In this document: piece after piece, positions 1 through 64,000 of the stretch
How positions within the stretch are numbered: position 1 is the first letter of the stretch
Layout of the letters: every line of letters starts with the position of its first letter
NCBI GenBank assembly: GCA_026390595.1
Contig: JAPLFQ010000032.1
Location: forward strand, 28,215-92,214
From: Ignavibacteriales bacterium
GTDB taxonomy: Bacteria > Bacteroidota > Ignavibacteria > UBA10030
Direction of reading: 5' to 3'
DNA: 64,000 nt
Made by a program: the position numbers and the translations under genes
The notes under the pieces: model-generated
Seen by the model: only the letters and a program-made list of their open reading frames with translations
What the model was told of the DNA's origin: nothing
Databases searched by the model: none

Positions 1-913
1 CGGCGACGATCTCGCTCGCGCTCGCCGAGTAGTTCCCCAGCAAGACGATAAGCGGCAGATTTTCATAGGACTGACCGGTCTTTGCGAAATACACCTCATC
101 AAACTCCGAGATGCGCGCTTTTGTATAGACGATCTTGTGGGGTGTCTCTTTGGTTCCGCCATCCAGGAAGAGATCTGCCATCTCAAATGCCTGTTCGAGC
201 AATCCGCCGGGATTCGAACGAAGATCCAGAATCAACCGCTTCATGCCCTGGGTTTTCAGCCGCTTGAGCGCCTGCTCCATCTCTGCGGCTGTCTGTTCGC
301 TGAACTTGTTGACGCTGATATAGCCTATATCGTCATTCACCATCATGGCGATGTCAACGCTGGTGATGGCTATTTCGTCGCGTATAATCTCGAAGTCAAG
401 CAGTTCCTTTGTCCCGGGCCGGTGCACTCCCACTTTCACTTTTGTCCCCTTCGGCCCCCTGAGGTGCGCCTTGACCTGATCGTTGTTCCAGCCGACAGAA
501 GAAGAATCACCGATGCGGACGATGCGGTCATTCGTTTGGATGCCGACTTTCGCGGACGGTCCGCCGCCAAATGTATCCACAACGAGAATCGAATCATTTC
601 GAATGGTGAAGGTGACCCCTATTCCATCAAACTTCCCGCGATACTCTTCCGCGACCTGCTCAAAGGCTTTCGGAGCGATATAGACCGAGTGGGGATCGAG
701 TTTGTCCAGAAGTCCTTCCACAGCAGACTCTGTGAGTTTCTTGGCATCCACCTCTTTCACGTAGTATTTCTGCGTCAGGCTGAGGACCTCGCGGAACTTG
801 TCCGCCTGATCGATCACCGAGTCGCCGGAAACCAGCTGCCTGATTTCCATTCCTGCGAAGAGGCTGACTGCCATCAATGCGACAACCGTCCAAAGTGAAA
901 TCTTACTCTTCAT
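1..913 (-). CDS. ctpA: C-terminal processing peptidase, S41 family (partial; 3' end runs off the window)
   Basis: Reverse-complement translation from ATG at 913 gives MKSKISLWTVVALMAVSLFA... (signal peptide), a PDZ-like middle region and the S41 motif LLGNYSASASEIVA. The plus-strand 253-aa ORF 137..898 is its shadow. There is no stop inside the window. Confidence 0.8.
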   Translation of the reverse strand, partial: MKSKISLWTVVALMAVSLFAGMEIRQLVSGDSVIDQADKFREVLSLTQKYYVKEVDAKKLTESAVEGLLDKLDPHSVYIAPKAFEQVAEEYRGKFDGIGVTFTIRNDSILVVDTFGGGPSAKVGIQTNDRIVRIGDSSSVGWNNDQVKAHLRGPKGTKVKVGVHRPGTKELLDFEIIRDEIAITSVDIAMMVNDDIGYISVNKFSEQTAAEMEQALKRLKTQGMKRLILDLRSNPGGLLEQAFEMADLFLDGGTKETPHKIVYTKARISEFDEVYFAKTGQSYENLPLIVLLGNYSASASEIVA

Positions 914-1147
914 GCTCCAATCCTTCGTCAGAAAACCTTGCAGAAACTCATCCAATTCCTATCTATCACAAAATGCTCGAAAATTGGCACAAATGCAAGA
1001 AACAAGCCGCATTGGCCCCGAATACTGATCGGGACACCTCACTCAGGCAAAAAGGAGGGAAATTGATAATGCGGTGTGGGGATGAGGGGTGATCTCGCTT
1101 GTGGAATCGTCGACGGAGCACTCACCGAAAATCGACCGAACGGATCA

Positions 1148-2695
1148 TCACTTCTCCGGTTTCATCTGCGGGAAGAAGATGACGTCCCGGATCGAATCCT
1201 TGTTCGTCAGCAGCATCGTCAGACGGTCGATACCGATGCCGAGACCGGCCGTGGGAGGCATGCCGTACTCGAGTGAACGCAGATAGTCCTCATCGAGAAC
1301 CTGCGCCTCTTCGTCGCCGCGGGCGCGGAGCTTCATTTGTTCTTCGAAGCGGGCCCGCTGATCGATGGGATCGTTGAGTTCGGAAAACGCGTTGCAGATT
1401 TCGTGACCGTTAACAATCCCTTCAAACCGCTCCACCAACCCGGGTTCGGTCCGGTGCTTCTTCGCCAGCGGAGACATCTCGAGCGGATAATCGGTGATGA
1501 ACGTCGGCTGGATCAGGTACGGTTCGGCTTTCTGGCCGAAGATCTCATCGATGATGGCGCCGACACCCGCAGAGGGCTCAACGTCGATGTGAAGTTCCTT
1601 TGCGATCGCCCGCAGTTCCTGTTCGGTCTTGCCGCGCAGGCTCTTGCCCGTGAATTCCTGAATCGCGTCAAACATCGTGATGCGTTTCCACGGAGGCGTG
1701 AAGTTGATTTCATGGCCGGCAAGGCTCGCGATCGGCGTCCCGTTGACGGCCATCGCGACTTCGTACACCATCTGCTCGACCAGCTCCATCATCCAGCGAT
1801 AGTCCTTGTAGGCGACATAGATCTCCAGCATTGTAAACTCGGGGTTGTGCGACCTGTCCATCCCCTCGTTGCGGAAGTCTTTGGATATTTCGTACACGCC
1901 GTCATAGCCGCCGACGATCAGGCGCTTGAGATACAATTCATCTGCGATTCGCAGGTACAGGTCGATGTCGAGCGCGTTGTGATGCGATTTGAACGGCCGC
2001 GCAGAAGCCCCGCCGTAGATGGGCTGAAGCACCGGGGTTTCCACTTCCAGATATCCGCGATCGTCAAAAAACCGCCGGATGGTGCTGATGATTTTTGCCC
2101 GCTTCACGAACACCTGCCGGACATCCGGATTCACAATGAGGTCGACGTAACGCTGCCGGTAGCGGAGTTCCTTGTCTGAGAACGGGTCGTACACCACCTT
2201 GTTCCCCTGCTCGTCGACCTTTTCCTTGACAACCGGAAGCGGACGCAGCGACTTTGCCAGCAGCGTCAATTCCTGCGCATGGATCGACACCTCTCCCATC
2301 TTTGTACGGAAAACGAATCCCTTCACACCGACGAGGTCGCCGATGTCCATCAGCTTGAAAGCGTCGTACACAGAACCGAGCTCTTCCTTTTTCAGATAGA
2401 GCTGTATCTTTCCCTGCGAATCCTGTATGTGGCAGAAGGACGCCTTCCCCATGCGGCGCAGGGAGAGAATCCTCCCGGCAACCACGACGGTGCGCTGCGG
2501 TGCTTCGTCCTTGAAACTGTCGACAAGATCCTTCGAGAAGTCTGTGCGGTCAAATTCGTACGGATAGGGATTGATGCCCGCATTCTTCAGGCTCTCGAGT
2601 TCCTCACGACGGCGCAGCATCAGGATGTTCAAATCCTCATGCTCGGGAACCTGCTGCTCTGACGGTTTGTGTTTCGGATGTTGTGGGTCGTTCAT
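1148..2695 (-). CDS. lysS: Lysyl-tRNA synthetase, class II
   Basis: 515-aa ORF with an N-terminal OB anticodon-binding region and class II core motifs (…[18 protein letters not shown]…, …GGASARPF…, C-terminal [13 protein letters not shown]). Confidence 0.93.
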
Positions 2696-2750
2696 ACTCT
2701 GTGACTATCGTTCTCGTGATTGAATCCTGAAAAGAGCATTCGTCCGGCAG

Positions 2751-4292
2751 CTATGGTCGCCGCCGGTTCTGAGGATACTCGGGAAGGTTGAGGCGGTCGG
2801 GCGCAACGCGACCATACAGTGCTGACATCTCGTAGACTCGCAGAGCGTGCTCAGGTCCGACCTGGTCCCATGAGAATCGCCAGTCCCAATTGCCGAGGGC
2901 CTTGCCCGGAAAGTTCATGCGGCCTTCAGTTCCGAGGCCGAGCACATCCTGGAACGGGAAGATCGCCATGTCGGCGACTGAGCTCGAAGCGAGCCGCATC
3001 AGGTCAAACTGCGCTTCATGACCATTTGCGCCGCAGTACTTCTTCACAAAAGTTTTTTCCCTCTCCGTCGCGCTTTCGTACCATCCCCGGGTGGTATCGT
3101 TGTCGTGAGTCCCGGTATAGACAACGCTGTTGTGTTCATACTGATGCGGAAGGAACGGATTGTCCGGACCTCCGGCAAAAGCGAACTGGAGCACCTTCAT
3201 CCCCGGAAACTCGAACTGGTTACGAAGCTCGATGACATCCGGCGTGATCACACCGAGATCCTCCGCAATGATCGGCAGGTTACCGAGTTTTCGCTGCACG
3301 GCCTTGAACAGTTTCTCCTTCGGCCCGGCAACCCAACGACCGCGGACAGCGGTTCTTTCAGTGGCCGGTATTTCCCAATAACCGACGAAACCACGGAAGT
3401 GATCGATGCGCGCGATGTCGACAAGGAGAAACGTGCGCCGGAAGCGTTCGACCCACCACTGGAACCGATCCTCCTCCATCTTCCCCCATCGATAGAGTGG
3501 ATTGCCCCAACGCTGGCCCGTCTCACTGAAGTAATCCGGCGGAACCCCGGCGACCACGGTGGGTTTACCCTTTTTATCAAGGAAGTAGAGCTCGGGATGA
3601 GACCAGACGTCCGCACTGTGATGTGCCACGAAGATCGGAATGTCGCCAATGATTTTGATGCCCCGATCGTTCGCGTATTTCTTTACATCTGCCCACTGCC
3701 GGTAGAACTGCCATTGGGCGAACTTCCAGAATTGAATCTCCCCCGCCAGTTCGTTGCGCGCACCTTCGAGAGATTTTGGTTTTCGCTGAGCCAGGTCTGC
3801 GTCCCATTTTGTCCATTCGACGCCGGCGTAGTGGTCCTCAATCGCCTTGAACAATGCGAAGTCTTCAAGCCATGACGAGTGTTCCTTGCAGAACGATTGG
3901 AAGTCGGCTTCTTCGGACTCGCGGTGTTGGGCAAAAAACCTGTCCGCCGCTTTGTGAAGCGCCAGCATGCGGTACGGGATAGCCTTTGTGTAGTCTACGC
4001 GGTTTGACTCAAAAGCGGGAACCGGAAGGAGATCTTCCTGCTTCAGCCATCCTTTAGCCAGAAGTGCCTCAAATCCAATCAAAAGAGGATTTCCGGCGAA
4101 TGCTGAAAGTGCCATGTACGGAGAATTTCCATAGCCCGTCGGTTCGAGCGGCAGAATCTGCCAGACCTTCTGGCCGGCCACGACGAGCCACTCGATGAAG
4201 TGTCTCGAGACTTCGCCCAGGTCTCCGCAGCCATAGGGACCGGGGAGCGACGTCGGGTGAAGGAGAATTCCACTGCTTCGGGAAAACCTCAT
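2751..4292 (-). CDS. malQ: 4-alpha-glucanotransferase (amylomaltase, GH77)
   Basis: 513 aa; MRFSRSSGILLHPTSLPGPYGCGDLG start is typical of GH77 amylomaltases, as are the D-rich catalytic segments. Confidence 0.9.
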   Translation of the reverse strand: MRFSRSSGILLHPTSLPGPYGCGDLGEVSRHFIEWLVVAGQKVWQILPLEPTGYGNSPYMALSAFAGNPLLIGFEALLAKGWLKQEDLLPVPAFESNRVDYTKAIPYRMLALHKAADRFFAQHRESEEADFQSFCKEHSSWLEDFALFKAIEDHYAGVEWTKWDADLAQRKPKSLEGARNELAGEIQFWKFAQWQFYRQWADVKKYANDRGIKIIGDIPIFVAHHSADVWSHPELYFLDKKGKPTVVAGVPPDYFSETGQRWGNPLYRWGKMEEDRFQWWVERFRRTFLLVDIARIDHFRGFVGYWEIPATERTAVRGRWVAGPKEKLFKAVQRKLGNLPIIAEDLGVITPDVIELRNQFEFPGMKVLQFAFAGGPDNPFLPHQYEHNSVVYTGTHDNDTTRGWYESATEREKTFVKKYCGANGHEAQFDLMRLASSSVADMAIFPFQDVLGLGTEGRMNFPGKALGNWDWRFSWDQVGPEHALRVYEMSALYGRVAPDRLNLPEYPQNRRRP

Positions 4293-4295
4293 AGG

Positions 4296-5057
4296 CTACT
4301 CTTCCAATCCCGCTTGTTCTTTCAGATGTCTGACTTCCTTCCGTGTGAGAGCTCTCCAGCGTCCGCGGGCAAGACCTTGCGTCGTAAGACCTGCGAACGA
4401 TACGCGTTCGAGAGCATCCACTTCATAGCCGAGTGTCTCGACCATCCTGCGCACTTCCCTGTTTCGTCCCTCCGTCAACGCTATGAAAATCTCCTTGCGC
4501 TTCGTTCCCGGGATCACTCCTGCCTCATGCGGCTTCGCAATTCCATCCTCCAAACGCACACCGCGTTTTAGCCGGCTGAAATCTTCGTCGGCGATCCCCC
4601 GCTCGAGCTTCACCCGATACACGCGCTCGATTTTGCCCTTCGGGTGTATAAGGGAGTTGGCCAATTCTCCATCATTCGTGAGGAGAAGTACACCCGTGGT
4701 GTTCCTATCCAATCTCCCAACCGGATAAATCCGATCGCGCATTTTCACATAGTCCATCACTGTCACACGCCCGCGCTCGTCGCTGGTGGTCGTGATACAG
4801 TCTTTGGGCTTATTGAGAAGCAGGTAGTGAATCTTCCGCTGGAGGGCTACGATTTGACCCTGGAGGGTCACACGGTCGGAAAACGGGTCGACTTTGACTC
4901 CAAGCTCGCGAACGATTTTGCCATTAACCTTGACGACTCCGGAGAGAATCAGTTCATCATTCTTTCGGCGTGAGCCTACCCCCGCGAGAGCGAGAAACCT
5001 GTTTAACCGAATAGCTTTTTGATGAACCCTTGAATCTTCTCTTTCCACGACTTCCAC
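4296..5057 (-). CDS. rluB: 23S rRNA pseudouridine synthase, RluB/RsuA family (S4 domain + catalytic domain)
   Basis: S4-like N-terminus (NRFLALAGVGSRRKNDELILSGVVKVNG) and pseudouridine synthase core (VGRLDRNTTGVLLLTNDG). The first ATG overlaps the scpB 3' end by 55 nt; an internal GTG about 30 nt downstream is an alternative start. Confidence 0.85.
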   Translation of the reverse strand: MEVVEREDSRVHQKAIRLNRFLALAGVGSRRKNDELILSGVVKVNGKIVRELGVKVDPFSDRVTLQGQIVALQRKIHYLLLNKPKDCITTTSDERGRVTVMDYVKMRDRIYPVGRLDRNTTGVLLLTNDGELANSLIHPKGKIERVYRVKLERGIADEDFSRLKRGVRLEDGIAKPHEAGVIPGTKRKEIFIALTEGRNREVRRMVETLGYEVDALERVSFAGLTTQGLARGRWRALTRKEVRHLKEQAGLEE

Positions 5058-6508
5058 CGGGTCTTAGGTTGGGAACCATTGTGAGCATCAGGCTCGTCCG
5101 CATGCGCCATTTCAGACTCCGTGTACCAAACAACCTCAGTGTGGTCCGCACTTGTTGGGGGAACGGCTTGCGGTGTGAATTCGGTTATATCCTTGACAGT
5201 TTCGCCCGCGCTGGCTGTATCGTCTTTCTGCGTCGGAATCACATCCTTCACAGCAACATCAGCCGGCAGAACAGTTTCCGTATCAATCTCCTGGACAGTA
5301 TCGGCGGCCGTTGCTTCATCAGCCGATTCCTCCTCAATCACAAGCGGATTCTCTTCTTCCGCGGGCAGTTCTAAGACTTTCGGCGCTAATTCCAGATGGT
5401 CTTCCACGACAGGCGAGGCCTTCTCTTCACTTACGACTTCTTCGGGCCCAACCAATGGTTCGGTCGAATCCGACTGCGTGAGGCCTATGTATCTGGATTG
5501 CTCTGCGCTAAGGAGGACATCGCTGGAATCCACTTCAGGTTCTGATGGCTGACTTTGAATCGTCAACTCATTGTCAACTGTGGGAACGGCGCCCGACTCA
5601 CTCGGTGCCAGCTCATCAGATACAACCACAGGCTGATCTTCAAGCATGGAGGCAGAAACCGTTTCAGGAGAGACGTTTACCGACTGCTCCTCCTTTGCCG
5701 CTTCAGGTGTCACGGCACCTGCCTCGTCAGCCAAGCGCACCTTGATTTCCCGCGTCCGCTTCCTCGGCAGGATCTTGACATCGTCATCCAACCCGGCTTT
5801 TCGCTTCGGGATATGAGGCAAGCGGGATTTGAAGTCCTCTTCCTGCTTCACCTCTTCCATTCCCTGCTGTGCTTCCAGCATACGCCGCTCGGTCTCAAAC
5901 TGACTGTCTCCGAGGATCTCCTGGATTTCGCGAGGCTTCGGGAGGTCATTCAGATCATTCAAACCGAAATGCCTCAGAAACTCTCTTGAGGTGCCGTAGA
6001 GTAACGGCCTTCCAACTGTCGGGGCACGTCCAACGATGGTCGCGAGGTCCTTTTCCAGCAGCGTGCTGAGCACGTAGTCGCAATTGACACCGCGAATTGC
6101 CTCCAGTTCGGGTTTTGTAATCGGCTGCTTGTACGCGATAATGGCGAGCGTTTCCACCGACGACTGGGACAGTTTCCGTCGGGTCTGCTCTTTGTAAAGC
6201 TTGCCAAGCCACTCCGCATAGGCCGGCAGCGTGGCAAACTGGTAGCCGCCAGCAATCTGGATGACCCGAAAAGGCTTATCAGATGACGTATACTCGGCAT
6301 TCAACTCTTCAACGACCTGCGCGATCTCGTCGTATGAAATCTTGCGCGGCTCGGCCCCTTCGGTACCCTGGTCTTCGTACAGCGCTTGTATCTGGCGAAC
6401 GGTCAAAGGTTCGCGTGCTCCGAAAATCAGCGCCTCCACAAGGCTCCTCACTGAGGTCGGCACTTGCAGCATTGCTCCTGGTTGGGTTGTCGTGATTGTC
6501 TCAGCCAT
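5003..6508 (-). CDS. scpB: Segregation and condensation protein B with a long acidic, disordered C-terminal extension
   Basis: The N-terminal ~190 aa (VRSLVEALIFGAREPLTVRQIQAL… LSQSSVETLAIIAYKQPITKPELEAIRGV) match ScpB tandem winged-helix domains. The remaining ~300 aa are an E/D/P/V-rich low-complexity tail. Confidence 0.85.
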   Translation of the reverse strand: MAETITTTQPGAMLQVPTSVRSLVEALIFGAREPLTVRQIQALYEDQGTEGAEPRKISYDEIAQVVEELNAEYTSSDKPFRVIQIAGGYQFATLPAYAEWLGKLYKEQTRRKLSQSSVETLAIIAYKQPITKPELEAIRGVNCDYVLSTLLEKDLATIVGRAPTVGRPLLYGTSREFLRHFGLNDLNDLPKPREIQEILGDSQFETERRMLEAQQGMEEVKQEEDFKSRLPHIPKRKAGLDDDVKILPRKRTREIKVRLADEAGAVTPEAAKEEQSVNVSPETVSASMLEDQPVVVSDELAPSESGAVPTVDNELTIQSQPSEPEVDSSDVLLSAEQSRYIGLTQSDSTEPLVGPEEVVSEEKASPVVEDHLELAPKVLELPAEEENPLVIEEESADEATAADTVQEIDTETVLPADVAVKDVIPTQKDDTASAGETVKDITEFTPQAVPPTSADHTEVVWYTESEMAHADEPDAHNGSQPKTRWKSWKEKIQGFIKKLFG

Positions 6509-6514
6509 CGGGGT

Positions 6515-7279
6515 TTACGCCACATTCCTCATGATAGATACCTCGCCAAACGGCTCCGCCTGGCGCACCACTATTCTGTTCGATCGAATCAGTTCGAGCA
6601 ACGCGATAAACGTGACGACGACACGGATCCGCTCTACCATGTCCTTCACCAACTCGTAGAACGTAGCCTCCGAGCGCCTGGAGAAGTAGTCGTTGATATA
6701 GTCGATTTGTTCCTCGAGCGTCACATTGAGCCGGACAATTTCATGAACGAACTTCTTCGGCATGCGCTCGATTGCGAACTTGAAAGATGAAATCAAATCA
6801 AAGAGCGAAACGTCCCTGAGCGACTCGTCCTCTTCCTGCTGGGTGGTAACCCTCGGGTCGGCCTCGTAGTATCCGCGATAGAACACCTTCCGCTGGGCTG
6901 CTTCCTGAACCACCATGCCGACGGCTACCTCCTTGAAGCGTTTGTACTCGACGAGGCGTTTCACCAGGTTCGCCCGCGGATCCTGTTCCTCTTCCTGCCC
7001 AGGTTCGGGCGGGAGAAGCGTCTTCACTTTTATCTGCATCAACTCAGCCGCCATGACAAGAAACTCTCCTGCAATTTCCAGATCGAGCGCTTCCATGTAA
7101 TGGACGTAGTCCAGAAACTCTTTCGTAATTCTCGAGATCGGGATGTTGTAGATATCGAGCTCGTCCCGTTTGATGAAAAACAGGAGGAGATCCAACGGCC
7201 CTTCGAACTCGTGAAGCTTTATAGTATATGTTTGATCTGGCATCTTGGTTTGGCTGTCACGACAGAAGTCGCGGCTCAC
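6515..7279 (-). CDS. scpA: Segregation and condensation protein A
   Basis: LHEFEGPLDLLLFFIKRDELDIYNIPISRITKEFLDYV is the ScpA kleisin N-terminal motif. It sits directly upstream of scpB and overlaps trpS by 4 nt. Confidence 0.9.
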   Translation of the reverse strand: MSRDFCRDSQTKMPDQTYTIKLHEFEGPLDLLLFFIKRDELDIYNIPISRITKEFLDYVHYMEALDLEIAGEFLVMAAELMQIKVKTLLPPEPGQEEEQDPRANLVKRLVEYKRFKEVAVGMVVQEAAQRKVFYRGYYEADPRVTTQQEEDESLRDVSLFDLISSFKFAIERMPKKFVHEIVRLNVTLEEQIDYINDYFSRRSEATFYELVKDMVERIRVVVTFIALLELIRSNRIVVRQAEPFGEVSIMRNVA

Positions 7280-8280
7280 CCCATCTTCATCGCTTCATGC
7301 ACTTCGCTCATCGTCTGATGCGCGATGGTTCTGGCCTTCTCTTCCCCATCGCTCAGGATCGACTTGACCTCGTCGAGATGATTTTCGTAGTACAAACGTT
7401 TCTCTCGATGAGGTCCGAGCGCGTCCACTATCCTGCCGGCACATCGCAACTTGCAGTCAACGCATCCCAATGCCCCACTCTCACATCCTGACCGGATTTC
7501 CGCTGTTTCTTCCGGATTGAACTTGTTATGGTACGCAAATACGAGACAGACATCCGGATGTCCGGGATCCCCCTTCCGCAACTTCTGGGGATCTGTCACG
7601 GCCCCTTTCAGTTTCTTCTTGATCACGTCGGGCTGATCAGAAAGGAGCACGGTATTGCCGATCGATTTGCTCATGCGACGTCCGTCCAAACCTGGAAGCC
7701 GCGCAAATCTTGTAAGCTTCCCCTCCGGCTCGGGGAACACCGGTTTCGCCGCCGCGTACTGTGCGTTGAACCGGCGGGCGATCTCCCGCGTAATTTCGAT
7801 ATGAGGAAGCTGGTCCTCACCAACGGGAACGACATCGCCTTTGTACAGAAGAATATCAGCTGCCTGCAGCACGGGATATCCCAAATGGCCATACACGATT
7901 GTGTCCATTTCCAGGTCACGAACCTGCTCTTTGAGCGTGGGATTCCGCTCGAGCCTGGAAGTGGTAATCAGCATCGAAAAAATCAGATGCAGCTCTGCAT
8001 GTTCCTTTACCCGTGATTGCCTGAACATCGGGCTCACTGCCGGATCGAGCCCGGCAGATAACCAGTCGACGAGCATATCCACCGAGTTTTCGTAGATCTC
8101 GGATGAATCAGGATTCGTCGTAAGAGCGTGATAATCCGCTATCAGATGATAGTTCTGGTATTCACCCTGAAGCGAAACCCAGTTTTCCAATGCGCCGACA
8201 AGATGGCCAAGATGCAACTTCCCCGTTGGGCGCATACCGCTCAGGATGACTTTCTTTCTTTGGCTCAACGCTCGCTGCAA
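7276..8280 (-). CDS. trpS: Tryptophanyl-tRNA synthetase, with a C-terminal Cys cluster (putative Fe-S type)
   Basis: Class I HIGH (TGKLHLGHLVGA) and KMSKS (RMSKSIGN) motifs. It also carries C-x20-C-x6-C-x2-C (DVCLVF…SGCESGALGCVDCKLRC), as in [4Fe-4S] TrpRS enzymes. Confidence 0.9.
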   Translation of the reverse strand: MQRALSQRKKVILSGMRPTGKLHLGHLVGALENWVSLQGEYQNYHLIADYHALTTNPDSSEIYENSVDMLVDWLSAGLDPAVSPMFRQSRVKEHAELHLIFSMLITTSRLERNPTLKEQVRDLEMDTIVYGHLGYPVLQAADILLYKGDVVPVGEDQLPHIEITREIARRFNAQYAAAKPVFPEPEGKLTRFARLPGLDGRRMSKSIGNTVLLSDQPDVIKKKLKGAVTDPQKLRKGDPGHPDVCLVFAYHNKFNPEETAEIRSGCESGALGCVDCKLRCAGRIVDALGPHREKRLYYENHLDEVKSILSDGEEKARTIAHQTMSEVHEAMKMG

Positions 8281-8332
8281 TCTCCTTTCGCCACTCGTAT
8301 TCTAACGACACATCGCCAGATTCTCTAAGCAC

Positions 8333-8824
8333 TCAATTCATGAAGAGATACGGTTTCCAGCCATCGTCCACACTTCCCACAAAATCACGAATAAACATAA
8401 CGTGATTTGGACGGATCGGCCTCCTTTTCAAAGACATCATCACTTCACCCGGCAGCCGATCCCCCTTCTTGTTGTTGCATCGCACGCATGCAGCGACAAG
8501 ATTCTCCCACGTATCCTCGCCCCCTCTCGCCCTTGGAATTACGTGATCCACAGTCAACGGCACATCACCGCGCCCGCAATACTGACATCGGTGTCCATCG
8601 CGGCGCAGAATATTTTTTCGAGAAAGTACAATCTTCTTGAAGGGGATACGAACGTAGATAGAGAGGCGAACGATGCTCGGGAACGGCATCGTCATCGAAA
8701 CGGCATGAAGGGACCTACCATCAGAAGCTTCGATCAACTCAGCTTTCCCAAGAAACAGAAGGATAACAGCCTTTTTTACGTTGCAGACGCTCAACGGCTC
8801 GTAATTGTGATTCAAAACGAGCAC
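8333..8824 (-). CDS. Stand-alone HNH endonuclease family protein
   Basis: HNH motif CQYCGRGDVPLTVDHVIPRARGGEDTWENLVAACVRCNNKKG (zinc-finger Cys pairs plus catalytic H-N-H). No associated methylase or partner gene is present. Confidence 0.75.
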   Translation of the reverse strand: MLVLNHNYEPLSVCNVKKAVILLFLGKAELIEASDGRSLHAVSMTMPFPSIVRLSIYVRIPFKKIVLSRKNILRRDGHRCQYCGRGDVPLTVDHVIPRARGGEDTWENLVAACVRCNNKKGDRLPGEVMMSLKRRPIRPNHVMFIRDFVGSVDDGWKPYLFMN

Positions 8825-9142
8825 CTTGCGGTTAAGTTTTCCGTTGGAACGTAGAACGAGTTCTACTGCGCTGAAGTCTAAAGCACCTCCTCACGTCTAC
8901 AAATATGGACCTTTGGTGAACAGTTGCTTGAAGAATCAATCATTATTCCTTGCAAAATATAGCATAATCGAAAATGATAGTCAAGGATTGAAATCGCGAG
9001 GAATTGAAGGAAAAGTCTGAATCCGAGGGAGTTTTGAACTTATCGGCCGGGAAGATGAGGTGCTTTCCGAGGAGGAAATGCTCACCCCTTCATGCATGGG
9101 TCGTGGTATCAGTGAAGCAGAGTCTGACGGGCAAAAAGCGGG

Positions 9143-10318
9143 TCACTTTGGCTTTCTAAATCGGGTCTTCATCTCCCGGATCGAATCTCCGCCAAATTTC
9201 TCAAGAAATGCGTTCGCGAGAACAGGCGCGATGACCGCTTCGCCGATCACCGAACAGGCCGGAACAGCGCAGACGTCCGATCGCTCATAGCGTGCGCCGA
9301 CAGTCTTCATCTTCCTCAGATCAACGGATTGCAGCGGGTTGGCAAGTGTCGAAATCGGCTTCATGGCTGCATGGAGGACAATCATCTCGCCATTCGTGAT
9401 TCCTCCCTCCAGTCCGCCGGCTTTGTTCGAAGACCGAATGACCTTCCCGCCCCTGAGATCGAATCCATCGTGCACCTTAGACCCAAACTCGGCAGCATTC
9501 GCGAATCCAGCCCCTATCTCAACACCCTTGACGGCGTGTACCGACATGAGCGCTTGAGCGAGCAACCCATCCAGCTTCCGGTCATAATGCACGTAGCTCC
9601 CCAACCCGATGGGAGATCCAGTCACAATAACCTCAAACACCCCTCCGAGCGTATCGCCGAGCTTCTTCGCCCGTTTGATCAGAGCGATTGCCTTTTTCGA
9701 AAGAGAGTCATCGAGTATTCGGACTTCAGACTTGTCGGCTTCCTCTGTAATCTTGTACGAGCCGCACGAGGCAGTTATGAGCTTTCCGAAAATCCTGTCG
9801 ATGACTTTCCGATCAGTGACTCTCACCTGGCCGATTGAGATGACATGGCTCCCGATGAAAATCCCAAAGTCCTCCAGCAACTTGCGTGCGATAGTGCAGC
9901 ACGCGACACGCATTGCAGTCTCACGCGCACTTCCACGTTCAATAGTATTCCGGATGTCGTCGAAGGCGTATTTCTGAGCGCCAGCAAAATCCACGTGACC
10001 TGGCCTGGGAACGGAGATTTTCTCAACGCCCTTGCCATCTCCGCCTACCGCCATTTTCTCTGTCCAGTTCTGCCAATCCTTGTTCCTGATCAACAACGAG
10101 ATCGGAGATCCAAGCGTCTTTCCAAAACGGATGCCCGAGAGAATCTCAACGGCATCCGATTCTATGCGCATCCTTCCGCCTCTTCCATACCCCTGCTGCC
10201 GGCGCCACAGTTGATGATTGATGTATTCGGCTGTCATGGGGAGCCCGGCTGGGATTCCTTCGATGACACCGACGAGTGCCTGGCCGTGCGATTCACCTGC
10301 AGTAAGGTATCGGATCAA
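9143..10318 (-). CDS. aroC: Chorismate synthase
   Basis: LIRYLTAGESHGQALVGVIEGIPAG… is the chorismate synthase signature. The track ORF (to 10465) is over-extended: an in-frame TTG at 10318 is preceded by AAGGAG with a 6-nt spacer and gives a canonical ~391-aa product. Confidence 0.85.
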   Translation of the reverse strand: MIRYLTAGESHGQALVGVIEGIPAGLPMTAEYINHQLWRRQQGYGRGGRMRIESDAVEILSGIRFGKTLGSPISLLIRNKDWQNWTEKMAVGGDGKGVEKISVPRPGHVDFAGAQKYAFDDIRNTIERGSARETAMRVACCTIARKLLEDFGIFIGSHVISIGQVRVTDRKVIDRIFGKLITASCGSYKITEEADKSEVRILDDSLSKKAIALIKRAKKLGDTLGGVFEVIVTGSPIGLGSYVHYDRKLDGLLAQALMSVHAVKGVEIGAGFANAAEFGSKVHDGFDLRGGKVIRSSNKAGGLEGGITNGEMIVLHAAMKPISTLANPLQSVDLRKMKTVGARYERSDVCAVPACSVIGEAVIAPVLANAFLEKFGGDSIREMKTRFRKPK

Positions 10319-10476
10319 CGTGAACTCCTTTGGTTCTTGCAGTTTTTCAAGGTGCCTATAACCAATAAAGCGAAAATTGGTCCGATTATCAATCGGCCAA
10401 AAACCAAAAGGCGCAAGTTTCGCCCGCTCACTGCGGAGGAATCCTGCGCCCTTCAATATCAGCATTCGTCCAGGGT

Positions 10477-12027
10477 TTACTTCCCAGGGACCTCAATCGC
10501 CACGAAACGCATCGACTTGTCCTTCCCCTTGACTCTCATGAGAACTGCATCTCCCGCCTTCTTCCCTTTCAGGACCTTGTCGAACTGTGCCACCGAAGAG
10601 ATGTTCTGATCACCGACGCTTACGATGACGTCGCTTGCAGCGAGTCCGCGCTTGTTCGACTCGCTCATCGGCTCAACATTCTCCACGAGCACACCGTTCT
10701 CTACGCCATACTCCTTCTTCACTTTTGAATCGAGATTGCGGACAGTCATGCCAAGATTCTCGAGCTCCAACGTTCCTTTGGAGCCCGCATCCGTCGGCTC
10801 CTCGGATTCATCCTTCGGATTCCTGGCGGCCACTTCCTCCTCAGCTTCATCGCGGGACTTCAACGTGACCTTCTTCTCGAATGACTTTCCATTTCGATAC
10901 ACTTTGAGAGTTACGTTCTCACCAGGATAATGCGAAGCAACAATCGTCTGAAGTTGATTCGAAGTATTGACTTCTTTTCCATCGACAGAGAGAATGATGT
11001 CTCCCTCCTTCAGCCCTGCTTCGGCCCCCGCACTGCCCGGGTTCACGGTCTGCACAAAGACCCCCGACGGTTTGCTGAGACCATTCGCCTTCGCGAGGGT
11101 CGCATCAACCGATTGTATAGACACACCGATATACCCGCGACGCACCTTTCCGTATTTGATCAGGTCAGTCGCGACTTTCTTCGCGAGGTTGATCGGAATC
11201 GCAAAACTGTATCCCTGATATCGGGCGTTAGTCGTGGCAATCGCCGAATTGATGCCGACGACCTCCCCCTTGACGTCCACCAGAGCACCGCCGCTGTTTC
11301 CGGGGTTCACTGCTGCATCCGTCTGAATGAAATCTTCGATGCCCAACGGAGAACCATCTTCGATGATCCTCAATTGGCGTCCGAGCGCGCTCACGATTCC
11401 CTGCGTCATCGTGGACGTAAGACCGAGAGGGTTGCCGAACGCGAACACCGTGTGCCCGACCTCCACGTTATCTGAATTCCCGAGGTGAGGTACCGGCAAA
11501 TCCTGAACATCGACTTTGATTACCGCCAGATCCGTGTACTTATCTGTGCCGATCAGTTTCGCTTTCTTGAATACTCTGTTGTCCCAGAGCGTCACTTCAA
11601 TGCCATCCGAGTTTGCACTTTCAACAACATGATTGTTGGTGAGGATGTATCCATCCTGGGTGAGTATGACTCCGGATCCAGCGCCTACTTCAGGCTGCTG
11701 CCTCGGAGTCTGCATATCTGGACCGAAGAAATGGAAAAAAGGATTCTGGGAACTTCGGCCATTCTTCGGCTTGGACGTCACGACAATGTAGACAACCGTC
11801 GGCGTCACTTCCTTCGCTATTCCGTGATACGCCTCGTTGAGCGACTGCAGTGTAGGGTGCGGCGTGGATTGCTTCGACTGAGCACCGAGCTTGACATCCT
11901 GCCCCGCAAATGTGAAATCGACTCCCTTGAAACTCGACACGAGCGTTACTCCAAAAACGATGCCCAGAGCAATGAGCAGTACTGCAGCAACAACTGATTT
12001 CATCGACATGGAAAATCTCCTCGACAC
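10477..12027 (-). CDS. htrA: Periplasmic serine endoprotease DegP/HtrA family (trypsin domain + two PDZ domains)
   Basis: Signal/TM N-terminus, catalytic triad context (…TNNHVV…, …DLAVIK…, GNSGGALVD), and two PDZ-like C-terminal repeats. Confidence 0.9.
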   Translation of the reverse strand: MSRRFSMSMKSVVAAVLLIALGIVFGVTLVSSFKGVDFTFAGQDVKLGAQSKQSTPHPTLQSLNEAYHGIAKEVTPTVVYIVVTSKPKNGRSSQNPFFHFFGPDMQTPRQQPEVGAGSGVILTQDGYILTNNHVVESANSDGIEVTLWDNRVFKKAKLIGTDKYTDLAVIKVDVQDLPVPHLGNSDNVEVGHTVFAFGNPLGLTSTMTQGIVSALGRQLRIIEDGSPLGIEDFIQTDAAVNPGNSGGALVDVKGEVVGINSAIATTNARYQGYSFAIPINLAKKVATDLIKYGKVRRGYIGVSIQSVDATLAKANGLSKPSGVFVQTVNPGSAGAEAGLKEGDIILSVDGKEVNTSNQLQTIVASHYPGENVTLKVYRNGKSFEKKVTLKSRDEAEEEVAARNPKDESEEPTDAGSKGTLELENLGMTVRNLDSKVKKEYGVENGVLVENVEPMSESNKRGLAASDVIVSVGDQNISSVAQFDKVLKGKKAGDAVLMRVKGKDKSMRFVAIEVPGK

Positions 12028-12074
12028 TGTGTTAATCCTTTGATAATTGGTTAGTCATTGAACAACCCCGGTAT

Positions 12075-12938
12075 TCAGGGGGGCTGTCCTTCCTCTGAAA
12101 CAACGAAATTCCTCAAGATGTCTAATGATTTTATGGGCTTGAGATCCTCAAAATGTTGACGCAAATATAAACGCAAAGTTCCATCAATTTCGTTCCCCGC
12201 CGCTGCCGTGAACTCAACCGAAGCGACGGATTCGAGCCGTGCCGTGAGAAACCGGTGCAGAATCTTCAGCGTGCTTAGGGAAATACGTGTGTTTCCGTCC
12301 TCCTGATTTCGGTGCTCCCCGATTCCCTGGAAGGCTCTTTTCTGCAGATGGATGTTGGTTTTAGCAACACCTACCTGGGAACTGCAGGGACCACAGATGA
12401 CAGAGCCCCTCGACAGCTGGAATACAGCGGACCCGTCTGGCCCGATCTCATCCAGCTTTCGCCCGCAGTCCATGCAAGACTCGATGTCGGGCGAATAACC
12501 GAAAATCGATGCACACCGGATTTCGAAGGCGAAAAACAGGTTCACGAAGTTCTTTCCGGCACGCTCGATCTCATCCAGAGTCTCGACCAGCAAGTCGTAC
12601 AGCGCTTTGTTTTCTTCTTCGTCGTGCGCCAGCTGGTTCACGAGTTCGAGTACGGCAAGGGCGACGGCCATACGTTCGAGCTCACTATTGATCCTTTTGT
12701 AGGTTTTGACCGCATCACACTGCGAGACCAGCTGCAGTTCACGGTTCTCTTTCTTGTACAGGACAAGCAGGACGTTCGTGATCGGCTCGAGACCGGCGCC
12801 AAATTTGCTCTTCGCCTGCCTGGCCCCTTTTGCGAGGCATTTTACCTTCCCGAAGCGGCGGGTGTAGAACGTGACGATTTTACTGCTGTCACGGTAGTTC
12901 ATCGATTTCAGGACAACGGCCTCGGTCTTGGTAATCAT
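12075..12938 (-). CDS. recO: DNA repair protein RecO
   Basis: N-terminal OB fold (TEAVVLKSMNYRDSSKIVTFYTRRFGKV) and the C-terminal zinc motif C-x2-C…C-x2-C (CMDCGRK…CGPC). Confidence 0.8.
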   Translation of the reverse strand: MITKTEAVVLKSMNYRDSSKIVTFYTRRFGKVKCLAKGARQAKSKFGAGLEPITNVLLVLYKKENRELQLVSQCDAVKTYKRINSELERMAVALAVLELVNQLAHDEEENKALYDLLVETLDEIERAGKNFVNLFFAFEIRCASIFGYSPDIESCMDCGRKLDEIGPDGSAVFQLSRGSVICGPCSSQVGVAKTNIHLQKRAFQGIGEHRNQEDGNTRISLSTLKILHRFLTARLESVASVEFTAAAGNEIDGTLRLYLRQHFEDLKPIKSLDILRNFVVSEEGQPP

Positions 12939-12946
12939 CGCCGCAC

Positions 12947-14017
12947 TCAGCGAAAGACCGCTTTGCGGATCAGTTTCGACATGTCCTGCTTTTTCAGCAC
13001 ATCGAGCGCATCACGAAATGGCTTTCTCAGTACTCCCTTTTCGGTTACGATTGCCGTGATGAGGTCATTCGGGGTCACATCGAACGCCGGCGAATAGACA
13101 TCCACTCCTTCAGGCGCTATGACGTAATCACCAATCATCGTGACTTCCAGACTGCTTCGTTGTTCTATCGGAATCTCACTCCCCGACACCATCTCGAAAT
13201 CAATTGTTGTGCTTGGCGCTGCGACATAGAATGGGACTTTATGATATCGTGCAAGCACTGCCAGGCTGTATGTCCCCACTTTGTTGGCCACGTCCCCGTT
13301 CAGCGTGATACGATCCGCACCGACAACAATCGCATTGACTTTGCCTTGTTGAAGCAGAAACGCTGCGGTGCTGTCTGTGATAAGCGTGGAGGGGATTTGA
13401 AGCTGCCGCAACTCCCAGGCAGTCAAACGCGCACCCTGGAGGAGGGGACGCGTCTCGTCCATATAGACGTGTTTGAGCTTATGCTGTTCCCACGCTGTTC
13501 TCAAAATATTCTGAGCGGTTCCGTCGCCCCCGGTCGCCAGGCTCCCGGTGTTGCAATGTGTCAGGACGCTCGCAGCATTGGGAAGCAGCTCCGCCCCGAA
13601 CTGGCCAATGAGCCGGCACATTTCTTCATCTTCTGTGTGAATTGCCATCGCTTCCGCGAGAAGAGTCGTATGAATGCTCGCGAAGGACTTGCCGGCCGAT
13701 TCGATGGCGACGTTCCGCATGCGATTCAGAGCCCAGAAGAGGTTCACGGCGGTCGGGCGTGTGGAGGCGAACAGGTGGGTCGTGCGTTCGACGAACGCGG
13801 CAAAAGACCGGGCATTAACGGGCTTCTGGCGGTCGAACGCGAGTACGAAACCGTACGATGCCGCGATGCCGATCAAGGGCGCACCACGCAACGCAAGGGT
13901 CCTGATCCCGCGGGCGACGACGTCCTCATCATCGGTTTCGATGTAGCTCTCTCTTGTCGGAAGCTGCGATTGATCGAGAAATCTGACTTTGCCGTTGCAC
14001 CACTCAATCGATCGCAT
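12947..14017 (-). CDS. mtnA: Methylthioribose-1-phosphate isomerase-like (MtnA/eIF-2B family) sugar-phosphate isomerase
   Basis: 356 aa with MtnA family motifs (LTHCNTGSLATGG…, …IVVGADRITLNGDVANKVGTY…). Confidence 0.8.
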   Translation of the reverse strand: MRSIEWCNGKVRFLDQSQLPTRESYIETDDEDVVARGIRTLALRGAPLIGIAASYGFVLAFDRQKPVNARSFAAFVERTTHLFASTRPTAVNLFWALNRMRNVAIESAGKSFASIHTTLLAEAMAIHTEDEEMCRLIGQFGAELLPNAASVLTHCNTGSLATGGDGTAQNILRTAWEQHKLKHVYMDETRPLLQGARLTAWELRQLQIPSTLITDSTAAFLLQQGKVNAIVVGADRITLNGDVANKVGTYSLAVLARYHKVPFYVAAPSTTIDFEMVSGSEIPIEQRSSLEVTMIGDYVIAPEGVDVYSPAFDVTPNDLITAIVTEKGVLRKPFRDALDVLKKQDMSKLIRKAVFR

Positions 14018-14022
14018 GACGA

Positions 14023-14937
14023 TTACCTTTCATCAAACCGCGAGATCTGCATGAAGGCCCGGTATCGGTCCTGGATCTGGAGATATGTCAGGTCCTTCAT
14101 TCCGTCGACGCTGAACTTCTCGACGCAGAACGATGCGAGTGTGCTTCCATAGACGACGGCGCGCTTCAGATTCTCGGGAGAGAGATCGTCCGTGCGTGCC
14201 AGCCAGCCCACGAACCCTCCGGCGAACGCGTCACCTGCCCCGGTGGGATCGTTGATGTTCTCAAGCGGATATGCAGGCGCGGAGAAAATCGTTTCCTCGG
14301 TCACCAGCACGGCACCGTGTTCCCCCTTCTTGATGATGATGATCCTCGGCCCCATTTTCATGATCCGTTTCGCGGCCTTGATCAGGTTGGGTTCGTTCGT
14401 CAACAAGCGCGCCTCCGATTCGTTGACAACGAGGACATCCATGATCTTCAGGGTCTCCGTGAGTTCTTTCGGCTTGTGCTCGATCCAATAATTCATGGTA
14501 TCGCCAACAACCAACCTGGGCTTGCCAACACGTTCGAGGACATGTCTCTGCAGCGTCGGATCGATATTCCCGAGGCAGACGTACGCGCTGTTCTTGTATC
14601 CGCTGGGCACGATCGGGTCGAACTTCTCGAAGACATTCAGGTCCGTGTATAGCGAATCTCTCATGTTGAGGTCGTAGTGGTACCGTCCTCCCCACCGGAA
14701 CGTCTTCCCCTCGCGCACGATCTGCAGGCCGTCGACGTCGATGTCGCGGCTTTCGAGGAAGCGTATGTGCTCCCGGGGGAAATCGCCGCCGACAACAGCA
14801 ACCAACCTGACGGGCGCGGTGAAATAACTCGCCGCCACCGAAATGTAGATGGCCGACCCTCCCAGAGCATCCTTCACATTACCAAAGGGCGTTTCGATGG
14901 AATCGAACGCGACGGAACCAACGACAAGTAAACCCAA
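14023..14937 (-). CDS. PfkB-family carbohydrate/nucleoside kinase
   Basis: N-terminal GG motif (LGGSAIYISVAAS) and C-terminal PfkB anion-hole motif DPTGAGDAFAGGF. It lies 5 nt from mtnA. Confidence 0.75.
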   Translation of the reverse strand: MGLLVVGSVAFDSIETPFGNVKDALGGSAIYISVAASYFTAPVRLVAVVGGDFPREHIRFLESRDIDVDGLQIVREGKTFRWGGRYHYDLNMRDSLYTDLNVFEKFDPIVPSGYKNSAYVCLGNIDPTLQRHVLERVGKPRLVVGDTMNYWIEHKPKELTETLKIMDVLVVNESEARLLTNEPNLIKAAKRIMKMGPRIIIIKKGEHGAVLVTEETIFSAPAYPLENINDPTGAGDAFAGGFVGWLARTDDLSPENLKRAVVYGSTLASFCVEKFSVDGMKDLTYLQIQDRYRAFMQISRFDER

Positions 14938-14958
14938 TGACGACTCCTTTGTGTTAGA

Positions 14959-15426
14959 CTACAACGATAGTGATAACAGCCGGGATGCTTCCTGTCCCCC
15001 GACGAGGTACTCATGGACAATCTGCAATTCCTGTCGCTGGCCGGGCCAGACAAGCAGCGCATGAGCTGCCGCAAGGACGCACCACGCATATTCTTGATGC
15101 TCATGCGAAAGCAGCGGCGTTTGCTCCGGGTCAGTTTCGATGGCAAAGCACGGACTGACGTGAACCGTATCGTTCGACGCATCGTAGAACGAATTTACAA
15201 AAGGTATGACCCACCATCGCAATGGAGTCAATCCTGTCTCTTCCTGAAACTCACGCATGGCGGCTCTTGCCGCTGGTTCCCCGTCATGCACCGATCCGGT
15301 AACCAACTGCCACATCCCGGGGTACAGGCTTTCGTTTTCCGATCTCTTCAGTAGCAGATACCGCGGAGCGTCCTTGTTTCGTTTGAAGACACAGACCTCT
15401 ACCGTCCGGGAGACGACATTTGACAT
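14959..15426 (-). CDS. NUDIX hydrolase
   Basis: Nudix box GSVHDGEPAARAAMREFQEETGL (GX5EX7REUXEEXGU). Confidence 0.8.
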   Translation of the reverse strand: MSNVVSRTVEVCVFKRNKDAPRYLLLKRSENESLYPGMWQLVTGSVHDGEPAARAAMREFQEETGLTPLRWWVIPFVNSFYDASNDTVHVSPCFAIETDPEQTPLLSHEHQEYAWCVLAAAHALLVWPGQRQELQIVHEYLVGGQEASRLLSLSL

Positions 15427-15429
15427 GTC

Positions 15430-16389
15430 TCAGCCTCTTCGTTTGCCGGGTCCAGGTTTCCGCTTATGATCAGCCGGATTGGAGCGACGGAGTCGAGGTT
15501 CTCGTTCATGTTCGGCCGGATTGGAGCGGCGGAGTCCAGGTTTCCGTTTATGTTCGGCCGAATTGGAGCGACGGTGTCCGGGTTTCCGCTTATATTCGGC
15601 CGGATTCGAGCGACGGAGTGCAGGTTCCCGTTTATGTTCGGCCGGATTGGAACGACGGAGTCCCGTTCTCAGTAGTTGAACTTCTTCAGCCGACAGGTCC
15701 CGAAACTCCCCTTCGCGCAGACCTCCCAATTGCAGGGACCCGACGGAGATTCTTTTCAGTGACATAACTTCGTATCCAATGGATTCCATCATCCGCCGGA
15801 TTTGTCTGTTCTTTCCTTCTGTAATCGAGAATTCCAGTATCCCGGGCGAAAGCTGCGAGGCTTGCGCAGGCTTCGTATGATGAGGGTGTCCTTCGATTCT
15901 CAGGTCGATGCCGTCGGTGATGAGGATCAACTCCTTTCTCCCGATAGGCCGGTCGAGACATACATAGTACTTCTTCTGGATATCAGACTCCGGACTCGTC
16001 AGCATATTTGCGAGCTGGTGATCATTCGTGAAGAGCAGCAATCCGCTGGAATCCTTGTCAAGCCTGCCGATCGCTGAAAGCCCTTCCCCGCTTTCTCCAA
16101 GTAGGTCGAAAACCGTCTCTTGACCGCGTTCGTCGGACCTTGTTGTGACGAATCCCGGAGGTTTGTGCAGTGCGAGATAGCGAAAAGACTTCCGCTTCAC
16201 GAGCTGGTTTTCAAGTTCGATACGGTCGCCGGACATATCGACCCATCGATGCGGATTCACTTCGATCTTACCGTTGACCGAAACAAGGCCTTTCTCAATC
16301 AAGCCTAGCGCCTGCGTCCGCGATGCGATGCCAAGCTTCGAGAGCGCACGCGGCAACGTGACGCGTCCCGCTGCGCGAGAAGTTTTCAT
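15430..16389 (-). CDS. Pseudouridine synthase (RsuA/RluB/RluF family) with a C-terminal 14-aa basic tandem-repeat tail
   Basis: S4 domain (LSKLGIASRTQALGLIEKGLVSVNG) and catalytic domain (IGRLDKDSSGLLLFTNDHQL…). The C-terminus is ~4.5 repeats of RRSNPAEHKRKPGL, encoded by the 42-bp tandem repeat. Confidence 0.8.
   Translation of the reverse strand: MKTSRAAGRVTLPRALSKLGIASRTQALGLIEKGLVSVNGKIEVNPHRWVDMSGDRIELENQLVKRKSFRYLALHKPPGFVTTRSDERGQETVFDLLGESGEGLSAIGRLDKDSSGLLLFTNDHQLANMLTSPESDIQKKYYVCLDRPIGRKELILITDGIDLRIEGHPHHTKPAQASQLSPGILEFSITEGKNRQIRRMMESIGYEVMSLKRISVGSLQLGGLREGEFRDLSAEEVQLLRTGLRRSNPAEHKREPALRRSNPAEYKRKPGHRRSNSAEHKRKPGLRRSNPAEHEREPRLRRSNPADHKRKPGPGKRRG
15466..15665. repeat. Perfectly phased 42-bp direct tandem repeat (~4.7 copies), coding, in frame
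   Basis: Units ccggattggagcgacggagtcgaggttctcgttcatgttcgg / ccggattggagcggcggagtccaggtttccgtttatgttcgg / ccgaattggagcgacggtgtccgggtttccgcttatattcgg / ccggattcgagcgacggagtgcaggttcccgtttatgttcgg / partial. There are no intervening spacers. Confidence 0.9.
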
Positions 16390-16497
16390 AGGGATTCGAG
16401 ACCTGCAATGGAACGATTGAACAAGGAGGGACCCTTATCTGCGACGAAAAAGATAAAGCAAATTCGAATAGAATCCAAGAAAGGCAAACAGGAACCG

Positions 16498-17433
16498 TTA
16501 TCCATTCAATGCCGGGATCCCTGTCACGTTCTTCGCCGATTTCACGGCCCGTCGGATTGCCTCTGCTGTCATTTGAGCGGCCAGTTCGGCCACAAGATCG
16601 AGATCGGCTGCGACCTGTCCGCACGAGAGGGCAAACGCGACATCACCGTCGAATGATGTGTGTACCGGAACGATCGCTCTGGCCATCCCATCATGCATAC
16701 GCTGGGAAATGCGGAACAATTCGAGCTTCGAAAACAGCGCGTTCGTCGCGGCCACGACGAGCGTCGTATTGGTTTCTTCAAGGACTTTTCCCCTGGAGAG
16801 GGGGCGATGTGTCTCGGTCGTCCCAAAAAATCCTCCTTCGGGCTTGCGGGCGCCTGCGAGGACAGAACCGTCCGCATCAACGACATCACCCACAGCGTTG
16901 ACCACGGCAATCGCGCTCACAATCACGCCAGCGAGTGCCGTCGAGGCTGTCCCGATTCCCCCTTTCATGCAGTGCTCAAGCCCTTTCCACTTTCCAACAG
17001 TACATCCGGTTCCCGCTCCGACGTTTCCTTCTCGCTTGTCCTCGTCACTCGCGGCAGCACAGGCCTGGTAACCGCTCAAGGCATCAGGACGGACGATATT
17101 GCTTCCGACATTCAGGTCGAACACCACTGCAGTGGGAACAAGCGGGACCCTGGCCCATGGCGTGGAGTACCCGATCGAATGCTCTTCCAACCACCGCATC
17201 ACGCCGTCGGCCGCGGACAATCCAAATGCACTTCCGCCGGTGAGCAGGATTGCGTGGATCTCCTGCGCCGACTTCTCGGGAGCGAGCAACGCCAGCTCTC
17301 TGCTTCCCGGAGAACTCCCGCGGACTTCACAACTCGCTTTGGTGTTTGGAGGGCACAGAATGACCGTGCAGCCGGTGAGCGATTTGGCGTCGGTGAAATG
17401 TCCCACTTTGATTCCCGGTACGGCGGTCAGCAT
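16498..17433 (-). CDS. DmpA/ArgJ-like peptidase family protein (S58 L-aminopeptidase/D-esterase-like)
   Basis: MLTAVPGIKVGHFTDAKSLTGCTVIL…GNVGAGTGCTVGKWKG resembles the DmpA family. The start is taken at the internal Met, because the upstream ORF extension overlaps the TrmH-family gene. Confidence 0.55.
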   Translation of the reverse strand: MLTAVPGIKVGHFTDAKSLTGCTVILCPPNTKASCEVRGSSPGSRELALLAPEKSAQEIHAILLTGGSAFGLSAADGVMRWLEEHSIGYSTPWARVPLVPTAVVFDLNVGSNIVRPDALSGYQACAAASDEDKREGNVGAGTGCTVGKWKGLEHCMKGGIGTASTALAGVIVSAIAVVNAVGDVVDADGSVLAGARKPEGGFFGTTETHRPLSRGKVLEETNTTLVVAATNALFSKLELFRISQRMHDGMARAIVPVHTSFDGDVAFALSCGQVAADLDLVAELAAQMTAEAIRRAVKSAKNVTGIPALNG

Positions 17434-17440
17434 ACGACGA

Positions 17441-18241
17441 TCAGCCTCCTCTCTTCTCCTCTTTTTCGGCCCGCACCTGCGCAAGCACTATCCCGCACGC
17501 TACTCCGACGTTCAGCGATTCTGCTTTTCCGTATTTTGGAATCCGAACAACGAGATCTGCGACGGCAAGCACTTCCCTTGACACGCCATGCGCTTCATTT
17601 CCAAACACAAAAACGGTCCGTTCCGGTTGCTTCAGGGTCGAGTAGGATTGTTTGCCATCGCCAGACAGCGCTACAACAGAAAAGCCCTTCCGCTTCATGG
17701 CTGAAAGTGCAGCGGGAAGATCGACCCCCTCGACAATGGGGACATGAAACAAGGAACCGACTGTGGACCGAACGACTTTGTCATTGTACAGCTCTACGCA
17801 TCCACGACCGAGCAGCACCACATCGGCGCCGAACCAATCCGACGAGCGTACGATAGAACCGAGGTTCCCGGGATCGCTGACAGCGTCCACCGCAACAACG
17901 ACGGATACCTGACCCAAGTCCGCGCTCTCAAGCGAGTGTATTGGCTGGTGAACGATCGCCAACACTCCCTGCGCGTGAACCGTATCGGCCACCTGGCCAA
18001 GCTCAACCTCGCTGATCTCTTTGATGTCAGCACCCCGCTCTCCCAGACTCGCGAGAATCGACCTGTAATCAGGATCCTCAAAGTAGCGGGAAAGGACAGC
18101 GACGGTCTCGACCTTCGAGGACGAATTCAGTACTTCCTTCAATGCCCGCCAGCCTTCCACAACGAACACCTTCTCAGCCTGGCGGACCTTCTTCTGCGAC
18201 AAGGACCGAAAGTACTTGATGTTTGCCTTCGAAACTCTCAT
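17441..18241 (-). CDS. TrmH/SpoU-family RNA 2'-O-methyltransferase
   Basis: Substrate-binding N-terminal domain plus SPOUT motifs (…VVLLGRGCVELYNDKVVRSTVGSLFHVPIV…, …NLGSIVRSS…, C-terminal ESLNVGVACGIVLAQV). Confidence 0.75.
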   Translation of the reverse strand: MRVSKANIKYFRSLSQKKVRQAEKVFVVEGWRALKEVLNSSSKVETVAVLSRYFEDPDYRSILASLGERGADIKEISEVELGQVADTVHAQGVLAIVHQPIHSLESADLGQVSVVVAVDAVSDPGNLGSIVRSSDWFGADVVLLGRGCVELYNDKVVRSTVGSLFHVPIVEGVDLPAALSAMKRKGFSVVALSGDGKQSYSTLKQPERTVFVFGNEAHGVSREVLAVADLVVRIPKYGKAESLNVGVACGIVLAQVRAEKEEKRGG

Positions 18242-18321
18242 GTCTTAATATAGACAAAATGACCAAAAGAGACAAAGCACCGCGCTGAAAGGTGACGGTC
18301 ACAGCAGGCTTTGTCATCAGA

Positions 18322-19965
18322 CTACTTGTCGTACTCTCCCCATACACTTCGAAGCTCGTCCGAAATCTCGCCGATCGTCGCATACGCCTCAACGGCATCG
18401 AGCAGGTATGGAACAAGATTCTGATCCGTCCCTGCGTTCGCATGCAGTTGCTTCAAGGACTCGTCCACCTTCCGCTGGTCCCGCGCGGCCTTGATCTCAC
18501 GGAGTTTTCCGATCTGTTTCGCCCGCGTTCCCTCGCCGATATGGAGAATGGGAGGCATCTCTTCATCGCCGACCTTGTATTCATTCATTCCGACGATGAT
18601 CTTCTCCTTCCGCTCGATCGCCACCTGATACTTGTAAGCGCTCTCAGCTATCTGCGTCTGGTAGAACTGCTGTTCGATCGCGGACACCGCTCCGCCCAGC
18701 TCGTCGACCTTCCTGATGTGTTCCCATACGCGGCTCTCGATTTCATTCGTGAGCGATTCCACGTAGTACGAGCCGCCAAGAGGATCGATGGTATCAGTGA
18801 CGCCTGATTCATTTGCGATAATTTGCTGCGTCCTGAGCGCGAGACGAACCGAGTCCTCAGTTGGCAGGGCGAGGGCTTCGTCGCGTGAATTAGTGTGGAG
18901 GGACTGACATCCTCCAAGCACCGCTGCAAGCGCCTGAAGAGTAACACGGACAACGTTGTTGTCTATTTGCTGAGCTGTGAGCGTTGATCCGGCAGTTTGA
19001 GCATGGAACCGCAGCTTCATGGTCTCTTCCAGCTTCGCCCCGAATCGCTCCTTCATGATCCTCGCCCAGAGTCTTCGTGCCGCCCGGAACTTGGCGATTT
19101 CTTCAAAGAAATTACTGTGGGCGTTGAAGAAGAACGACAACTGCGACCCGAACTTGTCAACGTTCAGGCCCCTGTCGATCGCCGCCTGAACATATGCGAT
19201 GGCGTTCGTCAACGTGAACGCGAGTTCCTGCACCGCGGTGGACCCGGCTTCGCGGATGTGATATCCGCTGATCGAGATCGTGTTCCAGCGTGGCAGGTGC
19301 TGACTGCACCACTCGAAGACATCGGTCACAAGTCGCATCGAAGGCTTCGGAGGAAAGATGTGCGTTCCGCGGGCGATGTACTCTTTCAGAATGTCGTTTT
19401 GAATTGTGCCCGAAATGTTCTTGAGGTTCACTCCCTGCTTCTTTGCCACGGCAACATACATGCAGAGCATGATTGCCGCCGTTGCATTGATCGTCATCGA
19501 GGTAGTCACTTTGTCAAGCTGAATGCCGCTGAAGAGCGTTTCCATATCTGCCAGCGTGTCAATCGCCACTCCGACTTTCCCGACTTCTCCTTCGGCGAGT
19601 TCATGGTCGGAATCATACCCGATCTGCGTCGGCAGGTCGAACGCGACGGACAACCCCGTGGTCCCCTGATCAATCAAGTAGAGGTATCGCCGATTTGACT
19701 CCTCTGCAGTCCCGAACCCGGCATACTGGCGCATGGTCCAGTGTCTGTTGCGGTACATCGCGGGATACACTCCTCTCGTAAACGGAGGCTCTCCGGGAAA
19801 CCCCAGTTGAGACTGATAATCCATCGCGAACGGCAGGTAGAGAGGCTCAACCGGAATGCCCGAGTCCGTCTCGACTGATTCCTTTCGCCCCGGGAGCTTC
19901 TCAAGAGCCGGGCGGAGACGTTCCTTCGCCCATCGTGCCCGTTCCTCTTTGAATTGATCTTCCAT
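18322..19965 (-). CDS. Methylmalonyl-CoA mutase family catalytic (N-terminal) subunit; no B12-binding domain in this ORF
   Basis: MCM catalytic-barrel motifs ([33 protein letters not shown]…[16 protein letters not shown]…). The start is set at ATG 19965, preceded by GGAGG with a 5-nt spacer; the longer track ORF is an over-extension. Confidence 0.85.
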
Positions 19966-20063
19966 CACGACCTCCAGTATACCGATTTGATGATTCCAGA
20001 CATCCCAACCGCAACAGCATTGTCCCACATGTGCAACTCCGTGACTGTAGTCCCATGCTTCTC

Positions 20064-22478
20064 TCAGATCAATCCCGATCGGATCCAGGGAATCAGACGG
20101 ATTTTCATCCCATCGCTCTGCAGGATCACGGCTCCATCCAGATCCGTCCGGCGAATGGGAATGCCAAGTTGCCCGTAGCGAGATAGAACCGCGCGCGATG
20201 GGTGCTTGAACTTGTTCAGCCGACCAACCGATATCAGAGCCAGCGACGGCCGAACAGCCTTCAGGAATCCCTCACTCGAACTCGTCGCCGCACCATGGTG
20301 AGCGACTTTGAGCACGTCGCTCATCAACAAATCAGTGGACGTGCGAAGAATTCGATCCTCGACCTCAGTGCTTGCATCGCCGGTGAGTATCGACGACGTT
20401 GAGCCATAACACGTTTTCAGAACAAGCGATTGATTATTGAGGTCACCCCCTGCAAGCACAGACCCCGGCTGGAGCACAAAGATGCGCGTCGCAGGGTCAA
20501 ATTGCAAGCTTTCACCGGCGCGAACAACAGAAATCGGGATCCCCCTTTCTCTGACAGCGCTGAGCACCGCTTCGTACGATTTCGAAACGGGGGCAGTATC
20601 AGCAACAATAAGAGATCCCACACGAATGCTCTTGAGCAGAGAGATACACCCGCCGATATGATCATCGTGTGGATGTGACAGGATAAGAGCGTCAAGAGCC
20701 CGTATCCCCCTCTTCTTGAGATAGGGAGCAATGGTTCTCTGAGCAGCGTCGCCCTGGCTGTAGGTCGGTCCCGCGTCTATCATGACTCGCCGGTTGTTGG
20801 GAAACTCGAGAAGGAGCGCATCCCCCTGGCCCACATCGATGACGGTCACGGTGAACATGCCGCCACGCCGGGTGAAGGCTTCTGCATAGAAGGACACATT
20901 CATTCCCAACAAGATTACACCGAAAGCCCATACCACAACTCGAGGATTTCGCCGATTGAAGAGCGCTGCTACCGTTGCGTAATAGAAGACGGCGGACATA
21001 GCTCCTACACCCACGGTCTCCATATGCGCATACGGAACGCTTGCACTCCATGTGACGAATTTCAAGAGGAGTGAAACCAGGAGGTCGTTGAGAGCCGCAT
21101 AGGATGAAGCGAGCCAGCCGGAAATGTAGGCGGCCCCGAGCGTGGCAAACCCAAGAAGTGTATTCAATCCGCTGACCGGTACAACGACCAGATTCGCGAG
21201 AATTGAAACAGGTGACACCTGACCGAAGTAGTAGGCGGAAAACGGCAGAGTGCCTATTTGTGCCGCAACTGATACTGCGAAAAGCTTCAATGTCGAGTCG
21301 ACCCCCGTGATTCGAACCAGCTTCGCCGGAAGAAGGCTAATCAGCGGTTCAAGCTTTGGGAAGAAATATACGATGGAAAGTACTGCTGCGAAGGAGAGCT
21401 GAAAACCCACATCCAGAAGGTACAACGGGTCCCACAGCAGCATGACCAACGCCGCGAAGGCAAGCGAGTTGTAGATGTCACCCTTCCTGCCAATTACATT
21501 CCCGACAAGAATCGATCCAGCCATGATCGTTGCCCGGACGACAGAAGGACTCATTCCGGTCATCACCATGTACCAGAGCAATCCCACCAGCGTAAGACCA
21601 GTCGCAGCGCGTGGTGAGACACGCAGAAAGCCGATGAGCGAATAGAAAATCAGGGCTACAACGACGACATTCGATCCCGAGACCGCGAGAATATGAATCG
21701 TTCCGGTGTCCATAAATGCCTTTTTCACCTCAGCGGATAGATCACCGCGGTATCCGAACACGACACCTTTGAGAAAGCTCGCCTCTCCTTGGCCATGAAA
21801 GCGGTCATAAATACTGTAAATGTTATTTTGCGCTTTGGCGGAAATCTCAGAGAGGCTGAACGAACCGGGTCTTGCCAGGAGGGAAATTGAATTCGTGTCT
21901 CGGACGGTGACGAACCCTTGTATCCCGTTCAACGCCAGGTAGCGGCCATAATCGAACTCTCCCGGATTGCGCGCACCTGGAAGTGCTTCGAGATACCCTT
22001 CGATCATGATCCGATCACCTATCGCGAGCGAGTCCGGATCCGACCAGTGTGCCTTCCGCACGATCTGGACGAGAAGACGCCGCTGAGCCTGAATCTCAGC
22101 CGAATCCCTGCGGATGGACTCGGTGCGGACAATCATGTCCGCTCGGGCTCCCCTTTTCACCGGCTCCGACTCGATTCTGCCATGAATGAGTATGCGTTCG
22201 CCAAAGTATCTCGGCCCCAGGATGTCGTTCTGTATCTGGTCTTGCCGCGCGATGCTCAGGAGCAACCCAAGCAATACCATAACCGCGTGGACATACAGCG
22301 ACGGAAGTATTGATGAGGAGACCCTCACCCGCGAGAACACGAAAAGCGCCGCGAGGATGCTGATCGCGCTGAAGACTGAAATGATTGTCGGCCGGAAGAA
22401 TGTGGACAGGATGATGCCCGAAGTGAACAACAACACTGCCCGTACCGCTGGTCTCCGGCTCCACGGAGATGTGGTCAT
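20064..22478 (-). CDS. comEC: DNA internalization-related competence protein ComEC/Rec2 (DUF4131 + competence TM domain + metallo-beta-lactamase domain)
   Basis: 804-aa polytopic protein with a C-terminal MBL motif ([13 protein letters not shown]) and the ComEC family TM core. Confidence 0.85.
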
Positions 22479-22483
22479 GCGAT

Positions 22484-23386
22484 TTACAGTGAGGCGAGAA
22501 GCGCAGGAGTTACGTGAACGAGGTTTTTCAGAACTGTGCTGAGGTCCCGGTGTTTTCGCCCTGCAAGAATGCAGGGGACGGGATTACGGGTGTGGGATTT
22601 TGTCGAAAGGTCTTCAATATTGCCGTGATCGCTGGTCAAAATGAGGGTACACTCCCGATGGTCGAAATTTTCGAGCAGCCCTCCGAGCATACCATCGAAA
22701 CGTTCGAGCGTTTCAACGGCAATCGCCATGTCTCTTCCATGGCCGGCATAGTCCGTCAACCAGTATTCGAAGAGCGTGAACGCGTGCCTTGCCGTGATAC
22801 TCCATAAATGCTTGCCGGCCTCCCGCGGAGTGATGATAGGAAGATCCGGATATCCAAGTTCGGGCCAGCGAGCCCGGGTGATGTCGGCGGACACCGATTC
22901 ATCCCGGCCAAGGGATTCGGCGTGCTGCAACGGCACTTCAGCGTACCTGCATGAGAGTGTCGTAACGCTCAGTCTTCTTTTACCGGAAGCCGCATACTCG
23001 AAGAACTGCTTCGGAAATGCATTTGCGAAACAGACTGTTCGTCCTCTCGACTTGTATTGCCGGAAGATGTTGTTCGATTCAATAAGCGGATGAAGCGGTG
23101 TTGCAGCATACGGTCCGAAGTGGCGACCCATCAGCTTCGACGCGTTGACACCGGTGAACAATGTCGCCTGTCCCGTACCACTTTGCGGCAATCCCTCGAC
23201 ACCCAGGGTGGCATTCAAGGGAATGGCGACGGCGAGATCGGATGCAATTCTTCGAAGGCCGAGATGAGGAAGCTTGCCTCCCAACAGCGACCGCAGATGA
23301 GGGAGTCGTGCCCGGAACAAAGGATTGACATCCGGGTCAGCTTTTCCAAGTCCCACGCCGTCAAGAAACAGGAACAGTGTTCGCAC
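22484..23386 (-). CDS. Alkaline-phosphatase-superfamily metalloenzyme domain protein (iPGM / phosphopentomutase-like)
   Basis: N-terminal LFLFLDGVGLG and C-terminal LILTSDHGN metal-ligand motifs, typical of the PF01676 metalloenzyme family. Confidence 0.6.
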   Translation of the reverse strand: MRTLFLFLDGVGLGKADPDVNPLFRARLPHLRSLLGGKLPHLGLRRIASDLAVAIPLNATLGVEGLPQSGTGQATLFTGVNASKLMGRHFGPYAATPLHPLIESNNIFRQYKSRGRTVCFANAFPKQFFEYAASGKRRLSVTTLSCRYAEVPLQHAESLGRDESVSADITRARWPELGYPDLPIITPREAGKHLWSITARHAFTLFEYWLTDYAGHGRDMAIAVETLERFDGMLGGLLENFDHRECTLILTSDHGNIEDLSTKSHTRNPVPCILAGRKHRDLSTVLKNLVHVTPALLASL

Positions 23387-23406
23387 GTCCCACCCTTCTG
23401 ATCGGG

Positions 23407-23862
23407 CTAAGTGCCCGTTTTGCTCTCGACCATCACAGTGACAGGTCCGTCATTGACCAGTTCGACATTCATCATTGCCCGAAAAACGCCTGTGGCGGTT
23501 TTTTCGGCGCCGAGCAATTCCTTGATCCGCCCTGCGAAATGATCATACAGCAATTCTGCCGATTCAGGAGCTGCAGCCTCGCTGTAACTGGGGCGGTTCC
23601 CCTTTCTCGTATCGCCGTACAGAGTGAACTGGGAAACCACCATCACCGATCCCCCGACATCCTTGACCGAGAGATTCATTTTGCCCTGAGCATCTTCGAA
23701 GATCCTCAATGCCGCACACCGGTCGGCAAGATACTCGGCATCAGCCGCCTGATCTCCTTGTTTCACGCCGAGAAGAACCAGGACTCCCGGCCCGATGGCA
23801 CTGTGCATCGATCCATCGATTGTGACCGAACACCGCTTCACCCGTTGTATGAGCGCTCTCAT
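23407..23862 (-). CDS. dtd: D-aminoacyl-tRNA deacylase
   Basis: 151 aa with MRALIQRVKRCSV…VSQFTLYGDTRKGNRPS… and the C-terminal NDGPVT motif. Confidence 0.9.
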   Translation of the reverse strand: MRALIQRVKRCSVTIDGSMHSAIGPGVLVLLGVKQGDQAADAEYLADRCAALRIFEDAQGKMNLSVKDVGGSVMVVSQFTLYGDTRKGNRPSYSEAAAPESAELLYDHFAGRIKELLGAEKTATGVFRAMMNVELVNDGPVTVMVESKTGT

Positions 23863-23919
23863 TGCTCCTTGCCCTCAATGCAGAATCGTTGCTCACCTCA
23901 TCTTGTGAGTCACTTCTAA

Positions 23920-24810
23920 TCACGCGGACTGCCCCAATACGATCCTTGGAATCCCCTGTAGGTCTTTGGCGACCGAAAGGTCCGCGAAGCCAGCCTTCCT
24001 GAATATTCCGACGACAGTTTCCGACTGCTCGTGTCCGACCTCGACGAGGATCCATCCGTTCTCGCGGAGAAGGGAGCGTCCGATCTCGGCCATTCGACGG
24101 TAGAACGCGAACCCATCCCCGGCATCGCTGACCGCCGTGAGCGGTTCATGGTTCCTGATCTCCGGAGCTAGCTGCTCCCATTCCTGAGCCGAAACGTACG
24201 GCGGATTGCTGACGAGCAAATCGAACTTCTGCGAAAACGCTTCCACAATGGAATCAAAGACCGACAACTCCCTGAGAACAACTCGCTCGGTGACTCCATG
24301 CGCCGAAATGTTTCCCCTCGCAACTTCGAGGGCCTCTCTATCCACGTCGATACTCGTCACATGAGCGTTTCGCACCAGCTTCGCGACTGAGACTGCAATA
24401 TTGCCGCTCCCGGTACCGACTTCGAGGACGGTTACCGGGCTTCCCTCAGGCCTTCGGCCACAGACAAGCATGATTTGTTCGACAAGTGTTTCGGTTTCGG
24501 GCCGGGGAATGAGCGATCGTGGATCAACTTGAAACTGCATGCCCATGAATCCCGCGGAACCGACTATATACTGGACTGGTTCGTGCTGCAGGCGGCGCTC
24601 GAAGAGGGTTCGGAAACCTTTCAGTTCGTCCTTGCTGAGCGGTTGGTCGAACCGCGTGTAGAGCTCGATACGCTGGCAATGGAGAGCATGCGAAAGGAGA
24701 AGCTCGACCGTGAGGCGAGCTTCGTCGAACCCGTGACGTTGGAGATAGTCGATCGAGAACTTCATCAGGTCCCGGATAGTCCAAGACTGCGGCACCTGTT
24801 GAAGCGTCAT
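23920..24810 (-). CDS. prmC: Release factor glutamine N5-methyltransferase
   Basis: SAM-binding motif (VLEVGTGSGNIAV) and the NPPY catalytic motif (LVSNPPYV). Confidence 0.9.
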   Translation of the reverse strand: MTLQQVPQSWTIRDLMKFSIDYLQRHGFDEARLTVELLLSHALHCQRIELYTRFDQPLSKDELKGFRTLFERRLQHEPVQYIVGSAGFMGMQFQVDPRSLIPRPETETLVEQIMLVCGRRPEGSPVTVLEVGTGSGNIAVSVAKLVRNAHVTSIDVDREALEVARGNISAHGVTERVVLRELSVFDSIVEAFSQKFDLLVSNPPYVSAQEWEQLAPEIRNHEPLTAVSDAGDGFAFYRRMAEIGRSLLRENGWILVEVGHEQSETVVGIFRKAGFADLSVAKDLQGIPRIVLGQSA

Positions 24811-25484
24811 GTTCGGGGAGATCGTTTGGACTTTGGGTGTGCGGCCCGTTTCTTTGCGCGGGAATTGACGGTACGTGGCCGGGATTTCTTTCTTGACTTC
24901 ACTTTTGCCGACGGCCGCTCCTTCGCAGCGGGCTTCTTTGATTTGCCGGCAGAAGGCCTCTTGGCGGTCTTGCCAAGAACTGTTTCCAACTCTTTCATTT
25001 TGTCAGCCGAAAAGGTCTTCTTGACTTCGCGTTGGAGTTTCTGCGTCCTCGCGAGAATCTCAAGTAACTGGTCTTCCGTGTCCTGGTCTCCCTCCGGACG
25101 GCGCTCCCACGCTTTTGTCAAAGCGGTCATCGTCAGGTCCACCTTGCGCCGGATCATCCCGCCGAGTATCTCTGGGGTGAGCTCGACACTTTTCAGCTTC
25201 ACGCGATCGCCGGAGTAGAATCCGAGCGTCTCGAGTTCTTCCTGCTGTTCGGATTCTTCACGCTGTGAACCGTCGAACGGTTCACCATTCTCGTCGAGGG
25301 ATGGCATGAATTCGAATCGCGTATCGCCTTCGAGCAGGGCTGTGAAATCAGGAAGCGAAGGGATTTCGAATCCCTGCTTCTTCCCCTGCCTGTCCATCGC
25401 CTCCCAGATCTTTTTCACCGGGACGATGACATCCTTGTCTGTCGCCAATATACGTTCAGCTTCATTCAGACAGCGCTCGTACAC
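24807..25484 (-). CDS. Hypothetical protein with a histone-H1-like K/R/A/S/P-rich C-terminal tail, translationally coupled to prmC
   Basis: 4-nt overlap with prmC (ATGA). The N-terminal ~170 aa matched no family I recognise. The last ~55 aa are KRPSAGKSKKPAAKERPSAKVKSRKKSRPRTVNSRAKKRAAHPKSKRSPRT. Confidence 0.55.
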   Translation of the reverse strand: MYERCLNEAERILATDKDVIVPVKKIWEAMDRQGKKQGFEIPSLPDFTALLEGDTRFEFMPSLDENGEPFDGSQREESEQQEELETLGFYSGDRVKLKSVELTPEILGGMIRRKVDLTMTALTKAWERRPEGDQDTEDQLLEILARTQKLQREVKKTFSADKMKELETVLGKTAKRPSAGKSKKPAAKERPSAKVKSRKKSRPRTVNSRAKKRAAHPKSKRSPRT

Positions 25485-25692
25485 TCAATCCTCCGAACCA
25501 AAGCACGTGAGATTTCTTTGAATGAATGTAAAGTTATTTAGAGGAAAGCGCAAGCAAGCCAATTTGCAGTCCGATGAAACGCAAATGTAGTGATCCGTTT
25601 CCAAGGCGAGACTACGTGGAAGGCGGTCTACAAACGACAACGGGTCGAACAATGTCGACCCGCGGGAGATTCGCAAAGCAGTGTTGAGAGAC

Positions 25693-26103
25693 TCACTTTT
25701 TCTTCTTCATCTTGTCGGCGAAAAGCTGGGCCGACTTCTCGATGTCATACCCCACCTTTGGCATATAAGATCCGCCAAATTTCTCGACCATTGACTTGAG
25801 AGTGTCGTAGGCGTCTGCGCTGCAGAAAAATATCGGCGTGCTCTTGTTCACGCCCTCTCGGCGCGCAAGCTGGAGGAGCGCAATGCCGGGAAGATGGCCC
25901 TTTAGGTGCGTGTCTTTAAAGTCGTTGTCGAGAATGACGAGGTTAAAAAGCTCAGACCTAATCTTTTCCCACGTTTCAACGCTCGTCGCCGTCTCGACGA
26001 TTGTAATTTCATCTTCGAGGATCGCCGTACACACTTCGAGCGCAAATCCGTGGGATCTGCGTTGCCCGTCATCATCATCAGCAACCAGAACTTTGTAGGG
26101 CAT
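25693..26103 (-). CDS. Orphan single-domain response regulator (CheY-like receiver)
   Basis: Acidic pocket DDDD (res 9-12), phospho-acceptor context LVILDNDF, a conserved S/T (FCSADA) and K (YMPKVG). No output domain, and no adjacent kinase. Confidence 0.75.
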   Translation of the reverse strand: MPYKVLVADDDDGQRRSHGFALEVCTAILEDEITIVETATSVETWEKIRSELFNLVILDNDFKDTHLKGHLPGIALLQLARREGVNKSTPIFFCSADAYDTLKSMVEKFGGSYMPKVGYDIEKSAQLFADKMKKKK

Positions 26104-26192
26104 CTCTAGCTATTTTCCTTCAACGAATACGGCGATAGTTGTGTGTAAAACGTACGACTTTTTCAATGTAAAAACAACACTCACTCGCCCGC

Positions 26193-27983
26193 TCAATTGC
26201 GCTTCACTGTTTCCTGTGCGCGTGCGTACACAACGGTTCCCCCGACGATGGTCTTTTCCACAACCGTCGTGGGAATTTCGTGTGATTCAATTCTCATGAT
26301 GTCTTTCGACAGAATGACAAAATCCGCCAATTTGCCTTTCTCCAATGACCCCAAGAGATGTTCTTGAAAGGCCGCGTATGAAGCCCAGGATGTGTATGCT
26401 CGAATTGATTCCTCACGTGTCATTTTCTGCGACGCGTACCAGCCGTTTTCAAATGCGGCGGTGTCACGAACCCCACCCGATGAAAGCTCAAAAAAAGCCC
26501 GAATATCCTGGGAGTTTTTCGGCTTCCCGGCAAGGTCCTGCCTCGTTACCGCTGCATAGATTCCGAGTATTGGATTGGGGCTTTCAACCGGAAAATCCGA
26601 TCCTCCGGGAATGATAACTCCGGTCTCCAGCAGCGAGCGCCAAGCGTACGCACCCAGGATTCTGGCCGATCCCAGTCGCGCTTCTGCCCAGTACATATCC
26701 GATGTACAATGAATTGGCTGCATGCTCGGTATGATGCCCAGCTTTTTGAAACGAGGGATATCCTCAAGCGCGAGAACCTGGACATGCTCGACTCTCAGTC
26801 GATGGTCAGCAACAGGATGATCTTTCAGTGCCGCCTCATATACGGCAAGAATAATCTTGTTGGCACGGTCTCCAATGGCGTGTGTGCAGACCTGGAATCC
26901 GTTCGCCAGTGCTTCATCAACCGCCTGTCTGAGCGATTTTTCATCGGTCACCGTCAGTCCTCTATTGCCCGGATCGTCGCTGTACGGTTCCAGGAGGGCA
27001 GCCCCCCGCGAACCGAGAGCCCCATCCACATACAGTTTGAGGGCCCTCACCCAGAGTCGATTGTCGCCATAGCCTGACAATCTCCCCTTTGCCGGACCGG
27101 ACTCCGTCTTTTTCGTGTACTGATCCCACGTTTCCCCCAATCCTTCAATCGCGGTATACACTCTGAACGGAAACTCTTTCTTGTCGATCAACCCTTTGTA
27201 GATCTCAATATCCTTTGCATCAACCCCCATGTCATCCATACACACGATGCCAAACTGCAGGCATTCCCCGACCGCCAGTTTGATGGCCTCCTCAGATTCC
27301 TTGACGGATGGCGGGGGAAGAAACTTGCTCACCAGCGACATGGCGTTGTCTACGAATACGCCTGTCGGATTCCCCGACTTGTCCCGTTCGATTTTTCCAC
27401 CTGCCGGATCTGGTGTTTCTTTGGTGATTCCGGCAATTTCCAGACCTTTCTTGTTGATCCATGCGGCGTGCCCGTCGACGCGGGCCAGATAAACCGGATT
27501 GTTTGGAGAAATCTTGTCAAGAACTTCGTGTGTCGGAAATCGCTTCGTCGGCCACAAGTTCTGATCCCACCCTCTGCCCCGGACCCACTGACCCTGTTCC
27601 GTTCGTTGCACTCGTTGGACCACAAGACCTGCAACAACTGCTTCAGATGACGCCCCCACCAAATCGACAGTTATCTTGGATACCCCCAGACTCATGAGAT
27701 GGGCATGGGCATCAATGAAGCCGGGCAGCACTGTTTTTCCACCGAGGTCGATCACTTGTTTTGCCCGGACGCTTCCTTCGAGATCATGCTTCGAACCAAT
27801 CGCGACAATACGGTCCCCGCGCGTGGCCAGCGCTTCTGCGACATTCATTCTCCCGTCCATCGTGTAGATGCGACCATTGACATACAGCACGTCAGCGGGC
27901 TCGGGAACGGTGTGAAGGAATAGGTATGTGCAAAGAGCGATACACACGAAGAATAGTATGAACCAGGCTAATTGTGTATTCAT
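26193..27983 (-). CDS. Amidohydrolase-family metal-dependent hydrolase with an N-terminal signal/TM anchor
   Basis: N-terminal TM helix, PGFIDAHAHL metal-binding motif, and distal HxH/D motifs typical of amidohydrolase_3. Confidence 0.8.
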   Translation of the reverse strand: MNTQLAWFILFFVCIALCTYLFLHTVPEPADVLYVNGRIYTMDGRMNVAEALATRGDRIVAIGSKHDLEGSVRAKQVIDLGGKTVLPGFIDAHAHLMSLGVSKITVDLVGASSEAVVAGLVVQRVQRTEQGQWVRGRGWDQNLWPTKRFPTHEVLDKISPNNPVYLARVDGHAAWINKKGLEIAGITKETPDPAGGKIERDKSGNPTGVFVDNAMSLVSKFLPPPSVKESEEAIKLAVGECLQFGIVCMDDMGVDAKDIEIYKGLIDKKEFPFRVYTAIEGLGETWDQYTKKTESGPAKGRLSGYGDNRLWVRALKLYVDGALGSRGAALLEPYSDDPGNRGLTVTDEKSLRQAVDEALANGFQVCTHAIGDRANKIILAVYEAALKDHPVADHRLRVEHVQVLALEDIPRFKKLGIIPSMQPIHCTSDMYWAEARLGSARILGAYAWRSLLETGVIIPGGSDFPVESPNPILGIYAAVTRQDLAGKPKNSQDIRAFFELSSGGVRDTAAFENGWYASQKMTREESIRAYTSWASYAAFQEHLLGSLEKGKLADFVILSKDIMRIESHEIPTTVVEKTIVGGTVVYARAQETVKRN

Positions 27984-28441
27984 GAGTTTTCCGGGGAGTC
28001 AGTTTTGAATTGACCGGACCGTAATCTCCGCGTCAGAATCAGGTTTTCGGCGAGTACACTTGCCACCGACATCTTCGTGCACTCCTATCGCCCACATAAT
28101 TCTCATCCGGCAGAGCAGCCCAAGTATCGGTGCGGAAACGGCCAATGATGTCGAACGGTCGTGCGTGATGAATCATCGAACACGTGAGGGTACGGCTAAA
28201 GGTAGCTCACGTGAAGTGGAATTGCAATTAAAAAGGGCGTGTGCTATCAGGAACAACTGGAAGACAACAGGGTCGCCGTCCTCGAATTGTCGTTGGGATC
28301 ATGGAATCTTCCCTTTTGGTTCGCGACGCTCGACAATAATCTGGTCGCGCCACTTCCTCATGTTTGTTGGTCACGTCCTGACGCAGCAGTATCAACAATT
28401 TCGAACAGAGCGTCAATGCTCGGCGTCATCTCGTTTTCGGT

Positions 28442-28457
28442 TGGCACCTTTTTAGCT
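28442..28457 (+). promoter_or_regulatory. Candidate sigma54-type -24/-12 element (TGGCAC-N5-TAGC)
   Basis: TGGCACcttttTAGCT has the correct GG-N10-GC spacing, about 240 bp upstream of the GH38 ATG at 28698. The -12 region is imperfect (TAGC vs TTGC). Confidence 0.25.
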
Positions 28458-28697
28458 GACCTCGGAATTAGGCGATTTTTGTCAGATGACTTCTTGCAGA
28501 AACTGCTTTTTCTGATTGGCCGGCTAATGATGGCAGGAAGGCCGATTTCGGCCCAAATATCAAGAGATACCTTATCCAAGGGACTTAATCTATTGGGAGT
28601 AAACGGCCTTGACAAGTCGCTCAACAATCCCTATTTTCCACCTGCATTTCGCAAAAACGAGCTCAAGACAGTAAATTTCAGGGAAACGACAGGACCA

Positions 28698-31600
28698 ATG
28701 CACATAGATCTTCTTGCCCAGACGCTCCCCTTTATAAAGAGCCATATTCACCAGAACCCTCTTCCGCTTTCGGAATGGAAACTGAAGGAAGGGGAATTGC
28801 CAAACGGCGGCTCACCGACGCTGAACGACAACACCTGGTGGAAATACACTATTCCTGCCCCGTGGGGTGGATATGACAAGACCGTCTGGTTTCGCCGGAG
28901 GGTTGTGATTCCTGAAGCGTATGCAGGAAAGAGATTAGGTCTCGTCTTCGAAATGTCTGACGCCCTCCTCTACGTAAATGGAAAGGCATTTCAGGGAATC
29001 GACAAGAACCATCAGGAAGTGCTCCTCACAGACAAAGCTCGCACAAATCAGTCTTTTCTGATTGCCCTTGAAGCGTATAGCGGACGAAAGAAAGATCTTA
29101 GCACGTTCAACTCCGCACAGCTCGTTGTTCTCAATCCCGTTGCCAGGGCACTCCATAACGGGCTGACGGCCCTGCATGATCTCGAGAAAATTCTCGGCCC
29201 CACGTCTCACGAAACAAAGGACATCAAGGAACTCATCAGGCAAACCCTGATTTTTCTCAAATACTTCAAACCTGACGGTGAAGAATATCCAAACGCGATC
29301 GGGAGAGCATACAATTTTCTTACCCGGACACTTGAGGCGGATTACAAGACCACAATTCCCGGGCTTATCCATCTCGTCGCTCAATCTCACATCGACGTGG
29401 TCTGGCTGTGGCGGCTCCAGGAAACAAAAAAGAAATGCGCCCGGACATTTTCAACTGCCCTGAGGCTCATGGAGCAGTATCCGGAATTCACCTTCAGCCA
29501 GAGTCAGGCATTTCTGTATCATCTCACCAAGGAACACTACCCCGACGTTTTCAAGGAAATCAAGCAGCGAATCGCCGAAGGCCGATGGCAGGCAATTGGC
29601 TCCATGTGGGTTGAACCAGACTGCAATATCCCGAACGGCGAAGCACTTGTCCGTCAAGTGCTGCATGGCAAGCGGTTCTTCAGGAATGAATTCGGCGTTG
29701 ATTCCGACATTCTGTGGCTCCCCGACACATTCGGCTACAGCTGGGCGCTGCCACAGATCATGAAGAAATCGGGGATCAGGTATTTCTTCACGACGAAACT
29801 CACCTGGAACGATACAAATCCATTTCCCCACAATACGTTCTGGTGGCGGGGAATCGATGGTTCGAAAGTCCTGGCGCACATCCCCGCGGTCGGTCTGGAA
29901 GGATCCGTGACACCGAAAGATCTCAAGAAAAGCTGGGAGAGCTACCAGGAGAAGGAAACAAGTCCGCACACAATCCAGACTTTTGGCTATGGCGATGGGG
30001 GTGGAGGACCGACGGCGGACCAGCTCGACACAACACGGGTCGTCAAGTCCGTTGTTGGACTTCCCGGCTCAGCACTCTCGACGACGGGGCAATTCTTCAA
30101 GACCGTTGAAGAACACGCGAAGGAATTCGAGACCTGGAATGACGAACTGTACCTCGAGAAGCATCGTGGCACGTTCACGACACACGGCTGGGTGAAGCGC
30201 GAGAATCGCCAATCAGAAGCTCTGCTGTATGCAACGGAGCTGCTCGCCGTGGTCGGCATGCTGGTCGGCAATAAAGGCGCCTCGAGAAGATATCCTCAGC
30301 AACAGATTGAGCGTGCCTGGAAGAAACTCCTCGTCAATCAGTTCCATGATATTGTCCCGGGTACATCTATTGCGGAAGCGTACGAGGATGTTCGGAAAGA
30401 CTTTGCCGCTCTCCGCTCTTCGTGCCAGACGATTCAGGCTCATGCCCTCTCGGGACTGATCACAAAAGAAGGAAAGAAGAAACCGCAGACGGACTTCCGT
30501 TTCGCCGCGTTCAATCCCCTTGGTTGGCAGCGCAACGAGTACATCATTCTGGAGTTGAATTCACAGGCGAAATCGTTCGTCGTTACGGACGGGAATGGCA
30601 ATGCGGTGGAGAACCAAGTCCTCGGCCGGCGCAAGGGAATCGTTCAAGTCCTTTGCTATGCTGAAAACATCCCTCCCCTGTCGTTTGGGCAACTCATCGT
30701 CACACCATCAGACGCGAAGCCCGCTCCTCCAAGCCCCTGGAAGATGACGAATCGTCTCGTGGAGACGCCAAGGTACCGCGTTCGGTTCGATTCACGCGGC
30801 GGGATTTCTTCGCTTCACGACAAGACGCTTAGACGCGAGCTTGTTGCGAAAGGCGCCCGTATCAATCACTTTCAGGCATACAAGGATATCCCGAAACAAT
30901 GGGAAGCCTGGGACATAGAAGCAGATTATATGAGCAGGCCCGTTGACCTTTTCAAGCTCGAGCGCCTTCGCACAGTTGAAGATGGACCCCTGCGCGCAAC
31001 GGTCAGACTGGAACTGAAATCAGATACTGGATCACGCCTCACACAGGATATCCATTTCTATCACAAATCTCCCAGGATTGATTTCGAAACATCCGTGTCC
31101 TGGAAGGAGCGGCAAACACTCCTGAAGGCCGCTTTCCCGCTCAACGTGAAGACGCACGCCGCAACATACGAAATTCAATTCGGCGCCCTGCAGCGATCTA
31201 CCAAGAGCGGCGACGCCCGTCAAAAGGCGAAGTTCGAGGTTCCCGCGCAGCAATGGGTTGATCTCTCGGAACAGAAGTTCGGCGTGAGCCTTCTGAACGA
31301 CTGCAAGTACGGCTATGACGCTTCCGGCACCACGATCCGCCTCACGCTGCTGCGCTCTCCACATCACCCACACCCCCTCGACCCGTCGCGGCTCAACGAC
31401 GACCGACTGACGGATCAGGGCGATCATGTCTTCACGTACGCTCTCTATCCTCATTCGAAAGACTGGCGGGGCGGAGAGACCATTCAGCGCGCCCGGGAGT
31501 TGAATCACCCATGCATCGTAACACCCGGAACAGCTGGTTCTCTGCCATGGTTGTTCTCGGTCTCAAGCCCGGGGATTGTGATCGACAGCATCAAGAAGGC

Positions 31601-31817
31601 GGAGGATTCAGACGATGTGATCGTTCGTCTCCACGAAGCGTACGGCCAATCGGTCAAGACGACGCTCACCTTCGGCGTACGAGCAGATGCCGCTACCGAA
31701 TGCGACCTGCTGGAACAAGAAGTGGCAACTCTGAAGATCGCCAAGATGAAGCTGTCGCTGAAATTCTCCCCCTTCGAGATCAAGACATTGAAGGTGAAGT
31801 TCAGGACGAAACGATAG
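28698..31817 (+). CDS. GH38 alpha-mannosidase of the cytosolic MAN2C1/Ams1 type
   Basis: LVAQSHIDVVWLWRLQETKKKCARTF closely resembles the eukaryotic/cytosolic GH38 HCHIDTAWLW…ETVRKCARSW motif. Downstream GH38 central and C-terminal domains are present. The start is uncertain: the frame stays open back to 28239, and ATG 28698 follows AGGA. Confidence 0.8.
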   Translation: MHIDLLAQTLPFIKSHIHQNPLPLSEWKLKEGELPNGGSPTLNDNTWWKYTIPAPWGGYDKTVWFRRRVVIPEAYAGKRLGLVFEMSDALLYVNGKAFQGIDKNHQEVLLTDKARTNQSFLIALEAYSGRKKDLSTFNSAQLVVLNPVARALHNGLTALHDLEKILGPTSHETKDIKELIRQTLIFLKYFKPDGEEYPNAIGRAYNFLTRTLEADYKTTIPGLIHLVAQSHIDVVWLWRLQETKKKCARTFSTALRLMEQYPEFTFSQSQAFLYHLTKEHYPDVFKEIKQRIAEGRWQAIGSMWVEPDCNIPNGEALVRQVLHGKRFFRNEFGVDSDILWLPDTFGYSWALPQIMKKSGIRYFFTTKLTWNDTNPFPHNTFWWRGIDGSKVLAHIPAVGLEGSVTPKDLKKSWESYQEKETSPHTIQTFGYGDGGGGPTADQLDTTRVVKSVVGLPGSALSTTGQFFKTVEEHAKEFETWNDELYLEKHRGTFTTHGWVKRENRQSEALLYATELLAVVGMLVGNKGASRRYPQQQIERAWKKLLVNQFHDIVPGTSIAEAYEDVRKDFAALRSSCQTIQAHALSGLITKEGKKKPQTDFRFAAFNPLGWQRNEYIILELNSQAKSFVVTDGNGNAVENQVLGRRKGIVQVLCYAENIPPLSFGQLIVTPSDAKPAPPSPWKMTNRLVETPRYRVRFDSRGGISSLHDKTLRRELVAKGARINHFQAYKDIPKQWEAWDIEADYMSRPVDLFKLERLRTVEDGPLRATVRLELKSDTGSRLTQDIHFYHKSPRIDFETSVSWKERQTLLKAAFPLNVKTHAATYEIQFGALQRSTKSGDARQKAKFEVPAQQWVDLSEQKFGVSLLNDCKYGYDASGTTIRLTLLRSPHHPHPLDPSRLNDDRLTDQGDHVFTYALYPHSKDWRGGETIQRARELNHPCIVTPGTAGSLPWLFSVSSPGIVIDSIKKAEDSDDVIVRLHEAYGQSVKTTLTFGVRADAATECDLLEQEVATLKIAKMKLSLKFSPFEIKTLKVKFRTKR

Positions 31818-31981
31818 TTCTCGGGTCGTACAAGCCGGACTATTTGGACAGGCGCGGGCCGTCAGATCCCGGAGCTGTGGCGCCATCAGCTTCCCTCTTC
31901 CCTGAACATTCATCCGCTTCCGCAGTACCGCACTTCCGAGTACCGAGACAGAAAACACCGGCCTCTTTTTCAAATGCCCAT

Positions 31982-33274
31982 ATGAAAACACGCAAGAGCG
32001 GTATCTGGAACACTCTGTTTGGAATCCTGCTTACTGTCTCTCTCGCTTTCTCACCCGGAGCGTTTACTGGCATTGCTCAGTTGCCAGAATACCTGGAGGT
32101 TCAGGTCGGGGCTGACAGACTCCTGTCCGAATACAGCCACCTGATCAACGGGAAGAGGCTGGCCCTCGTCTCCAACCACAGCGGGCGACTCTCGGATGGC
32201 ACACATCTCGCCGACGCGCTCTTCAGATACAAAAACACCAGGCTGATGGTTCTCTTCGGCATGGAGTTCAATATCAGGACGAACGACTATTCACTTCCAC
32301 GCGACAAAGAACAAGATGTAGACAAAGAGACCGGCCTCGTGAAGTATTCGCTCTATGGCGACGTCCACAAGCCCACTGCCGATATGCTGCGCGACGTCGA
32401 TGTCATCGTGTTCGACATTCAGGAGGTCGGCACGCGGTTCTACGAGCATGTCAATGTTCTCGGATTCGTAATGGAGGCAGCGGCGGAGAATAACAAAGAG
32501 GTCATTGTGCTCGACCGCCCCAATCCGCTCACCGGACTGCAACCGGACGGTTTCCTCCCTGATGACGAGTTCCTCTACCGCTTCGGGTCTTTTGGCAAGA
32601 TACCAGTGCTTCACGGGATGACTATGGGAGAACTTGCCCGGATGTACAACGATGAGACCATGCTGCGCGGAGGACGCCGGGGGAAGCTTCACGTTGTTGA
32701 GATGAAGGGATGGAACCGACGGATGTGGTTTGACGATACAGGATTGCCATGGAGAAAGCCGTCACCGAATCTCATCACGCTCAGCTCGGTTATCGCATAC
32801 ACGGGGACATGCCTGTTCGAAGGTATCAACATATCGGAGGGACGCGGGACGGACAGACCTTTTGAATATGTCGGCGCTCCATGGATCGATCACCTCAAAG
32901 CCGCAGAATTGCTCAATGATCTTCATCTCGATGGAGTCGTGTTCGAACCGGTGGAATTCACTCCCGAGAAGAAGCCTCATCTGAGCCGCGAGCCTGAACT
33001 GAGCGGGCAGCCATGCAAAGGGATTTTCGTCCACGTGACCGATCGGAACAAGGTGAGACCTTACAGGGCCGGCATTGCGCTGGTTTGGGCATTCCATACA
33101 CTGCATGCTGACAAAATGGCGTGGGACGAAAACGTAATCGAAAGGCTGACCGGAACGAAGAGATTTCTGAAGATGATTCGAGCCGGAGCTCGGCCCCGGG
33201 AAATCTACTCTTCATGGGGGGATGAGCTAACCCGGTTCGCAGAACGAAGCAGCAAGTATCTGCTCTACCGGTGA
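31982..33274 (+). CDS. DUF1343 family protein (NamZ-like exo-beta-N-acetylmuramidase family), secreted
   Basis: Signal peptide MKTRKSGIWNTLFGILLTVSLAFSPGAF. The DUF1343 core includes DVIVFDIQEVGTRFYEHVNVLGFVMEAAAENN. The track ORF start 31511 is an out-of-context extension overlapping the GH38 gene. Confidence 0.75.
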   Translation: MKTRKSGIWNTLFGILLTVSLAFSPGAFTGIAQLPEYLEVQVGADRLLSEYSHLINGKRLALVSNHSGRLSDGTHLADALFRYKNTRLMVLFGMEFNIRTNDYSLPRDKEQDVDKETGLVKYSLYGDVHKPTADMLRDVDVIVFDIQEVGTRFYEHVNVLGFVMEAAAENNKEVIVLDRPNPLTGLQPDGFLPDDEFLYRFGSFGKIPVLHGMTMGELARMYNDETMLRGGRRGKLHVVEMKGWNRRMWFDDTGLPWRKPSPNLITLSSVIAYTGTCLFEGINISEGRGTDRPFEYVGAPWIDHLKAAELLNDLHLDGVVFEPVEFTPEKKPHLSREPELSGQPCKGIFVHVTDRNKVRPYRAGIALVWAFHTLHADKMAWDENVIERLTGTKRFLKMIRAGARPREIYSSWGDELTRFAERSSKYLLYR

Positions 33275-33295
33275 GCAGAACACATCAGTATGCAT

Positions 33296-33331
33296 CAAAA
33301 ACAAACGGGCGAGTAATCCTCGCCCGTTTTT
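33296..33331. terminator. Bidirectional rho-independent terminator between convergent DUF1343 and nagB genes
   Basis: AAAAACAAACGGGCGAG-taatc-CTCGCCCGTTTTT: a 9-bp GC-rich stem flanked by an A-tract and a T-tract. Confidence 0.75.
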
Positions 33332-33354
33332 CATTCCATCTGCTTCAGCCCCGC

Positions 33355-34167
33355 TTAACGAAGCAGAGTCCCAGGATCGAGATTCGGCGACTCGATATCC
33401 TTGAAATACTTCACCGTCCCAACCTTCAGCTCCAGCGTTGCCTCGTCGTCGGTGACGATGATGCCGTGCGGATGAAGCTGGAGGGCGCTCACCGTCCACA
33501 TGTGATTCACGCCGCCTTCGACAACGTTCGCCAGCGCACGCGCCTTCTTGTAGCCATTGATAATGATCAGCACTTCTTTCGCATCGAGGACTGTTGCCAC
33601 GCCGACGGTCAATGCAGTCTTCGGCACCTTCGCCGTGTCGTTGTCAAAGAATCGGGCGTTGGCAATAATCGTGTCCAGCGTCAGGGTCTTCACTCGTGTC
33701 CTTGAAGAAAGCGATGATCCCGGCTCATTGAATGCGATGTGGCCATCGGGCCCGATGCCGCCGAGGAACAGGTGGATGCCGCCGATCTTCTTGATCCGGG
33801 CCTCGTAGTCGGTGCATTCCTTCTCAAGGTCCTTCGCGTTCCCGTTCAGGATGTTGACGTTTTCCTTCTTGATATCGATATGCTTGAAGAAGTTGTTCCA
33901 CATGAATGAGTGGTAGCTCTCAGGATGATCTTCGGCGAGGTTGATATACTCGTCCATATTGAACGATACGACGTTTTGGAACGACACCTTGCCAGCCTTG
34001 TGCATTGCCACCAGTTCCTTGTAGGTTCCAAGGGGCGATGATCCGGTGGGAAGTCCAAGCACAAACGGCCTATCCGGCGCCGGGTTGAAATCGCGGATCT
34101 TGCGGACCACGTACGATGCAACCCATTTACTGACCAGATCATAATCAGATTGTATGATGACTCTCAT
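33355..34167 (-). CDS. nagB: Glucosamine-6-phosphate deaminase (copy 1)
   Basis: 270 aa with NagB motifs ([15 protein letters not shown], …[23 protein letters not shown]…). ~65% identical to the copy at 37851..38657. Confidence 0.9.
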
Positions 34168-34185
34168 GCGAGTTACCTGCCTTCC

Positions 34186-35568
34186 TTAGTTCTTTTTGTA
34201 TTTGTTGAAGTAATCCGGCAAGTGAAGCTTTACTTGTTCTTCCAGTTCCTGATCTGTGATGGACGACATCCTTCCATCCTTCTCGTACTGGTCCATCACC
34301 CATCGGAAAATCTTCGCCACCTTCATCACAGTCAATCGTTCTTCGCCTTTGAGCCCGAGGAATTCGTTCACCCAGAGGGCGACACCATCGGATCCCGATT
34401 TGTCCGTAATGGAAACGCGTGGCGGACGGTTCAGAAGCGCCGTCGTGTCGAAAATATTGTAGATCTGCTCAAACTTCCTGAGACCGCCGGCGTGGATGCC
34501 GGCCCGCGTTGTGTTGAAATCTCTTCCCACGAACGGATAATTCGTCGTGAGCTGCGTACCGATGACCTTCTCGTAGTATTGCGCCAGTTCCGTAATTACC
34601 TGGAGATTCACGCCGTTGAGTCCGCCTTTGAGTGCGACGTACTCGATGACCGCTCCTTCGAGCGGCGGATTTCCCGTCCGCTCCCCAAAGCCGAACAGCG
34701 TGGAGTTCAGTGCATTCAATCCATAAATCCATGCGCTCGCGCCGTTGGTGTGAACCTTGTGAAAATCATTGTGACCGTGCCACTCGAGCCGGTCTGCCGA
34801 GACTCCGATTTCGTTTCTTAACCGCCATATCATCTTCGGGATCGACCGCGGTTCGGCTGCGTTCGGATACGAAATACCGAACCCCATCGTGTCGCACAGA
34901 CGGATTTTTACTTTCATATGGTCGGGGACCTGCTCGCTGAGACGCTCGAGTCTCTGTACGAACGGGTAGACAAACCCTGCAAGATCTGCGCGTGTTACAT
35001 CTTCCAGATGGCAGCGCGGCCGGACGCCAGCCTCAAATGCGGCTTCGACGACCTCTACATACTGATCCATCGCCTGTTTGCGCGTCTGATTCTGCTTGTG
35101 AAAAATATGGTAGTCCGACGATGACGTGAGCATGCCGGTTTCTTTCAACCCCATTTCCTTCACAAGGCGGAAATCCCCCTTGTTCGCCCTAATCCATCCG
35201 GTGATTTCGGGATAACGGAGATTGAGTGCACGACAGGCATCGATCGTGGCGCGGTCATTTTTCGTGTACAGGAAAAACTCCGATTGGCGGATAACGCCGT
35301 TCGGACCACCGAGTCGTGACATCATCTCAAAGAGAGCGACCATCTGCTCCAGCGTATACGGCGGGCGCGCTTGCTGCCCATCGCGAAACGTCGTGTCGGT
35401 GATGTGAATATCGCGCGTCTTCACCTCGTGAGGATCGAACTCGACAATCTTCCCGTCGATCAGTTCGTGGATCTTCCCCTCGAAATTGATGAGCGGGGGA
35501 AGCGTGTAGGGAAATGACTCCTCAAGAAGATTGGGGGATGACACGTCCTTCAGCTCGTAGGTCTTCAT
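34186..35568 (-). CDS. DRE-TIM metallolyase (LeuA / homocitrate-synthase / citramalate-synthase-like) family enzyme
   Basis: N-terminal ITDTTFRDGQQA (DTTxRDGxQ motif) and HGHNDF (HxH metal motif) match the 2-isopropylmalate/homocitrate synthase catalytic domain. The substrate is unknown. Confidence 0.7.
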   Translation of the reverse strand: MKTYELKDVSSPNLLEESFPYTLPPLINFEGKIHELIDGKIVEFDPHEVKTRDIHITDTTFRDGQQARPPYTLEQMVALFEMMSRLGGPNGVIRQSEFFLYTKNDRATIDACRALNLRYPEITGWIRANKGDFRLVKEMGLKETGMLTSSSDYHIFHKQNQTRKQAMDQYVEVVEAAFEAGVRPRCHLEDVTRADLAGFVYPFVQRLERLSEQVPDHMKVKIRLCDTMGFGISYPNAAEPRSIPKMIWRLRNEIGVSADRLEWHGHNDFHKVHTNGASAWIYGLNALNSTLFGFGERTGNPPLEGAVIEYVALKGGLNGVNLQVITELAQYYEKVIGTQLTTNYPFVGRDFNTTRAGIHAGGLRKFEQIYNIFDTTALLNRPPRVSITDKSGSDGVALWVNEFLGLKGEERLTVMKVAKIFRWVMDQYEKDGRMSSITDQELEEQVKLHLPDYFNKYKKN

Positions 35569-35663
35569 CGCTACTCCTCCTGTTGTGTAGAGTCATGGCT
35601 TCGCCCGTTCCCCCACCATTCACGCTGCCAACGCATTCACGGTCAGCCGGGGCACAGCGAAAC

Positions 35664-37658
35664 CTAGACAGTGCTTGATGCTATCAAGGCCCTGAATTGC
35701 TCTTTCCGCGTTCGAATCGCCGCTCCCTCTGCGGCAAGCTTCTGCACGACGCCGTTCGTCTCGATCGTGCCCCGAACGGCTTCAAAGTCCTTCTGCATAT
35801 CTTCGCCCGACTGATGAAGCCCGTAGCCGATCTTCGCGAAGGTACCGAATTCCTTCTTAGAATCTTCGATGATGATCCCCTGCAGCGATGTCGCGGCATT
35901 CTCCCAATCGTCCGCGGCCGCGAGCAGCTGATCCTTCGTCACATTCTCGAGCTGAATGCCGTACTCCTTCGCATACGCTTCATACACGTACTGCCATTCG
36001 TCAGTACGATATGCATCGTACATCGCCTGAAATTCCACAAGCAACGCCTCGTACGAGGACACCGCCCCCGCTGCGACACGTGTCTCGAGGGAAACCATTC
36101 GCTCGGACGGCGTCAACAGCCCGCTGATGTCGGTCCATTGGGCGGAGTGTTGGAGAATCGCCGCCGGTTTCAATGATGCCATCGCAGCGGACCAGTTCTT
36201 TTCATTTGTGAGTGCTTGCTGGATTCGCTGCATTACCTTGTCCTGAAGGTAGCGGGTGATCGCAAGAGAGTAGAACTTGGCCCCTTTTTTCAACAGCAAC
36301 CGGCTCAACTGTGCGCCACCGTAGGTCACGTACGATTTCTCCTTCGGAACGCTCACGCTGAGAGCAAGAAGATCGTCCCGTCCGCGTCTCATCTTCTCGA
36401 CGGTGTAGGGAGAAAAGACATCAAAGATAATCAGATCGCGTTTCTTCGGCGCCTTGCGGCCGTCACGTTTCGGCCATTTCTCTCCATCCCGCACGGTTCC
36501 GACCGACACCAGGTTCATGCCGGGAACAACCTTTGAATTTCCATCCTCTTCTGAAATATAAGAGAATGGGAGGTTCGGCAGGTCAAGGTTTGCATAGTGC
36601 TTGCCGATCACGACACTAAACGCCCCGATATGCGCTTCAAGCAGAAGATACGAGAACGAGCCGGTCTTCGATCCACGTTCGAGAATGCCCTGATGGACCG
36701 GGCCGAGCTTGTACATGTGATTGCTCTGGTTTGTCCCGCTCCCTGCATTATAGAAAGAGAACACTCCCGCAATCAGAAGTGTTGACTTATGGTGTGTGAC
36801 GGTATAAGGTCCGCCAAAGAGCGATACGGCCTCGCCGTGAAACGCTTCGCAATTCGCGAAGAACAGAGAATTCTCGGCGGAAAACTGCTTTCCCATCTTG
36901 ACGGCCTGACCGACAAAAACCTTGTCGAGCACCGCACCGCTTTCCACCCGGGCTCCTTCGGACAGGATGAACGATTTCGCCTGTACTCCCTCGCCAATCT
37001 CGGACGGATGTTCCGCACAGCTGTTGATCGTACCATTTTCGAGGAACTGCGTACCATGGACATTTGCTTTGACGCCGAAGTTCACGTTGTGAATCGTCCC
37101 ACAATGCACTATCCTCGCTCCGCTGCTGACGCGTCCCTTCTCTGCCTTGGCCTCCTTCGCTTTCGCTTCGACCAGTTCTTCGAGCTTTTTTGTGAATTCG
37201 GTGTTGTGCCGGATCATTCCCTGAACGTAGGCGGTCTGAGATGTGAGATCGTTGAGAATTCGGACGCCCCTCCCTCCCCCTTCATTGATCGTTTCGAGCT
37301 CGATCCCGTTGCCGAACGATGCCCCTGCATCAGCGACCAGAGCCGCGACATCTTGAATGAGGACGTCATTCTCTATAACGTAGTTCGCTACAACGGATCC
37401 GATATTCGCGATCCGCACATTGTCTCCGATGTCGCATCCGGCGATGGATGCCGAATAGATGCCGTTCGGCATTTCGATTGCGTCAACATTCTGCATGCCG
37501 CTCGTATCGCCGATACGGACGATTCCTGAAAAGTGCGCATTCCGTATTCTCGCCACGTCGCATCCCGGCGAGATAGTGATCTGCCCCCAGTCGGCTGCAG
37601 TGCAACCCTGTTGCACGAGAGTTTTCGTTTGTTCGTTGGTGAGTTGATGATATGTCAT
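35664..37658 (-). CDS. Large left-handed beta-helix (hexapeptide-repeat) protein, DUF4954-like
   Basis: ~660 aa with repeated hexapeptide-like segments (IGDNVRIANIGSVVANYVIENDVLIQDV…). The start is set at the internal Met MTYHQL, 17 codons downstream of the track ORF start (inferred; no RBS checked). I recognise no characterised function. Confidence 0.6.
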   Translation of the reverse strand: MTYHQLTNEQTKTLVQQGCTAADWGQITISPGCDVARIRNAHFSGIVRIGDTSGMQNVDAIEMPNGIYSASIAGCDIGDNVRIANIGSVVANYVIENDVLIQDVAALVADAGASFGNGIELETINEGGGRGVRILNDLTSQTAYVQGMIRHNTEFTKKLEELVEAKAKEAKAEKGRVSSGARIVHCGTIHNVNFGVKANVHGTQFLENGTINSCAEHPSEIGEGVQAKSFILSEGARVESGAVLDKVFVGQAVKMGKQFSAENSLFFANCEAFHGEAVSLFGGPYTVTHHKSTLLIAGVFSFYNAGSGTNQSNHMYKLGPVHQGILERGSKTGSFSYLLLEAHIGAFSVVIGKHYANLDLPNLPFSYISEEDGNSKVVPGMNLVSVGTVRDGEKWPKRDGRKAPKKRDLIIFDVFSPYTVEKMRRGRDDLLALSVSVPKEKSYVTYGGAQLSRLLLKKGAKFYSLAITRYLQDKVMQRIQQALTNEKNWSAAMASLKPAAILQHSAQWTDISGLLTPSERMVSLETRVAAGAVSSYEALLVEFQAMYDAYRTDEWQYVYEAYAKEYGIQLENVTKDQLLAAADDWENAATSLQGIIIEDSKKEFGTFAKIGYGLHQSGEDMQKDFEAVRGTIETNGVVQKLAAEGAAIRTRKEQFRALIASSTV

Positions 37659-37850
37659 AGAAGGACCGCGCGTGGTTTCAGTTTTGAATTCAGGAGAAAC
37701 GCCCAGCACGTTGCAGGAACGAGATCAACGGGAAATCTCTGCCGATGATCTGGCGGACATCACAACGATGGTACAAGATTCTACCAAAACAGCAATTGAA
37801 CTTCAAGAACAATCAGACGATGCGAACAGAAGCGCTCCGGACACCGGTGC

Positions 37851-38657
37851 TCACAACTCGGGCAATCCCATGTTTTCTTTTTCGATGTCCCTGAAGTACT
37901 TCACCGTCCCGACCTTCAGCTCCATTGTCGCCTCATCGTCGCAGACGATCATTGCATGCTCATGCAGCTGGAGCATCGAAACCGTCCACATGTGATTCAC
38001 TTCGTCTTCGAGTATCTTCTGCAAGGCCCGGGACTTGTTGAATCCGCTTATCACCATCACGATTTCCTCGGCGTCCATCATAGTCCCAACCCCCATCGTG
38101 ACCCCGGTCTTCGGTACCTTGTTGATGTCGTTTCCGAACCACCGTGCGTTTGCCGCCCGCGCACCGTGCGTGATAGTCTTGATGCGCGTCCGGGAGGAAA
38201 GCGACGATCCGGGCTCGTTAAAACCAATGTGCCCGTCCGGCCCGATGCTCCCGAGAAACAGGTGGATCCCTCCCGCCTTCTTGATGCTCTCCTCGTAATT
38301 CCTGCACTCAGCGTCAAAATCGGCGACGTTGCCATTCAGGAGCCGCACATTGTCGGGATTGATATCAATGTGGCTGAAGAAGTTGTTCCATAGCACCGAA
38401 TAGTGGCTCTGCGGATGGTCCTCGGGTATGCCCGCATACTCGTTGAGGCCAAATGCAACCACATTCCGGAACGTCACATTCCCATCCTGGTGCAGGCTGA
38501 TCAATTGCTGGTAGGTACCGACGGGAGACATTCCAGCCGGCAAACCAAGGACAAATGGCTTCTCCGCTGTTGGATTGAATTCCTTGATCCTCTTGGCGAT
38601 GTAGTACGCCGTCCACTTGCTCAATGCCTCGTAGCTGTCGTGAATGATGATTCTCAT
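37851..38657 (-). CDS. nagB: Glucosamine-6-phosphate deaminase (copy 2, paralog)
   Basis: 268 aa with the same NagB motifs ([38 protein letters not shown]). Stop is 18 nt from the upstream acyl-CoA synthetase gene. Confidence 0.9.
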   Translation of the reverse strand: MRIIIHDSYEALSKWTAYYIAKRIKEFNPTAEKPFVLGLPAGMSPVGTYQQLISLHQDGNVTFRNVVAFGLNEYAGIPEDHPQSHYSVLWNNFFSHIDINPDNVRLLNGNVADFDAECRNYEESIKKAGGIHLFLGSIGPDGHIGFNEPGSSLSSRTRIKTITHGARAANARWFGNDINKVPKTGVTMGVGTMMDAEEIVMVISGFNKSRALQKILEDEVNHMWTVSMLQLHEHAMIVCDDEATMELKVGTVKYFRDIEKENMGLPEL

Positions 38658-38675
38658 GCGGAGATTCTCCTTTGG

Positions 38676-40808
38676 CTAGAGCATGATCCTGGCATCTGCG
38701 ACGAAACAACCGCCGCCTTCGTCATTCACAATCAGTGGATTAATGTCGAGCTCTTTGATCTCCGGAAAATCGGTCGCCAACGCAGCAAGGCGCTGGATCG
38801 CCTCCTCCACACTGCGAATATCACGCGGCTTTTTGCCCCGCGCTCCTGCCAGCATCGAATATGCCCTGATTTCCCGTATCATTTCAGACGCGGAACGAGG
38901 CCCCACAGGCGCAACGCGGAAACTGACGTCTCTGAATACTTCCACAAACAGTCCGCCCAATCCAAACATGATCACGGCCCCGAACGATGGGTCACGCTTC
39001 ACTCCCAGGATGACCTCTTCACCTTTCGAAACCATCTTCTGGATGTAGATGCCTTTAATTCGCGCGCCCGGCTTCGCCTTCTCGACGTTTTGCAGGATGG
39101 AATCATATCCCTCTCCCGCAGCCTCGGCGGTCCGTATATCCAGAAGCACTCCCTTGACATCGAACTTGTGCACGATGTCATCCGAATCGACTTTCATCAC
39201 AACGGGGAACCCGATACGCCCGGCGATACTGATCGCTTCCTGTCTCGACTTCGCGAGCCCCGATGGCAACGTCGGCAAGCCATACGCCTCGAGAATCGTG
39301 ACTGATTCTTCTTCGGGCAGATAGTTTCTGCCAGCGGCGATGGCGTTCTGAATGACGGCACGCGCCTTTTCTTTGTCCAATCCCGAAAACGTCTGCACTT
39401 CCTCGGATTTCGTATCGCGATGATGCTTGAAAAAGAGGGCGCTCGCATAGGCGCGGCACATCGACTCCGGAAGAATGTAATGCGGTATGCTGCGCTGCTG
39501 GAGGATATCGATACCAACCGCAACATCCTTCTCGCCCATGAACGACGCGTACGCCGGTTTGTCGAACTTCCCAACAGTGTCGCACACTTCTACGGCAATG
39601 TTCTCGATGTCCGTCATCGATTGCGGCGTCAGGATGACCAGTACTCCATCGACTCCCGGATCCTGCAGCGCTCCGCCCAGAGCCACCTTGTAACGATCGG
39701 CTCTGGCGTCCCCAATCACATCCACAGGGTTCTTGATGTTCGCTGTTGCCGGAAGGCTCTTCTTGTAGATCTCAAGTGTGGCATCCGAAAATTTCGCAAG
39801 CTGGAGATGCTGCTTGATTGCGGCGTCCGTTGCAAGCACACCCGGTCCACCGGCGTTCGTGATAATCGCGACGCGTTTTCCCTGGGGAAGCGGTTGGTAC
39901 GCGAGTGCGATTGCGTTGTTGAACATTTCTTCGATTGTCGTGCAGCGGATGATGCCGGCTTGCCTGAAGGCGGCATCGCATACCTCGTCGCTTCCAGCGA
40001 GAGAGCCTGTGTGAGAGGCGGCAGCTGCGGCACCTTCGCTTGTCCGGCCGGATTTCAAGATCAGTACCGGCTTTCCGGATTCGGAAATAATCTCCTGCGC
40101 TGCCTGCATGAGCGCGACACCGTCCGTGATCTCCTCGAGATAGACGAGGATGACTTTCGTCTTCGGATCGTTTTTCAGGTAACGCATCAGATCGATTTCG
40201 TTGATGTTCGCCTTGTTGCCGAAGCTGACGAACTTTGAGAAGCCGATGTGTTTGGCCTGAGCGTAGTCGAGGACTGCGGTGCAAAGGGCGCCGCTCTGAG
40301 AAAGGAACGCGATGTTTCCTTCCTGCGGCATCTTGCGAGCGAACGATGCATTGAGGTGAGAAAGCGGATCGGTGTTGATGACGCCGAGACAGTTCGGACC
40401 GATGAAGGAGATGTTGTGCTTCTGTGCGATCGCCTTGATCTCTTCTTCCCGCTGTTTGCCGGCCGCGCCGACTTCACGGAAGCCTGCCGATATAATGATC
40501 GCAGACTTGACTCCTTTTTGTCCGCACTGTTCGAGAGCCAGGTTGCAGACGCTGCTCGGAAACACGAGGATAGCGAGATCGACGGGATCGGGAATGTCGA
40601 TTACGTACTTGTATGCCCGCACGCTGGCCACCGAGCGTTCCTTCGGGCTGACAGGGTACACAATTCCCTGAAAGTTATCCTTCAGGATGTTCGCAAAGAT
40701 GTCGTGCGGCACAGTGCCGACGACACGGTTTGTGCCAAGGACGGCGACGGATTTCGGATAAAATACGTGCTCTAGGTCCTTCGCAGGCGGAACTGAAGTT
40801 TGAGACAT
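38676..40808 (-). CDS. Fused alpha/beta ADP-forming (NDP-forming) acyl-CoA synthetase
   Basis: N-terminal CoA-binding Rossmann domain (KSVAVLGTNRVVGTVPHDIF…), succinyl-CoA-synthetase-like ligase-CoA domain with a phospho-His loop, and a C-terminal ATP-grasp domain. 710 aa with no GNAT tail, so it is not Pat. Confidence 0.8.
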   Translation of the reverse strand: MSQTSVPPAKDLEHVFYPKSVAVLGTNRVVGTVPHDIFANILKDNFQGIVYPVSPKERSVASVRAYKYVIDIPDPVDLAILVFPSSVCNLALEQCGQKGVKSAIIISAGFREVGAAGKQREEEIKAIAQKHNISFIGPNCLGVINTDPLSHLNASFARKMPQEGNIAFLSQSGALCTAVLDYAQAKHIGFSKFVSFGNKANINEIDLMRYLKNDPKTKVILVYLEEITDGVALMQAAQEIISESGKPVLILKSGRTSEGAAAAASHTGSLAGSDEVCDAAFRQAGIIRCTTIEEMFNNAIALAYQPLPQGKRVAIITNAGGPGVLATDAAIKQHLQLAKFSDATLEIYKKSLPATANIKNPVDVIGDARADRYKVALGGALQDPGVDGVLVILTPQSMTDIENIAVEVCDTVGKFDKPAYASFMGEKDVAVGIDILQQRSIPHYILPESMCRAYASALFFKHHRDTKSEEVQTFSGLDKEKARAVIQNAIAAGRNYLPEEESVTILEAYGLPTLPSGLAKSRQEAISIAGRIGFPVVMKVDSDDIVHKFDVKGVLLDIRTAEAAGEGYDSILQNVEKAKPGARIKGIYIQKMVSKGEEVILGVKRDPSFGAVIMFGLGGLFVEVFRDVSFRVAPVGPRSASEMIREIRAYSMLAGARGKKPRDIRSVEEAIQRLAALATDFPEIKELDINPLIVNDEGGGCFVADARIML

Positions 40809-40826
40809 TGTACCTCCCCAGGTTGT

Positions 40827-41069
40827 CTACTTCAGATAGCCAGCGATGAATTCGACCGCGCCATCTACTGTCGCCACTTCGCGCGCCTTCTGCTCGTCCA
40901 TCTGTATGTTGAACTCCTCTTCGAACGCGGCGATAAGCTCGATGCTCTGCATCGAGTCGGCGCCGAGATCGAACGAGAAATTTGCAGTCGGCGTGATCTC
41001 CTTCACATCCACCTTCAATACCTGAGCAGTGATCTTCTCTACTCTCGCCTTGATCTCAGACTTATCCAT
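40827..41069 (-). CDS. Acyl carrier protein
   Basis: 80 aa with the phosphopantetheine attachment motif FDLGADSMQSIELIAAFEEEF. GGAGG RBS. 18 nt upstream of the acyl-CoA synthetase. Confidence 0.8.
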   Translation of the reverse strand: MDKSEIKARVEKITAQVLKVDVKEITPTANFSFDLGADSMQSIELIAAFEEEFNIQMDEQKAREVATVDGAVEFIAGYLK

Positions 41070-41131
41070 TGCTTTCCTCCATGTGGAACTTGTGAATATC
41101 GTCTAAATGTAATGGTGGGAATAACTTGAAC

Positions 41132-41159
41132 AATATACGTACCATCTTTGGCATCTCAA
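41132..41159 (-). promoter_or_regulatory. Candidate sigma70-type promoter for the ACP operon
   Basis: On the minus strand TTGAGA-16 nt-TATATT sits about 60 nt upstream of the ACP ATG, with a GGAGG RBS. Confidence 0.35.
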
Positions 41160-41869
41160 AGGAATAAGAGAAAAACGGCGGAATGCGGCAAAAGTTCGCA
41201 AAATCTAGAAATTTCCGGAGTGCTTTTCCAGAATTCCTTTCGCGGCCGACGCGGGCTGGGGAAGGCCGGATCCTTGCGTGCGCTGATAGGCTAGCAATAG
41301 TCCCCTCGGAGGCGGCTGAACCGGGCGGGCACGGCCGTCGCTCGATGGGATCCCCAGACGGCAGAAAGCCGCCGGAAATAGTCATGAGCTACCCTTTCAT
41401 GGGATTGACGGCGTTGCTCATTGAGAACGCCGTGCCTATCTAGGGACTCAAAGATACTGGGGGTGTTTCAGGGAGGGGAAATGGGGGAAAATCGTTGGAA
41501 CGGGGAAAGAGACCTTCTTGCAGTGCTCTCATGCCAAAGTTTGGTCAAAACCTGCTAGTATCGCGTCTCTGCAGTTGTCTGAATAAGTCCCGTCAGGGAC
41601 GAGATGTACATTGATTTGAAAACAAGCTGTTTTCCGAGAACTCCGTCAGGAGTGACATCTCAAATTATTCAAGGTACTTGCTAAACGTGACACTAGGAGA
41701 AAGAAATACCCGGGTTTCCTCCTGCAAGAAGGATGGGGTTGGGAAAAAAACCTAGATTCTGGAATACCTCCGGGTAGCCGCAGCGAAGCATCTCTTTCGC
41801 GGGTTCGGCTGGGGTGATTGCAGCATCCCTTCAAAGCACGCTGCAGCTACCAGCGGGAGGTGGTGGGAG

Positions 41870-42364
41870 TCAGTTGGCCGGACCTTGAATCCAGACGCCA
41901 CTGCTGTGTGAGACGGGTTGTTGAGATTCTTTGTCAGCAGGTTTCGTCAGAGCTTTTCGGACTTCGTTTTCTGTAATCACCAGCCTAAGGCCGGGTCTGT
42001 CCGCTTCGCTCCTGGGCTTTGCCATCTGCCAGATACTCGGCAATGCGCCAAAATATGATTTTCGAAACTCTTCCATCGTCATCCCTGTGGTATTCTTGAA
42101 GAGCCGGGCGCCGACATCTTCCCGCAAACCCAAATCGAGACAAATCACTTTGCAGAGAGCTTCCGACGTGAGAAGACGCTCCTTCATCCGGCATACCCTC
42201 GACTCCCGGATGTACCTGCTCAGGCTCACCTTCTCCGTTCGGTAGAACGATTGCTTCAATTTGTCGAGAGGGCAGTCTAGTTGTGTCGCAACCTGCTGGG
42301 CCTTTTTCAACGTGGTGAGGTTTGAAGAAACAAAGGACTTCACTTGAGGTATGTCGATCGTCAT
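41870..42364 (-). CDS. Small AraC-family HTH-only protein (no sensor/dimerisation domain)
   Basis: Internal start ATG 42364 preceded by AGGAGA with a 7-nt spacer. Two AraC-type HTH subdomains (…LSRYIRESRVCRMKERLL… and …ICLDLGLREDVGARLFKNTTGMTMEEFRK). The longer 246-aa track ORF is an extension. Confidence 0.6.
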   Translation of the reverse strand: MTIDIPQVKSFVSSNLTTLKKAQQVATQLDCPLDKLKQSFYRTEKVSLSRYIRESRVCRMKERLLTSEALCKVICLDLGLREDVGARLFKNTTGMTMEEFRKSYFGALPSIWQMAKPRSEADRPGLRLVITENEVRKALTKPADKESQQPVSHSSGVWIQGPAN

Positions 42365-42692
42365 GGCGGGATCTCCTGCGTAGTTGAGGATTGAGGGAGC
42401 GTGGATTGTGGAGCAGCGAGTCGTTTGCGAAGAGCCAAGGTCACACATGGTGCGATCCTTCGGTTGGACTGGAATGAACGATATGTTCGAAGCAGGATCG
42501 AAATGATGATCGGAGCTTCGACGATCAGGGGCGGGACTGACCAGTTGCCGGGTTGAGATCAGGAAGAACGAGGGACACCTTGACCGCCCATGCGAAAATA
42601 ATGAGGGCAAGAGTCAAAGTCAAGTTAAATTACGGAATATATCCGAGATATTGCGGAATCGGCCTGTAAACCGATTGGCATTTTTTTGAGGA

Positions 42693-43637
42693 CTATTGTT
42701 TTCGAGCTGTCGGGATACCGAGTCTCTTCATGCGATATCGCAACGTGTCTTCGGTCATCTTGAGGAAGCGGGCGGCTCGGCTTTGATTGAATTCGAACTT
42801 CTCCAGCGTGCGCATCAGGATCCCCTTCTCGATGATCTCCATCGCGTTGTCGAGCGCGAATTCCGCCCCCTCATCGATGCGCGTGATGATGCGCGAGAGC
42901 TCTGCCTGCTCATTGACGAGCCCGGCCGGGAGCCGGAACACCTCTTTGTCGTTCGACAGCACGATGCTGCGCTCGACCATCCTCTTCAGTTCCAGGACAT
43001 TTTCCTTCCACTCCTGGCGCACGAGGACACCGATGGCATTGGAATCGATGATCATTCCTTCTATCCCGAGATCCTTGCCAACCTGAGCGACGAAATACTC
43101 CACCAACTCCGGGATATCATCGCGCCGTTCGCGGAGCGGTGAGATCATTATCATTTCCCACCGCTTTGTCTCCTCAGTGACCCCGGGGAGAACTGTCCCC
43201 GCCTTCACCGCTGCCCCGATCGGACCTTGAAGCAGGAAAATCAGGCGCAAATCGCGCTTCTCTTTCCGGAGAAAGGCGAGGAGATCACACACCGAGCTCT
43301 GAGCTGTCAGCCCCGAGCGATCGATGTCTTCGAAGATCAACGTCGTACCATCAACCAATTTGAAATTCCCATGGTCCGGGGCGATCGGGTTGTAGAGCTC
43401 TCCGCTTTGCATGGCCAAATCGACCAACTTCCTCAGCCGGCTCGGATCGATGACGGCGATGTTCAAACGAACACATGGCTTCCTGGCATCCTTGCTCTCA
43501 TTATGTATGGCTTCGGCAGTCAATCCCTTGCCGACACCCGATTCACCGATGATTACGACGTCTTTCCTGCCACGAGCCAGTCTTTTCACATCTTCACGAA
43601 GTTGCCGCGTGGCCGGACTTGATCCTACGATCTGCAT
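42693..43637 (-). CDS. Enhancer-binding-protein-like AAA+ transcriptional regulator (sigma54-interaction-type ATPase core + Fis-type HTH), lacking a GAFTGA motif and any N-terminal sensory domain
   Basis: Walker A VIIGESGVGKG, Walker B / sensor region (GTTLIFEDID), arginine-finger region (RERRDDIPELVEYF), and C-terminal HTH (RAARFLKMTEDTLRYRMKRLGI). The GAFTGA loop is replaced by AMQSGELYNPIAPDHGN. Confidence 0.7.
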   Translation of the reverse strand: MQIVGSSPATRQLREDVKRLARGRKDVVIIGESGVGKGLTAEAIHNESKDARKPCVRLNIAVIDPSRLRKLVDLAMQSGELYNPIAPDHGNFKLVDGTTLIFEDIDRSGLTAQSSVCDLLAFLRKEKRDLRLIFLLQGPIGAAVKAGTVLPGVTEETKRWEMIMISPLRERRDDIPELVEYFVAQVGKDLGIEGMIIDSNAIGVLVRQEWKENVLELKRMVERSIVLSNDKEVFRLPAGLVNEQAELSRIITRIDEGAEFALDNAMEIIEKGILMRTLEKFEFNQSRAARFLKMTEDTLRYRMKRLGIPTARKQ

Positions 43638-43659
43638 AGTGCGAAACCTTTCATTTGTC

Positions 43660-44961
43660 TCATTCTGTACGCGCCTTCGTGACGTCTTTCGTCTGTACGT
43701 CCTTTGGCTGAATGAGAAACCTCTGGTCAAGCTCGTTCGGATTCATGAATTGCCGCAACACCCAGTTGTCGAATGCGTCGCGCCAGCGGGTGATGCGGGA
43801 GGCATCGGTCGCCAACCGAATCTCATAAAAGCGACCTTCAACACTTTGAATAAATCTAAGGCGTAAGATGAAAAGGAAGAGAAGCACGATCATGATTCCC
43901 GTTGAAAGGTACATCCCAAGATGCGCGAACGCAGCATAGGCATCCCATTGCCGAACCGTTGTGAAGGCGTAGTGGTGAAGGGCTTCACAGGAACAAAACA
44001 CCAGAAGGCACCAGAGAATTTTTTCAAGGTACGCGCTCTTTGGAGGATCTGCTATGAATTGGTAAATAATGAAAACGAGTATACAACCTATTAGTAGAAG
44101 CGATATCAACACGCAACTCCTCCATAGCGGCCTGTAAACAAGCAGATATACGGCATCACCCTGACAATATGGCCACAATTCCAAAACTCGAGCCTCCTTA
44201 GCCCGAAGGACATCCTGATTCTCTGGGCGAATCCCAATCGTCAAGGGTGCGACGGACGCAATCAACGCTAAAGATGGTCGCTCCATCCCATCCTGATGAA
44301 GCTCTTGAGTCGCAAGTTGGATAGCTTTGTAGTCCTTAATATCCGTTGTTGTGTACAAGTATTTCGGGTTGGCGTAGTATGCATAGAACAAGGATATCCA
44401 TATGGTTCCGACGACAGACACAGCGATGAAGTACTTTAGAGGCAACCTCAGTTTCTGAAAGCTCAAATGAACGACAAGGAAAACCACACTCACGGCTAGC
44501 AACAGGAAATACAATTGCGTTCGGTATTGGTGCTCATAGAAACCAGCCCACGTATCAAGCGGAAACCACCACAGCTTTGCCAATTGGTACAGTTGAGTCC
44601 AGAACCCATTTATGAAGAAGACGACGGCGAGATTCACGAAAAGGGCTCTGATCTCAGGTTGGGCTTCCTTCTTAGAAAGGATCCATGAAACACTTCCGAC
44701 CAAGGCACTGGCCTCTGCAAGAACGATTACGCACACACGGTCGATACCATCCGCACTCATCGCCATCACTCCTGCGAAGTTGATGACTGCGAAGGGACAC
44801 CACATCATCAAGATTTTCTTGTAGAGTCTCATTCCTTGAAATAGGCCTGAGCCCGCTCCTTTAATAAGAAAATCGAAACTCGGTGTATCCGTCCACAGGA
44901 AAAAAAGGGTATTCATGAGCACAGCACCCCACCTGTCACTCCGAGTATACACCTTTTTCAA
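43660..44961 (-). CDS. Polytopic membrane protein (≥10 predicted TM helices), unknown family; first gene of the operon with the EBP-like regulator
   Basis: Strongly hydrophobic 433-aa ORF with no enzymatic motifs I recognise. Its stop is 22 nt upstream of the regulator start. Confidence 0.6.
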   Translation of the reverse strand: MKKVYTRSDRWGAVLMNTLFFLWTDTPSFDFLIKGAGSGLFQGMRLYKKILMMWCPFAVINFAGVMAMSADGIDRVCVIVLAEASALVGSVSWILSKKEAQPEIRALFVNLAVVFFINGFWTQLYQLAKLWWFPLDTWAGFYEHQYRTQLYFLLLAVSVVFLVVHLSFQKLRLPLKYFIAVSVVGTIWISLFYAYYANPKYLYTTTDIKDYKAIQLATQELHQDGMERPSLALIASVAPLTIGIRPENQDVLRAKEARVLELWPYCQGDAVYLLVYRPLWRSCVLISLLLIGCILVFIIYQFIADPPKSAYLEKILWCLLVFCSCEALHHYAFTTVRQWDAYAAFAHLGMYLSTGIMIVLLFLFILRLRFIQSVEGRFYEIRLATDASRITRWRDAFDNWVLRQFMNPNELDQRFLIQPKDVQTKDVTKARTE

Positions 44962-44990
44962 AACTCAGTCAAGAGTTTTTCCGACTACTT

Positions 44991-45029
44991 TCCGAGATAT
45001 CTCGGATAGCGATTTGCAATTCGAATCGC
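44991..45029. promoter_or_regulatory. Operator-like palindromes in the divergent intergenic region
   Basis: Perfect 16-bp palindrome TCCGAGATATCTCGGA (44991-45006), followed by the inverted repeat GCGATttgcaattcgaATCGC (45009-45029). Confidence 0.4.
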
Positions 45030-45275
45030 AACTGGAGAATTTCAGCGAAGGACTCTCCTCACCGAGCCGCCTCTCTCACCCATTGTCAATTCCAGCAATA
45101 GCAAAAGACCCTTCGATTCTTGAGAAGCGAATCTGGGAATCCTCCCATTTCTGCGAGCAAAGGATCGAACACTGCGAAAATTATGCGATTGTTGAAGATG
45201 TCCCCAATGGCATATTTCTTGACAATCGTGGCTGTCAGACATGAAAACGTCCATCCTTGGAGAGGCAGAGTAAAC

Positions 45276-45731
45276 ATGGTCGCAGAAGAACCAGTGTATT
45301 CCATTGGCAGTGTCGCCAGAATGCTTGGCGTATCAGTTTTCACGCTCAGGATGTACGAGCGTGAAGGACTGATCATCTCCCACAAATCCAACACAAAACA
45401 CAGACGCTACAGCCAGAACGACGTCGAGCGGATCAAATGCATCCGCCGCGCCATCACTGAACTGAAGTTCGGCATAGCCGGCGTCAAAGGAGTCTATGCC
45501 CTTATCCCCTGCTGGAGCATCGTCAACTGCTCCGCAGAAGACCGGGACAATTGTGCCGCATACAAGGGACACTCAAAACCATGCTGGACGCACAAACACG
45601 AGTCCAATACATGTTCCTCCAGGGTCTGCAGGCAGTGTCCAGTGTATCAGAAACTGACAGATTGCGCAAAAGTAAAAGAGAGCATATTGCTCGCCTCACA
45701 GCAGTCGCAAGCATTCACTCCTCATCCATGA
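45276..45731 (+). CDS. MerR-family transcriptional regulator with a C-terminal 8-Cys domain
   Basis: MerR HTH (YSIGSVARMLGVSVFTLRMYEREGLI) and coiled-coil region. The C-terminal cysteines are spaced C-x5-C-x6-C-x8-C-x9-C-x4-C-x2-C-x8-C. The start is set at the internal ATG; the track ORF 45120 start is an extension. Confidence 0.7.
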   Translation: MVAEEPVYSIGSVARMLGVSVFTLRMYEREGLIISHKSNTKHRRYSQNDVERIKCIRRAITELKFGIAGVKGVYALIPCWSIVNCSAEDRDNCAAYKGHSKPCWTHKHESNTCSSRVCRQCPVYQKLTDCAKVKESILLASQQSQAFTPHP

Positions 45732-45735
45732 GGGC

Positions 45736-47934
45736 ATGATGAATTCGATTTCCCGAAGACGATTCCTGAAAATCTCCGCAGCGACCGTCAGCCTCGCGGC
45801 CGCCGGATGCGCGACCAAGTCTGGAACATCAAGCCTCGGCGCGAAGGAGAAAAAGAATGGGATCCAGAAAATCCCGACCTATTGTGATATCTGCTTCTGG
45901 AAGTGCGGCGCGATTGCGTACGTCAAAGACGGTGAACTGTGGAAAATCGAAGGCAACCCGGATGATCCGCTCAGCCGCGGACGCCTTTGCCCGCGGGGCA
46001 CCGGCGGCATAGGCGCTCACACAGACCCCGACAGACTCCGCACACCGCTGATCCGCAAACGCGAGCGAGGTGAAGAAGTGTGGCAGGAAGTCACCTGGGA
46101 TGAGGCGCTGGGATACATTGCCGACAAGATGCAGAAGATCAAATCCGAATACGGACCGGAATCGATGGCGCTCTTCAGCCACGGTATCGGCGGCAACTTC
46201 CTGAAGCACACAATGAAAGCATACGGAACTCCGAACATCTCAGCCCCCTCCTTCGCCCAATGTCGCGGACCCCGCGATGTCGGATTCCGCCTCACCTTCG
46301 GCGAGGACGTCAGTTCGCCTGAACGGACGGATATCAAGAACGCCCAATGCCTGGTCCTGATCGGAAGTCACCTCGGCGAGAACATGCACAACTCCCAGGT
46401 CCAGGAGTTCGCTGACGCGATCGACAACGACGCTTCAATCATCGTCGTCGACCCGCGTTTCTCCGTTGCCGCGAGCAAGGCCAAGTGGTACCTCCCCATC
46501 AAGCCGGGGACCGATCTCGCTTTGCTTCTTGCGTGGATGAATGTCATCGTGAAGGAGAATCTGTACGACAAAGAGTATGTGACAAAACACGGATTCGGTT
46601 TCGAACAATTCGCAGCCACACTCCTCCCCTACACACCAGAATGGGCATATCCCGAAACAGGAATTGAACCAGAAGTCATACGCGCTACCGCCCGCGAGAT
46701 GGCGCGATACAAGCCGGCAACGCTCGTCCATCCGGGAAGGCACGTCACCTGGTACGGCGACGATGCACAACGCAGCAGAGCCATCGCACTGCTCAACGCA
46801 CTCCTTGGAAGCTGGGGACGCAAAGGAGGATTCTACTATCCCGTCAGCATGGACGTTCCGGCATATCCATATCCTGCCTATCCGAAGCCGGCAAGAGACA
46901 AAGTCGACAATCCGAATCACAAGTATCCTTTCGCGCATGAGACAATCACCACCGGCACCCGCGATGCTACAATATCCGGCCAACCGTATCCCATTAAAGG
47001 CTGGTTTGTTTATGCGTCCAACCTGATTCACGCACTTCCAAACGAGCAGGAGACGATCAAGGCTATCCAGAACCTCGACCTTCTCGTCGTGGTCGATGTG
47101 ATACCGAGTGAAATTGCCGGATGGGCGGACGTCGTTCTCCCCGAAGCTGTCTACCTCGAGCGGCACGACGATCTCAACGTGGAGTGGTTCAGGGATTCGT
47201 TCACAGCCCTGCGTCAACCGGTCGTCGAATCGCCTCACGATCAGAAACCGAACTGGTGGATCGCAAAGCAGCTCGCCGGGAAACTTGGCCTCAGCAGCTA
47301 TTTCCCCTGGAACGATATCGAGGAGTATTTCAAGCACCGCCTTACCGCAGCCGGACTCGATTACGATGAGCTCAGGCAAAAAGGGATCATCAGGGGAAAG
47401 AAACAGCCCAATTACTTCGAAGAAGGGGTGCCTATTGAATTCCCCACTCCTTCGGGAAAGATCGAATTCTACTCTTTGCAGCTCCAGAAGGCAGGGTTCG
47501 ACCCGGTCCCGAGATATACAAAGCCCGATCCGAATCCCCCCGGATCGTTCCGACTCCTCTACGGCCGCTCACCCGTTCATTCGTTCAGCAGGACGCATTC
47601 AAACAGGATTCTCTCCGATATGATGTCTGAGAACGAGGTATGGGTCAATGCTTCCGTCGCAGGAAGGCTGGGATTGCAGAACGCCCAGTACGTCACGCTG
47701 AAGAATCAGGATGGAGTCGTCAGCAATAGAGTGAAAGTGAAGGTGACTGAGAGAATCCGGCCGGACTGCGTGTATGTTGTCCACGGATTCGGCCATACGT
47801 CCAAAGGACTTAAACACGCCTTCCGCAAAGGTGCAAGTGATGCGCAACTGATCACCAGGTACAAGACTGATCCGCTCATGGGAGGTACGGGAATGAACAA
47901 CAATTTCGTCACCATCGAACCGGCGGAGGCGTAA
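45736..47934 (+). CDS. Tat-exported molybdopterin (bis-MGD) oxidoreductase catalytic subunit, PsrA/PhsA/TtrA-like
   Basis: Twin-arginine signal (SRRRFLKISAATVSLAAAGCA), N-terminal 4Fe-4S motif CDICFWKCG…C, and the DMSO-reductase-family MGD-binding core. 732 aa, typical of the polysulfide/thiosulfate reductase class. Confidence 0.85.
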   Translation: MMNSISRRRFLKISAATVSLAAAGCATKSGTSSLGAKEKKNGIQKIPTYCDICFWKCGAIAYVKDGELWKIEGNPDDPLSRGRLCPRGTGGIGAHTDPDRLRTPLIRKRERGEEVWQEVTWDEALGYIADKMQKIKSEYGPESMALFSHGIGGNFLKHTMKAYGTPNISAPSFAQCRGPRDVGFRLTFGEDVSSPERTDIKNAQCLVLIGSHLGENMHNSQVQEFADAIDNDASIIVVDPRFSVAASKAKWYLPIKPGTDLALLLAWMNVIVKENLYDKEYVTKHGFGFEQFAATLLPYTPEWAYPETGIEPEVIRATAREMARYKPATLVHPGRHVTWYGDDAQRSRAIALLNALLGSWGRKGGFYYPVSMDVPAYPYPAYPKPARDKVDNPNHKYPFAHETITTGTRDATISGQPYPIKGWFVYASNLIHALPNEQETIKAIQNLDLLVVVDVIPSEIAGWADVVLPEAVYLERHDDLNVEWFRDSFTALRQPVVESPHDQKPNWWIAKQLAGKLGLSSYFPWNDIEEYFKHRLTAAGLDYDELRQKGIIRGKKQPNYFEEGVPIEFPTPSGKIEFYSLQLQKAGFDPVPRYTKPDPNPPGSFRLLYGRSPVHSFSRTHSNRILSDMMSENEVWVNASVAGRLGLQNAQYVTLKNQDGVVSNRVKVKVTERIRPDCVYVVHGFGHTSKGLKHAFRKGASDAQLITRYKTDPLMGGTGMNNNFVTIEPAEA

Positions 47935-47936
47935 CC

Positions 47937-48476
47937 ATGGGGCGATTTGGAATGGTCATCGATACTGTGAAATGTGTCGGATGCATGGATTGCGTGGTTG
48001 CCTGTAAGACTGAGAACGAAGTTCCAGAAGGATTCAATCGTGACTGGATCGCACAGGACGTCACCGGCTCCTTCCCCACACTCCACATGGAAATCCGAAG
48101 CGAGCGATGCAATCATTGCGACGCTCCCCCCTGTGTGTACTGCTGCCCGACGGGAGCGAGTCACGTTCACAGCCTGGGCGGTGTAGTCCTCGTGGAACAC
48201 GGGATGTGTATCGGCTGCAAGGCCTGCCTTGCCTCCTGCCCCTATGACGCGCGGTTCATCCACCCTGATGGATATGCCGATAAGTGCACGTTCTGCATCC
48301 ATAGAGTGGAAAAGGGTTTGGATCCGGCGTGCGTCTCCGTTTGCCCGACTCATTGCATGACATTCGGCGACCTCGAAGATCCGAACAGTTCCGCGAGCAA
48401 GCTCCTCGGCTCAAGGAAGTACCACTCTTTGATTCCTGAGGCTGGCACAAAACCACAAGTGTACTATCTCACATAG
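47937..48476 (+). CDS. 4Fe-4S ferredoxin-type electron-transfer subunit (PsrB/PhsB/NrfC-like)
   Basis: Four Cys clusters (CVGCMDCVVAC, CNHCDAPPCVYCC, CIGCKACLASC, CTFC…C…C). Confidence 0.85.
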   Translation: MGRFGMVIDTVKCVGCMDCVVACKTENEVPEGFNRDWIAQDVTGSFPTLHMEIRSERCNHCDAPPCVYCCPTGASHVHSLGGVVLVEHGMCIGCKACLASCPYDARFIHPDGYADKCTFCIHRVEKGLDPACVSVCPTHCMTFGDLEDPNSSASKLLGSRKYHSLIPEAGTKPQVYYLT

Positions 48477-48484
48477 AGGACTGT

Positions 48485-49435
48485 ATGCACGAACTCACAA
48501 CTACGAGGCACAACGAGCTCGTCGATCCCGTCCTGCAGATCTGGGCATGGCAGATTCCTGTGTATCTGTTCATCGGCGGACTCGTCGCCGGGATCATGAT
48601 CATCTCCGGTTACTTTGCCCTCAAGGGTCAGTACAAGAAGAACATGTTCACAAGTTTCTACCTGCCTCACATCAGCCTCGTTCTGCTGAGCCTGGGTATG
48701 TTCTCGCTATTCCTCGATCTTGAACACAAACTGTACGTCTGGAGACTCTACACCACATTCAAGATCATGTCGCCGATGTCCTGGGGAGCATGGATACTGA
48801 TTCTCGTGTACCCTGCTCTCTGGTTGAACACACTCATCCGCATTCCGGATGCATACAAGAATATCATCCCCGTGTTTGACCGCCTGAGTGCCAGAATCAA
48901 CCAACATCCATTCTTGATCAAGAGCATTGGCACTCTCAACATGCTCCTGGGCACACTCCTTGGCATGTATACCGGCGTGCTCCTGAGTTCGATCGCCGCA
49001 AGGCCTCTCTGGAACAGCTCTATGCTTTGGATGGTGTTTCTCGTTTCCGGACTCTCGGCTGCGTCCGCGTTTGTGCACCTTGTCGCGCGCGACCCGGAAG
49101 AACGACTGTTACTCGCCAAAGCAGACAACGGCTTTCTGACCCTCGAGCTCTTTGTGATCGGCGGCTTCGTCAGCGGCTTGCTGAGCTCGACGGGAGTTCA
49201 TTCCGAAGCAGTTCTGCTCATACTCGTCGGACCGTACGCCCCAGCGTTCTGGGTGGGCGTCATCGGACTCGGCATCATCATCCCCTTGATCATTCAGATG
49301 CTGGCAGTGAACGCCAGAGTCAAACATACATCGGCAGCTCCCATTATGGTCTTGTTTGGCGGACTTCTGCTCCGCTTCGTCATCGTGTATGCGGGGCAAT
49401 ACAGCCACTACACGCATCAGGCACTATCAAGATAG
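48485..49435 (+). CDS. NrfD/PsrC-family quinol-oxidising membrane anchor subunit
   Basis: 8-TM protein with an NrfD-type N-terminus (VLQIWAWQIPVYLFIGGLVAG). Confidence 0.85.
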   Translation: MHELTTTRHNELVDPVLQIWAWQIPVYLFIGGLVAGIMIISGYFALKGQYKKNMFTSFYLPHISLVLLSLGMFSLFLDLEHKLYVWRLYTTFKIMSPMSWGAWILILVYPALWLNTLIRIPDAYKNIIPVFDRLSARINQHPFLIKSIGTLNMLLGTLLGMYTGVLLSSIAARPLWNSSMLWMVFLVSGLSAASAFVHLVARDPEERLLLAKADNGFLTLELFVIGGFVSGLLSSTGVHSEAVLLILVGPYAPAFWVGVIGLGIIIPLIIQMLAVNARVKHTSAAPIMVLFGGLLLRFVIVYAGQYSHYTHQALSR

Positions 49436-49495
49436 TACTCATTCCACTTCAACGCTGATATTCCAGGATTGATTCGAGAATCGGAGGACCAACAA

Positions 49496-50074
49496 ATGGC
49501 AACAGCAAACGAAATAGGTCTCAGTGAGTCCAAGCTTCGCACGGGGGGGCACACAGAAAGGACAGCGCAGCCGTACTGGAACCCGTACGTCGCAGGGCTT
49601 GGACTTGGGCTTGTGCTGCTCGCTTCATTCGTGATCATGGGACGCGGCTTGGGGGCATCCGGTGCATTCTCATCCCTCGTGACGGTCGGTGTCCAGGCTG
49701 TGGCACCGAATCACGTGGCTGCTAACGAATTCTATTCTGAATACGTCGGCGACGGATCAAAAAGTCCATTGAAGGACTGGCTTGTCTTCGAAGTGCTCGG
49801 AGTGTTCGTCGGCGGGTTCATCTCAGGATTGCTCGCAAATCGGGTAACAAAAGTGGTCGAACGAGGGCCCAACATCAGCAGCGCCGGACGGCTGACGCTC
49901 GCGTTCATCGGTGGAGGATTGATGGGGATCGGAGCGAAGCTCGCCCGCGGCTGCACAAGCGGCCAGGCGTTGACCGGCGGCGCCCTGTTCAATGTCGGCA
50001 GCTGGGCTTTCATGATGATGGTATTCGCCGGCGCATATGCTACGGCATACTTTGTAAGGAGACAATGGCAATGA
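49496..50074 (+). CDS. YeeE/YedE-family sulfur-compound transporter, N-terminal half (split gene)
   Basis: Conserved Cys loop (GAKLARGCTSGQALTGG) in a 4-TM half-protein. Start ATG 49496 follows GGAGGA. The track ORF start 49469 gives a 9-aa longer product. Confidence 0.75.
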   Translation: MATANEIGLSESKLRTGGHTERTAQPYWNPYVAGLGLGLVLLASFVIMGRGLGASGAFSSLVTVGVQAVAPNHVAANEFYSEYVGDGSKSPLKDWLVFEVLGVFVGGFISGLLANRVTKVVERGPNISSAGRLTLAFIGGGLMGIGAKLARGCTSGQALTGGALFNVGSWAFMMMVFAGAYATAYFVRRQWQ

Positions 50075-50670
50075 ACGCACCCTTCTTCAAATTTGGTTTA
50101 TTTGGCGATGACGTCAGTCTCGTCGTCGCATTCGTCATTGGAATCGGGTTCGGCTTCTTCCTCGAGCGGGCCGGATTCGGCAGCTCAAAGAAGCTTGCCG
50201 CACAGTTCTACTTCACCGACCTCACCGTCTTCAAGGTAATGTTCACGGCGATCATTACCGCTATGGTTGGTGTTTACTACCTTTCCGTAGTCGGTTTCGT
50301 CGATCTTTCACTCGTCTATCTGACACCCACCTTCCTGGTCCCTCAAATCGTCGGAGGTCTGATCCTCGGCGTCGGGTTCGTTGTAGGCGGATACTGTCCG
50401 GGAACATCGTGCGTCGCTGCATCGACGGGACGAGTTGACGCGATGGTCTACCTCCTGGGAATCGTTTTCGGGATTTTCGTTTTCGGCGAGGCGATCCCGT
50501 TGGTAAGCACCTTCTATCTCTCGACACCGATGGGCCAGATCACGCTTCCACAAATCTCCGGCCTCCCGTACGGTTTGATCGTGTTCCTTGTTGTGCTGAT
50601 GGCTCTGGGGGGATTTGCCGGAGCAGAGTGGGTTGAGAAGAAAATGGCGGCAAAGAAAGCGAGGGCCTGA
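50065..50670 (+). CDS. YeeE/YedE-family sulfur-compound transporter, C-terminal half (split gene)
   Basis: Second conserved Cys loop (GVGFVVGGYCPGTSCVAAS). It overlaps the first half by 10 nt. Confidence 0.75.
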   Translation: MAMNAPFFKFGLFGDDVSLVVAFVIGIGFGFFLERAGFGSSKKLAAQFYFTDLTVFKVMFTAIITAMVGVYYLSVVGFVDLSLVYLTPTFLVPQIVGGLILGVGFVVGGYCPGTSCVAASTGRVDAMVYLLGIVFGIFVFGEAIPLVSTFYLSTPMGQITLPQISGLPYGLIVFLVVLMALGGFAGAEWVEKKMAAKKARA

Positions 50671-50672
50671 TC

Positions 50673-51326
50673 ATGAAAAACCTCTTCACTGATCTCTCCC
50701 TGAACAGAAAGCTTGCCCTCTTCGTGTTCGTCCTGGGATTCCTGGCTTTATTCGCTGGAAGCCCGTACAGAGGAACGGAGCTGAAAGTCGACGCCTCTGA
50801 GATGGCAATGATCGTCCAGAAGGAAGTTGATCATGTCTCTTCTGAAGAACTGGCCGGCTGGATTGTTCAAGGGAAGGCCGATTATCGTCTTCTCGACCTG
50901 CGTACCGAGAAGGAGTTTGGCGAGTACCACATCCCAACTGCGGAAAACATGCAGCTGACGAACTTGAAAGAGGCCCAGCTGGGCAGGAATGAGAAGATGG
51001 TCTTGTACTCTGACGGGGGGATTCACTCCGCACAAGCCTGGTTTCTCCTGAAGGCCGAAGGGCACAAGGGAGTCTACATACTGCGCGGCGGGTTGGAGGA
51101 ATGGAAAGACAAAATACTCTTTCCACGACTTACCGATAACGCTTCGCCGGCCGAAGTCGCGGCGTTCGAGAAGACCAGACTCTTGAGCAAATTCTTCGGG
51201 GGATCCCCGCAGGTTGGAGGCGCTGCACAGACCACCACGCAGACGATGACGCTCCCGAAACTCGAATCCCCTACGGGAGCACAACCCAAGACAACTCCGG
51301 GAAAGAAGAAGAAAGAGGGCTGCTGA
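50673..51326 (+). CDS. Membrane-anchored rhodanese-like domain protein; active-site Cys replaced by Ser, probably non-catalytic
   Basis: Rhodanese fold (VSSEELAGWIVQGKADYRLLDLRTEKEFGEYHIPTAENM…MVLYSDGGIHSAQAWFLLKAEG…RGGLEEW). YSDGG occupies the position of the canonical Y-C-x-x-G active-site loop. The C-terminal tail is low-complexity (T/Q/K-rich). Confidence 0.7.
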   Translation: MKNLFTDLSLNRKLALFVFVLGFLALFAGSPYRGTELKVDASEMAMIVQKEVDHVSSEELAGWIVQGKADYRLLDLRTEKEFGEYHIPTAENMQLTNLKEAQLGRNEKMVLYSDGGIHSAQAWFLLKAEGHKGVYILRGGLEEWKDKILFPRLTDNASPAEVAAFEKTRLLSKFFGGSPQVGGAAQTTTQTMTLPKLESPTGAQPKTTPGKKKKEGC

Positions 51327-51442
51327 GCGGCGCTTGCATCACAGAGGAAGCGTTTGTAGCTTATCCGAAACCTTGAAGCCCTCTCTTACAATGGAGGGCT
51401 TCTCTGCTTTGAACAACTGACCTGGAACAACCGGAGTGAACA

Positions 51443-51778
51443 ATGCAAAAACCCCCTAAGCGATACCAGGATTTCTCCAAGAAGTACCGTGACATCGCGA
51501 AAGCGTACGAAGAGATGGGATCTGCCTGTCATTCGGCGGGACCGCTTGACGAAAAGACACGAGCCCTCGTCAAGCTCGCCATTTCAATCGGCGCCCGTAT
51601 TGAGGGGAGTACTCATGCACACGCCCGAAAAGCTATCGCTGCCGGTGTCAAAGCGGAGGAGCTGTACCACGTCGCACTCCTTGCCATTCCGACGATCGGA
51701 TTTCCGCCTGCCATGGCGGCGATGAGCTGGGTTGAAGATATGGTGAAACCGGAACTTCCGGCCCGCAAACGCAAATGA
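51443..51778 (+). CDS. Carboxymuconolactone decarboxylase / AhpD-like family protein
   Basis: 111 aa with the CMD-domain helix pattern and a Cys-His pair (GSACHSAG…STHAHA). Confidence 0.65.
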   Translation: MQKPPKRYQDFSKKYRDIAKAYEEMGSACHSAGPLDEKTRALVKLAISIGARIEGSTHAHARKAIAAGVKAEELYHVALLAIPTIGFPPAMAAMSWVEDMVKPELPARKRK

Positions 51779-52383
51779 CGAAGCGGTCAGATGTTCTCGG
51801 CGCGGTTCTCGCCGGCGGCAAGAGCACGCGCATGGGTACGGAGAAAGCGTTATTGCCCGTCAAAGGCCGTCCGATGATCCAGTATGCAGCTGAGACGCTT
51901 GCGAAGGTGTTTGCTGAAACTGTAATCGTTGGCGGCAGCCAGGACAAGTACGGGTTTCTGAAATGCGAGATTGTGCCGGATCTCTTTGAGGGTTGCGGTC
52001 CGCTTGGCGGTATTCATGCGGCGTTACACCGCTCCAAGCCGCGGGCTGCCTTTGTCCTGTCCTGCGACACACCATTCATCCCTGCCGATCTCATTGAATT
52101 CCTCCTCCGAGCCAAGGCGCCGGATTTGACAGTTATCGCGACATTCGACGGGGTCCTCCAACCTCTTTGCGGAGTTTATGACGCGTCGAGTTTTCCCGAA
52201 ATCGATCGAGACATCGAACAAGGCAAGTACTCCGTCTTCAAAACACTCAAGAATATCGAGCATGTAGAAATCCCAATTACGCCCGATCTCCCGTTCTTCA
52301 CTCCACAGCTATTCTGGAATATGAATCGACCTGAAGATTACCGAATCCTCTCACAACCTGACGCAGGGACTTCTCATGGCTGA
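51775..52383 (+). CDS. mobA: Molybdenum cofactor guanylyltransferase
   Basis: GAVLAGGKSTRMGTEKALLPVKGRPMI nucleotide-binding motif. 202 aa. Overlaps the CMD gene by 4 nt. Confidence 0.85.
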   Translation: MTKRSDVLGAVLAGGKSTRMGTEKALLPVKGRPMIQYAAETLAKVFAETVIVGGSQDKYGFLKCEIVPDLFEGCGPLGGIHAALHRSKPRAAFVLSCDTPFIPADLIEFLLRAKAPDLTVIATFDGVLQPLCGVYDASSFPEIDRDIEQGKYSVFKTLKNIEHVEIPITPDLPFFTPQLFWNMNRPEDYRILSQPDAGTSHG

Positions 52384-53362
52384 TGCACGCACGATCAAAA
52401 AAGCGGCGCGTACACCGCTCACCTCCAGGAACAGTCAAGCGCGTTCCATCAAGCTCGTAAATTTCGAGACGGGAGAGTCCGTTTCGATTCTTCCCAGTCT
52501 GGGAGCGACCGTGCGTGAGCTGGTCCTTCGTTGCAGAGGGAGGCTCTTCTCCATCCTGGAGTATCCCAAATCGTACAAAGCGATGCTTGAAAACAAGCAC
52601 TTCGCAGGGGTCAAGCTCATTCCCTTCCCGGGCCGGATCCCCGACGCGACGTACGCGTTTGCAGAGAGAACACACAAGCTTGAGGCTAACTCGAAGCGCA
52701 ACTTTGCCATTCACGGGTTCTTCTTCGACAAGCCGTATCAATTGCACAAAACGAGGGTGGGCGATAACTCTGCATCATTGGTGCTTCGATCAAAGCACAA
52801 CGGCAGAACCAAGGGATATCCCTTCGCGTTCGAGGTCCGATTGACATACACGCTCAAAGCGGGCTCGTTCTCCTGTACGACAGAGATCCGGAACACGGAT
52901 TCCAAGCCGATCCCTGTCGGAGACGGCTGGCACCCATATTTCAAAACCGCGGGGCCTGTCAGAAAACTTCTGCTATCGCTGCCGGCACATTCCGTGGTTG
53001 AGGTCACTCCTTCGAAAGTGCCGACGGGTGCCATGCGCAAACCGATTACAAAACGAAGTGTTATCCCGCTGAACAAGAAGACACTCGACCCGGTGTTTGA
53101 CTTTGGAAAGAAACGGCAGAAGGTGACGACAAAGCTCATTGATCGGAAGCTGGGACTCGAACTGCAGGTATGGCAGGATTCGGGGGCGGGGCGCTACAGG
53201 TATTTGATTCTCCACCGGCCGGATTCGGGCTCGTCGGTGGCCATTGAACCCTGGACGTGTGCACCGAACTCATTCAACAACAGAATGGGTCTGATCGTAT
53301 TGAAACCGGGCGCGACATTCAAAGCATCGTATGGAGTTGTGCTGAAAAAACTTCAGAAGTGA
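52376..53362 (+). CDS. Aldose 1-epimerase (galactose mutarotase-like) family protein
   Basis: Mutarotase family beta-sandwich motifs (…GFHGFFFDKPYQL…, …DGWHPYFK…). Confidence 0.7.
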   Translation: MADARTIKKAARTPLTSRNSQARSIKLVNFETGESVSILPSLGATVRELVLRCRGRLFSILEYPKSYKAMLENKHFAGVKLIPFPGRIPDATYAFAERTHKLEANSKRNFAIHGFFFDKPYQLHKTRVGDNSASLVLRSKHNGRTKGYPFAFEVRLTYTLKAGSFSCTTEIRNTDSKPIPVGDGWHPYFKTAGPVRKLLLSLPAHSVVEVTPSKVPTGAMRKPITKRSVIPLNKKTLDPVFDFGKKRQKVTTKLIDRKLGLELQVWQDSGAGRYRYLILHRPDSGSSVAIEPWTCAPNSFNNRMGLIVLKPGATFKASYGVVLKKLQK

Positions 53363-53456
53363 TTGCGCGCTCCTGACGGAGCTCGATGAGATAACTGCAT
53401 CCTTAATTCTTCAGACATTTCGTCCCTAACGGGACGGGGAATAAGTTGGCTCAAGT

Positions 53457-54104
53457 TCACTTCTTCTTGGCGGCGAGGAAATTCTGGACCATCCGATTGG
53501 CGCGTTCCGTCAGCACTTCATAGCGCTCTTCATCGATGGCTTTCTTGTCGAGCAGATCACTTCCGACACCCACTGCGCACGCCCCCGCCGCGATCCACTC
53601 ACCAACATTATCGATTGTCACTCCACCGGTCGGCATCAGGCGAATATCCGGGAAGGGACCACGAAGATCCTTGAAATACTTGGGTCCCAGTGAAGTTGCA
53701 GGGAATACCTTGATGATGTCAGCGCCGGCATTCCATGCAGTCAGTATCTCGGTCGGAGTATAGCAGCCGGGCATGACCGGAATGTCCCGCTTCCCGCAGA
53801 GAGACACGACGCCAAGGTTCAACACCGGGCCAACGACAAACGCCGCTCCAGCATCAATCACCTGATTCGCCGTCGTCTCGTCAACCACAGTTCCGGCACC
53901 GATGAGCACATCGGGTGGAACGGCTGTCGCCAGACGTCGGATGATTTCCACAGCTCCCGGTACTGTCATCGTAATTTCGATGTTCTTGACTCCCCCCTGT
54001 CGTACAGCTTCGATGACCTTAAGAAGCCGGTTCGTGTCTTTCATCCGGATGACAGCAACGACACCGGATTCGATTATTCGGGCAAGTATGTCTGAGCGTT
54101 TCAT
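53457..54104 (-). CDS. eda: KDPG / KHG aldolase
   Basis: 215 aa with Eda family motifs (VVAVIR…, …GAGTV…, catalytic-Lys context …IKVFPA…, C-terminal GVGSDL). Confidence 0.85.
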   Translation of the reverse strand: MKRSDILARIIESGVVAVIRMKDTNRLLKVIEAVRQGGVKNIEITMTVPGAVEIIRRLATAVPPDVLIGAGTVVDETTANQVIDAGAAFVVGPVLNLGVVSLCGKRDIPVMPGCYTPTEILTAWNAGADIIKVFPATSLGPKYFKDLRGPFPDIRLMPTGGVTIDNVGEWIAAGACAVGVGSDLLDKKAIDEERYEVLTERANRMVQNFLAAKKK

Positions 54105-54107
54105 AGG

Positions 54108-55487
54108 CTACTTCAGATAGAATGTGTAGTAAGGTTCACTCTTCGCCATCCGGAGGATGAGAATTCCGAGCTCGCGAGCGTGGTAGTCTCCCCACATCGT
54201 AGACTCACCGCAAGGGATTTTCTTGCCGGCGGGTACGTGGTCCCAACCGTTCGGCCTGTGGTACACTGAATGCAGTATCAGCCCCTGATGGTTGGGATCG
54301 AGCGAAAGGTACGGCTCCTGAAACACCCGACACGCCACCGCCAGTCCTGCCTGGAGATATTTCTCCCCGTTGACCTTGTCGCCGTTGTTCAGGAGAAAAT
54401 TGCCAAGGCGCACCAGACCCTGTGCGGAGATCGATGCCGCCGAGCTGTCGACCGGCTCGAAGTCATTGAATGGCTCTGCCGGGCGGTCGAGGTAATTCCC
54501 GAGCATTGACAAGCCCGGGGCTCCGGTATCCCAGTACGGAATTCCATCCGTGGGCATGTTGTGGACATAGAAATCAGCTGTTGCGCGAGCCACCGTCCGG
54601 AAGGCACCCAGGATTCTCTCGCTTCCGCCGAAAGGACTTAATGCATCCTGCGGCAAAGCAGAAAGGAACTCGAGCTCCTCGGCATAGCCCAGGAGGATCC
54701 AGGCGAGTCCGCGAGTCCAGGTCGACAACGGAGAGTAGCCCTGTTGCGTGCTCGCACACCTGTAGGACCCATCGTTGGTATTGAAGATCGATTCGTGTGC
54801 CACCCTCCCGCTCACATCGTATGCGTCGCGCCCTTCCCCGAAATAAACATTATATCGCGCTGTCGTTTCGGCATGCTGGAGCAACCTTTCCAGCAGATCA
54901 ATTCTACGATCCTTCTCTCCCATGAGTACGTGGCCGAGCTGATGAGCCACAGCGAGAACCCGGAGAGAACGAATCGTGTCGGCAAACAGTGAATGCGGAC
55001 CATTAAACGAATAAATGTATCCCTGCTGTTCACCAATCGAAGTCCAGCGGGCCGCCTGCACTGCTCCGCTGACCTTGATGGCCAGCTCGTAGAAATTCGT
55101 TTCCCATTGGTCGGCCGGCAACTTCTTCTCACGCATCAAGCGTAGAAGATTGCCGCACGTGCTCATCGTGTTAAACCCATGATCATGAACACCGACATGG
55201 CTCACATGACGGGGCATTTCGCGCAGCGTGCCTTCTCTGCCGATTGCCAGGAAGTCCTTCTCACCAGAGAAGTCGTACTGAAGAACAGCTGACCCGAACT
55301 GGAATCCCTGCGTCCACTCTGTCCAGCCCCTGGAGGTGTATTTGCCGTCAACAGTGAAAACTGGTGATCCTTTCCCCGGATTCCATGCCTTCTGGATGTT
55401 GGAGATCTTCTTTCCGGACAACTCGAACATGCGTTCGACAACCGGAATGAGGGATTTCAATTGAACAGGATGATCGATACGGAGCAT
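54108..55487 (-). CDS. Unsaturated glucuronyl/rhamnogalacturonyl hydrolase-like protein (GH88/GH105 family)
   Basis: 459-aa (alpha/alpha)6-barrel-type sequence with conserved W/D-rich segments (WTRGLAWILLGYAE, DTGAPG…). Cytoplasmic. Adjacent to eda and an SDR. Confidence 0.65.
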   Translation of the reverse strand: MLRIDHPVQLKSLIPVVERMFELSGKKISNIQKAWNPGKGSPVFTVDGKYTSRGWTEWTQGFQFGSAVLQYDFSGEKDFLAIGREGTLREMPRHVSHVGVHDHGFNTMSTCGNLLRLMREKKLPADQWETNFYELAIKVSGAVQAARWTSIGEQQGYIYSFNGPHSLFADTIRSLRVLAVAHQLGHVLMGEKDRRIDLLERLLQHAETTARYNVYFGEGRDAYDVSGRVAHESIFNTNDGSYRCASTQQGYSPLSTWTRGLAWILLGYAEELEFLSALPQDALSPFGGSERILGAFRTVARATADFYVHNMPTDGIPYWDTGAPGLSMLGNYLDRPAEPFNDFEPVDSSAASISAQGLVRLGNFLLNNGDKVNGEKYLQAGLAVACRVFQEPYLSLDPNHQGLILHSVYHRPNGWDHVPAGKKIPCGESTMWGDYHARELGILILRMAKSEPYYTFYLK

Positions 55488-55493
55488 AGTCGG

Positions 55494-56288
55494 TCACAAT
55501 CGTTGGATGTGAAGGCCGCCGTCGACGTAGATCACTTCGCCGGTGGAAAACGGAAATTGGCCCGAGAGGAGCGCTCCAGCTGCCTGGCCCACGTCCTCAG
55601 CCGTCCCCCACCGCTTCAATGGTACCAGTCCCTCAGCGAGCAGCTTGTCATACTTCTCTTTGACACCACTGGTCATGTCGGTCAACATAACACCCGGCCG
55701 GAGTTCATACACCTGCACACCATGATCAGCCAGGCGTAACGCCCACAGCTTGTTGACCATTGCGAGGCCGGCTTTCGAGATGCAGTATTCACCGCGGTTC
55801 AACGACACTGCATCAGCCGAGATCGATGAAACGAACACAACCTTGAAGCCTCCAGGGAGCAGTGGGGATGGAGTTTCCTTGAGCCAGTAGTTGGCCACGC
55901 GCTGAGTAAGGAAAAATGGCCCTTGCAGGTTAACCCTTAGCACTTCGTCAAATGATTCTTCGGTCATCTCGGTCAGGTCTTTTCTTTCCTTCGGGGCGAC
56001 TCCTGCATTATTGACGAGGGCATCGATTCTACCCATTTCCGAAAGGACCTTCTTCACGAGTTTTTTCACCTGCGACGATTCGCTGATGTCTGCCTGGACG
56101 GCCAGGAACTGCTGTTCCTTCGACAACCGGTTTGCCGTGCATTGTGATACGGTCTGCAGAGCAGATTTGCGATCTCGTGCAAAATTCACTGCCACAGAAT
56201 AGCCCCGTTTTGCAGCCTCGACGGCAATTCCCCGCCCCAACCCGCGGCTTGCGCCGGTAATGAGGACAACGGGTATTGTTGTTTTCAT
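55494..56288 (-). CDS. Short-chain dehydrogenase/reductase (KduD/gluconate-5-DH-like)
   Basis: TGASRGLGRGIA Rossmann motif and YxxxK context (EYCISKAGLAM). The start is set at the internal MKTT, since the track ORF extension overlaps the divergent AKR gene region. An alternative ATG lies at 56297. Confidence 0.75.
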   Translation of the reverse strand: MKTTIPVVLITGASRGLGRGIAVEAAKRGYSVAVNFARDRKSALQTVSQCTANRLSKEQQFLAVQADISESSQVKKLVKKVLSEMGRIDALVNNAGVAPKERKDLTEMTEESFDEVLRVNLQGPFFLTQRVANYWLKETPSPLLPGGFKVVFVSSISADAVSLNRGEYCISKAGLAMVNKLWALRLADHGVQVYELRPGVMLTDMTSGVKEKYDKLLAEGLVPLKRWGTAEDVGQAAGALLSGQFPFSTGEVIYVDGGLHIQRL

Positions 56289-56505
56289 TGGGACCATCAG
56301 AATTGGTGGAAGAGGCCGGAGTGAATCATAAGCCGGCCGGCGCAAAGTATGTCCGACCCAAAATACTAAACCAATGTCCGAAAGACAAGGAGAACCCATC
56401 GCTGACGATACCGCGTTTTGCCAGTGGAATCTTTGCGACATTTTAGCTACAATCTTCTCGAACCATCGCACCGATTCCCTCCTCCATTGTCAAAGGACCA
56501 ATGCT

Positions 56506-57714
56506 ATGAACGGGTACGACAGACGGCAATTCCTCAAGTCATCACTTCTCGGATCTTCCGGGGCGATCCTTGCGTCGTCCGCTCTTGGGCAGACGGCAAC
56601 TGCCAACGCTGAGCCATCAGTGCGGCGAACGAAGCTCATCACCCGGAAACTCGGAAAGACAGGAATCGAGGTCCCGATTGTCAGTTTCGGCGTGATGCGC
56701 GCCGACAATCCGGCGCTCGTCAAAACCGCGATGGAGGCCGGTATCGTCCTCTTTGATACCGCGCACGGGTATCAAAGGGGCCGTAATGAGGAGATGCTTG
56801 GGGAAGTACTGAAAGATCAAAAGAGAGATTCCTATATTCTCGCTACGAAAGTCCAGCCCGAGGAAAAGGACAACAAGACGGGAATCCTGAAAGCCGGCTC
56901 TACTGCGAAAGCGTTTCTTGACCGGTTTGATATCAGTTTGAAGAGGCTTAAGCTCGATTACGTTGATGTTCTCTATGTACACGAGATCTCAACCAGGGAA
57001 GGTGTCTTTTTCCCGGCAATGATTGAAGCCTTGCAGGAAGCCAAGAAGTCAGGAAAAGCAAAGCATGTAGGCCTGTCGACACACAGGAATGAACCGGAAG
57101 TCATCCAGGCCGCAATCGAGGCCGGCATCTACGAGGTGGTTTTGACATCTGTTAATTTCAAGCAGGATCACTATGGACAAGTCAAAGAGGCAATAGCAAA
57201 AGCAGCGAAAGCAGGAGTCGGAATCGTTGCGATGAAGACCATGGCAGGCGGATTCCATGACAAAGAACGGACCAAGCCTATCAACTGCAAAGCGGCGCTA
57301 AAGTTCGTGCTTCAGGACGAGAATATCACCACAGCGATACCGGGCAACACGAATTTTGAGCAGCTCGCCACCAATGCCAGCATCAACACCGATCTTGCGA
57401 TGACCGACGAAGAAAAAGCCAGCCTCGCGCTCGGCAAGTCCGAAAGCGGCTTGTACTGCCAGGGATGCGAGCATTGCGTACCGAATTGCCCGAAGGGATT
57501 GCCGATACCCGACATCATGCGCGCGTACATGTATACTTATGGATACAAGCAACCCGAAATGGCGCAGGTTCTGCTCAAGGGGCTCAACGTCTCCGGAAAT
57601 CCATGCAGCGATTGCGGCCATTGCACGGCAGTGTGCACAAAGGGGTTCAATGTAGCCGACAAGGTCGCTGACGTCTCGCGCCTCGTCAACGTGCCAGAGG
57701 AATTTCTAGCGTAG
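56506..57714 (+). CDS. Tat-exported aldo/keto reductase with a C-terminal 4Fe-4S ferredoxin-like Cys-rich extension
   Basis: Start after an AAGGA RBS. Twin-arginine signal (DRRQFLKSSLLGSSGAILASSALG), the AKR TIM barrel (…VLFDTAHGYQRGRNEEMLGE…) and C-terminal CQGCEHCVPNCP…CSDCGHCTAVC. Confidence 0.75.
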   Translation: MNGYDRRQFLKSSLLGSSGAILASSALGQTATANAEPSVRRTKLITRKLGKTGIEVPIVSFGVMRADNPALVKTAMEAGIVLFDTAHGYQRGRNEEMLGEVLKDQKRDSYILATKVQPEEKDNKTGILKAGSTAKAFLDRFDISLKRLKLDYVDVLYVHEISTREGVFFPAMIEALQEAKKSGKAKHVGLSTHRNEPEVIQAAIEAGIYEVVLTSVNFKQDHYGQVKEAIAKAAKAGVGIVAMKTMAGGFHDKERTKPINCKAALKFVLQDENITTAIPGNTNFEQLATNASINTDLAMTDEEKASLALGKSESGLYCQGCEHCVPNCPKGLPIPDIMRAYMYTYGYKQPEMAQVLLKGLNVSGNPCSDCGHCTAVCTKGFNVADKVADVSRLVNVPEEFLA

Positions 57715-57722
57715 GGAACTGA

Positions 57723-58589
57723 ATGAAGAAGAATACTGCAGCACTTGCCGCGGCACTCTTGCTGCTTGTGCTTGAATCGCCGGCTCAGAACACGGCCTCG
57801 ACTTTTCCGCCGATTGCCGGCTGGAAGCTGACGGTCGAAGAAACCGTCTACACACCGAATAATCTCTGGGATGTGATCGACGGGGCAGCAGATTTGTTCC
57901 TCGAGTACAATTTCGTCGACCTCCGCATCGCCCGCTATCAGCGCTCATCCGACATCGAGATTAAAGTCGAGCTTTACAGGCACAAGACGGCAGTCGATGC
58001 TTTCGGAATGTACTCGCAAGAGCGTTATCCCGACTACCATTTCATCAACCTTGGGACGCAAGGATACACAGAGAAAGGTACTCTGAATTTCCTCTGCGGC
58101 GAATACTACGCGAAGATCTCGACGGTTCAGTCGGCCCAGGAGGCTCAGGTTGGCTTGATGGCAATTGGGAAAACCTTGGCGCGTGGTCTCAACAGGCCGA
58201 GTTCATGGCCTGACCTGCTTGCAGCATTTCCACAGAAGGGCAAACAAGCCAATACCGAACAATTCATATCAAAGAACTTCCTTGGCTATAGCTTCTTCAA
58301 CAATGTCTACACGGCCAGTTACATCGAAGATGTCCCGTTCAAGGCCTTCATCATCAGGATGGGATCGGCCGAAGAGGCACGCAAGACGGCCGAAACGTAT
58401 TTCGCGTCCCTGCCGAAAGATGGCGTATCAAAGAGCCAAGGCAGCAGGTATCTTGTTCGCGACCCGCACACCGGACTCATAGAATTTGTCCTCGGTTCAA
58501 ACTCGATTTACGGTGTCATCGGAGCCGGAGACAAAGGCTCGGATGCGCTCCTCGTTGAAATGGGCAGGGGCCTCGGCGAATTGCATTGA
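57723..58589 (+). CDS. Secreted hypothetical protein
   Basis: Signal peptide MKKNTAALAAALLLLVLESPAQN. I recognise no family. 8 nt downstream of the AKR gene. Confidence 0.5.
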   Translation: MKKNTAALAAALLLLVLESPAQNTASTFPPIAGWKLTVEETVYTPNNLWDVIDGAADLFLEYNFVDLRIARYQRSSDIEIKVELYRHKTAVDAFGMYSQERYPDYHFINLGTQGYTEKGTLNFLCGEYYAKISTVQSAQEAQVGLMAIGKTLARGLNRPSSWPDLLAAFPQKGKQANTEQFISKNFLGYSFFNNVYTASYIEDVPFKAFIIRMGSAEEARKTAETYFASLPKDGVSKSQGSRYLVRDPHTGLIEFVLGSNSIYGVIGAGDKGSDALLVEMGRGLGELH

Positions 58590-58674
58590 GAATACGCAGG
58601 ACTAGCCGTTGACAGCAGATTTGGATATACGGGAAGTCGAAATGAATATCGACTTACATCTTGGTCATATTTTC

Positions 58675-58703
58675 TTGACATCTCGCCCCCTTCGTGGTAT
58701 ATT
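58675..58703 (+). promoter_or_regulatory. Sigma70-type promoter (TTGACA-17 nt-TATATT)
   Basis: Near-consensus -35 TTGACA (58675-58680) and -10 TATATT (58698-58703), about 70 nt upstream of the riboswitch aptamer. Confidence 0.65.
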
Positions 58704-58775
58704 AAATGCGGGAGTGCCTTCCGTCCGCGAAGATTTTGGAGGGTGTTAGCCCGGATTCAGAGTAGTTTACATACG

Positions 58776-58897
58776 CCTCTTATTCAGAAAGGCTGAGGGA
58801 ACAGGCCCGTTGACGCCTTAGCAACCGGTCCCGCTGTAGGGGATGCTGGTGCTTCATCCTGCCCTCTCGAGCAATCGAGTGTGGGAAAGATAAGAGA
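58776..58897 (+). promoter_or_regulatory. SAM-I (S-box) riboswitch aptamer
   Basis: CTCTTATtcAGAaAGGCtGAGGGAacaGGCCCgttGAcGCCttaGCAACC…GGTGCTtcAtCCTGC…GAGATAAGAG matches the SAM-I consensus, with the P1 helix closed by CTCTTAT/ATAAGAG. Confidence 0.85.
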
Positions 58898-58911
58898 AGA
58901 AGCTTGTTCAG

Positions 58912-58954
58912 AGCCTCTTCAGGATATCATTTCCCTGAGAGGCTTTTTCGTTTT
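58912..58954 (+). terminator. Riboswitch expression-platform intrinsic terminator
   Basis: AGCCTCTTCAGG-atatcatttc-CCTGAGAGGCT followed by TTTTTCGTTTT, immediately upstream of the thrA RBS (GAGGAG). Confidence 0.75.
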
Positions 58955-59005
58955 ATGGATGCGCTGACAGTTTCCTCCCACAGCAGACGATTTCGAGGAG
59001 ATGTA

Positions 59006-61456
59006 ATGAGAGTATTGAAGTTTGGCGGGTCTTCCGTAGCAGATTCGGAGCGAATTAAGGCGGTGATCGACATTGTGATCGGATCCCAGAAGGCTCATGG
59101 ACAGCTGGCCATCGTCGCATCTGCCCTGCACGGGGTAACAAATCGGCTCATCGAGGCGGGGCAGCGGGCATACCGGGGAGACAAAAGCTACGAAGAGCTG
59201 CTCTCGGCCTTGCAAGAACGCCACAGGAGGGTCGTGAATGATCTGCTTGGGACTCAGGCTGACCTTCGTGCCCATCGATTTATCACCCAATCATTTCAGG
59301 AATTGTCGGAATTCATCCACGGGATCTGGATCCTTGGTGAAATTACGAATCGGACGCTTGATTTCGTGATGAGCTACGGCGAGCAGCTTTCGTGCGTCAT
59401 CATAGCAGAGGCTCTCGTGCAACGAGGAGTACCTGCCAACTATGTCGACAGCAGAACGCTGATCCAAACCGACCTGAACTACGGAGCCGCCCAGGTCAAC
59501 TTCGACCTCACAAACTGGAATCTCCTGAATCATTTCAAGAGCAGAACAGATATTCAGGTCATCACCGGGTTCATAGCCCGCGGCCCCGAAAACGAGACGA
59601 CAACGCTCGGGCGCGGAGGCTCGGACTATACAGCTTCCATCATCGGGGCGGCGCTGGATGCGGAAGAAATCGAAATCTGGACAGATGTCGACGGAGTATT
59701 GACCGCTGACCCGCGGAGAGTTTCTGAAGCGTATTCCCTCGAATCCCTCACGTTTGAGGAAGCGCTTGAGCTCTCTCATTTCGGAGCGAAGGTGATTCAT
59801 CCGCCGACGATGCTTCCCGCTCTCCACAAGAGGATTCCCATCCGGATCCGTAACTCCTTCAACCCCTCCTTCAAGGGAACTCTGATCTGTGAGCGCCCCT
59901 CTGCCGAGACTGAAAGCCCCGTGAAGGGGATCGCCTGCATGGATCGGGTCAGCCTGTTGAAGGTGACAGGTGAGGGCATCATGCGAACAATCGGCATCGC
60001 TTCCAGAATCTTCGCAGCTCTCGCAAGGAAAGAGATCGAAGTGACGATGGTGACGCAGTCTTCTTCAGAGCACAGCATTTGCCTCGCTATTACATCCGAG
60101 CACATACGAACGGCCAGGGAAGTCGTTGAGCTCGAATTTCGCGTCGAAGTGCACCATGGGCAGATTTCTGCGATCACCGTCGAAAACGATTGCTCCATCA
60201 TAGCAATCGTCGGAGACCGGGTGCAAAACATCCCCGGCGTCACGGGCAAGATCTTCGATGCGCTCGGCCGCAACGGCATTACGCTGCGCGCGATTGCTCA
60301 TGGTTCTTCGGATCGAAACCTGACGCTCGTCCTGAAGCAGAGCGATCTTCAAAAAGCGATGAATGCGCTCCACGATCATCTCTTCCTCTCCCGGCAGAAG
60401 ACCCTGAATCTTTTTCTCCTCGGTCCCGGCCTTGTCGGCAGCGCGTTGCTCGAGCTGCTCAAAGACCAAGAGGACTTTGCCCGCACTTCACTTCGGACAC
60501 GCTTCCGGCTCGTGGGCATCGCAAACAGCCGGCAGATGCTCTTTAACGAAAACGGAATCGATCTCTGTCACTGGCGCACGCTCCTGTCCTCCAGCGCCCT
60601 GGCATCATCCCTCTCCGAGTTCACGGCAAAAGTGCGGACCCTGAACGCTGCCAACTCGATCGTCATCGACTGCACGGGGGGTGAACCAGCCGTCAGGCAG
60701 TACCTCGACCTCCTGCAATCCAGCGTCTCCGTGATCACTTCGAGCAAAGTCGCAAACACGCTTTCGAATGAATTCTACCGGCAGCTCCGTTCCACTTCAT
60801 CGAGGCACGGCGCGGAGTTTCGCTACAGCACAAACGTGGGTGCAGCTTTGCCGATCGTGGAGTCGATCAAGAGCATCATTCAGACCGGCGACTCAATCGA
60901 GCGCATCGAGGCGGTTCTCTCGGGGACATTGAGCTACATCTTCAGCTGCCTCAACGCCGGGAGATCGTTCAGCGACGCTGTGCAAGACGCACAGAAGCGG
61001 GGCTACACAGAACCCGATCCCAGGACAGATCTCGGAGGCATCGATGTCGCGCGCAAGCTCCTGATCCTCGTCCGGGAATCAGGCTATGCCATGGAAATGG
61101 ACGACATCACCATGGAGCCATACCTGCCGCAGGAAGTGTTCAACGGAACCGATCTTCCCGCAGCGCTTCGCAAAGCCGATGCCATTCTGGAAAAGCAGAA
61201 AGCGGCCGCGCAAAATCTCGGCCGCAAACTGGTGTTTATCGCGCGATTTGAAGGCGGCCGCGCGCGCGTTGGAGTTGAAGAGATCGGTTCAGACCATCCC
61301 TTCTATCATCTTTCCGGCAATGACAACATTGTATCTCTGACGACCCGCATTCTCTACCGGCAGCCGCTGGTGGTGCGAGGCGGCGGCGCCGGAGCACAGC
61401 TGACGGCATCAGGCCTGTTCAATGATATCGTCCACGTTTCACATTCGATGAACTAG
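59006..61456 (+). CDS. thrA: Bifunctional aspartokinase / homoserine dehydrogenase
   Basis: MRVLKFGGSSVADSERIKAV… aspartokinase N-terminus, ACT domains, and a C-terminal homoserine dehydrogenase domain (LFLLGPGLVGSALLE…). The start follows GAGGAG; the track ORF start 58904 is an extension across the terminator. Confidence 0.9.
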   Translation: MRVLKFGGSSVADSERIKAVIDIVIGSQKAHGQLAIVASALHGVTNRLIEAGQRAYRGDKSYEELLSALQERHRRVVNDLLGTQADLRAHRFITQSFQELSEFIHGIWILGEITNRTLDFVMSYGEQLSCVIIAEALVQRGVPANYVDSRTLIQTDLNYGAAQVNFDLTNWNLLNHFKSRTDIQVITGFIARGPENETTTLGRGGSDYTASIIGAALDAEEIEIWTDVDGVLTADPRRVSEAYSLESLTFEEALELSHFGAKVIHPPTMLPALHKRIPIRIRNSFNPSFKGTLICERPSAETESPVKGIACMDRVSLLKVTGEGIMRTIGIASRIFAALARKEIEVTMVTQSSSEHSICLAITSEHIRTAREVVELEFRVEVHHGQISAITVENDCSIIAIVGDRVQNIPGVTGKIFDALGRNGITLRAIAHGSSDRNLTLVLKQSDLQKAMNALHDHLFLSRQKTLNLFLLGPGLVGSALLELLKDQEDFARTSLRTRFRLVGIANSRQMLFNENGIDLCHWRTLLSSSALASSLSEFTAKVRTLNAANSIVIDCTGGEPAVRQYLDLLQSSVSVITSSKVANTLSNEFYRQLRSTSSRHGAEFRYSTNVGAALPIVESIKSIIQTGDSIERIEAVLSGTLSYIFSCLNAGRSFSDAVQDAQKRGYTEPDPRTDLGGIDVARKLLILVRESGYAMEMDDITMEPYLPQEVFNGTDLPAALRKADAILEKQKAAAQNLGRKLVFIARFEGGRARVGVEEIGSDHPFYHLSGNDNIVSLTTRILYRQPLVVRGGGAGAQLTASGLFNDIVHVSHSMN

Positions 61457-61475
61457 GGAACCCTGAGGAGACTCG

Positions 61476-62375
61476 ATGAGCGTAGTGCTTTCAAACGAAC
61501 ATCGGCATCGCAGCGAACTGGAACAGCGCGGCGTCTTGTGCATTTCCGAACAGGAAGCAAACCGGGCCGACATCCGTCCTCTCCGCGTCGGCATCCTCAA
61601 TATCATGCCGAAGGGAGAAACATACGAACCCTATCTTCTCTTCCCTCTGAGCCGTACGATCATCCAGATAGAGCCTGTTTGGATCCGTCTCCACTCACAC
61701 GCATACAAGAGCACTGACATTGATCATCTTGACCAGTACTACGATTATTTCGAAAATGCGATCGCGAAAGCGCCGCTTGACGGCCTTGTCGTGACCGGCG
61801 CTCCGGTCGAGGAAATGGAGTATGAGGATGTGAGCTATTGGGATGAGATCACGACCATACTGACGTTCGCGCGTCAGAACATCACCTCCACGTTCGGTAT
61901 CTGCTGGGGAGGCATGGCCCTGGCCAAGATGGTCGGAATCGAAAAGGAAATGTTCAGGGAAAAGCTCTTCGGGGTGTATGAAACCCGCAACCTCGATCGG
62001 TCACATCCCATCACTGGCGAGTTGGATGACATGTTCTGGTGCGTGCAAAGCCGGCACTCGGGTATGTCCGATTCCGTACTTGAACGCGAGCGATCGAAGG
62101 GCAGGATCAACCTGCTGGCTCATTCGAACAACGGCGGGTATACGATTTTCGAAAGCTCCGACCGGCGATACCTGATGCACCTGGGACACCCGGAGTATGA
62201 AGCACAACGCCTGGTGGAGGAATATCGGAGAGATGCTGCTCTGGGAAGGTCAGATGTACCGCTGCCTGCCAACCTCGACATCAACAACCCGGTCAACAGA
62301 TGGCGAAGCCATGGGCTGGAATTCTTCGCACAATGGATCCGGTATATCTACGAACCGACGAGCCGGGAGGGCTGA
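61476..62375 (+). CDS. metA: Homoserine O-acyltransferase (MetA family)
   Basis: LRVGILNIMPKGETYE… and the active-site region GICWGGMA…, with H/E downstream. Confidence 0.9.
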   Translation: MSVVLSNEHRHRSELEQRGVLCISEQEANRADIRPLRVGILNIMPKGETYEPYLLFPLSRTIIQIEPVWIRLHSHAYKSTDIDHLDQYYDYFENAIAKAPLDGLVVTGAPVEEMEYEDVSYWDEITTILTFARQNITSTFGICWGGMALAKMVGIEKEMFREKLFGVYETRNLDRSHPITGELDDMFWCVQSRHSGMSDSVLERERSKGRINLLAHSNNGGYTIFESSDRRYLMHLGHPEYEAQRLVEEYRRDAALGRSDVPLPANLDINNPVNRWRSHGLEFFAQWIRYIYEPTSREG

Positions 62376-62445
62376 GGTGGTGGATGAAGACCAGTATTCT
62401 CTTGTTTCGTTCCGCCCTTTGCGGATGCCTCTTCCCGAGCCGCTG

Positions 62446-63612
62446 CTAGACCTTCAGATCCGGCACGTCCACCCACTTGCGCTCTGACCAGCTCTTCAGC
62501 GCCAGCTCAGCGAGTTGAATTCCTTTCGCCCCTTCAAGAAATGTCCACGGGAATGGCTCGTTGTTCACAACGTGCTTCAGAAACAACTCCCATTGCATCT
62601 TGAACGCATTGTCAAACGGCTGCGGAGCTGCCACATCCTTCCAACCGGCGAAGTAATCGACAGGATTTTCTATGTCCGGGTTCCAGACGAATGTCGGAGT
62701 CTCGGCGGCACTCATAGCCACGCACTTGTGCAGGCCGGCAACGGCTGATCCGTTTGTCCCATCAACCTGGAGCGTGAGGAGATCATCGCGCCGGACGCGC
62801 ACGGACCAGGAAGAATTGAAGTTGCAGACAACCCCGTTGGCACAGAGAATCGTGGCATATGCAGAATCGTCTGCCGTGCATCGATACTCCTTACTCTCCT
62901 CGTCGAGCCGGGTGTCCATGTGGGTCGCGCCAAGACACGAGATCGAGGAGACGCTTCCGAAAAGATTGTCGATTACATATCTCCAGTGACAGAGCATATC
63001 GGTGATGATTCCGCCCCCGTCTTCCTTCCGGTAGTTCCAGGAGGGCCGCTGACAGGGCTGTGACTTACCATCGAACACCCAGTACCCGAATTCCCCCCGC
63101 ACGGAGAGAATCTTTCCAAAGAAGCCGGTATCGATCAGGTATTTCAGTTTCAGCAATCCTGGCAGCCACAATTTGTCCTGGACGATCCCATTCTTCAAAC
63201 CGGCCGCCGCTGCCGCTCTCGTAAGCGCCATCGCCTCGTCAAAACTCGATGTAATCGGCTTCTCGCAATAGAGTGATTTCCGTGCTTTGATCGCTTTGCT
63301 GACCGCCGCGCTGCGCTGGTTGGTGGTCTGTGCGTCGAAATAAATAGCATTGGAAGAATCGGCGAGGCAGGCATCGAGATCGGTCGAATACCGTTTCAGG
63401 CCGTACTTCTCCGCCATCGCTTTAAGTTTCTCTTCGTTTCGTCCAACGAGAATAGGATCAGGCATGATCACATCACCTGACTTTGTCTTCACACCACCTT
63501 GATCCCGGATGGCAAGTATGGACCGTACCAGATGCTGGCGGGTACCCATACGACCAGTGACGCCATTCATGATGATGCCGACGGTATGAATCCGTGGATT
63601 TTCCATTATCAT
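62446..63612 (-). CDS. Gfo/Idh/MocA-family NAD(P)-dependent oxidoreductase
   Basis: N-terminal Rossmann (VGIIMNGVTGRMGTRQHL) and the EKP motif (LYCEKPITSS). Confidence 0.8.
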   Translation of the reverse strand: MIMENPRIHTVGIIMNGVTGRMGTRQHLVRSILAIRDQGGVKTKSGDVIMPDPILVGRNEEKLKAMAEKYGLKRYSTDLDACLADSSNAIYFDAQTTNQRSAAVSKAIKARKSLYCEKPITSSFDEAMALTRAAAAAGLKNGIVQDKLWLPGLLKLKYLIDTGFFGKILSVRGEFGYWVFDGKSQPCQRPSWNYRKEDGGGIITDMLCHWRYVIDNLFGSVSSISCLGATHMDTRLDEESKEYRCTADDSAYATILCANGVVCNFNSSWSVRVRRDDLLTLQVDGTNGSAVAGLHKCVAMSAAETPTFVWNPDIENPVDYFAGWKDVAAPQPFDNAFKMQWELFLKHVVNNEPFPWTFLEGAKGIQLAELALKSWSERKWVDVPDLKV

Positions 63613-63653
63613 TAAACTCCAGACAAGTTGTCAGAAACTGCGAACTTTGTTTG

Positions 63654-63998
63654 TCAAGGTTTGTCCGTGCATTGCGGACACGCCCCCGGAGGGAGCGGCG
63701 GCGCCTCGACCCCCGCCTTCGGGAGTGTCCCATCGAGCTCCTGCCTCCAGTGTGCAACATCGCCGGCCGGACCGTAGCAATACATCATGTGGAGGGGCGT
63801 GTCTCCCATGTTCGTCAATTGGTGGAATACTCCGCTGGGGATATACACAGCCTGCCCCGCATTCAATATCTGTCGCTCTTCACCGAGGCACATCTCGGCG
63901 GTTCCATTTACGATGAAGTAGACTTCTTCCTGTTCCTGGTTATGCCATGGGACCTGTCCCCCTTTCGGTTGCAGCGTCACGTATCCCATGCTGAACAT
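63654..63998 (-). CDS. Cupin-domain protein (may extend beyond the window edge)
   Basis: Cupin motif 2 (GQAVYIPSGVFHQLTN) and a motif 1-like region (PWHNQEQEEVYFIVNG). The ATG is 2 nt from the window end, so the true start cannot be verified. Confidence 0.6.
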   Translation of the reverse strand: MFSMGYVTLQPKGGQVPWHNQEQEEVYFIVNGTAEMCLGEERQILNAGQAVYIPSGVFHQLTNMGDTPLHMMYCYGPAGDVAHWRQELDGTLPKAGVEAPPLPPGACPQCTDKP

Positions 63999-64000
63999 TT

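What the first reader, a model, noticed from the sequence alone, without database searches (positions are those of the whole stretch)
33355..41069. Six-gene minus-strand cluster: ACP – ADP-forming acyl-CoA synthetase – NagB – DUF4954 beta-helix protein – LeuA-like synthase – NagB. Candidate undescribed amino-sugar acylation/condensation pathway.
The genes are packed with 18-192 bp gaps on one strand, from a sigma70-like promoter upstream of the ACP to a strong bidirectional terminator at 33296-33331. The domain combination is not a textbook pathway. It joins two diverged glucosamine-6-P deaminase/isomerase paralogs, a DRE-TIM C-C bond-forming enzyme (DTTxRDGxQ / HxH motifs, as in isopropylmalate/homocitrate/citramalate synthases), a ~660-aa hexapeptide-repeat protein of the poorly characterised DUF4954 type (the beta-helix fold is typical of acyl- or nucleotidyl-transferases), a fused NDP-forming acyl-CoA synthetase and a dedicated ACP. 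One reading is that an amino-sugar phosphate is acylated or condensed using an ACP/CoA-activated acid. The GH38 mannosidase and NamZ-like DUF1343 genes immediately upstream suggest a link to glycan/amino-sugar scavenging. This is the strongest candidate in the window for a novel metabolic system.
Basis: partly seen in the sequence, partly recalled or inferred. Interest (0 to 1): 0.75.

Follow-up and report, generated by a model that had tools for sequence, protein, structure and literature searches.

The report
NagB–DUF4954 acetyl-handling amino-sugar gene cluster
A real six-gene operon in an Ignavibacteriales genome joins two ordinary glucosamine-6-phosphate deaminases to a large uncharacterised beta-helix protein, an acyl carrier protein and two acetyl-thioester enzymes; the same partnership recurs across at least ten bacterial phyla, which points to an undescribed way of handling the acetyl group of N-acetylglucosamine.

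Summary
The six minus-strand genes exist exactly where reported, with the stated gaps and terminator. Domain calls are right, with one correction. The 'LeuA-like synthase' belongs to the Clostridium kluyveri/Syntrophus-type Re-citrate synthase family (51% and 45% identity over the full length), so it condenses acetyl thioester with oxaloacetate, not with an amino sugar. Both NagBs are canonical (55-61% identical to my recalled copy of E. coli NagB). In 80 species-level loci holding a DUF4954 gene, 58 have NagB within 5 kb. Forty-four have an acetyl-thioester enzyme: ADP-forming ACS 24, Re-citrate synthase 15, AckA 8 and Pta 7. Forty-one of those 44 also carry a small ACP. The window merges two recurrent modules, ACP-ACS-NagB-DUF4954 and DUF4954-(ACP)-ReCS-NagB. 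The N-terminal half of DUF4954 folds like GlmU, LpxD and LpxA. Its most conserved segment could not be modelled. My best reading is that DUF4954 moves the acetyl group between GlcN-6-P and a carrier thiol, doing NagA's job. NagB removes GlcN-6-P, and the acetyl-ACP goes to citrate or is exchanged with acetate and ATP. The direction and the chemistry are inferred, not shown. I found no literature on DUF4954.

The parts
40827..41069 (-). Small acyl carrier protein (80 aa) with a DSM phosphopantetheine-attachment motif
   Evidence: PF00550 scores 52.9 bits and TIGR00517 scores 73.1 bits against a cut-off of 70.45. It is 41% identical to E. coli AcpP, whose sequence I recalled from memory. An ACP sits next to the acetyl-thioester enzyme in 41 of 44 DUF4954 loci that have one.
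38676..40808 (-). Fused alpha-beta ADP-forming acyl-CoA-synthetase-type ligase (710 aa)
   Evidence: It carries the four ACD domains. Its closest solved relative is 8WZU, an ADP-forming 4-hydroxybutyrate-CoA ligase, at 581 bits. It falls below every NCBIfam equivalog cut-off. Both ACD histidine motifs are present: SHTGSLAG at 265-272 and VHKFDVKGV at 546-554. Three of three clade members at 67-71% identity, picked only for contig length, have an ACP upstream and DUF4954 downstream.
37851..38657 (-). NagB-1, glucosamine-6-phosphate deaminase (268 aa), the faster-evolving paralogue
   Evidence: TIGR00502 scores 388 bits against a cut-off of 237. It is 55% identical to my recalled copy of E. coli NagB and 60% to NagB-2.
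37778..37806 (-). Conserved promoter-like site (TTGAAG-17-TAGAAT with an upstream TG) in the 192-nt gap before DUF4954
   Evidence: The consensus scan found it. The block is conserved in the window, L001 and L005, while the flanking intergenic sequence varies. The gap has no stable RNA fold (z = +1.5) and no Rfam hit.
35664..37658 (-). DUF4954 + DUF6819 protein (664 aa from the ATG at 37658): an N-terminal left-handed beta-helix, an unmodelled and highly conserved core, and a C-terminal helical domain
34186..35568 (-). Re-citrate synthase family enzyme (460 aa, DRE-TIM/HMGL-like)
   Evidence: PF00682 matches. All LeuA, NifV and CimA models score far below their cut-offs. It is 51% identical over residues 4-454 to the characterised S. 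aciditrophicus Re-citrate synthase and 45% to the C. kluyveri enzyme. JGI names close homologues 'citrate (Re)-synthase'.
33355..34167 (-). NagB-2, canonical hexamer-type glucosamine-6-phosphate deaminase (270 aa)
   Evidence: TIGR00502 scores 421 bits. The best solved match is Borrelia NagB 3HN6 at 422 bits. It is 61% identical to my recalled copy of E. coli NagB. The NagBs next to DUF4954 in other phyla are closer to this paralogue, at 65-87% identity.
33303..33329 (.). Hairpin terminator shared by the convergent NamZ and NagB-2 genes
   Evidence: The stem has 11 pairs, 7 of them G-C, with a T-run on each strand.
41129..41159 (-). Promoter region upstream of the ACP gene: a sigma70-like site (TTGAGA-16-TATATT) overlapping a weak sigma54-like site (TGGTAC-N5-TTGTT)
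   Evidence: The sigma54-like match is not significant on its own: 22 matches in the window against 27 expected. It is conserved only in the near-identical L001-3.

Best explanation
The cluster is a catabolic unit for N-acetylglucosamine-6-phosphate in which the N-acetyl group is handled as a carrier-bound acetyl thioester.

Shown:
- The genes are real.
- Both NagBs are canonical GlcN-6-P deaminases.
- The 'LeuA-like' gene belongs to the Re-citrate synthase family.
- The ligase is an ADP-forming ACD-type enzyme with both catalytic histidine motifs.
- DUF4954 has a GlmU/LpxD/LpxA-like left-handed beta-helix.
- Across phyla, DUF4954 sits next to NagB and next to one of three acetyl-thioester enzymes, almost always with a private ACP.

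Inferred:
- DUF4954 transfers acetyl between the amine of GlcN-6-P and the phosphopantetheine thiol of the ACP (or CoA). It takes the place that NagA has in the classical pathway.
- NagB pulls the reaction by converting GlcN-6-P to fructose-6-P and ammonia.
- Re-citrate synthase drains acetyl-ACP irreversibly into citrate. This also supplies 2-oxoglutarate carbon for the released ammonia.
- The ADP-forming ligase interconverts acetyl-ACP with acetate and ATP.

The window is a merger of the two commonest modules, ACP-ACS-NagB-DUF4954 and DUF4954-(ACP)-ReCS-NagB. A probable internal promoter sits at the junction.
For: Neighbourhood survey of 80 species-level loci spanning about ten phyla:
- NagB lies within 5 kb of DUF4954 in 58 of 80 loci.
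- An acetyl-thioester enzyme is present in 44 of 80: ACS 24, ReCS 15, AckA 8, Pta 7.
- An ACP is present in 41 of those 44, but in only 2 of the other 36.

AckA and Pta were confirmed with Pfam at 530 and 343 bits. L040 carries NagB-Pta-AckA-DUF4954-ACP-ACP-ReCS in one string.

The reverse association also holds. Three of three ACS-clade members, chosen only for contig length, have an ACP upstream and DUF4954 downstream. ReCS P0240 lies in a DUF4954-ACP-ReCS string.

No NagA homologue lies in the 64-kb window, and only 1 of 86 related loci has one.

The surrounding context is catabolic:
- GH38 and NamZ are adjacent in the window.
- In Prolixibacteraceae loci a ROK regulator and a NagB-like/PIG-L fusion precede the module.
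- Pirellulales loci carry an Amidase_2-like gene.

Re-citrate synthase can only consume acetyl thioester. The one direction common to all three partner types is therefore acetyl-thioester consumption.
Against: No activity was measured; every catalytic step assigned to DUF4954 is inference.

Transferring acetyl from an amide to a thiol is thermodynamically uphill. My estimate from textbook values is roughly 15-30 kJ/mol under standard conditions; it was not computed here. With the ACS or Pta-AckA as the sink, net ATP formation would be marginal.

Twenty-six loci have DUF4954 and NagB but no ACP or acetyl enzyme nearby. The ACP is therefore not obligatory, which fits a hydrolase equally well.

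The most conserved part of DUF4954 (residues ~265-410) could not be modelled and matches no other family. The active site is unknown and may not be an acyltransferase site.

ACD, Pta and Re-citrate synthase are classically CoA enzymes, not ACP enzymes.

An 82%-identical ReCS homologue stands alone, 3.4 kb from a classical citrate synthase, so the ReCS link is frequent but not obligatory.

NagA may be encoded elsewhere in these genomes; whole genomes could not be checked.
Confidence: 0.4

Rival explanations
1. Anabolic route. NagB runs backwards (fructose-6-P + ammonia to GlcN-6-P). DUF4954 is a GlcN-6-P N-acetyltransferase that pulls that unfavourable step. The ACS or Pta-AckA supplies acetyl-ACP from acetate and ATP. 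This would be a glutamine-independent synthesis of GlcNAc-6-P, as in the Giardia encystation pathway (NagB homologue plus GNA1; from my own knowledge).
For: The fold of DUF4954 matches N-acetyltransferases of glucosamine phosphates. The reaction is thermodynamically downhill. The ACP-ACS-NagB-DUF4954 module (24 loci) and the Pta-AckA-DUF4954 module (8 loci) are fully explained if these reversible enzymes act as acetyl sources.
Against: It gives no role to Re-citrate synthase, which is present in 15 of 80 loci and in the window and would compete for acetyl-ACP. The context is catabolic: GH38, NamZ, a ROK repressor-type regulator and PIG-L deacetylase fusions. Bacteria make UDP-GlcNAc via GlcN-1-P and do not need GlcNAc-6-P (established pathway knowledge).
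Confidence: 0.2
2. DUF4954 is a hydrolytic GlcNAc-6-P deacetylase, a non-orthologous replacement of NagA. The ACP together with ACS, Pta-AckA or ReCS forms an optional module that re-activates the released acetate and feeds it into the TCA cycle.
For: The core pair DUF4954 + NagB occurs without an ACP in 26 loci, and the ACP tracks the acetyl enzymes rather than DUF4954. NagA is absent from nearly all loci. The invariant His, Asp, Glu and Asn residues in the unmodelled core could form a metal site. All six window genes receive a role.
Against: Hydrolases with a left-handed beta-helix are rare, and the nearest folds are thioester-dependent acyltransferases. It does not explain why a dedicated ACP is used for acetate activation instead of CoA. 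No amidohydrolase signature was detected.
Confidence: 0.17
3. An amino-sugar phosphate is N-acylated or condensed with an unusual acid that the DRE-TIM enzyme builds and the ACS/ACP pair activates, giving a new N-acyl amino-sugar metabolite.
For: An ACP, a ligase, a Claisen-type enzyme and a beta-helix acyltransferase-like protein sit together. The ligase falls below all equivalog cut-offs, so its acid substrate is not fixed.
Against: The DRE-TIM enzyme is a full-length Re-citrate synthase homologue. In other phyla the interchangeable partners are acetate kinase and phosphotransacetylase, which points to acetyl. No exporter, tailoring enzyme or glycosyltransferase is conserved with the cluster.
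Confidence: 0.06
4. Co-regulated neighbours without direct biochemical coupling. Central-carbon genes (Re-citrate synthase, acetate ligase) and amino-sugar genes are grouped for common regulation, and DUF4954 has an unrelated structural or regulatory role.
For: One ReCS homologue stands alone. DUF4954 stands alone in 8 loci and, in Treponema pallidum, next to lgt. A conserved internal promoter suggests separable units.
Against: The spacing is tight or overlapping (-16 to +40 nt). The same partners recur in different orders and on different strands across about ten phyla. The ACP-ACS clade is specifically tied to DUF4954. DUF4954 has many invariant polar and charged residues typical of an enzyme.
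Confidence: 0.1

Closest known systems
Classical NagA-NagB catabolism of GlcNAc-6-P (E. coli nagBACD)
   Same: It has a canonical NagB (TIGR00502 above cut-off; 55-61% identical to my recalled copy of E. coli NagB). It sits in a glycan and amino-sugar scavenging context.
   Different: No NagA (amidohydrolase) lies nearby. NagB is instead partnered with a 664-aa beta-helix protein, an ACP and acetyl-thioester enzymes. There are two NagB copies.
GlmU acetyltransferase domain, LpxD and LpxA (left-handed beta-helix acyltransferases acting on glucosamine derivatives; LpxA and LpxD use acyl-ACP)
   Different: Sequence identity is only 11-18%. No hexapeptide Pfam family reaches its cut-off. DUF4954 has an extra, highly conserved core of about 150 residues with unknown structure, plus a helical DUF6819 domain. 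The catalytic residues have not been identified.
Re-citrate synthase of Clostridium kluyveri (CKL_0973) and Syntrophus aciditrophicus (SYN_02536), EC 2.3.3.3, KO K05942
   Same: Homology runs the full length at 45-51% identity, with the same DRE-TIM catalytic domain and C-terminal region.
   Different: The characterised enzymes use acetyl-CoA. I do not know of any report of a neighbouring ACP for them, and I did not check their gene context here. In this clade an ACP gene usually sits immediately upstream, and the proteins are unusually conserved (66-95% identity across phyla).
Archaeal and protist ADP-forming acetyl-CoA synthetase (ACD) and ADP-forming 4-hydroxybutyrate-CoA ligase (8WZU)
   Same: It has the same four domains, fused alpha-beta order and both catalytic histidine motifs.
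   Different: It falls below all NCBIfam equivalog cut-offs. An ACP gene always precedes it and DUF4954 always follows it. I know of no ACD that uses an ACP thiol, so that would be new.
ArgJ acetyl-recycling versus ArgE hydrolysis in arginine biosynthesis (an analogy from my own knowledge)
   Same: The concept is the same: an N-acetyl group is passed on rather than hydrolysed, and hydrolytic and group-conserving variants exist in different organisms.
   Different: ArgJ transfers acetyl from nitrogen to nitrogen and has an unrelated fold. Here the proposed acceptor is a thiol, and the transfer would be energetically uphill.
Giardia encystation pathway (a NagB-type isomerase run anabolically, plus GlcN-6-P N-acetyltransferase; from my own knowledge)
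   Same: A NagB is paired with an acetyl-transferring enzyme that acts on GlcN-6-P.
   Different: The Giardia acetyltransferase is a GNAT that uses acetyl-CoA. That pathway has no ACP, no citrate synthase and no beta-helix protein.

Membership tests
Glucosamine-6-phosphate deaminase NagB (TIGR00502) | Whole-protein score above the curated equivalog cut-off | tested here: met
   NagB-1 scores 388 bits and NagB-2 scores 421 bits against a cut-off of 236.9.
Glucosamine-6-phosphate deaminase NagB (TIGR00502) | Close full-length similarity to structurally and biochemically characterised NagB | tested here: met
   NagB-2 scores 422 bits against Borrelia NagB 3HN6 and 370 bits against E. coli 1CD5. 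Identity to E. coli NagB is 55% and 61% (the E. coli sequence was recalled from memory).
Re-citrate synthase (EC 2.3.3.3, KO K05942) | Full-length homology to the purified C. kluyveri or S. aciditrophicus enzymes, clearly closer than to LeuA, NifV or CimA | tested here: met
   Identity is 51% (E 6e-155) and 45% (E 6e-128) over about 450 residues. Identity to the Heliomicrobium and Dehalococcoides type is 28%. The best solved LeuA/CimA/homocitrate synthase hit scores only 83 bits. All NCBIfam LeuA, NifV and CimA models fall far below their cut-offs.
Re-citrate synthase (EC 2.3.3.3, KO K05942) | DRE-TIM metallolyase domain with the substrate and metal motifs | tested here: met
   PF00682 scores 88.5 bits. 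The DTTFRDGQQ and HGHND motifs align with those of the citramalate and homocitrate synthase structures.
Re-citrate synthase (EC 2.3.3.3, KO K05942) | Forms citrate from oxaloacetate and acetyl-CoA with Re-face stereochemistry | not testable with these tools
   This needs an enzyme assay. The thioester donor may be acetyl-ACP in this clade.
ADP-forming acyl-CoA synthetase (ACD/NDP-forming superfamily) | CoA-binding, Succ_CoA_lig, Ligase_CoA_2 and ATP-grasp_5 domains in one chain | tested here: met
   The closest solved relative is 8WZU at 581 bits.
ADP-forming acyl-CoA synthetase (ACD/NDP-forming superfamily) | Two catalytic histidines (alpha-loop HTGSLAG and beta HK-DV-G-V motifs) | tested here: met
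   SHTGSLAG lies at 265-272 and VHKFDVKGV at 546-554, read directly from the sequence. The motif assignment comes from my knowledge of ACD enzymes.
ADP-forming acyl-CoA synthetase (ACD/NDP-forming superfamily) | Membership of a substrate-defined equivalog (acetate-, 4-hydroxybutyrate- or 3-hydroxypropionate-CoA ligase) | tested here: not met
   Scores were 712 against a cut-off of 1300, 530 against 567, 520 against 1200 and 495 against 1300. The acid and thiol substrates are therefore not assigned.
Acyl carrier protein | PP-binding domain with the conserved serine in a D-S-x motif | tested here: met
   PF00550 scores 52.9 bits, and TIGR00517 scores 73.1 against a cut-off of 70.45. The LGADSM motif aligns with LGADSL of E. 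coli AcpP.
Left-handed beta-helix acyltransferases (GlmU C-terminal domain, LpxA, LpxD) | Left-handed beta-helix fold | tested here: met
Left-handed beta-helix acyltransferases (GlmU C-terminal domain, LpxA, LpxD) | Hexapeptide-repeat sequence family above cut-off | tested here: not met
   Only LbH_EIF2B matched, at 16.7 bits against a cut-off of 54. There is no sequence hit in the PDB.
Left-handed beta-helix acyltransferases (GlmU C-terminal domain, LpxA, LpxD) | Catalytic histidine and a thioester-binding groove at the trimer interface | tested here: inconclusive
   The invariant residues cluster at 276-408, outside the confidently modelled helix. That segment has pLDDT 22-28 in both models. 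Oligomeric state was not testable.
NagA (GlcNAc-6-P deacetylase, amidohydrolase superfamily) | Amidohydrolase TIM-barrel domain | tested here: not met
   DUF4954 matches no Amidohydro family. It could work like NagA but is not a member of that family.
Citrate lyase ACP system (CitD/CitE/CitF) | CitD-type ACP, CitE lyase and CitF transferase | tested here: not met
   The ACP here is of the PP-binding (AcpP-like) type. No CitE or CitF family appeared among the Pfam hits of the six cluster proteins or of the flanking ORFs I scanned.

The most novel reading that the evidence does not exclude
DUF4954 is a thiolytic GlcNAc-6-P deacetylase. It moves the N-acetyl group onto a private acyl carrier protein instead of releasing acetate. 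The acetyl thioester is then used directly: Re-citrate synthase accepts acetyl-ACP to make citrate, or an ADP-forming ligase or Pta-AckA acts on the ACP thioester to make ATP. This would be a new enzyme activity, a new role for an ACP in central catabolism, and the first ACP-dependent ACD and citrate synthase. The system would be widespread in Bacteroidota, Ignavibacteriota, Planctomycetota, Spirochaetota and relatives.
Probability: 0.25. Interest if true: 0.85.

Novelty: new variant of a known kind. Interest (0 to 1): 0.68.

Why it matters
N-acetylglucosamine from chitin, peptidoglycan and host glycans is one of the most abundant carbon and nitrogen sources on Earth. Its catabolism is regarded as solved: NagK or a PTS, then NagA, then NagB.

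This cluster shows something different in many glycan-degrading phyla. There NagB is genetically tied not to NagA but to a large enzyme family of unknown function, a dedicated ACP and enzymes of acetyl-thioester metabolism. Working it out would do three things:
- It would assign a function to DUF4954/DUF6819, a family of about 500-1000 clusters at 50% identity that includes a protein in the minimal genome of Treponema pallidum.
- It would test whether ACD-type ligases and Re-citrate synthases can use ACP thioesters.
- It might reveal an acetyl-conserving alternative to hydrolytic deacetylation.

Even in the least novel reading, a NagA analogue plus acetate salvage, it would fix a systematic gap in metabolic reconstructions of Bacteroidota, Ignavibacteriota and Planctomycetota.

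Tried and rejected
- **Riboswitch or structured RNA in the intergenic regions.** Rfam at E <= 1 over 33000-42700 gave only chance snoRNA and miRNA hits. The 192-nt gap folds no better than shuffled sequence. Rejected.
- **Sigma54 promoter upstream of the ACP gene.** A TGGTAC-N5-TTGTT site exists at 41129-41144, but such matches are no more frequent than chance. It is conserved only in near-identical relatives. Left open and not used as evidence.
- **Modelling the conserved core of DUF4954.** The full-length AF2 job and a job cropped to residues 225-470 both gave pLDDT of about 24 for this segment. This was a dead end.
- **Faint Pfam similarities of the core and the C-terminal domain at E <= 10.** Nothing but DUF4954 and DUF6819 matched.
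- **Sequence search of the DUF4954 profile against the PDB.** There were no hits at E <= 1.
- **Domain fusions among 150 family representatives.** None was informative.
- **Literature.** Six searches found no functional study: DUF4954; PF16314/DUF6819; two combinations of NagB with partner-enzyme and context terms; acetyl-ACP with GlcNAc-6-P; and beta-helix with NagB and gene neighbourhood.
- **LeuA, homocitrate or citramalate synthase identity for the DRE-TIM enzyme.** Rejected in favour of Re-citrate synthase.
- **Citrate-lyase-like reading (ReCS run in reverse with the ACP).** Rejected because there is no CitF or CitE and no energy input.
- **Phosphoketolase-like cleavage of fructose-6-P by DUF4954.** Rejected because there is no ThDP fold.
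- **The original Re-citrate synthase papers (PMC1913417, PMC3624545).** They are not held. I took the reference sequences from Table S1 of PMC12016533 instead. That text was machine-read from a PDF, so the identities I report are lower bounds.

Full report
**1. Observation**

Six ORFs lie head to tail on the minus strand between 33355 and 41069. Pfam and NCBIfam identify them, in transcription order, as follows:

| Gene | Coordinates | Length | Identification |
|---|---|---|---|
| ACP | 40827-41069 | 80 aa | PP-binding; TIGR00517 73 bits, cut-off 70 |
| ACS | 38676-40808 | 710 aa | Fused ADP-forming acyl-CoA-synthetase-type ligase, four ACD domains |
| NagB-1 | 37851-38657 | 268 aa | TIGR00502 388 bits, cut-off 237 |
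| DUF4954 | 35664-37658 | 664 aa | DUF4954 + DUF6819 |
| HMGL-like | 34186-35568 | 460 aa | HMGL-like/DRE-TIM protein |
| NagB-2 | 33355-34167 | 270 aa | TIGR00502 421 bits |

- **DUF4954 start.** The longest DUF4954 ORF starts at a GTG (37709), but all homologues are about 664 aa. The true start is therefore the ATG at 37658.
- **Promoter and terminator.** A sigma70-like site precedes the ACP gene (41159-41132). An 11-bp hairpin with T-runs on both strands (33303-33329) separates NagB-2 from the convergent NamZ gene.
- **Source organism.** A protein 100% identical to the ligase is on record from an Ignavibacteriales MAG.
- **Window context.** The rest of the window is ordinary chromosomal context: lysS, malQ, aroC, htrA, methylmalonyl-CoA mutase, comEC, thrA and metA.

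**2. Corrections to the parts list**

The two NagBs are not strongly diverged. They are 60% identical to each other and 55% and 61% identical to E. coli NagB (I recalled the E. coli sequence from memory). NagB-2 matches the Borrelia NagB structure 3HN6 at 422 bits. Both are canonical hexamer-type GlcN-6-P deaminases.

The 'LeuA-like' protein scores far below the cut-offs of every LeuA, NifV and CimA model. JGI names many of its close homologues 'citrate (Re)-synthase', which corresponds to KO K05942. I took the sequences of the purified Re-citrate synthases from Table S1 of PMC12016533. BLASTP gave these results:
- 51% identity over residues 4-454 to S. aciditrophicus SYN_02536 (E 6e-155);
- 45% identity to C. 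kluyveri CKL_0973 (E 6e-128);
- 28% identity to the Heliomicrobium and Dehalococcoides type.

The reference sequences were machine-read from a PDF, so these identities are lower bounds. The gene therefore belongs to a characterised family whose substrates are oxaloacetate and an acetyl thioester.

The ligase has both ACD catalytic histidine motifs. Its closest solved relative is the ADP-forming 4-hydroxybutyrate-CoA ligase 8WZU. It reaches no equivalog cut-off, so its substrates are formally open.

**3. DUF4954**

The family has no PDB relative by sequence and no functional literature. It is sizeable: 492 clusters at 50% identity with E <= 1e-30 and 1056 with E <= 1e-10.

An AF2 model (pLDDT 73) shows three parts:
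- a confident left-handed beta-helix at residues ~1-265;
- a confident helical C-terminal domain at ~415-664;
- an unmodelled middle segment.

Conservation across 135 representatives at 34-61% identity peaks at residues 281-340. The invariant residues include E276, H290, N304, S307, N310, S312-N313-H314, Y316, R328, S334, R390-D391, K394-W395, R398, R401 and D408. This is exactly the segment that AF2 cannot model, either in the full-length job or in a cropped job. No other Pfam family touches it. The active site is therefore unknown. 'Acyltransferase' is an inference from the fold and the gene context.

**4. Gene neighbourhood**

I analysed the 80 most similar ones, which range from 40% to 78% identity. 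They span Bacteroidota, Ignavibacteriota, Gemmatimonadota, Planctomycetota, Spirochaetota, KSB1, Calditrichota, Latescibacterota, Fibrobacterota and Marinimicrobia.

tblastn with the window proteins and clustering of all neighbouring ORFs gave these counts within 5 kb of DUF4954:

| Neighbour | Loci (of 80) |
|---|---|
| NagB | 58 |
| ACP | 43 |
| ADP-forming ligase (ACS) | 24 |
| Re-citrate synthase (ReCS) | 15 |
| Acetate kinase (AckA) | 8 |
| Phosphotransacetylase (Pta) | 7 |

AckA and Pta were confirmed with Pfam at 530 and 343 bits. Forty-four loci have at least one of these acetyl-thioester enzymes, and 41 of those 44 also have an ACP. Only 2 of the other 36 loci have an ACP, and both are contigs that end right after it.

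The recurrent layouts are:
- ACP-ACS-(NagB)-DUF4954;
- DUF4954-ACP-ReCS-(NagB);
- (NagB)-Pta-AckA-DUF4954-(NagB)-ACP;
- DUF4954-NagB alone (26 loci, mostly Planctomycetota).

Further points:
- **Mixed and rearranged loci.** L040 carries NagB-Pta-AckA-DUF4954-ACP-ACP-ReCS. L054 and L083 carry the same genes divergently arranged.
- **Spacing.** Gaps are tight, from -16 to about +40 nt in many cases.
- **Reverse association.** Three of three ligase-clade members, chosen only for contig length, have an ACP upstream and DUF4954 downstream. One ReCS homologue (77% identity) sits in a DUF4954-ACP-ReCS string. Another (82% identity) stands alone, 3.4 kb from a classical citrate synthase.
- **Origin of the window cluster.** The window, together with L001-3, L005 and L015, is a merger of the first two layouts. 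The junction is the 192-nt gap. That gap contains a TTGAAG-17-TAGAAT block conserved in the window, L001 and L005, which is probably an internal promoter.

**5. What the context says**

Every variable partner of DUF4954 and NagB makes or uses an acetyl thioester. Acetate kinase and phosphotransacetylase fix the acyl group as acetyl (or propionyl).

The step missing next to NagB is the deacetylation of GlcNAc-6-P. A NagA homologue is absent from the 64-kb window and from all related loci but one (I recalled the E. coli NagA query from memory).

The surroundings are catabolic:
- GH38 alpha-mannosidase and NamZ are adjacent in the window.
- In four Prolixibacteraceae loci a ROK regulator and a 773-aa NagB-like/PIG-L fusion precede the module.
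- Pirellulales loci carry an Amidase_2-like gene.
- L004 has a phosphopantetheinyl transferase next to the cluster.

**6. Mechanism**

My best explanation is an acetyl relay. DUF4954 transfers acetyl between the amine of GlcN-6-P and the carrier thiol. NagB removes GlcN-6-P as fructose-6-P and ammonia. Acetyl-ACP goes to citrate via Re-citrate synthase, or is exchanged with acetate and ATP via the ADP-forming ligase (elsewhere via Pta-AckA).

I favour the catabolic direction, from GlcNAc-6-P to acetyl-ACP. Re-citrate synthase can only be a sink, and loci such as the window and L040 combine it with a reversible acetate enzyme.

A private ACP could also make sense energetically. It could keep the acetyl-thiol pool far from the cellular acetyl-CoA/CoA ratio, which an uphill amide-to-thioester transfer would require.

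The main objection is thermodynamic. The transfer is uphill by roughly 15-30 kJ/mol under standard conditions (my estimate from textbook values). ATP formation from it would be marginal, although citrate formation would be feasible.

There are three serious rivals:
- **Anabolic route.** A Giardia-like pathway of NagB plus an N-acetyltransferase. It is downhill and fits the fold, but leaves ReCS unexplained.
- **Hydrolytic NagA analogue.** DUF4954 hydrolyses GlcNAc-6-P and an optional module salvages the acetate. This fits the 26 loci that lack an ACP, but it is an odd fold for a hydrolase and the ACP is unexplained.
- **Co-regulation only.** The genes share regulation without biochemical coupling.

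**7. Novelty and verdict**

The cluster is real, conserved and not described in the literature I could search. Four of the six genes belong to known families. The new elements are the function of DUF4954/DUF6819, the private ACP attached to classically CoA-dependent enzymes, and the link between NagB and acetyl-thioester metabolism.

I rate it a new variant of a known kind: amino-sugar catabolism with a different treatment of the acetyl group. There is a substantial chance of truly new enzymology. Direction and chemistry need the assays listed under next steps.

Noticed in passing
window 37778-37806 (-), within the 192-nt gap 37659-37850: A block TTGAAG-17-TAGAAT, with a TG just upstream of the second hexamer, is conserved in the window, L001 and L005 while the rest of the gap varies. 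It is probably an internal promoter that splits the cluster into ACP-ACS-NagB1 and DUF4954-ReCS-NagB2, at the seam between the two ancestral modules.
   Followed up: partly
window 41129-41144 (-) and 42693-43730 (-): A weak sigma54-type -24/-12 match (TGGTAC-N5-TTGTT) lies 75 nt upstream of the ACP start codon. About 1.6 kb upstream is a gene for a sigma54 activator that has AAA+ and HTH_8 domains but no receiver or sensor domain. Next to that gene are an AraC-type gene (41870-42610) and a 433-aa protein with no Pfam match (43660-44961). The motif is not significant on its own.
   Followed up: partly
window 28239-31817 (+) and 31511-33274 (+): The longest ORFs for GH38 and NamZ overlap by about 300 nt, and the NamZ domains begin at residue 218, so the NamZ start is probably further downstream. 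NamZ is absent between the cluster and GH38 in L001-3 but present in L005. It is therefore a variable insert.
   Followed up: no
L092 11255-13102 (+); L036 around 15346 (-): A second, divergent DUF4954 paralogue sits next to the main copy. In L092 it is 615 aa, has no DUF6819 domain and gives faint GlmU-hexapeptide hits. In L036 it is about 22% identical to the window protein.
   Followed up: partly
L050, L058, L071, L076 (Prolixibacteraceae); also L012, L034, L044: A protein of about 773 aa with a NagB-like N-terminal part and a weak PIG-L (LmbE-type de-N-acetylase) match accompanies the module. In L050, L058, L071 and L076 a ROK regulator precedes it, and it lies directly upstream of ACP-ACS-NagB-DUF4954. 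Its role relative to DUF4954 is unknown.
   Followed up: partly
L087 6001-7380 and 10789-12147: A Re-citrate synthase homologue, 82% identical to the window protein, stands alone without an ACP or DUF4954. It lies 3.4 kb from a classical (Si-type) citrate synthase gene, so some genomes carry both types.
   Followed up: no
L004 14701-15267 (-): A 4'-phosphopantetheinyl transferase (ACPS) gene lies directly after the DUF4954-ACP-ReCS-NagB unit, and an ACS-ACP pair is divergent upstream. This locus has two ACPs that are 45% identical.
   Followed up: no
DUF4954 protein residues ~265-410 (window about 36429-36866): The most conserved part of the protein is the part AlphaFold2 cannot model: pLDDT 22-28 in the full-length job and about 24 in a cropped job. 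This may mean a cofactor, metal or oligomer-dependent fold.
   Followed up: yes
L093 8229-8648: A Y1-type transposase gene (IS200-like) is inserted between the ligase gene and NagB inside an otherwise intact ACP-ACS-NagB-DUF4954 module.
   Followed up: no
Treponema pallidum WP_010882295.1 (PMC6953169): The minimal genome of T. pallidum keeps a DUF4954 protein (gene span 920,441-922,615, about 724 codons) next to lgt. This suggests the family can be important outside the NagB context.
   Followed up: no
window 45736-49435 (+): A molybdopterin oxidoreductase (732 aa) and, further downstream (48485-49435), an NrfD-type membrane subunit resemble a polysulfide/thiosulfate-reductase-like respiratory complex. 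In L001 the molybdopterin gene lies a few kb upstream of the cluster, beyond the same regulator genes.
   Followed up: no

Follow-up and report, generated by a model that had tools for sequence, protein, structure and literature searches.

We put at roughly 55% the probability that the locus described here is a sigma-54-independent module built on an atypical enhancer-binding protein (EBP), in which a membrane partner controls the regulator in trans and which acts at two sigma-70-type target promoters. It lies in a window of 64 kb (the whole stretch of DNA that was analysed) from an Ignavibacteriales bacterium, and it appears to be specific to Ignavibacteria-type bacteria. Three consecutive ORFs on the minus strand occupy positions 41870-44961 and encode the membrane protein, the regulator and an AraC-like protein (Table 1). 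A first-pass annotation had proposed this gene set together with a 22-nt gap between the first two genes, and both are real: the membrane gene stops with TGA at 43662-43660 and the regulator starts with ATG at 43637, behind the ribosome-binding site GAAAGG. As a whole, the observation made in that annotation holds after corrections, its genes and motifs standing while the TM count and length of the membrane protein, the R-finger and the AraC fragment had to be revised. From its interpretation we kept sigma-54 independence and the pairing of membrane protein and regulator, and gave up the AraC-like gene as a co-equal member of the operon. A cluster of ACP, acyl-CoA synthetase, NagB and DUF4954 genes adjoins the module, and a MerR-like gene is transcribed divergently from the operon, both in the window and in three related loci (L001, L006, and L063). 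An Rfam scan of 40000-46000 gave chance-level matches only. A defence system reading was rejected, PADLOC having returned only generic AAA-lid/HTH similarity to RtcR/PspF-type models.

Table 1. Genes and predicted regulatory elements of the module (window coordinates).
Feature	Position	Strand	Description
Operator O1 (predicted)	44991..45006	.	Perfect 16-bp palindrome TCCGAGATATCTCGGA; ends 18 nt upstream of the operon -35; centred near -64
P_mem (predicted)	44944..44972	-	Sigma-70-type TTGACT-N17-TATACT; 10/12 matches (promoter scan)
Membrane protein gene	43660..44832	-	390 aa, 8 TM helices; novel family, no family or fold match
EBP-like regulator gene	42693..43637	-	314 aa; degenerate AAA+ plus Fis-type HTH, no N-terminal input domain
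Operator O2 (predicted)	42633..42657	.	TCCGCAATATCTCGGA (42642-42657, minus-strand reading) followed 5 nt downstream by an additional, conserved TCCG half-site
P_araC (predicted)	42595..42623	-	Sigma-70-type TTGACT-N17-TATTTT; 9/12 matches; conserved in alignment A3
AraC-like gene	41870..42364	-	164 aa, MarA/SoxS-like AraC family; two predicted HTH subdomains plus a ~60-aa C-terminal tail

Judged by its sequence, the regulator is a descendant of the EBPs that has lost the sigma-54-contacting loops and the ATP-hydrolysis residues. It matches Sigma54_activat (PF00158; 57 bits, over positions 1-117 of 168 only), AAA_lid_14 and HTH_8 (44 bits), the last in an HTH region that is extremely conserved in the family. 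The AAA+ core and the Fis-type HTH recognised in the first pass are thus confirmed, the former by alignment (its Walker A, GESGVGKG, is fully conserved across the family) and by fold matches to NtrC1, PspF and ZraR. The closest structure to the AF2 model (pLDDT 85) is the GAFTGA-less Brucella NtrX, followed by ZraR, NtrC1, FleQ, VpsR, and PspF. As had also been claimed, there is no receiver, GAF or PAS input domain: the protein begins directly at the AAA+ core, and all family members, which share 68-85% identity within the clade, are ~314 aa long. A family-specific linker helix, FRLPxxLVxEQAELxRI, is conserved as well.

The losses are extensive. Re-alignment returned no canonical GAFTGA, in agreement with the first reading; its position holds GELYNP, with Thr, Gly, and Ala replaced, plus Leu for Phe in the window protein. 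Across clade A this position reads [GR]EFxNP, most regulators of the clade retaining the Phe (GEFYNP), and in clade B it reads GVEGLP and the R-fingers are also missing. Compared to canonical EBPs (P0190, P0195, and P0199), the regulator carries an 8-aa deletion at the L2/pre-sensor-I insertion. The DE of Walker B has become ED in the window regulator (ED, EE, DS, DG or EH among members), and sensor I is lost along with its AATN motif. The R-finger region listed earlier as present is not conserved: L and E are aligned with the arginines of FREDLYYRL, and the sensor-II Arg is gone too (NVREL to NVLEL in the window protein; L or Q in the family).

The membrane protein proved shorter than the 433 aa first assigned to it. 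Its start at ATG 44832 agrees with the NCBI annotation and with all homologues, giving 390 aa, and the upstream TTG at 44961 falls within the predicted promoter P_mem. Rather than at least 10 TM helices there are eight; TM5 and TM6 are separated by an extracytoplasmic insert of ~80 aa, and a cytoplasmic tail of ~60 aa contains the conserved ITRWRDAFDNWVL. This tail is the most conserved part of the family, with invariant residues concentrating there and not in the TM core, and its model is weak (pLDDT about 46-63 beyond residue 340). Some polar residues inside the TM helices are nonetheless invariant (Y103, E283, and H286), and E56 is nearly so. That the protein belongs to no recognisable family was borne out: searches of Pfam and NCBIfam returned none, transporter families included, and comparison of the model with PDB folds gave no match to a known sensor, transporter or enzyme. 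Two candidate identities were discarded, a GPCR likeness that reflects non-specific 7TM-bundle resemblance (E ≥ 0.05 in the PDB fold search) and is meaningless, and TssN, matched by only 1 of 44 family members. The family is narrow: 5.8 billion proteins yielded 79 matches, and a set of 1.84 billion representatives yielded 190. A profile search of the latter set found no protein in which the 8-TM domain is fused to a kinase or another output.

Membrane protein and regulator travel together. Of about 75 related Ignavibacteria-type loci, essentially all contain the pair, so that the pairing suggested by the first pass is kept in relatives wherever it can be assessed. By ORF calling the regulator adjoins the membrane gene in 63 of 70 loci, and tblastn recovers it in all loci with downstream sequence, L062 having a partial copy only. 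In two loci (L005 and L079) the pair is duplicated in tandem, and in three others (L053, L060, and L077) the gene order is regulator-membrane-membrane. In OY970334.1 only a clade-B pair was seen. A mirror-tree comparison was uninformative: at r = 0.75 the membrane protein correlates no better with the regulator than with unrelated genes nearby (0.81-0.87), which gives no signal of co-evolution beyond shared phylogeny.

Lacking an input domain of its own, the regulator is most likely controlled in trans by the 8-TM protein transcribed with it, which we infer to be the signal-input partner. The alternative to be weighed here is that the regulator itself senses a nucleotide or second messenger and that the 8-TM protein is co-expressed cargo, be it an enzyme, a transporter or an envelope factor. 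Conservation of Walker A in a protein that has lost its catalytic residues would suit such a role, as it suggests ligand binding without hydrolysis, and the atypical EBP VpsR needs c-di-GMP for transcription activation (PMC6158489). The invariant polar residues of the TM helices could form a catalytic or transport site, and the mirror-tree result is in line with mere co-expression. Against this, conservation in the membrane protein peaks in the cytoplasmic tail, the pairs duplicate as units and survive changes in gene order, and the membrane family stands beside the regulator family in every locus examined and is never fused to another domain. The lack of any transporter or enzyme match points the same way, and we regard cargo as an unlikely, if serious, explanation.

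The regulator's probable targets emerged from two copies of one palindrome. TCCG-N8-CGGA (16 bp) has exactly two matches in the 64-kb window, the predicted operators O1 and O2, the first upstream of the operon and the second upstream of the AraC-like gene. O2, like O1, ends 18 nt upstream of its -35 hexamer, so both palindromes keep an identical spacing to a TTGACT-N17-TAnnnT promoter. The composite TCCG-N8-CGGA-N18-TTGAC recurs in L001, L003, L006, L007, L008, L010, and L063, and with one mismatch in L009. In clade-A loci both promoters keep the palindrome, and O2 is invariant across six of these while the 5'UTR diverges (alignment A3); nearly all related loci have TTGAC[AT]-N17-TAnnnT ahead of the membrane gene. 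These promoter calls rest on conservation, since the window-wide count of sigma-70-type promoters is not above that of shuffled controls (5 found versus 3.3 expected). Elements of the sigma-54 type (-24/-12, TGGCAC-N5-TTGC) occur in the window at chance level (47 found versus 57 expected), with none at the operator-linked promoters.

Operator-promoter architecture tracks the recognition helix of the regulator, even in loci that have no AraC-like gene. As an example, the palindrome is present in L053, L060, and L077, which lack that gene and whose regulators share the recognition helix TEDTLRYRMK, and it is absent from clade B, where the helix differs (TEQTFRYKLKR). Within clade B no common or clear auto-operator was found, and there are CRP/FNR-like sites instead. 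It is improbable, in our judgement, that TCCG-N8-CGGA is bound by the AraC-like or the divergent MerR-like protein and that the EBP-like protein has other targets. The operator does lie upstream of the AraC-like gene, making autoregulation possible, and the MerR-like gene sits divergently at four of the loci, the window's among them; however, the operator is kept where the AraC-like and MerR genes are missing (L053, L060, and L077) and in L003 without MerR, and it vanishes once the recognition helix of the EBP-like protein is different. The site here, a symmetric 16-mer at about -64, is also unlike the asymmetric sites of MarA-type monomers and the position between -35 and -10 to which MerR proteins bind.

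With the promoters in hand, sigma-54 independence is supported more strongly than had been argued in the first pass: L1, L2 and the R-fingers have degenerated, as has the catalytic Glu, and the predicted promoters linked to the conserved operator are of sigma-70 type. If the public annotation ('sigma 54-interacting transcriptional regulator') is followed, the protein would be a conventional sigma-54-dependent EBP of the PspF kind, under negative control in trans. This fits the PF00158 domain, the PspF-like AAA+/HTH architecture and the Gly and Phe of GAFTGA kept in most clade-A members, but is very hard to credit given the truncated Pfam match, the GAFTGA, L2, R-finger, sensor and catalytic losses, the operator-linked promoters free of -24/-12 elements, and the loss of activity seen when the central Phe/Thr of GAFTGA are substituted (PMC3162934). 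A literature search for rpoN in Ignavibacterium found nothing.

The AraC-like gene had been described as an HTH-only AraC fragment belonging to the same operon. It is instead a member of a conserved and narrow family (74 matches, always directly after the module) that carries an extra C-terminal extension of ~60 aa, and it lies immediately downstream of clade-A modules in every case. HTH_18 scores 26.6 bits on the window protein, below the Pfam threshold of 33.6 bits, and homologues carry a precomputed PF12833 match. The single 164-aa sequence found nothing in the PDB; only the family profile reached MarA (over residues 3-101), RamA and SoxS, at E = 0.01. A gap of 328 nt separates the gene from the regulator stop and it has its own predicted promoter, P_araC. 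It is better regarded as a putative target of transcriptional control by the regulator than as an equal partner in one operon.

Our preferred reading, an EBP-derived regulator controlled by its membrane partner, would work as follows. The 8-TM protein would sense a signal through its TM bundle or extracytoplasmic loop, and its conserved cytoplasmic tail may hold and release the regulator, or alter its oligomeric state, by a putative direct contact. The regulator, having kept Walker A and the Fis-type HTH, would act as an ordinary DNA-binding transcription factor, probably in dimeric or higher oligomeric form, and may still bind nucleotide. It would be the protein that binds TCCG-N8-CGGA, centred near -64 of two sigma-A promoters (TTGAC-N17-TAnnnT). 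At P_mem, binding would create feedback on its own operon; at P_araC, it would drive the small MarA/SoxS-like protein, which may in turn control the adjacent ACP/acyl-CoA synthetase/NagB/DUF4954 cluster, in a two-tier cascade. As to the sign of regulation, we slightly favour activation because the predicted site lies upstream of the -35. Repression would be equally possible, since near-consensus -35 hexamers may need no activator, and NtrX is a repressor (PMC6158489). A broader and more tentative proposal is that of a phosphorylation-free signalling architecture, in which a novel-fold 8-TM receptor gates a domainless pseudo-ATPase EBP through its tail (ITRWRDAFDNWVL). The linker helix of the regulator might serve for docking, and the architecture may have expanded into paralogous cognate pairs like two-component systems.

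To our knowledge, atypical EBPs of familiar architecture all have an input domain of some kind at the N terminus (REC, ACT/PAS or GAF), whereas the regulator described here has none and has an obligate adjacent 8-TM partner instead; L2, the R-fingers and sensor I are missing in addition. What it shares with them (Brucella NtrX, V. cholerae VpsR, E. coli TyrR and DhaR, R. capsulatus HupR and NtrC, and Caulobacter NtrC) is an EBP-homologous AAA+ domain with a Fis-type HTH and a defective L1 (PMC6158489; PMC3162934). GAFTGA-defective EBPs act at sigma-70 promoters (PMC3162934; PMC6158489; 10.1101/2023.06.06.543975), and the regulator would do likewise at promoters predicted to be of that type. 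Walker B is non-consensus both here and in VpsR, which has an N-terminal input domain (PMC6158489). PspF, controlled by PspA(-PspBC), and HrpRS, controlled by HrpV, resemble the regulator in being domainless, with AAA+ and HTH only, and in answering to a separately encoded membrane-linked partner, a feature presumed here. Unlike it, they have GAFTGA and are genuine activators of sigma-54. Their partners PspA and HrpV, soluble or peripheral proteins, are not homologous to the 8-TM protein, which has no Pfam or fold match, so the analogy is functional only. In Mlc-PtsG, a transcription factor is sequestered at the membrane by a polytopic protein. The logic we propose is similar, with a cytoplasmic factor controlled through the cytoplasmic segment of a polytopic protein by a contact that is here hypothetical, but PtsG is a transporter of known family and the 8-TM protein has no recognisable family. 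The lower tier would recall SoxR-SoxS and MarR-MarA, where a sensor-linked regulator controls a small HTH-only AraC-family protein, devoid of a ligand domain, that acts on effector genes. The upstream regulator is here EBP-like rather than MerR- or MarR-like, and the AraC-like protein has an additional conserved C-terminal tail of ~60 aa.

Atypical EBPs are regarded as possibly linking sigma-54 to sigma-70 activation in evolution, and the control of most of them is still open (PMC6158489). The present family would be an extreme case, having no input domain, sigma-54 loops or ATPase residues, yet being highly conserved and tied to a membrane protein of unknown fold. The analysis also flags a systematic mis-annotation of regulators now labelled as sigma-54-dependent, and with the predicted operator the regulon can be tested directly. 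Should the partnership be real, it would represent a new coupling of membrane sensing to transcription and would give a role to a family of uncharacterised proteins that occurs across Ignavibacteria.

The stretch 41870-44961 on the minus strand holds three genes in a row, annotated through exact public matches as a hypothetical protein (390 aa), a 'sigma 54-interacting transcriptional regulator' (314 aa) and another hypothetical protein (164 aa); the same matches place the window in a 118-kb Ignavibacteriales MAG contig. The first-pass annotation had started the membrane protein gene at TTG 44961, a codon that falls within the predicted promoter. Every homologue aligns from the Met of ATG 44832, which is the start. 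Its 22-nt gap between the membrane protein stop and the regulator ATG is correct, with a GAAAGG ribosome-binding site in between.

The regulator matches three Pfam domains (Sigma54_activat, AAA_lid_14 and HTH_8), the first with 57 bits only, over model positions 1-117 of 168. Residue 1 is the first of the AAA+ core, and the protein therefore lacks a REC, GAF or PAS domain, as had been proposed. Alignment to NifA, NtrX and three canonical REC-containing enhancer-binding proteins (EBPs) bore out the loss of GAFTGA too -GELYNP in the window protein, [GR]EFxNPxxxxHGxF clade-wide-. Walker A is kept (GESGVGKG), eight residues are missing at the L2/pre-sensor-I insertion, ED replaces Walker B DE (EE, DS, DG or EH among relatives), the sensor-I AATN motif is absent, Leu and Glu take the place of the two FREDLYYRL arginines in the alignment, and NVREL has Leu instead of the sensor-II Arg. 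This degenerate pattern persists in 70 family members. A conserved family-specific linker, FRLPxxLVxEQAELxRI, joins lid and HTH and carries a 7-residue insertion compared to canonical EBPs. Its family forms a tight clade whose proteins have about 314 aa, with identities to the window protein from 85% down to 38%, beyond which the next matches are REC-containing EBPs at about 33%. Within it, a second and more widespread clade (clade B, about 38-40% identical) keeps a Walker B Glu and the sensor-II Arg and has neither GAFTGA (GVEGLP instead) nor the R-fingers. The AF2 model (pLDDT 85, lowest confidence in L1) is nearest to Brucella NtrX, a GAFTGA-less EBP, followed by ZraR, NtrC1, FleQ, VpsR and PspF.

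Both transcription units are preceded by predicted sigma-70-like promoters, and the form TTGAC[AT]-N17-TAnnnT lies before the membrane protein gene in nearly all related loci. Sigma-54 consensus matches were at chance level (47 found, 57 expected), with none at the two promoters. The palindromes O1 and O2 are the sole two matches in the 64-kb window, and both end exactly 18 nt upstream of their own -35 hexamer, with the centre near -64. Loci of the window type (clade A) repeat TCCG-N8-CGGA-N18-TTGAC at both promoters. In six aligned regions of the AraC-like gene promoter, hardly any position varies in the operator, an additional TCCG half-site or the -35 hexamer. A -10 element of the type TTATCNT is kept as well, while the 5'UTR diverges. 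Three loci without the AraC-like gene (L053, L060 and L077), whose regulators share the recognition helix TEDTLRYRMK, carry two operator copies, of which one precedes the module promoter and the other sits just past the module's downstream end; clade B (helix TEQTFRYKLKR) has no such palindrome. The operator hence tracks the HTH of the EBP-like regulator. The operon shares its upstream intergenic region with a divergent MerR-like gene; there, just upstream of O1, lies an 18-bp imperfect palindrome (45014-45031, TTGCGATTCGAATTGCAA) to which some other regulator may bind.

Positions of the genes, predicted promoters and operators and the conserved 3' element
Feature	Position	Strand	Description
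Membrane protein gene	43660-44832	-	390 aa
EBP-like regulator gene	42693-43637	-	314 aa
AraC-like gene	41870-42364	-	164 aa
P_mem	44972-44944	-	TTGACT-N17-TATACT, directly upstream of operon
P_araC	42623-42595	-	TTGACT-N17-TATTTT, upstream of AraC-like gene
O1	44991-45006		predicted operator, 16-bp palindrome TCCGAGATATCTCGGA
O2	42657-42642		predicted operator, relative of O1 palindrome, TCCGCAATATCTCGGA
Conserved element	41757-41865	-	about 105 nt, directly 3' of AraC-like stop codon
Counterpart in L001	9766-9880
Counterpart in L071	1932-2046
Counterpart in L009	8979-9093
Counterpart in L003	9693-9805
Counterpart in L007	8887-9000

The AF2 model of the membrane protein (pLDDT 87.5, pTM 0.84) and its hydropathy profile give eight TM helices (5 + 3), with about 60 residues following as a cytoplasmic tail. 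Some 80 residues are inserted between TM5 and TM6, and the positive-inside rule predicts that they are extracytoplasmic. Invariant residues concentrate in the tail (R324, F327, G333, E337, T348-R-W-R-D352 and D355), with Y103, E283 and H286 in the TM helices. No Pfam or NCBIfam entry matched, nor did a PDB fold search give a meaningful match; a TssN identity was rejected (18 bits, 1 of 44 members). Among 1.84 billion representatives, a search with the family profile returned only 190 proteins, all ≤409 aa and none a fusion.

Scanning GTDB species representatives with the membrane protein profile gave 71 loci, all from MAGs labelled Ignavibacteria, Ignavibacteriota, Bacteroidota, Chlorobi or 'uncultured Chitinophagales/Chitinophagaceae'. 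The pairing is conserved: by ORF calling, a same-strand regulator directly adjoins the membrane protein gene in 63 of 70 loci, tblastn finds it wherever sequence continues downstream (L062 has a partial copy only), and look-ups from regulators of various subclades again recovered it. Pairs are duplicated in tandem in L005 and L079, and L053, L060 and L077 have the order regulator-membrane-membrane. With r = 0.75, the mirror-tree correlation of both proteins does not exceed that of the membrane protein with unrelated neighbours (0.81-0.87).

GAFTGA-defective EBP homologues that work with sigma-70 are known, namely TyrR, DhaR, HupR, VpsR, NtrX, HsfA, PhhR and the NtrC of R. capsulatus and Caulobacter (PMC3162934; PMC6158489; 10.1101/2023.06.06.543975). 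Our regulator is of the same kind, and we therefore favour a sigma-54-independent model; it is more degenerate than these examples and, unlike them, does without an input domain and has an obligate partner in the membrane. The regulator would be a sigma-54-independent transcription factor binding TCCG-N8-CGGA at two promoters, its own and that of a MarA-like second-tier regulator, and the 8-TM protein would set its activity in trans through the conserved tail. The signal, the sign of regulation and the physical membrane-regulator contact are inferred. In the chief rival model, the regulator would sense a ligand through its pseudo-ATPase pocket, with the membrane protein as cargo. The searchable literature yielded no description of this module family.

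The putative second-tier gene encodes 164 aa from ATG 42364, with an AGGAG ribosome-binding site and an equivalent start in its L003 homologue. As a single sequence it scores below threshold for HTH_18, and the family profile matches MarA, RamA and SoxS over residues 3-101. The earlier label of AraC fragment does not stand: the family is narrow (74 matches, most of about 164 aa) and the gene comes straight after a clade-A module in all loci examined. It lies outside the operon, codes for a small conserved regulator and has its own predicted operator-controlled promoter. The element 3' of it is kept in all clade-A loci (75-93% identity) and has no Rfam match. Its 13-bp long-range stem (GGTAGCCRCAGYG / CRYTGYGGCTACC) shows compensatory base changes (GC to AU, UA to CG), and its RNAalifold energy is -27.6 kcal/mol. 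The element may be an sRNA or a structured part of the 3'UTR.

Downstream of the AraC-like gene there are commonly, and in the window, genes for an ACP, an ADP-forming acyl-CoA synthetase, NagB and DUF4954. Upstream of the ACP gene (40827-41069), a block conserved with L001 and L071 contains a sigma-70-like promoter, TTGAGA-N16-TATATT (41132-41159, minus strand), on which the AraC-like protein may act; a weak -24/-12-like match there (TGGTACGTATATTGT) overlaps the -10 hexamer and is probably coincidental. On the other side, the MerR-like gene (45120-45731, plus strand) diverges from the operon and opens a Psr/Phs-like polysulfide or thiosulfate reductase cluster (45120-51326, plus strand): MerR/HspR-like regulator, molybdopterin oxidoreductase, 4Fe-4S protein, NrfD-like protein, two YeeE/YedE sulphur-transport halves and rhodanese. 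L001, L006, L063 and L080 also have this cluster and L003 lacks it; in the window lineage it was apparently inserted between the aldose epimerase and the module.

The clade-B setting is conserved and envelope or exopolysaccharide related, with PorV-like, BNR-repeat, lipoprotein, M50 site-2 protease and small tandem-repeat secreted protein genes upstream on the opposite strand and a GT2 glycosyltransferase converging on the pair from downstream (e.g. L015, L024, L029, L041). The clade-B membrane protein gene promoters (e.g. L042, L022, L051, L041) have CRP/FNR-type palindromes (TGTGA-N6-TCACA, such as TGTGATGCATCTCACA and GGTGATGCGCATCACC) about 40-140 nt upstream from their TTGAC, suggesting that this widespread paralogue is under CRP/FNR-family control. 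For clade A, amino-sugar and glycan genes abound at 26193-38657 (two NagB-like, DUF4954/DUF6819, HMGL-like, NamZ exo-beta-N-acetylmuramidase, GH38 alpha-mannosidase and amidohydrolase), which suggests a link between this module and the metabolism of glycans or cell-wall sugars.

Follow-up and report, generated by a model that had tools for sequence, protein, structure and literature searches.

The closest solved structure to the catalytic subunit considered here is PsrA of Thermus thermophilus (E 2.6e-213, 45% identity, full length), whose PsrABC complex (PDB 2vpw-2vpz) is likewise made up of a bis-MGD subunit exported by Tat, a ferredoxin with four clusters and a membrane anchor, with the gene for a periplasmic rhodanese downstream. 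At the annotation level, a merR-psrABC-DUF395-rhodanese cluster was given in 2019 for Ca. Thermonerobacter, M. roseus and I. album in the available passages of PMC6338057, where MROS_1773-1776 of M. roseus and IALB_1661-1663 of I. album represent the same cassette as that studied here, with merR ahead of psrABC and with two Sulf_transp genes plus a rhodanese-related one (putatively MROS_1777-1779 in M. roseus) behind it, and the M. roseus merR-psrABC genes were followed by RT-qPCR, as described in the available passages of PMC5492636. In these passages the two papers differ on the function of the cassette, the former assigning it to sulfur metabolism and the latter to an arsenate reductase. 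For the transporter, the split YedE1E2 of Cupriavidus pinatubonensis is a zero-valent sulfur importer with one essential Cys per half, the transport being import only as reported (PMC10812762). As for carriers, Sud of Wolinella succinogenes is a periplasmic rhodanese-fold protein that was proposed as the donor of sulfane sulfur to the Psr active site. In SoxY, the substrate-carrying Cys lies on a flexible C-terminal peptide, the GGCGG arm, which presents the sulfur, bound covalently, to the partners.

In the window analysed here, a 64,000-nucleotide stretch of an Ignavibacteriales contig, the reading of the ORFs together with the Pfam and NCBIfam profiles gives the order merR-psrA-psrB-psrC-yeeE half-yeeE half-rhodanese on the + strand. 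The six ORFs from psrA to the rhodanese gene that a first-pass annotation had marked are all present on this strand at the coordinates which it gave, with intergenic distances of 2, 8 and 33 bp, a 10-bp overlap between the YeeE halves and again 2 bp. The coupling of the transporter genes to psrABC, as claimed there, is borne out by this tight packing and by the finding that before the rhodanese stop there is no terminator comparable to the hairpin at 51375-51402 (+ strand; a 10-bp G+C-rich stem, then UCUGCUUUG). This hairpin, lying between the rhodanese and CMD genes, is the top-ranked terminator-like site of the region (-19 kcal/mol, z = -4.39, with 0/200 shuffles folding as well), and it is likely the operon end. 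Beyond it on the + strand lie the genes for a CMD/AhpD-family protein with no CxxC motif (51443-51778; Pfam CMD 2.4e-15) and for MobA, the molybdenum cofactor guanylyltransferase (51775-52383; NCBIfam MobA 2.6e-38), which plausibly assists with the bis-MGD cofactor. That these two genes follow with a gap of 116 bp, as had been noted, is correct, but the hairpin stands between, and within 9 kb of psrA CMD is present in only 14/81 loci and MobA in 28/81, so that both are loosely linked to the cassette. The cassette itself contains neither a TorD-like chaperone gene nor a TusA-like partner gene.

The coupling of Psr to the transporter is kept wherever the cassette could be followed. Of the genome loci anchored on PsrA whose sequence extends 5.75 kb downstream, 60/60 have all six genes in the same order, the PsrC/NrfD anchor included. 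Starting from the rhodanese instead, a YeeE half lies upstream in 51/51 metagenome loci, and PsrA lies about 4.9 kb upstream in the 18/18 metagenome loci with enough upstream sequence. The arrangement from psrA to the rhodanese gene is thus far beyond chance, and the linkage, as seen from both anchors, is obligate. A close relative of PsrA is present in at least 261 species-level genomes, the carriers of the cassette belong to several phyla, and the whole cassette is present in the Melioribacter-type MAGs L044 and L070. The architecture that had been called unusual is therefore not rare, and the cluster had already been annotated (PMC6338057, available passages). Nor is a rhodanese gene beside psrABC special; it is ordinary, as in Thermus and in the Chloroflexota psr loci, where a lipoprotein with four YCASGHR domains stands at the operon end.

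The MerR-family regulator (45276-45731, + strand; Pfam MerR_1 3.3e-15) stops 4 bp short of psrA and forms part of the unit, a MerR-like gene being located directly upstream of psrA in 49/77 loci. Its start, ATG 45276, was picked by alignment of homologues, the mechanical ORF start being 45120. Its C-terminal domain has eight Cys in a pattern that is conserved in 46 homologues. Alignment of the upstream regions gives the element TGGCAT-N5-TTGACA-N8-TGTCAG at 45208-45238 on the + strand, a candidate MerR operator (20-bp dyad) with promoter. The full motif is present in 26/58 loci, in most of those 37-69 bp before merR, while the dyad alone is present in 29/58 loci versus 26/2900 shuffles. It is noted that the spacing in the element recalls a sigma-54 -24/-12 site.

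PsrA (45736-47934, + strand) has a Tat signal (SRRRFLK), a [4Fe-4S] motif C-x2-C-x3-C-x27-C and the bis-MGD domains (Molybdop_Fe4S4, Molybdopterin, Molydop_binding). It conserves the residues at the alignment positions of Thermus C173, the Mo-ligand Cys, and of its neighbours H145 and R332 (numbering counted on the alignment). The best NCBIfam model is PhsA, whose score of 508 bits falls short of the curated cut-off (694), and Thermus PsrA stands at equal distance with 499. The placement of the catalytic subunit, which the first-pass annotation had put forward as a check, gives the Psr/Phs clade on the sequence comparison. It does not fall with Arr or Ttr, the scores being 148 bits on the ArrA model (cut-off 1600) and 58 bits on the TtrA model (cut-off 1750). 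The PsrB-like ferredoxin (47937-48476, + strand; Pfam Fer4_11 2e-23) has, as its translation shows, four Cys groups for [4Fe-4S] clusters, and it lacks a signal peptide of its own. It is followed by a PsrC/NrfD-type integral membrane quinol-binding anchor (48485-49435, + strand; Pfam NrfD 3e-35).

YeeE/YedE half 1 (49469-50074, + strand; Pfam Sulf_transp 2.6e-22, profile positions 162-309), which probably starts at ATG 49496 rather than at TTG 49469, resembles the C-terminal repeat of full-length YeeE, aligning to S. thermophila YeeE 233-329 including C293, and its Cys162 (ARGCTSGQ) is invariant in 67/67 sequences. Half 2 (50065-50670, + strand; Sulf_transp 8.7e-15, profile positions 2-160) resembles the N-terminal repeat with one extra C-terminal helix, aligning to YeeE 6-115 including C91, and its Cys111 (GGYCPGTS) is invariant in 66/66 sequences. 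Half 2 has a Lys/Arg-rich C-terminal tail, and in 8 Opitutales-type loci it is fused in frame to the rhodanese gene via a TM helix. The halves score best on the selenium-associated YedE/FdhT model (45 and 29 bits; cut-off 350) and reach 35 bits on the TsuA models (cut-offs 400-645), with PDB 6leo and 8j4c among the matches.

The membrane-tethered rhodanese-like protein (50673-51326, + strand; Pfam Rhodanese 3.5e-17) is predicted to consist of a TM helix at residues 10-27, a rhodanese domain and a disordered tail of about 40 residues; in the AF2 model the domain mostly has pLDDT 86-93, while residues 197-217 stay under 50. Ser stands in place of the canonical loop Cys (LYSDGGIHS, within the loop YSDGGIHSAQ), and the tail has conserved FFGG and PKL motifs, then KKKKEGC. 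In 42 rhodanese sequences the loop YSxGGIHSAQ, FFGG, PKL and the KKKKEGC tail are invariant. Although the protein had been described as a Cys-less rhodanese, it is only the loop Cys that is absent, because every homologue read ends with KKKKEGC-stop, Cys being the last residue. Since the stop codon varies among TGA, TAG and TAA (about 70 loci), Cys is the true C-terminus, and the TAG or TAA of homologues shows that the TGA following Cys217 does not encode Sec. From the charge bias (3.2 K+R before the TM helix versus net about 0 after, and the positively charged C-terminal tail of half 2) and the YeeE-TM-rhodanese fusions, read with the positive-inside rule and the YeeE repeat architecture, we infer that the rhodanese domain is periplasmic, beside PsrAB. 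This does not fit the earlier proposal that the protein stands in the place of TusA, since TusA/YeeD is cytoplasmic.

Our leading reading, to which we give a probability somewhat short of even, is a quinol-linked Psr/Phs-type sulfane-sulfur reductase with a Cys-arm rhodanese carrier and a YedE1E2-type channel. The merR-psrABC-yedE halves-rhd operon, shared horizontally, would encode a periplasm-facing, quinol-fed molybdoenzyme that would form sulfide from sulfane sulfur, whether polysulfide or derived from S0. Handling of the substrate would fall to the periplasmic membrane-tethered rhodanese-like protein, in which the conserved anion-binding loop is kept while the sole Cys has shifted to the tip of a flexible Lys-rich arm at the C-terminus; a persulfide or polysulfide would travel on this arm, as with Sud for Wolinella Psr and the SoxY arm in Sox. 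The carrier would be attached physically to the two-subunit channel, with one essential Cys per half, through which the same sulfur species would cross the inner membrane, and the Cys-rich MerR regulator would turn the operon on. The sequences themselves show the anatomy with its conservation, the fusion, the Cys tail and where PsrA belongs, whereas we infer that the tail acts as a carrier, as well as the substrate and the direction in which transport runs. In favour of this reading are the conserved Mo-ligand Cys, His and Arg, the fold match to Sud, the invariant rhodanese motifs with their Cys tail, the invariant Cys of both YeeE halves together with the split importer YedE1E2, the fusion of half 2 to the rhodanese, the charge bias, the linkage from both anchors, the divergence correlated across the subunits (rho 0.58-0.77), and the Psr-type operons elsewhere that end with periplasmic rhodaneses keeping the catalytic Cys. 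Sulfane-sulfur genes also recur near the cassette, and are counted for it: among about 80 loci, a FadL-type outer-membrane channel gene in 17, an MBL-rhodanese persulfide-dioxygenase-like gene in 9 and a CoADR-rhodanese gene in 8. Against it, to our knowledge, the substrate is not readable from sequence alone in this enzyme family, and the growth of M. roseus was stimulated by none of sulfur, thiosulfate and sulfite (PMC3534657), its psrA transcript being negligible with 1 mM sulfide and strongly raised by arsenate (PMC5492636). The lack of TorD-like and TusA-like genes in the cassette also counts against it.

The main rival is arsenate respiration, which we regard as unlikely: PsrA would be a non-Arr dissimilatory arsenate (or thioarsenate) reductase acting on As(V) in the periplasm, with the Cys-rich MerR sensing As(III), and with the Cys-tailed rhodanese and the YedE channel handling As(III) or As-S species. 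The structural analogy between monothioarsenate and thiosulfate is consistent with this, as are the whole cassette in the Melioribacter-type MAGs and one Lacunisphaera locus where ArsR, ArsP_1 and thioredoxin genes adjoin. M. roseus respires arsenate and not sulfur or thiosulfate. Its psr/phsA (MROS_1774, with MerR MROS_1773 upstream), near-silent without arsenate, negligible with 1 mM sulfide and strongly induced with arsenate, was put forward as the main respiratory arsenate reductase of an organism with no Arr (PMC5492636, available passages). This induction is the only experiment on an orthologue, and the sulfur-oxyanion respiration of the first-pass annotation is not established. However, the arsenate evidence comes from RT-qPCR on a single gene, a Ttr-type enzyme of M. 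roseus, encoded next to arrTSR-like and ars genes, is induced by arsenate as well (PMC5492636, same passages), and in later work Ttr-related enzymes are cited as the non-Arr candidates (PMC13608581). Moreover, the ArrA score of PsrA is far below its cut-off, a Cys-rich sensor could be triggered indirectly by a thiophilic metalloid, and near the cassette the sulfane-sulfur genes recur while ArsC, Acr3 or ArsB clusters do not in about 80 loci, no ars gene cluster recurring in at least 4.

A Phs-like enzyme splitting thiosulfate in the periplasm to sulfide and sulfite, with the YeeE-type channel moving thiosulfate or sulfite and the rhodanese-like domain binding the anion, seems to us quite improbable. 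It would agree with PhsA being the best model, with the import of thiosulfate by full-length YeeE/TsuA (the 6leo and 8j4c matches), with the conserved loop as an anion-binding cradle and with the label 'thiosulfate reductase / polysulfide reductase chain A' of homologues in the source databases; but the PhsA score is under the cut-off and on a par with the Thermus PsrA score, the TsuA matches are very weak, thiosulfate did not stimulate M. roseus (PMC3534657), and the C-terminal Cys arm would have no role. With still less probability, PsrABC would work oxidatively, oxidising sulfide with menaquinone and loading sulfane sulfur onto the Cys arm, with the YedE channel importing it for a cytoplasmic persulfide dioxygenase and CoA-persulfide enzymes, as an SQR-independent sulfide detoxification route. 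In vitro, Psr of Wolinella is able to use a quinone analogue to oxidise sulfide, and many carriers, going by taxon name, are presumably facultative aerobes. The MBL-rhodanese and CoADR-rhodanese neighbours and the import-only YedE1E2 (PMC10812762) point the same way; yet these neighbours are found in just 8-9 of about 80 loci, no Psr-type enzyme is established as a physiological sulfide dehydrogenase, and the M. roseus gene was not induced by sulfide. The reduction of another chalcogen oxyanion (selenite, tellurite), as by Srr of Bacillus selenitireducens, is hardly probable at all. This selenite reductase is a member of the Psr/Phs clade too, its operon reportedly includes rhodanese genes (Wells et al. 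2019), and the YedE/FdhT model is the best for the halves, if weakly; but those scores are far below the cut-off, selenium-utilisation genes do not recur near the cassette, and Cys217 is not followed by a Sec codon.

Finally, we compare the sulfane-sulfur reductase with its carrier and channel, as we read the cassette, with the known systems. The Thermus locus has a TorD-like chaperone gene upstream, absent here, and no YeeE genes; its anchor is of the shorter NrfD_2 type (253 aa), and its rhodanese is soluble (146 aa), with a cleavable signal peptide, the catalytic Cys in IIIYCGIGHRG and no Lys-Cys tail. YedE1E2 likewise consists of two adjacent half-size Sulf_transp genes with one membrane-embedded conserved Cys each, but its halves are about 135 aa versus about 200 aa here, where half 2 has the extra C-terminal helix. 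YeeE/TsuA-YeeD/TsuB has a cytoplasmic TusA/YeeD-like partner, whereas the partner attached here is predicted to be periplasmic, and the similarity of the halves to both characterised transporters is weak (E about 1e-3). The available passages of PMC6338057 and PMC5492636 mention no missing loop Cys, C-terminal Cys tail, fusion or topology, and the Cys tail and the YeeE-rhodanese fusion appear undescribed. Sud (1qxn), a fold match at Foldseek rank 36, is soluble and carries sulfur on the canonical loop Cys, whereas here the loop has Ser, the only Cys is C-terminal, and the protein has a membrane tether and, in some lineages, is part of a fusion with the channel subunit. The likeness to the SoxY arm is one of mechanism only, by analogy with which the Cys here may be loaded covalently: SoxY has an Ig-like fold ending in GGCGG-COOH and serves SoxAX, SoxB and SoxCD, whereas here a rhodanese fold ends in KKKKEGC-COOH and the partners would be a Mo enzyme and a channel.

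The six-gene run psrA-psrB-psrC-YeeE-YeeE-rhodanese that was described in the first-pass annotation is present in the window, with corrections needed for the Cys tail of the rhodanese-like protein, a MerR-like regulator and a terminator-like hairpin. The cassette begins with the gene for the MerR-like regulator (45276-45731, + strand; the mechanical ORF starts from 45120), which is followed on the same strand by genes for a molybdopterin subunit with a Tat signal (PsrA-like, 45736-47934), a four-cluster ferredoxin with four Cys groups (PsrB-like, 47937-48476; Fer4_11, 2e-23), an NrfD-type anchor (PsrC-like, 48485-49435; NrfD, 3e-35), two half-size Sulf_transp (YeeE/YedE; Pfam PF04143) proteins, half 1 (49469-50074) and half 2 (50065-50670), and a rhodanese-domain protein of 217 aa with an N-terminal helix (50673-51326; Pfam Rhodanese, 3.5e-17). 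From merR to the rhodanese gene the successive spacings are 4, 2, 8 and 33 bp, a 10-bp overlap and 2 bp. The hairpin (51375-51402, + strand; −19 kcal/mol, z = −4.4) is the top-ranked one of the region. The CMD-family gene and then mobA do follow the rhodanese gene, as had been noted, with the hairpin lying inside the 116 bp between the rhodanese stop and the CMD gene. The window is part of an Ignavibacteriales MAG. Its flanks around the cassette, with carbohydrate, CoA-ligase and amino-acid genes, are all ordinary, and NCBI holds a protein identical to the window's rhodanese. No gene for a TorD/NarJ-type chaperone was found at the window cassette or its flanks, nor among the recurrent neighbours of related loci. 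It is noted that the CMD/AhpD-family protein (51443-51778, + strand) is without the AhpD-type CxxC, having EGSTHAH there instead, and that its NCBIfam matches to AhpD domains of arsenite-methyltransferase and MduS selenoproteins are weak, the matches to 4-carboxymuconolactone decarboxylase being equally weak.

PsrA carries the Tat motif SRRRFLK, the Fe-S motif C-x2-C-x3-C-x27-C and the Pfam domains Molybdop_Fe4S4, Molybdopterin and Molydop_binding, with the Tat motif kept in 114 of 120 homologues. Its clade was assigned by curated HMM scores. The top curated model is that of Salmonella PhsA (NCBIfam NF012032), which gives 508 bits, under the cut-off of 694, and which gives 499 bits for Thermus PsrA and 541 for Stygiobacter PsrA. 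The ArrA model (NF041714) gives 148 bits against a cut-off of 1600, the TtrA model (NF011567) gives 58 bits against 1750, and the DmsA/YnfE models give at most 242 bits. Among solved structures, Thermus thermophilus PsrA (2vpw-2vpz) comes closest, being matched over the full length with 45% identity (E 2.6e-213), as compared with 3e-40 for ArrA in the PDB. The active-site blocks of the two PsrA proteins align (FFGHGTG/LFSHGIG, SLCTAPR/AQCRGPR and PTRHNVWYG/PGRHVTWYG), and the residues matching Thermus H145, C173 and R332 are conserved, as are the Tat and N-terminal Fe-S motifs; we take C173 to be the Cys ligand to Mo and H145 and R332 to be the neighbouring active-site His and Arg. Because of the HMM scores, the Thermus PsrA match and the conserved motifs and residues, PsrA is, as judged from its sequence, a Psr/Phs-clade enzyme, with polysulfide/thiosulfate reductase activity being predicted only. 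It does not group with Arr or Ser, which at first pass had been named as the counter-evidence. The reading of PsrA as a Tat lipoprotein, from AAAGC in its signal peptide, was rejected because this Cys is not conserved in the 120 homologues.

The two YeeE/YedE genes, which in the present clade always sit between psrC and the rhodanese gene, resemble the two repeats of the S. thermophila YeeE. Half 1 resembles the C-terminal repeat, its C162 aligning with C293, and half 2 resembles the N-terminal repeat, its C111 aligning with C91; both Cys residues are invariant across 66-67 sequences. An adjacent pair of half-size Sulf_transp proteins, each with one conserved membrane Cys, is the arrangement of the split YedE1E2 type, and the TsuA models give the halves 35 bits against cut-offs of 400-645. 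Neither the cassette nor the recurrent neighbours of related loci include a TusA-like (YeeD/TsuB) gene. The split pair YedE1E2 of Cupriavidus is reported to be a zero-valent sulfur importer, with one Cys per half required (PMC10812762).

The rhodanese-like protein had been called Cys-less, which holds for its loop only. At the start of the active-site loop Ser113 stands where the catalytic Cys is expected (the pattern C-x4-R/T is absent), and the relocated Cys is the C-terminal residue in every homologue read. The loop YSxGGIHSAQ (YSDGGIHSAQ in the window) is invariant in 42 rhodanese sequences despite the loss of the Cys, and the loop is thus still under selection; LCSEGG occurs in only 2 of about 70 loci. 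The domain is followed by a tail of about 40 residues that is predicted to be disordered, has conserved FFGG and PKL motifs and closes with KKKKEGC in all homologues that were read, some lineages having R for K. In the AF2 model the rhodanese domain has pLDDT mostly of 86-93, and the tail is given no placement; Foldseek with this model returned generic single-domain rhodaneses only, Sud and GlpE included. The likeness of the Cys tail to the C-terminal Cys carrier SoxY is a functional analogy only, as in the rhodanese-like protein neither SoxY homology nor GGCGG-COOH was found, rhodanese being the sole domain found and the tail being KKKKEGC-COOH. Selenocysteine read-through of the TGA after Cys217 was also considered and is excluded because the stop codon at this position is TGA, TAG or TAA among the homologues. 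The sequence 3' of the stop is not conserved among homologues.

Eight Opitutales-type loci have half 2 and the rhodanese domain and tail as one in-frame fusion, joined via the rhodanese's own TM helix, which argues for a physical association of the two proteins. In one of the eight, from a Lacunisphaera MAG (L003), an in-frame TAG at 15323-15325 lies inside the rhodanese domain of the fusion, which probably marks a pseudogene or an error of assembly; the other seven are intact. Family-wide charge counts show that the N-terminus of half 2 is negative and its C-tail positive (3.4 K+R), and that the rhodanese has 3.2 K+R before the TM helix and a net charge of about 0 after it. These counts agree with the positive-inside rule and thus predict a periplasmic location for both the rhodanese domain and its Cys arm, where the Tat-exported PsrAB would lie as well. 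By contrast, the position of TusA/YeeD with full-length YeeE is cytoplasmic, and the first-pass view of the rhodanese as sitting in TusA's place is therefore not retained.

A scan with PsrA, taking one genome per species, gave at least 261 relatives; the analysis went on with the best 80 of them, at 73-92% identity. The loci of these best 80 are from Bacteroidota, Ignavibacteriota, Chlorobi-type, Gemmatimonadota, Acidobacteriota, Opitutales and Calditrichota MAGs and one Alphaproteobacteria MAG, with Stygiobacter electus being one cultured species among them; M. roseus is not within them. Where a locus extends 5.75 kb beyond the start of psrA, which holds for 60, psrB, psrC, both halves of YeeE and the rhodanese gene always follow in this order. 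In an independent, rhodanese-anchored metagenome scan, which samples only this rhodanese clade since clade-specific motifs were the query, half 2 is directly 5' of the rhodanese gene (51/51 loci) and psrA lies about 4.9 kb 5' of it (18/18). From either anchor, then, the gene order is conserved beyond chance. Moreover, the divergence of PsrA correlates with that of PsrB, PsrC, YeeE half 2 and the rhodanese (Spearman rho 0.58-0.77), which implies that the cassette genes travel together, and the identity of 73-80% between PsrA sequences of different phyla suggests that the whole cassette has spread laterally. The other genes are less constant: merR is directly 5' of psrA in 49 of 77 loci, chiefly in Bacteroidota, Ignavibacteriota and the Chlorobi group, and within 9 kb of psrA MobA is found in 28 and CMD in 14 of 81 loci. 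The architecture, which had been thought unusual, is neither unique nor unnoticed: besides the at least 261 species-level PsrA relatives, Thiel et al. 2019 (PMC6338057) describe MerR-psrABC-two Sulf_transp-rhodanese in Ca. Thermonerobacter and argue for sulfur metabolism, giving homologous psrABC in M. roseus (MROS_1774-1776) and I. album (IALB_1661-1663). Of the first-pass interpretation, the Psr/Phs clade and the conserved coupling stand, and the rarity, the TusA place and the lack of Cys do not. In the portions available of the literature on the cassette, we found no description of the moved Cys, the conserved tail, the channel-rhodanese fusion or the periplasmic placement.

The regulator has a MerR HTH (PF13411, 3.3e-15) and, in its C-terminal half, eight conserved Cys (PCW-x4-C-x7-C-x9-PCW-x10-C-x5-C-x2-C-x11-C), a domain that matched no Pfam or NCBIfam model and whose ligands could be Fe-S clusters or thiophilic effectors. 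At 57-68 bp 5' of the merR start lies TGGCAT-N5-TTGACA-N8-TGTCAG (45208-45238, + strand), the full motif of which recurs in 26 of 58 merR-bearing loci, in most of them 37-69 bp before merR, and the 20-bp dyad of which (45219-45238; common reading TTGATATTTATAAATATCAA) is about 50-fold above shuffles. It could plausibly be the operator and promoter of an autoregulated operon, and its spacing resembles, too, that of a sigma-54 −24/−12 promoter, with GA replacing GC. An 18-bp palindrome at 45014-45031 was rejected as the MerR operator because it is missing even from the closest loci. It is also noted that 2 kb 5' of the cassette there is a gene for a receiver-less sigma-54 activator-like protein (42693-43730, − strand), adjoined by a gene for a multi-pass membrane protein of 433 aa that matched no family (43660-44961, − strand); activator genes of this kind are found beside the cassette in 8 loci and this type of membrane protein in 5.

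Among the recurrent neighbours in related loci, the most frequent is a FadL/Toluene_X-type outer-membrane channel (17 loci), mostly adjacent and on the same strand, as at 16824-18437 of locus L014 and 8408-9853 of L003; the window has no such gene. Channels of this type pass hydrophobic molecules, and one near the cassette would suit the passage of S8. Other neighbours are an MBL-fold and rhodanese protein that is persulfide-dioxygenase-like (9 loci), CoADR-rhodanese (8), OsmC (7) and thioredoxin (6). A cytochrome b/DUF4405-multihaem protein occurs in 14 loci, with a Rieske protein too in one locus examined, and the two may form a quinol-linked module of their own for electron transfer. At L003, the Lacunisphaera locus, 15663-18840 lies 3' of the cassette and encodes a Rieske protein and a 925-aa cytochrome b/DUF4405-multihaem fusion.

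We tentatively favour the explanation that PsrABC would be a reductase of sulfane sulfur (polysulfide-type), which would be served by a Cys-arm rhodanese carrier tethered to a YedE1E2-type channel. This is favoured because of the PsrA relationship, the precedent of a Sud-like partner, the kept channel Cys and the sulfur-type neighbours. It is more doubtful that the new periplasmic Cys-arm carrier, the YedE-type channel and Psr make up a substrate-channelling supercomplex, where the catalytic Cys would have left the rhodanese loop and would now terminate a swinging arm that is Lys-rich and conserved, Psr would work on a protein-bound persulfide handed directly between the channel and the Mo active site, and cytoplasmic sulfane sulfur would be linked to quinol-driven reduction in the periplasm. 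That the enzyme reduces thiosulfate, as the name of its top-scoring PhsA model would have it, seems improbable to us. Still less probable is that it works in the oxidative direction with the product being imported, and reduction of selenite or tellurite, for which we take the Srr selenite reductase as the comparison case, is very improbable.

An unlikely but live rival is that the cassette enzyme reduces arsenate or thioarsenate, which the M. roseus data keep alive. Gavrilov et al. 2017 (PMC5492636) found MROS_1774 to be near-silent in cells grown aerobically, microaerobically or by fermentation (with 1 mM sulfide in the fermentative case) and strongly induced under arsenate respiration, and proposed it as the main arsenate reductase; a 2026 paper names Ttr-related enzymes as the non-Arr candidates (PMC13608581). 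Kadnikov et al. 2013 (PMC3534657) reported that Fe(III), arsenate and nitrite serve M. roseus as respiratory acceptors, whereas sulfur, thiosulfate and sulfite gave no stimulation of growth. These growth and expression data also disfavour a sulfur respiration that supports growth. However, a thiophilic metalloid could trigger the Cys-rich sensor instead, and among gene clusters shared by at least 4 loci no arsenic-resistance genes were found, with ArsR-type regulators (7 loci), which are ambiguous, alone recurring.

The cassette is common, with close PsrA relatives in at least 261 species-level genomes of Ignavibacteriota, Bacteroidota, Chlorobi-type, Gemmatimonadota, Acidobacteriota, Verrucomicrobiota and Calditrichota bacteria, yet uncharacterised. 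Metagenome surveys routinely label its enzyme a polysulfide/thiosulfate reductase, while the sole experimental hint on the cassette is arsenate, not sulfur, and a settled substrate would alter the inferences on sulfur and arsenic cycling from thousands of MAGs. If the Cys-arm carrier and its coupling to a YedE channel are true, they would be a new way for poorly soluble or reactive sulfane sulfur to reach a Mo site, and a partner protein could be named for YedE1E2-type channels at the outer face of the membrane.

As compared with known systems, a rhodanese gene after psrABC is ordinary, being seen in Thermus and Chloroflexota loci. In the Thermus locus a TorD-like chaperone gene, absent with the present cassette, is directly 5', followed by psrA, psrB, psrC and then the rhodanese gene. 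The Thermus rhodanese, of 146 aa and with a signal peptide, has the catalytic loop IIIYCGIGHRG, whereas the loop of the present clade is without Cys, and the last gene of the Chloroflexota locus encodes a lipoprotein in which four rhodanese domains each have YCASGHR. YeeE genes are absent from the Thermus and Chloroflexota psr loci. The present clade differs by three things: the moved Cys, the conserved tail and the two YeeE halves.
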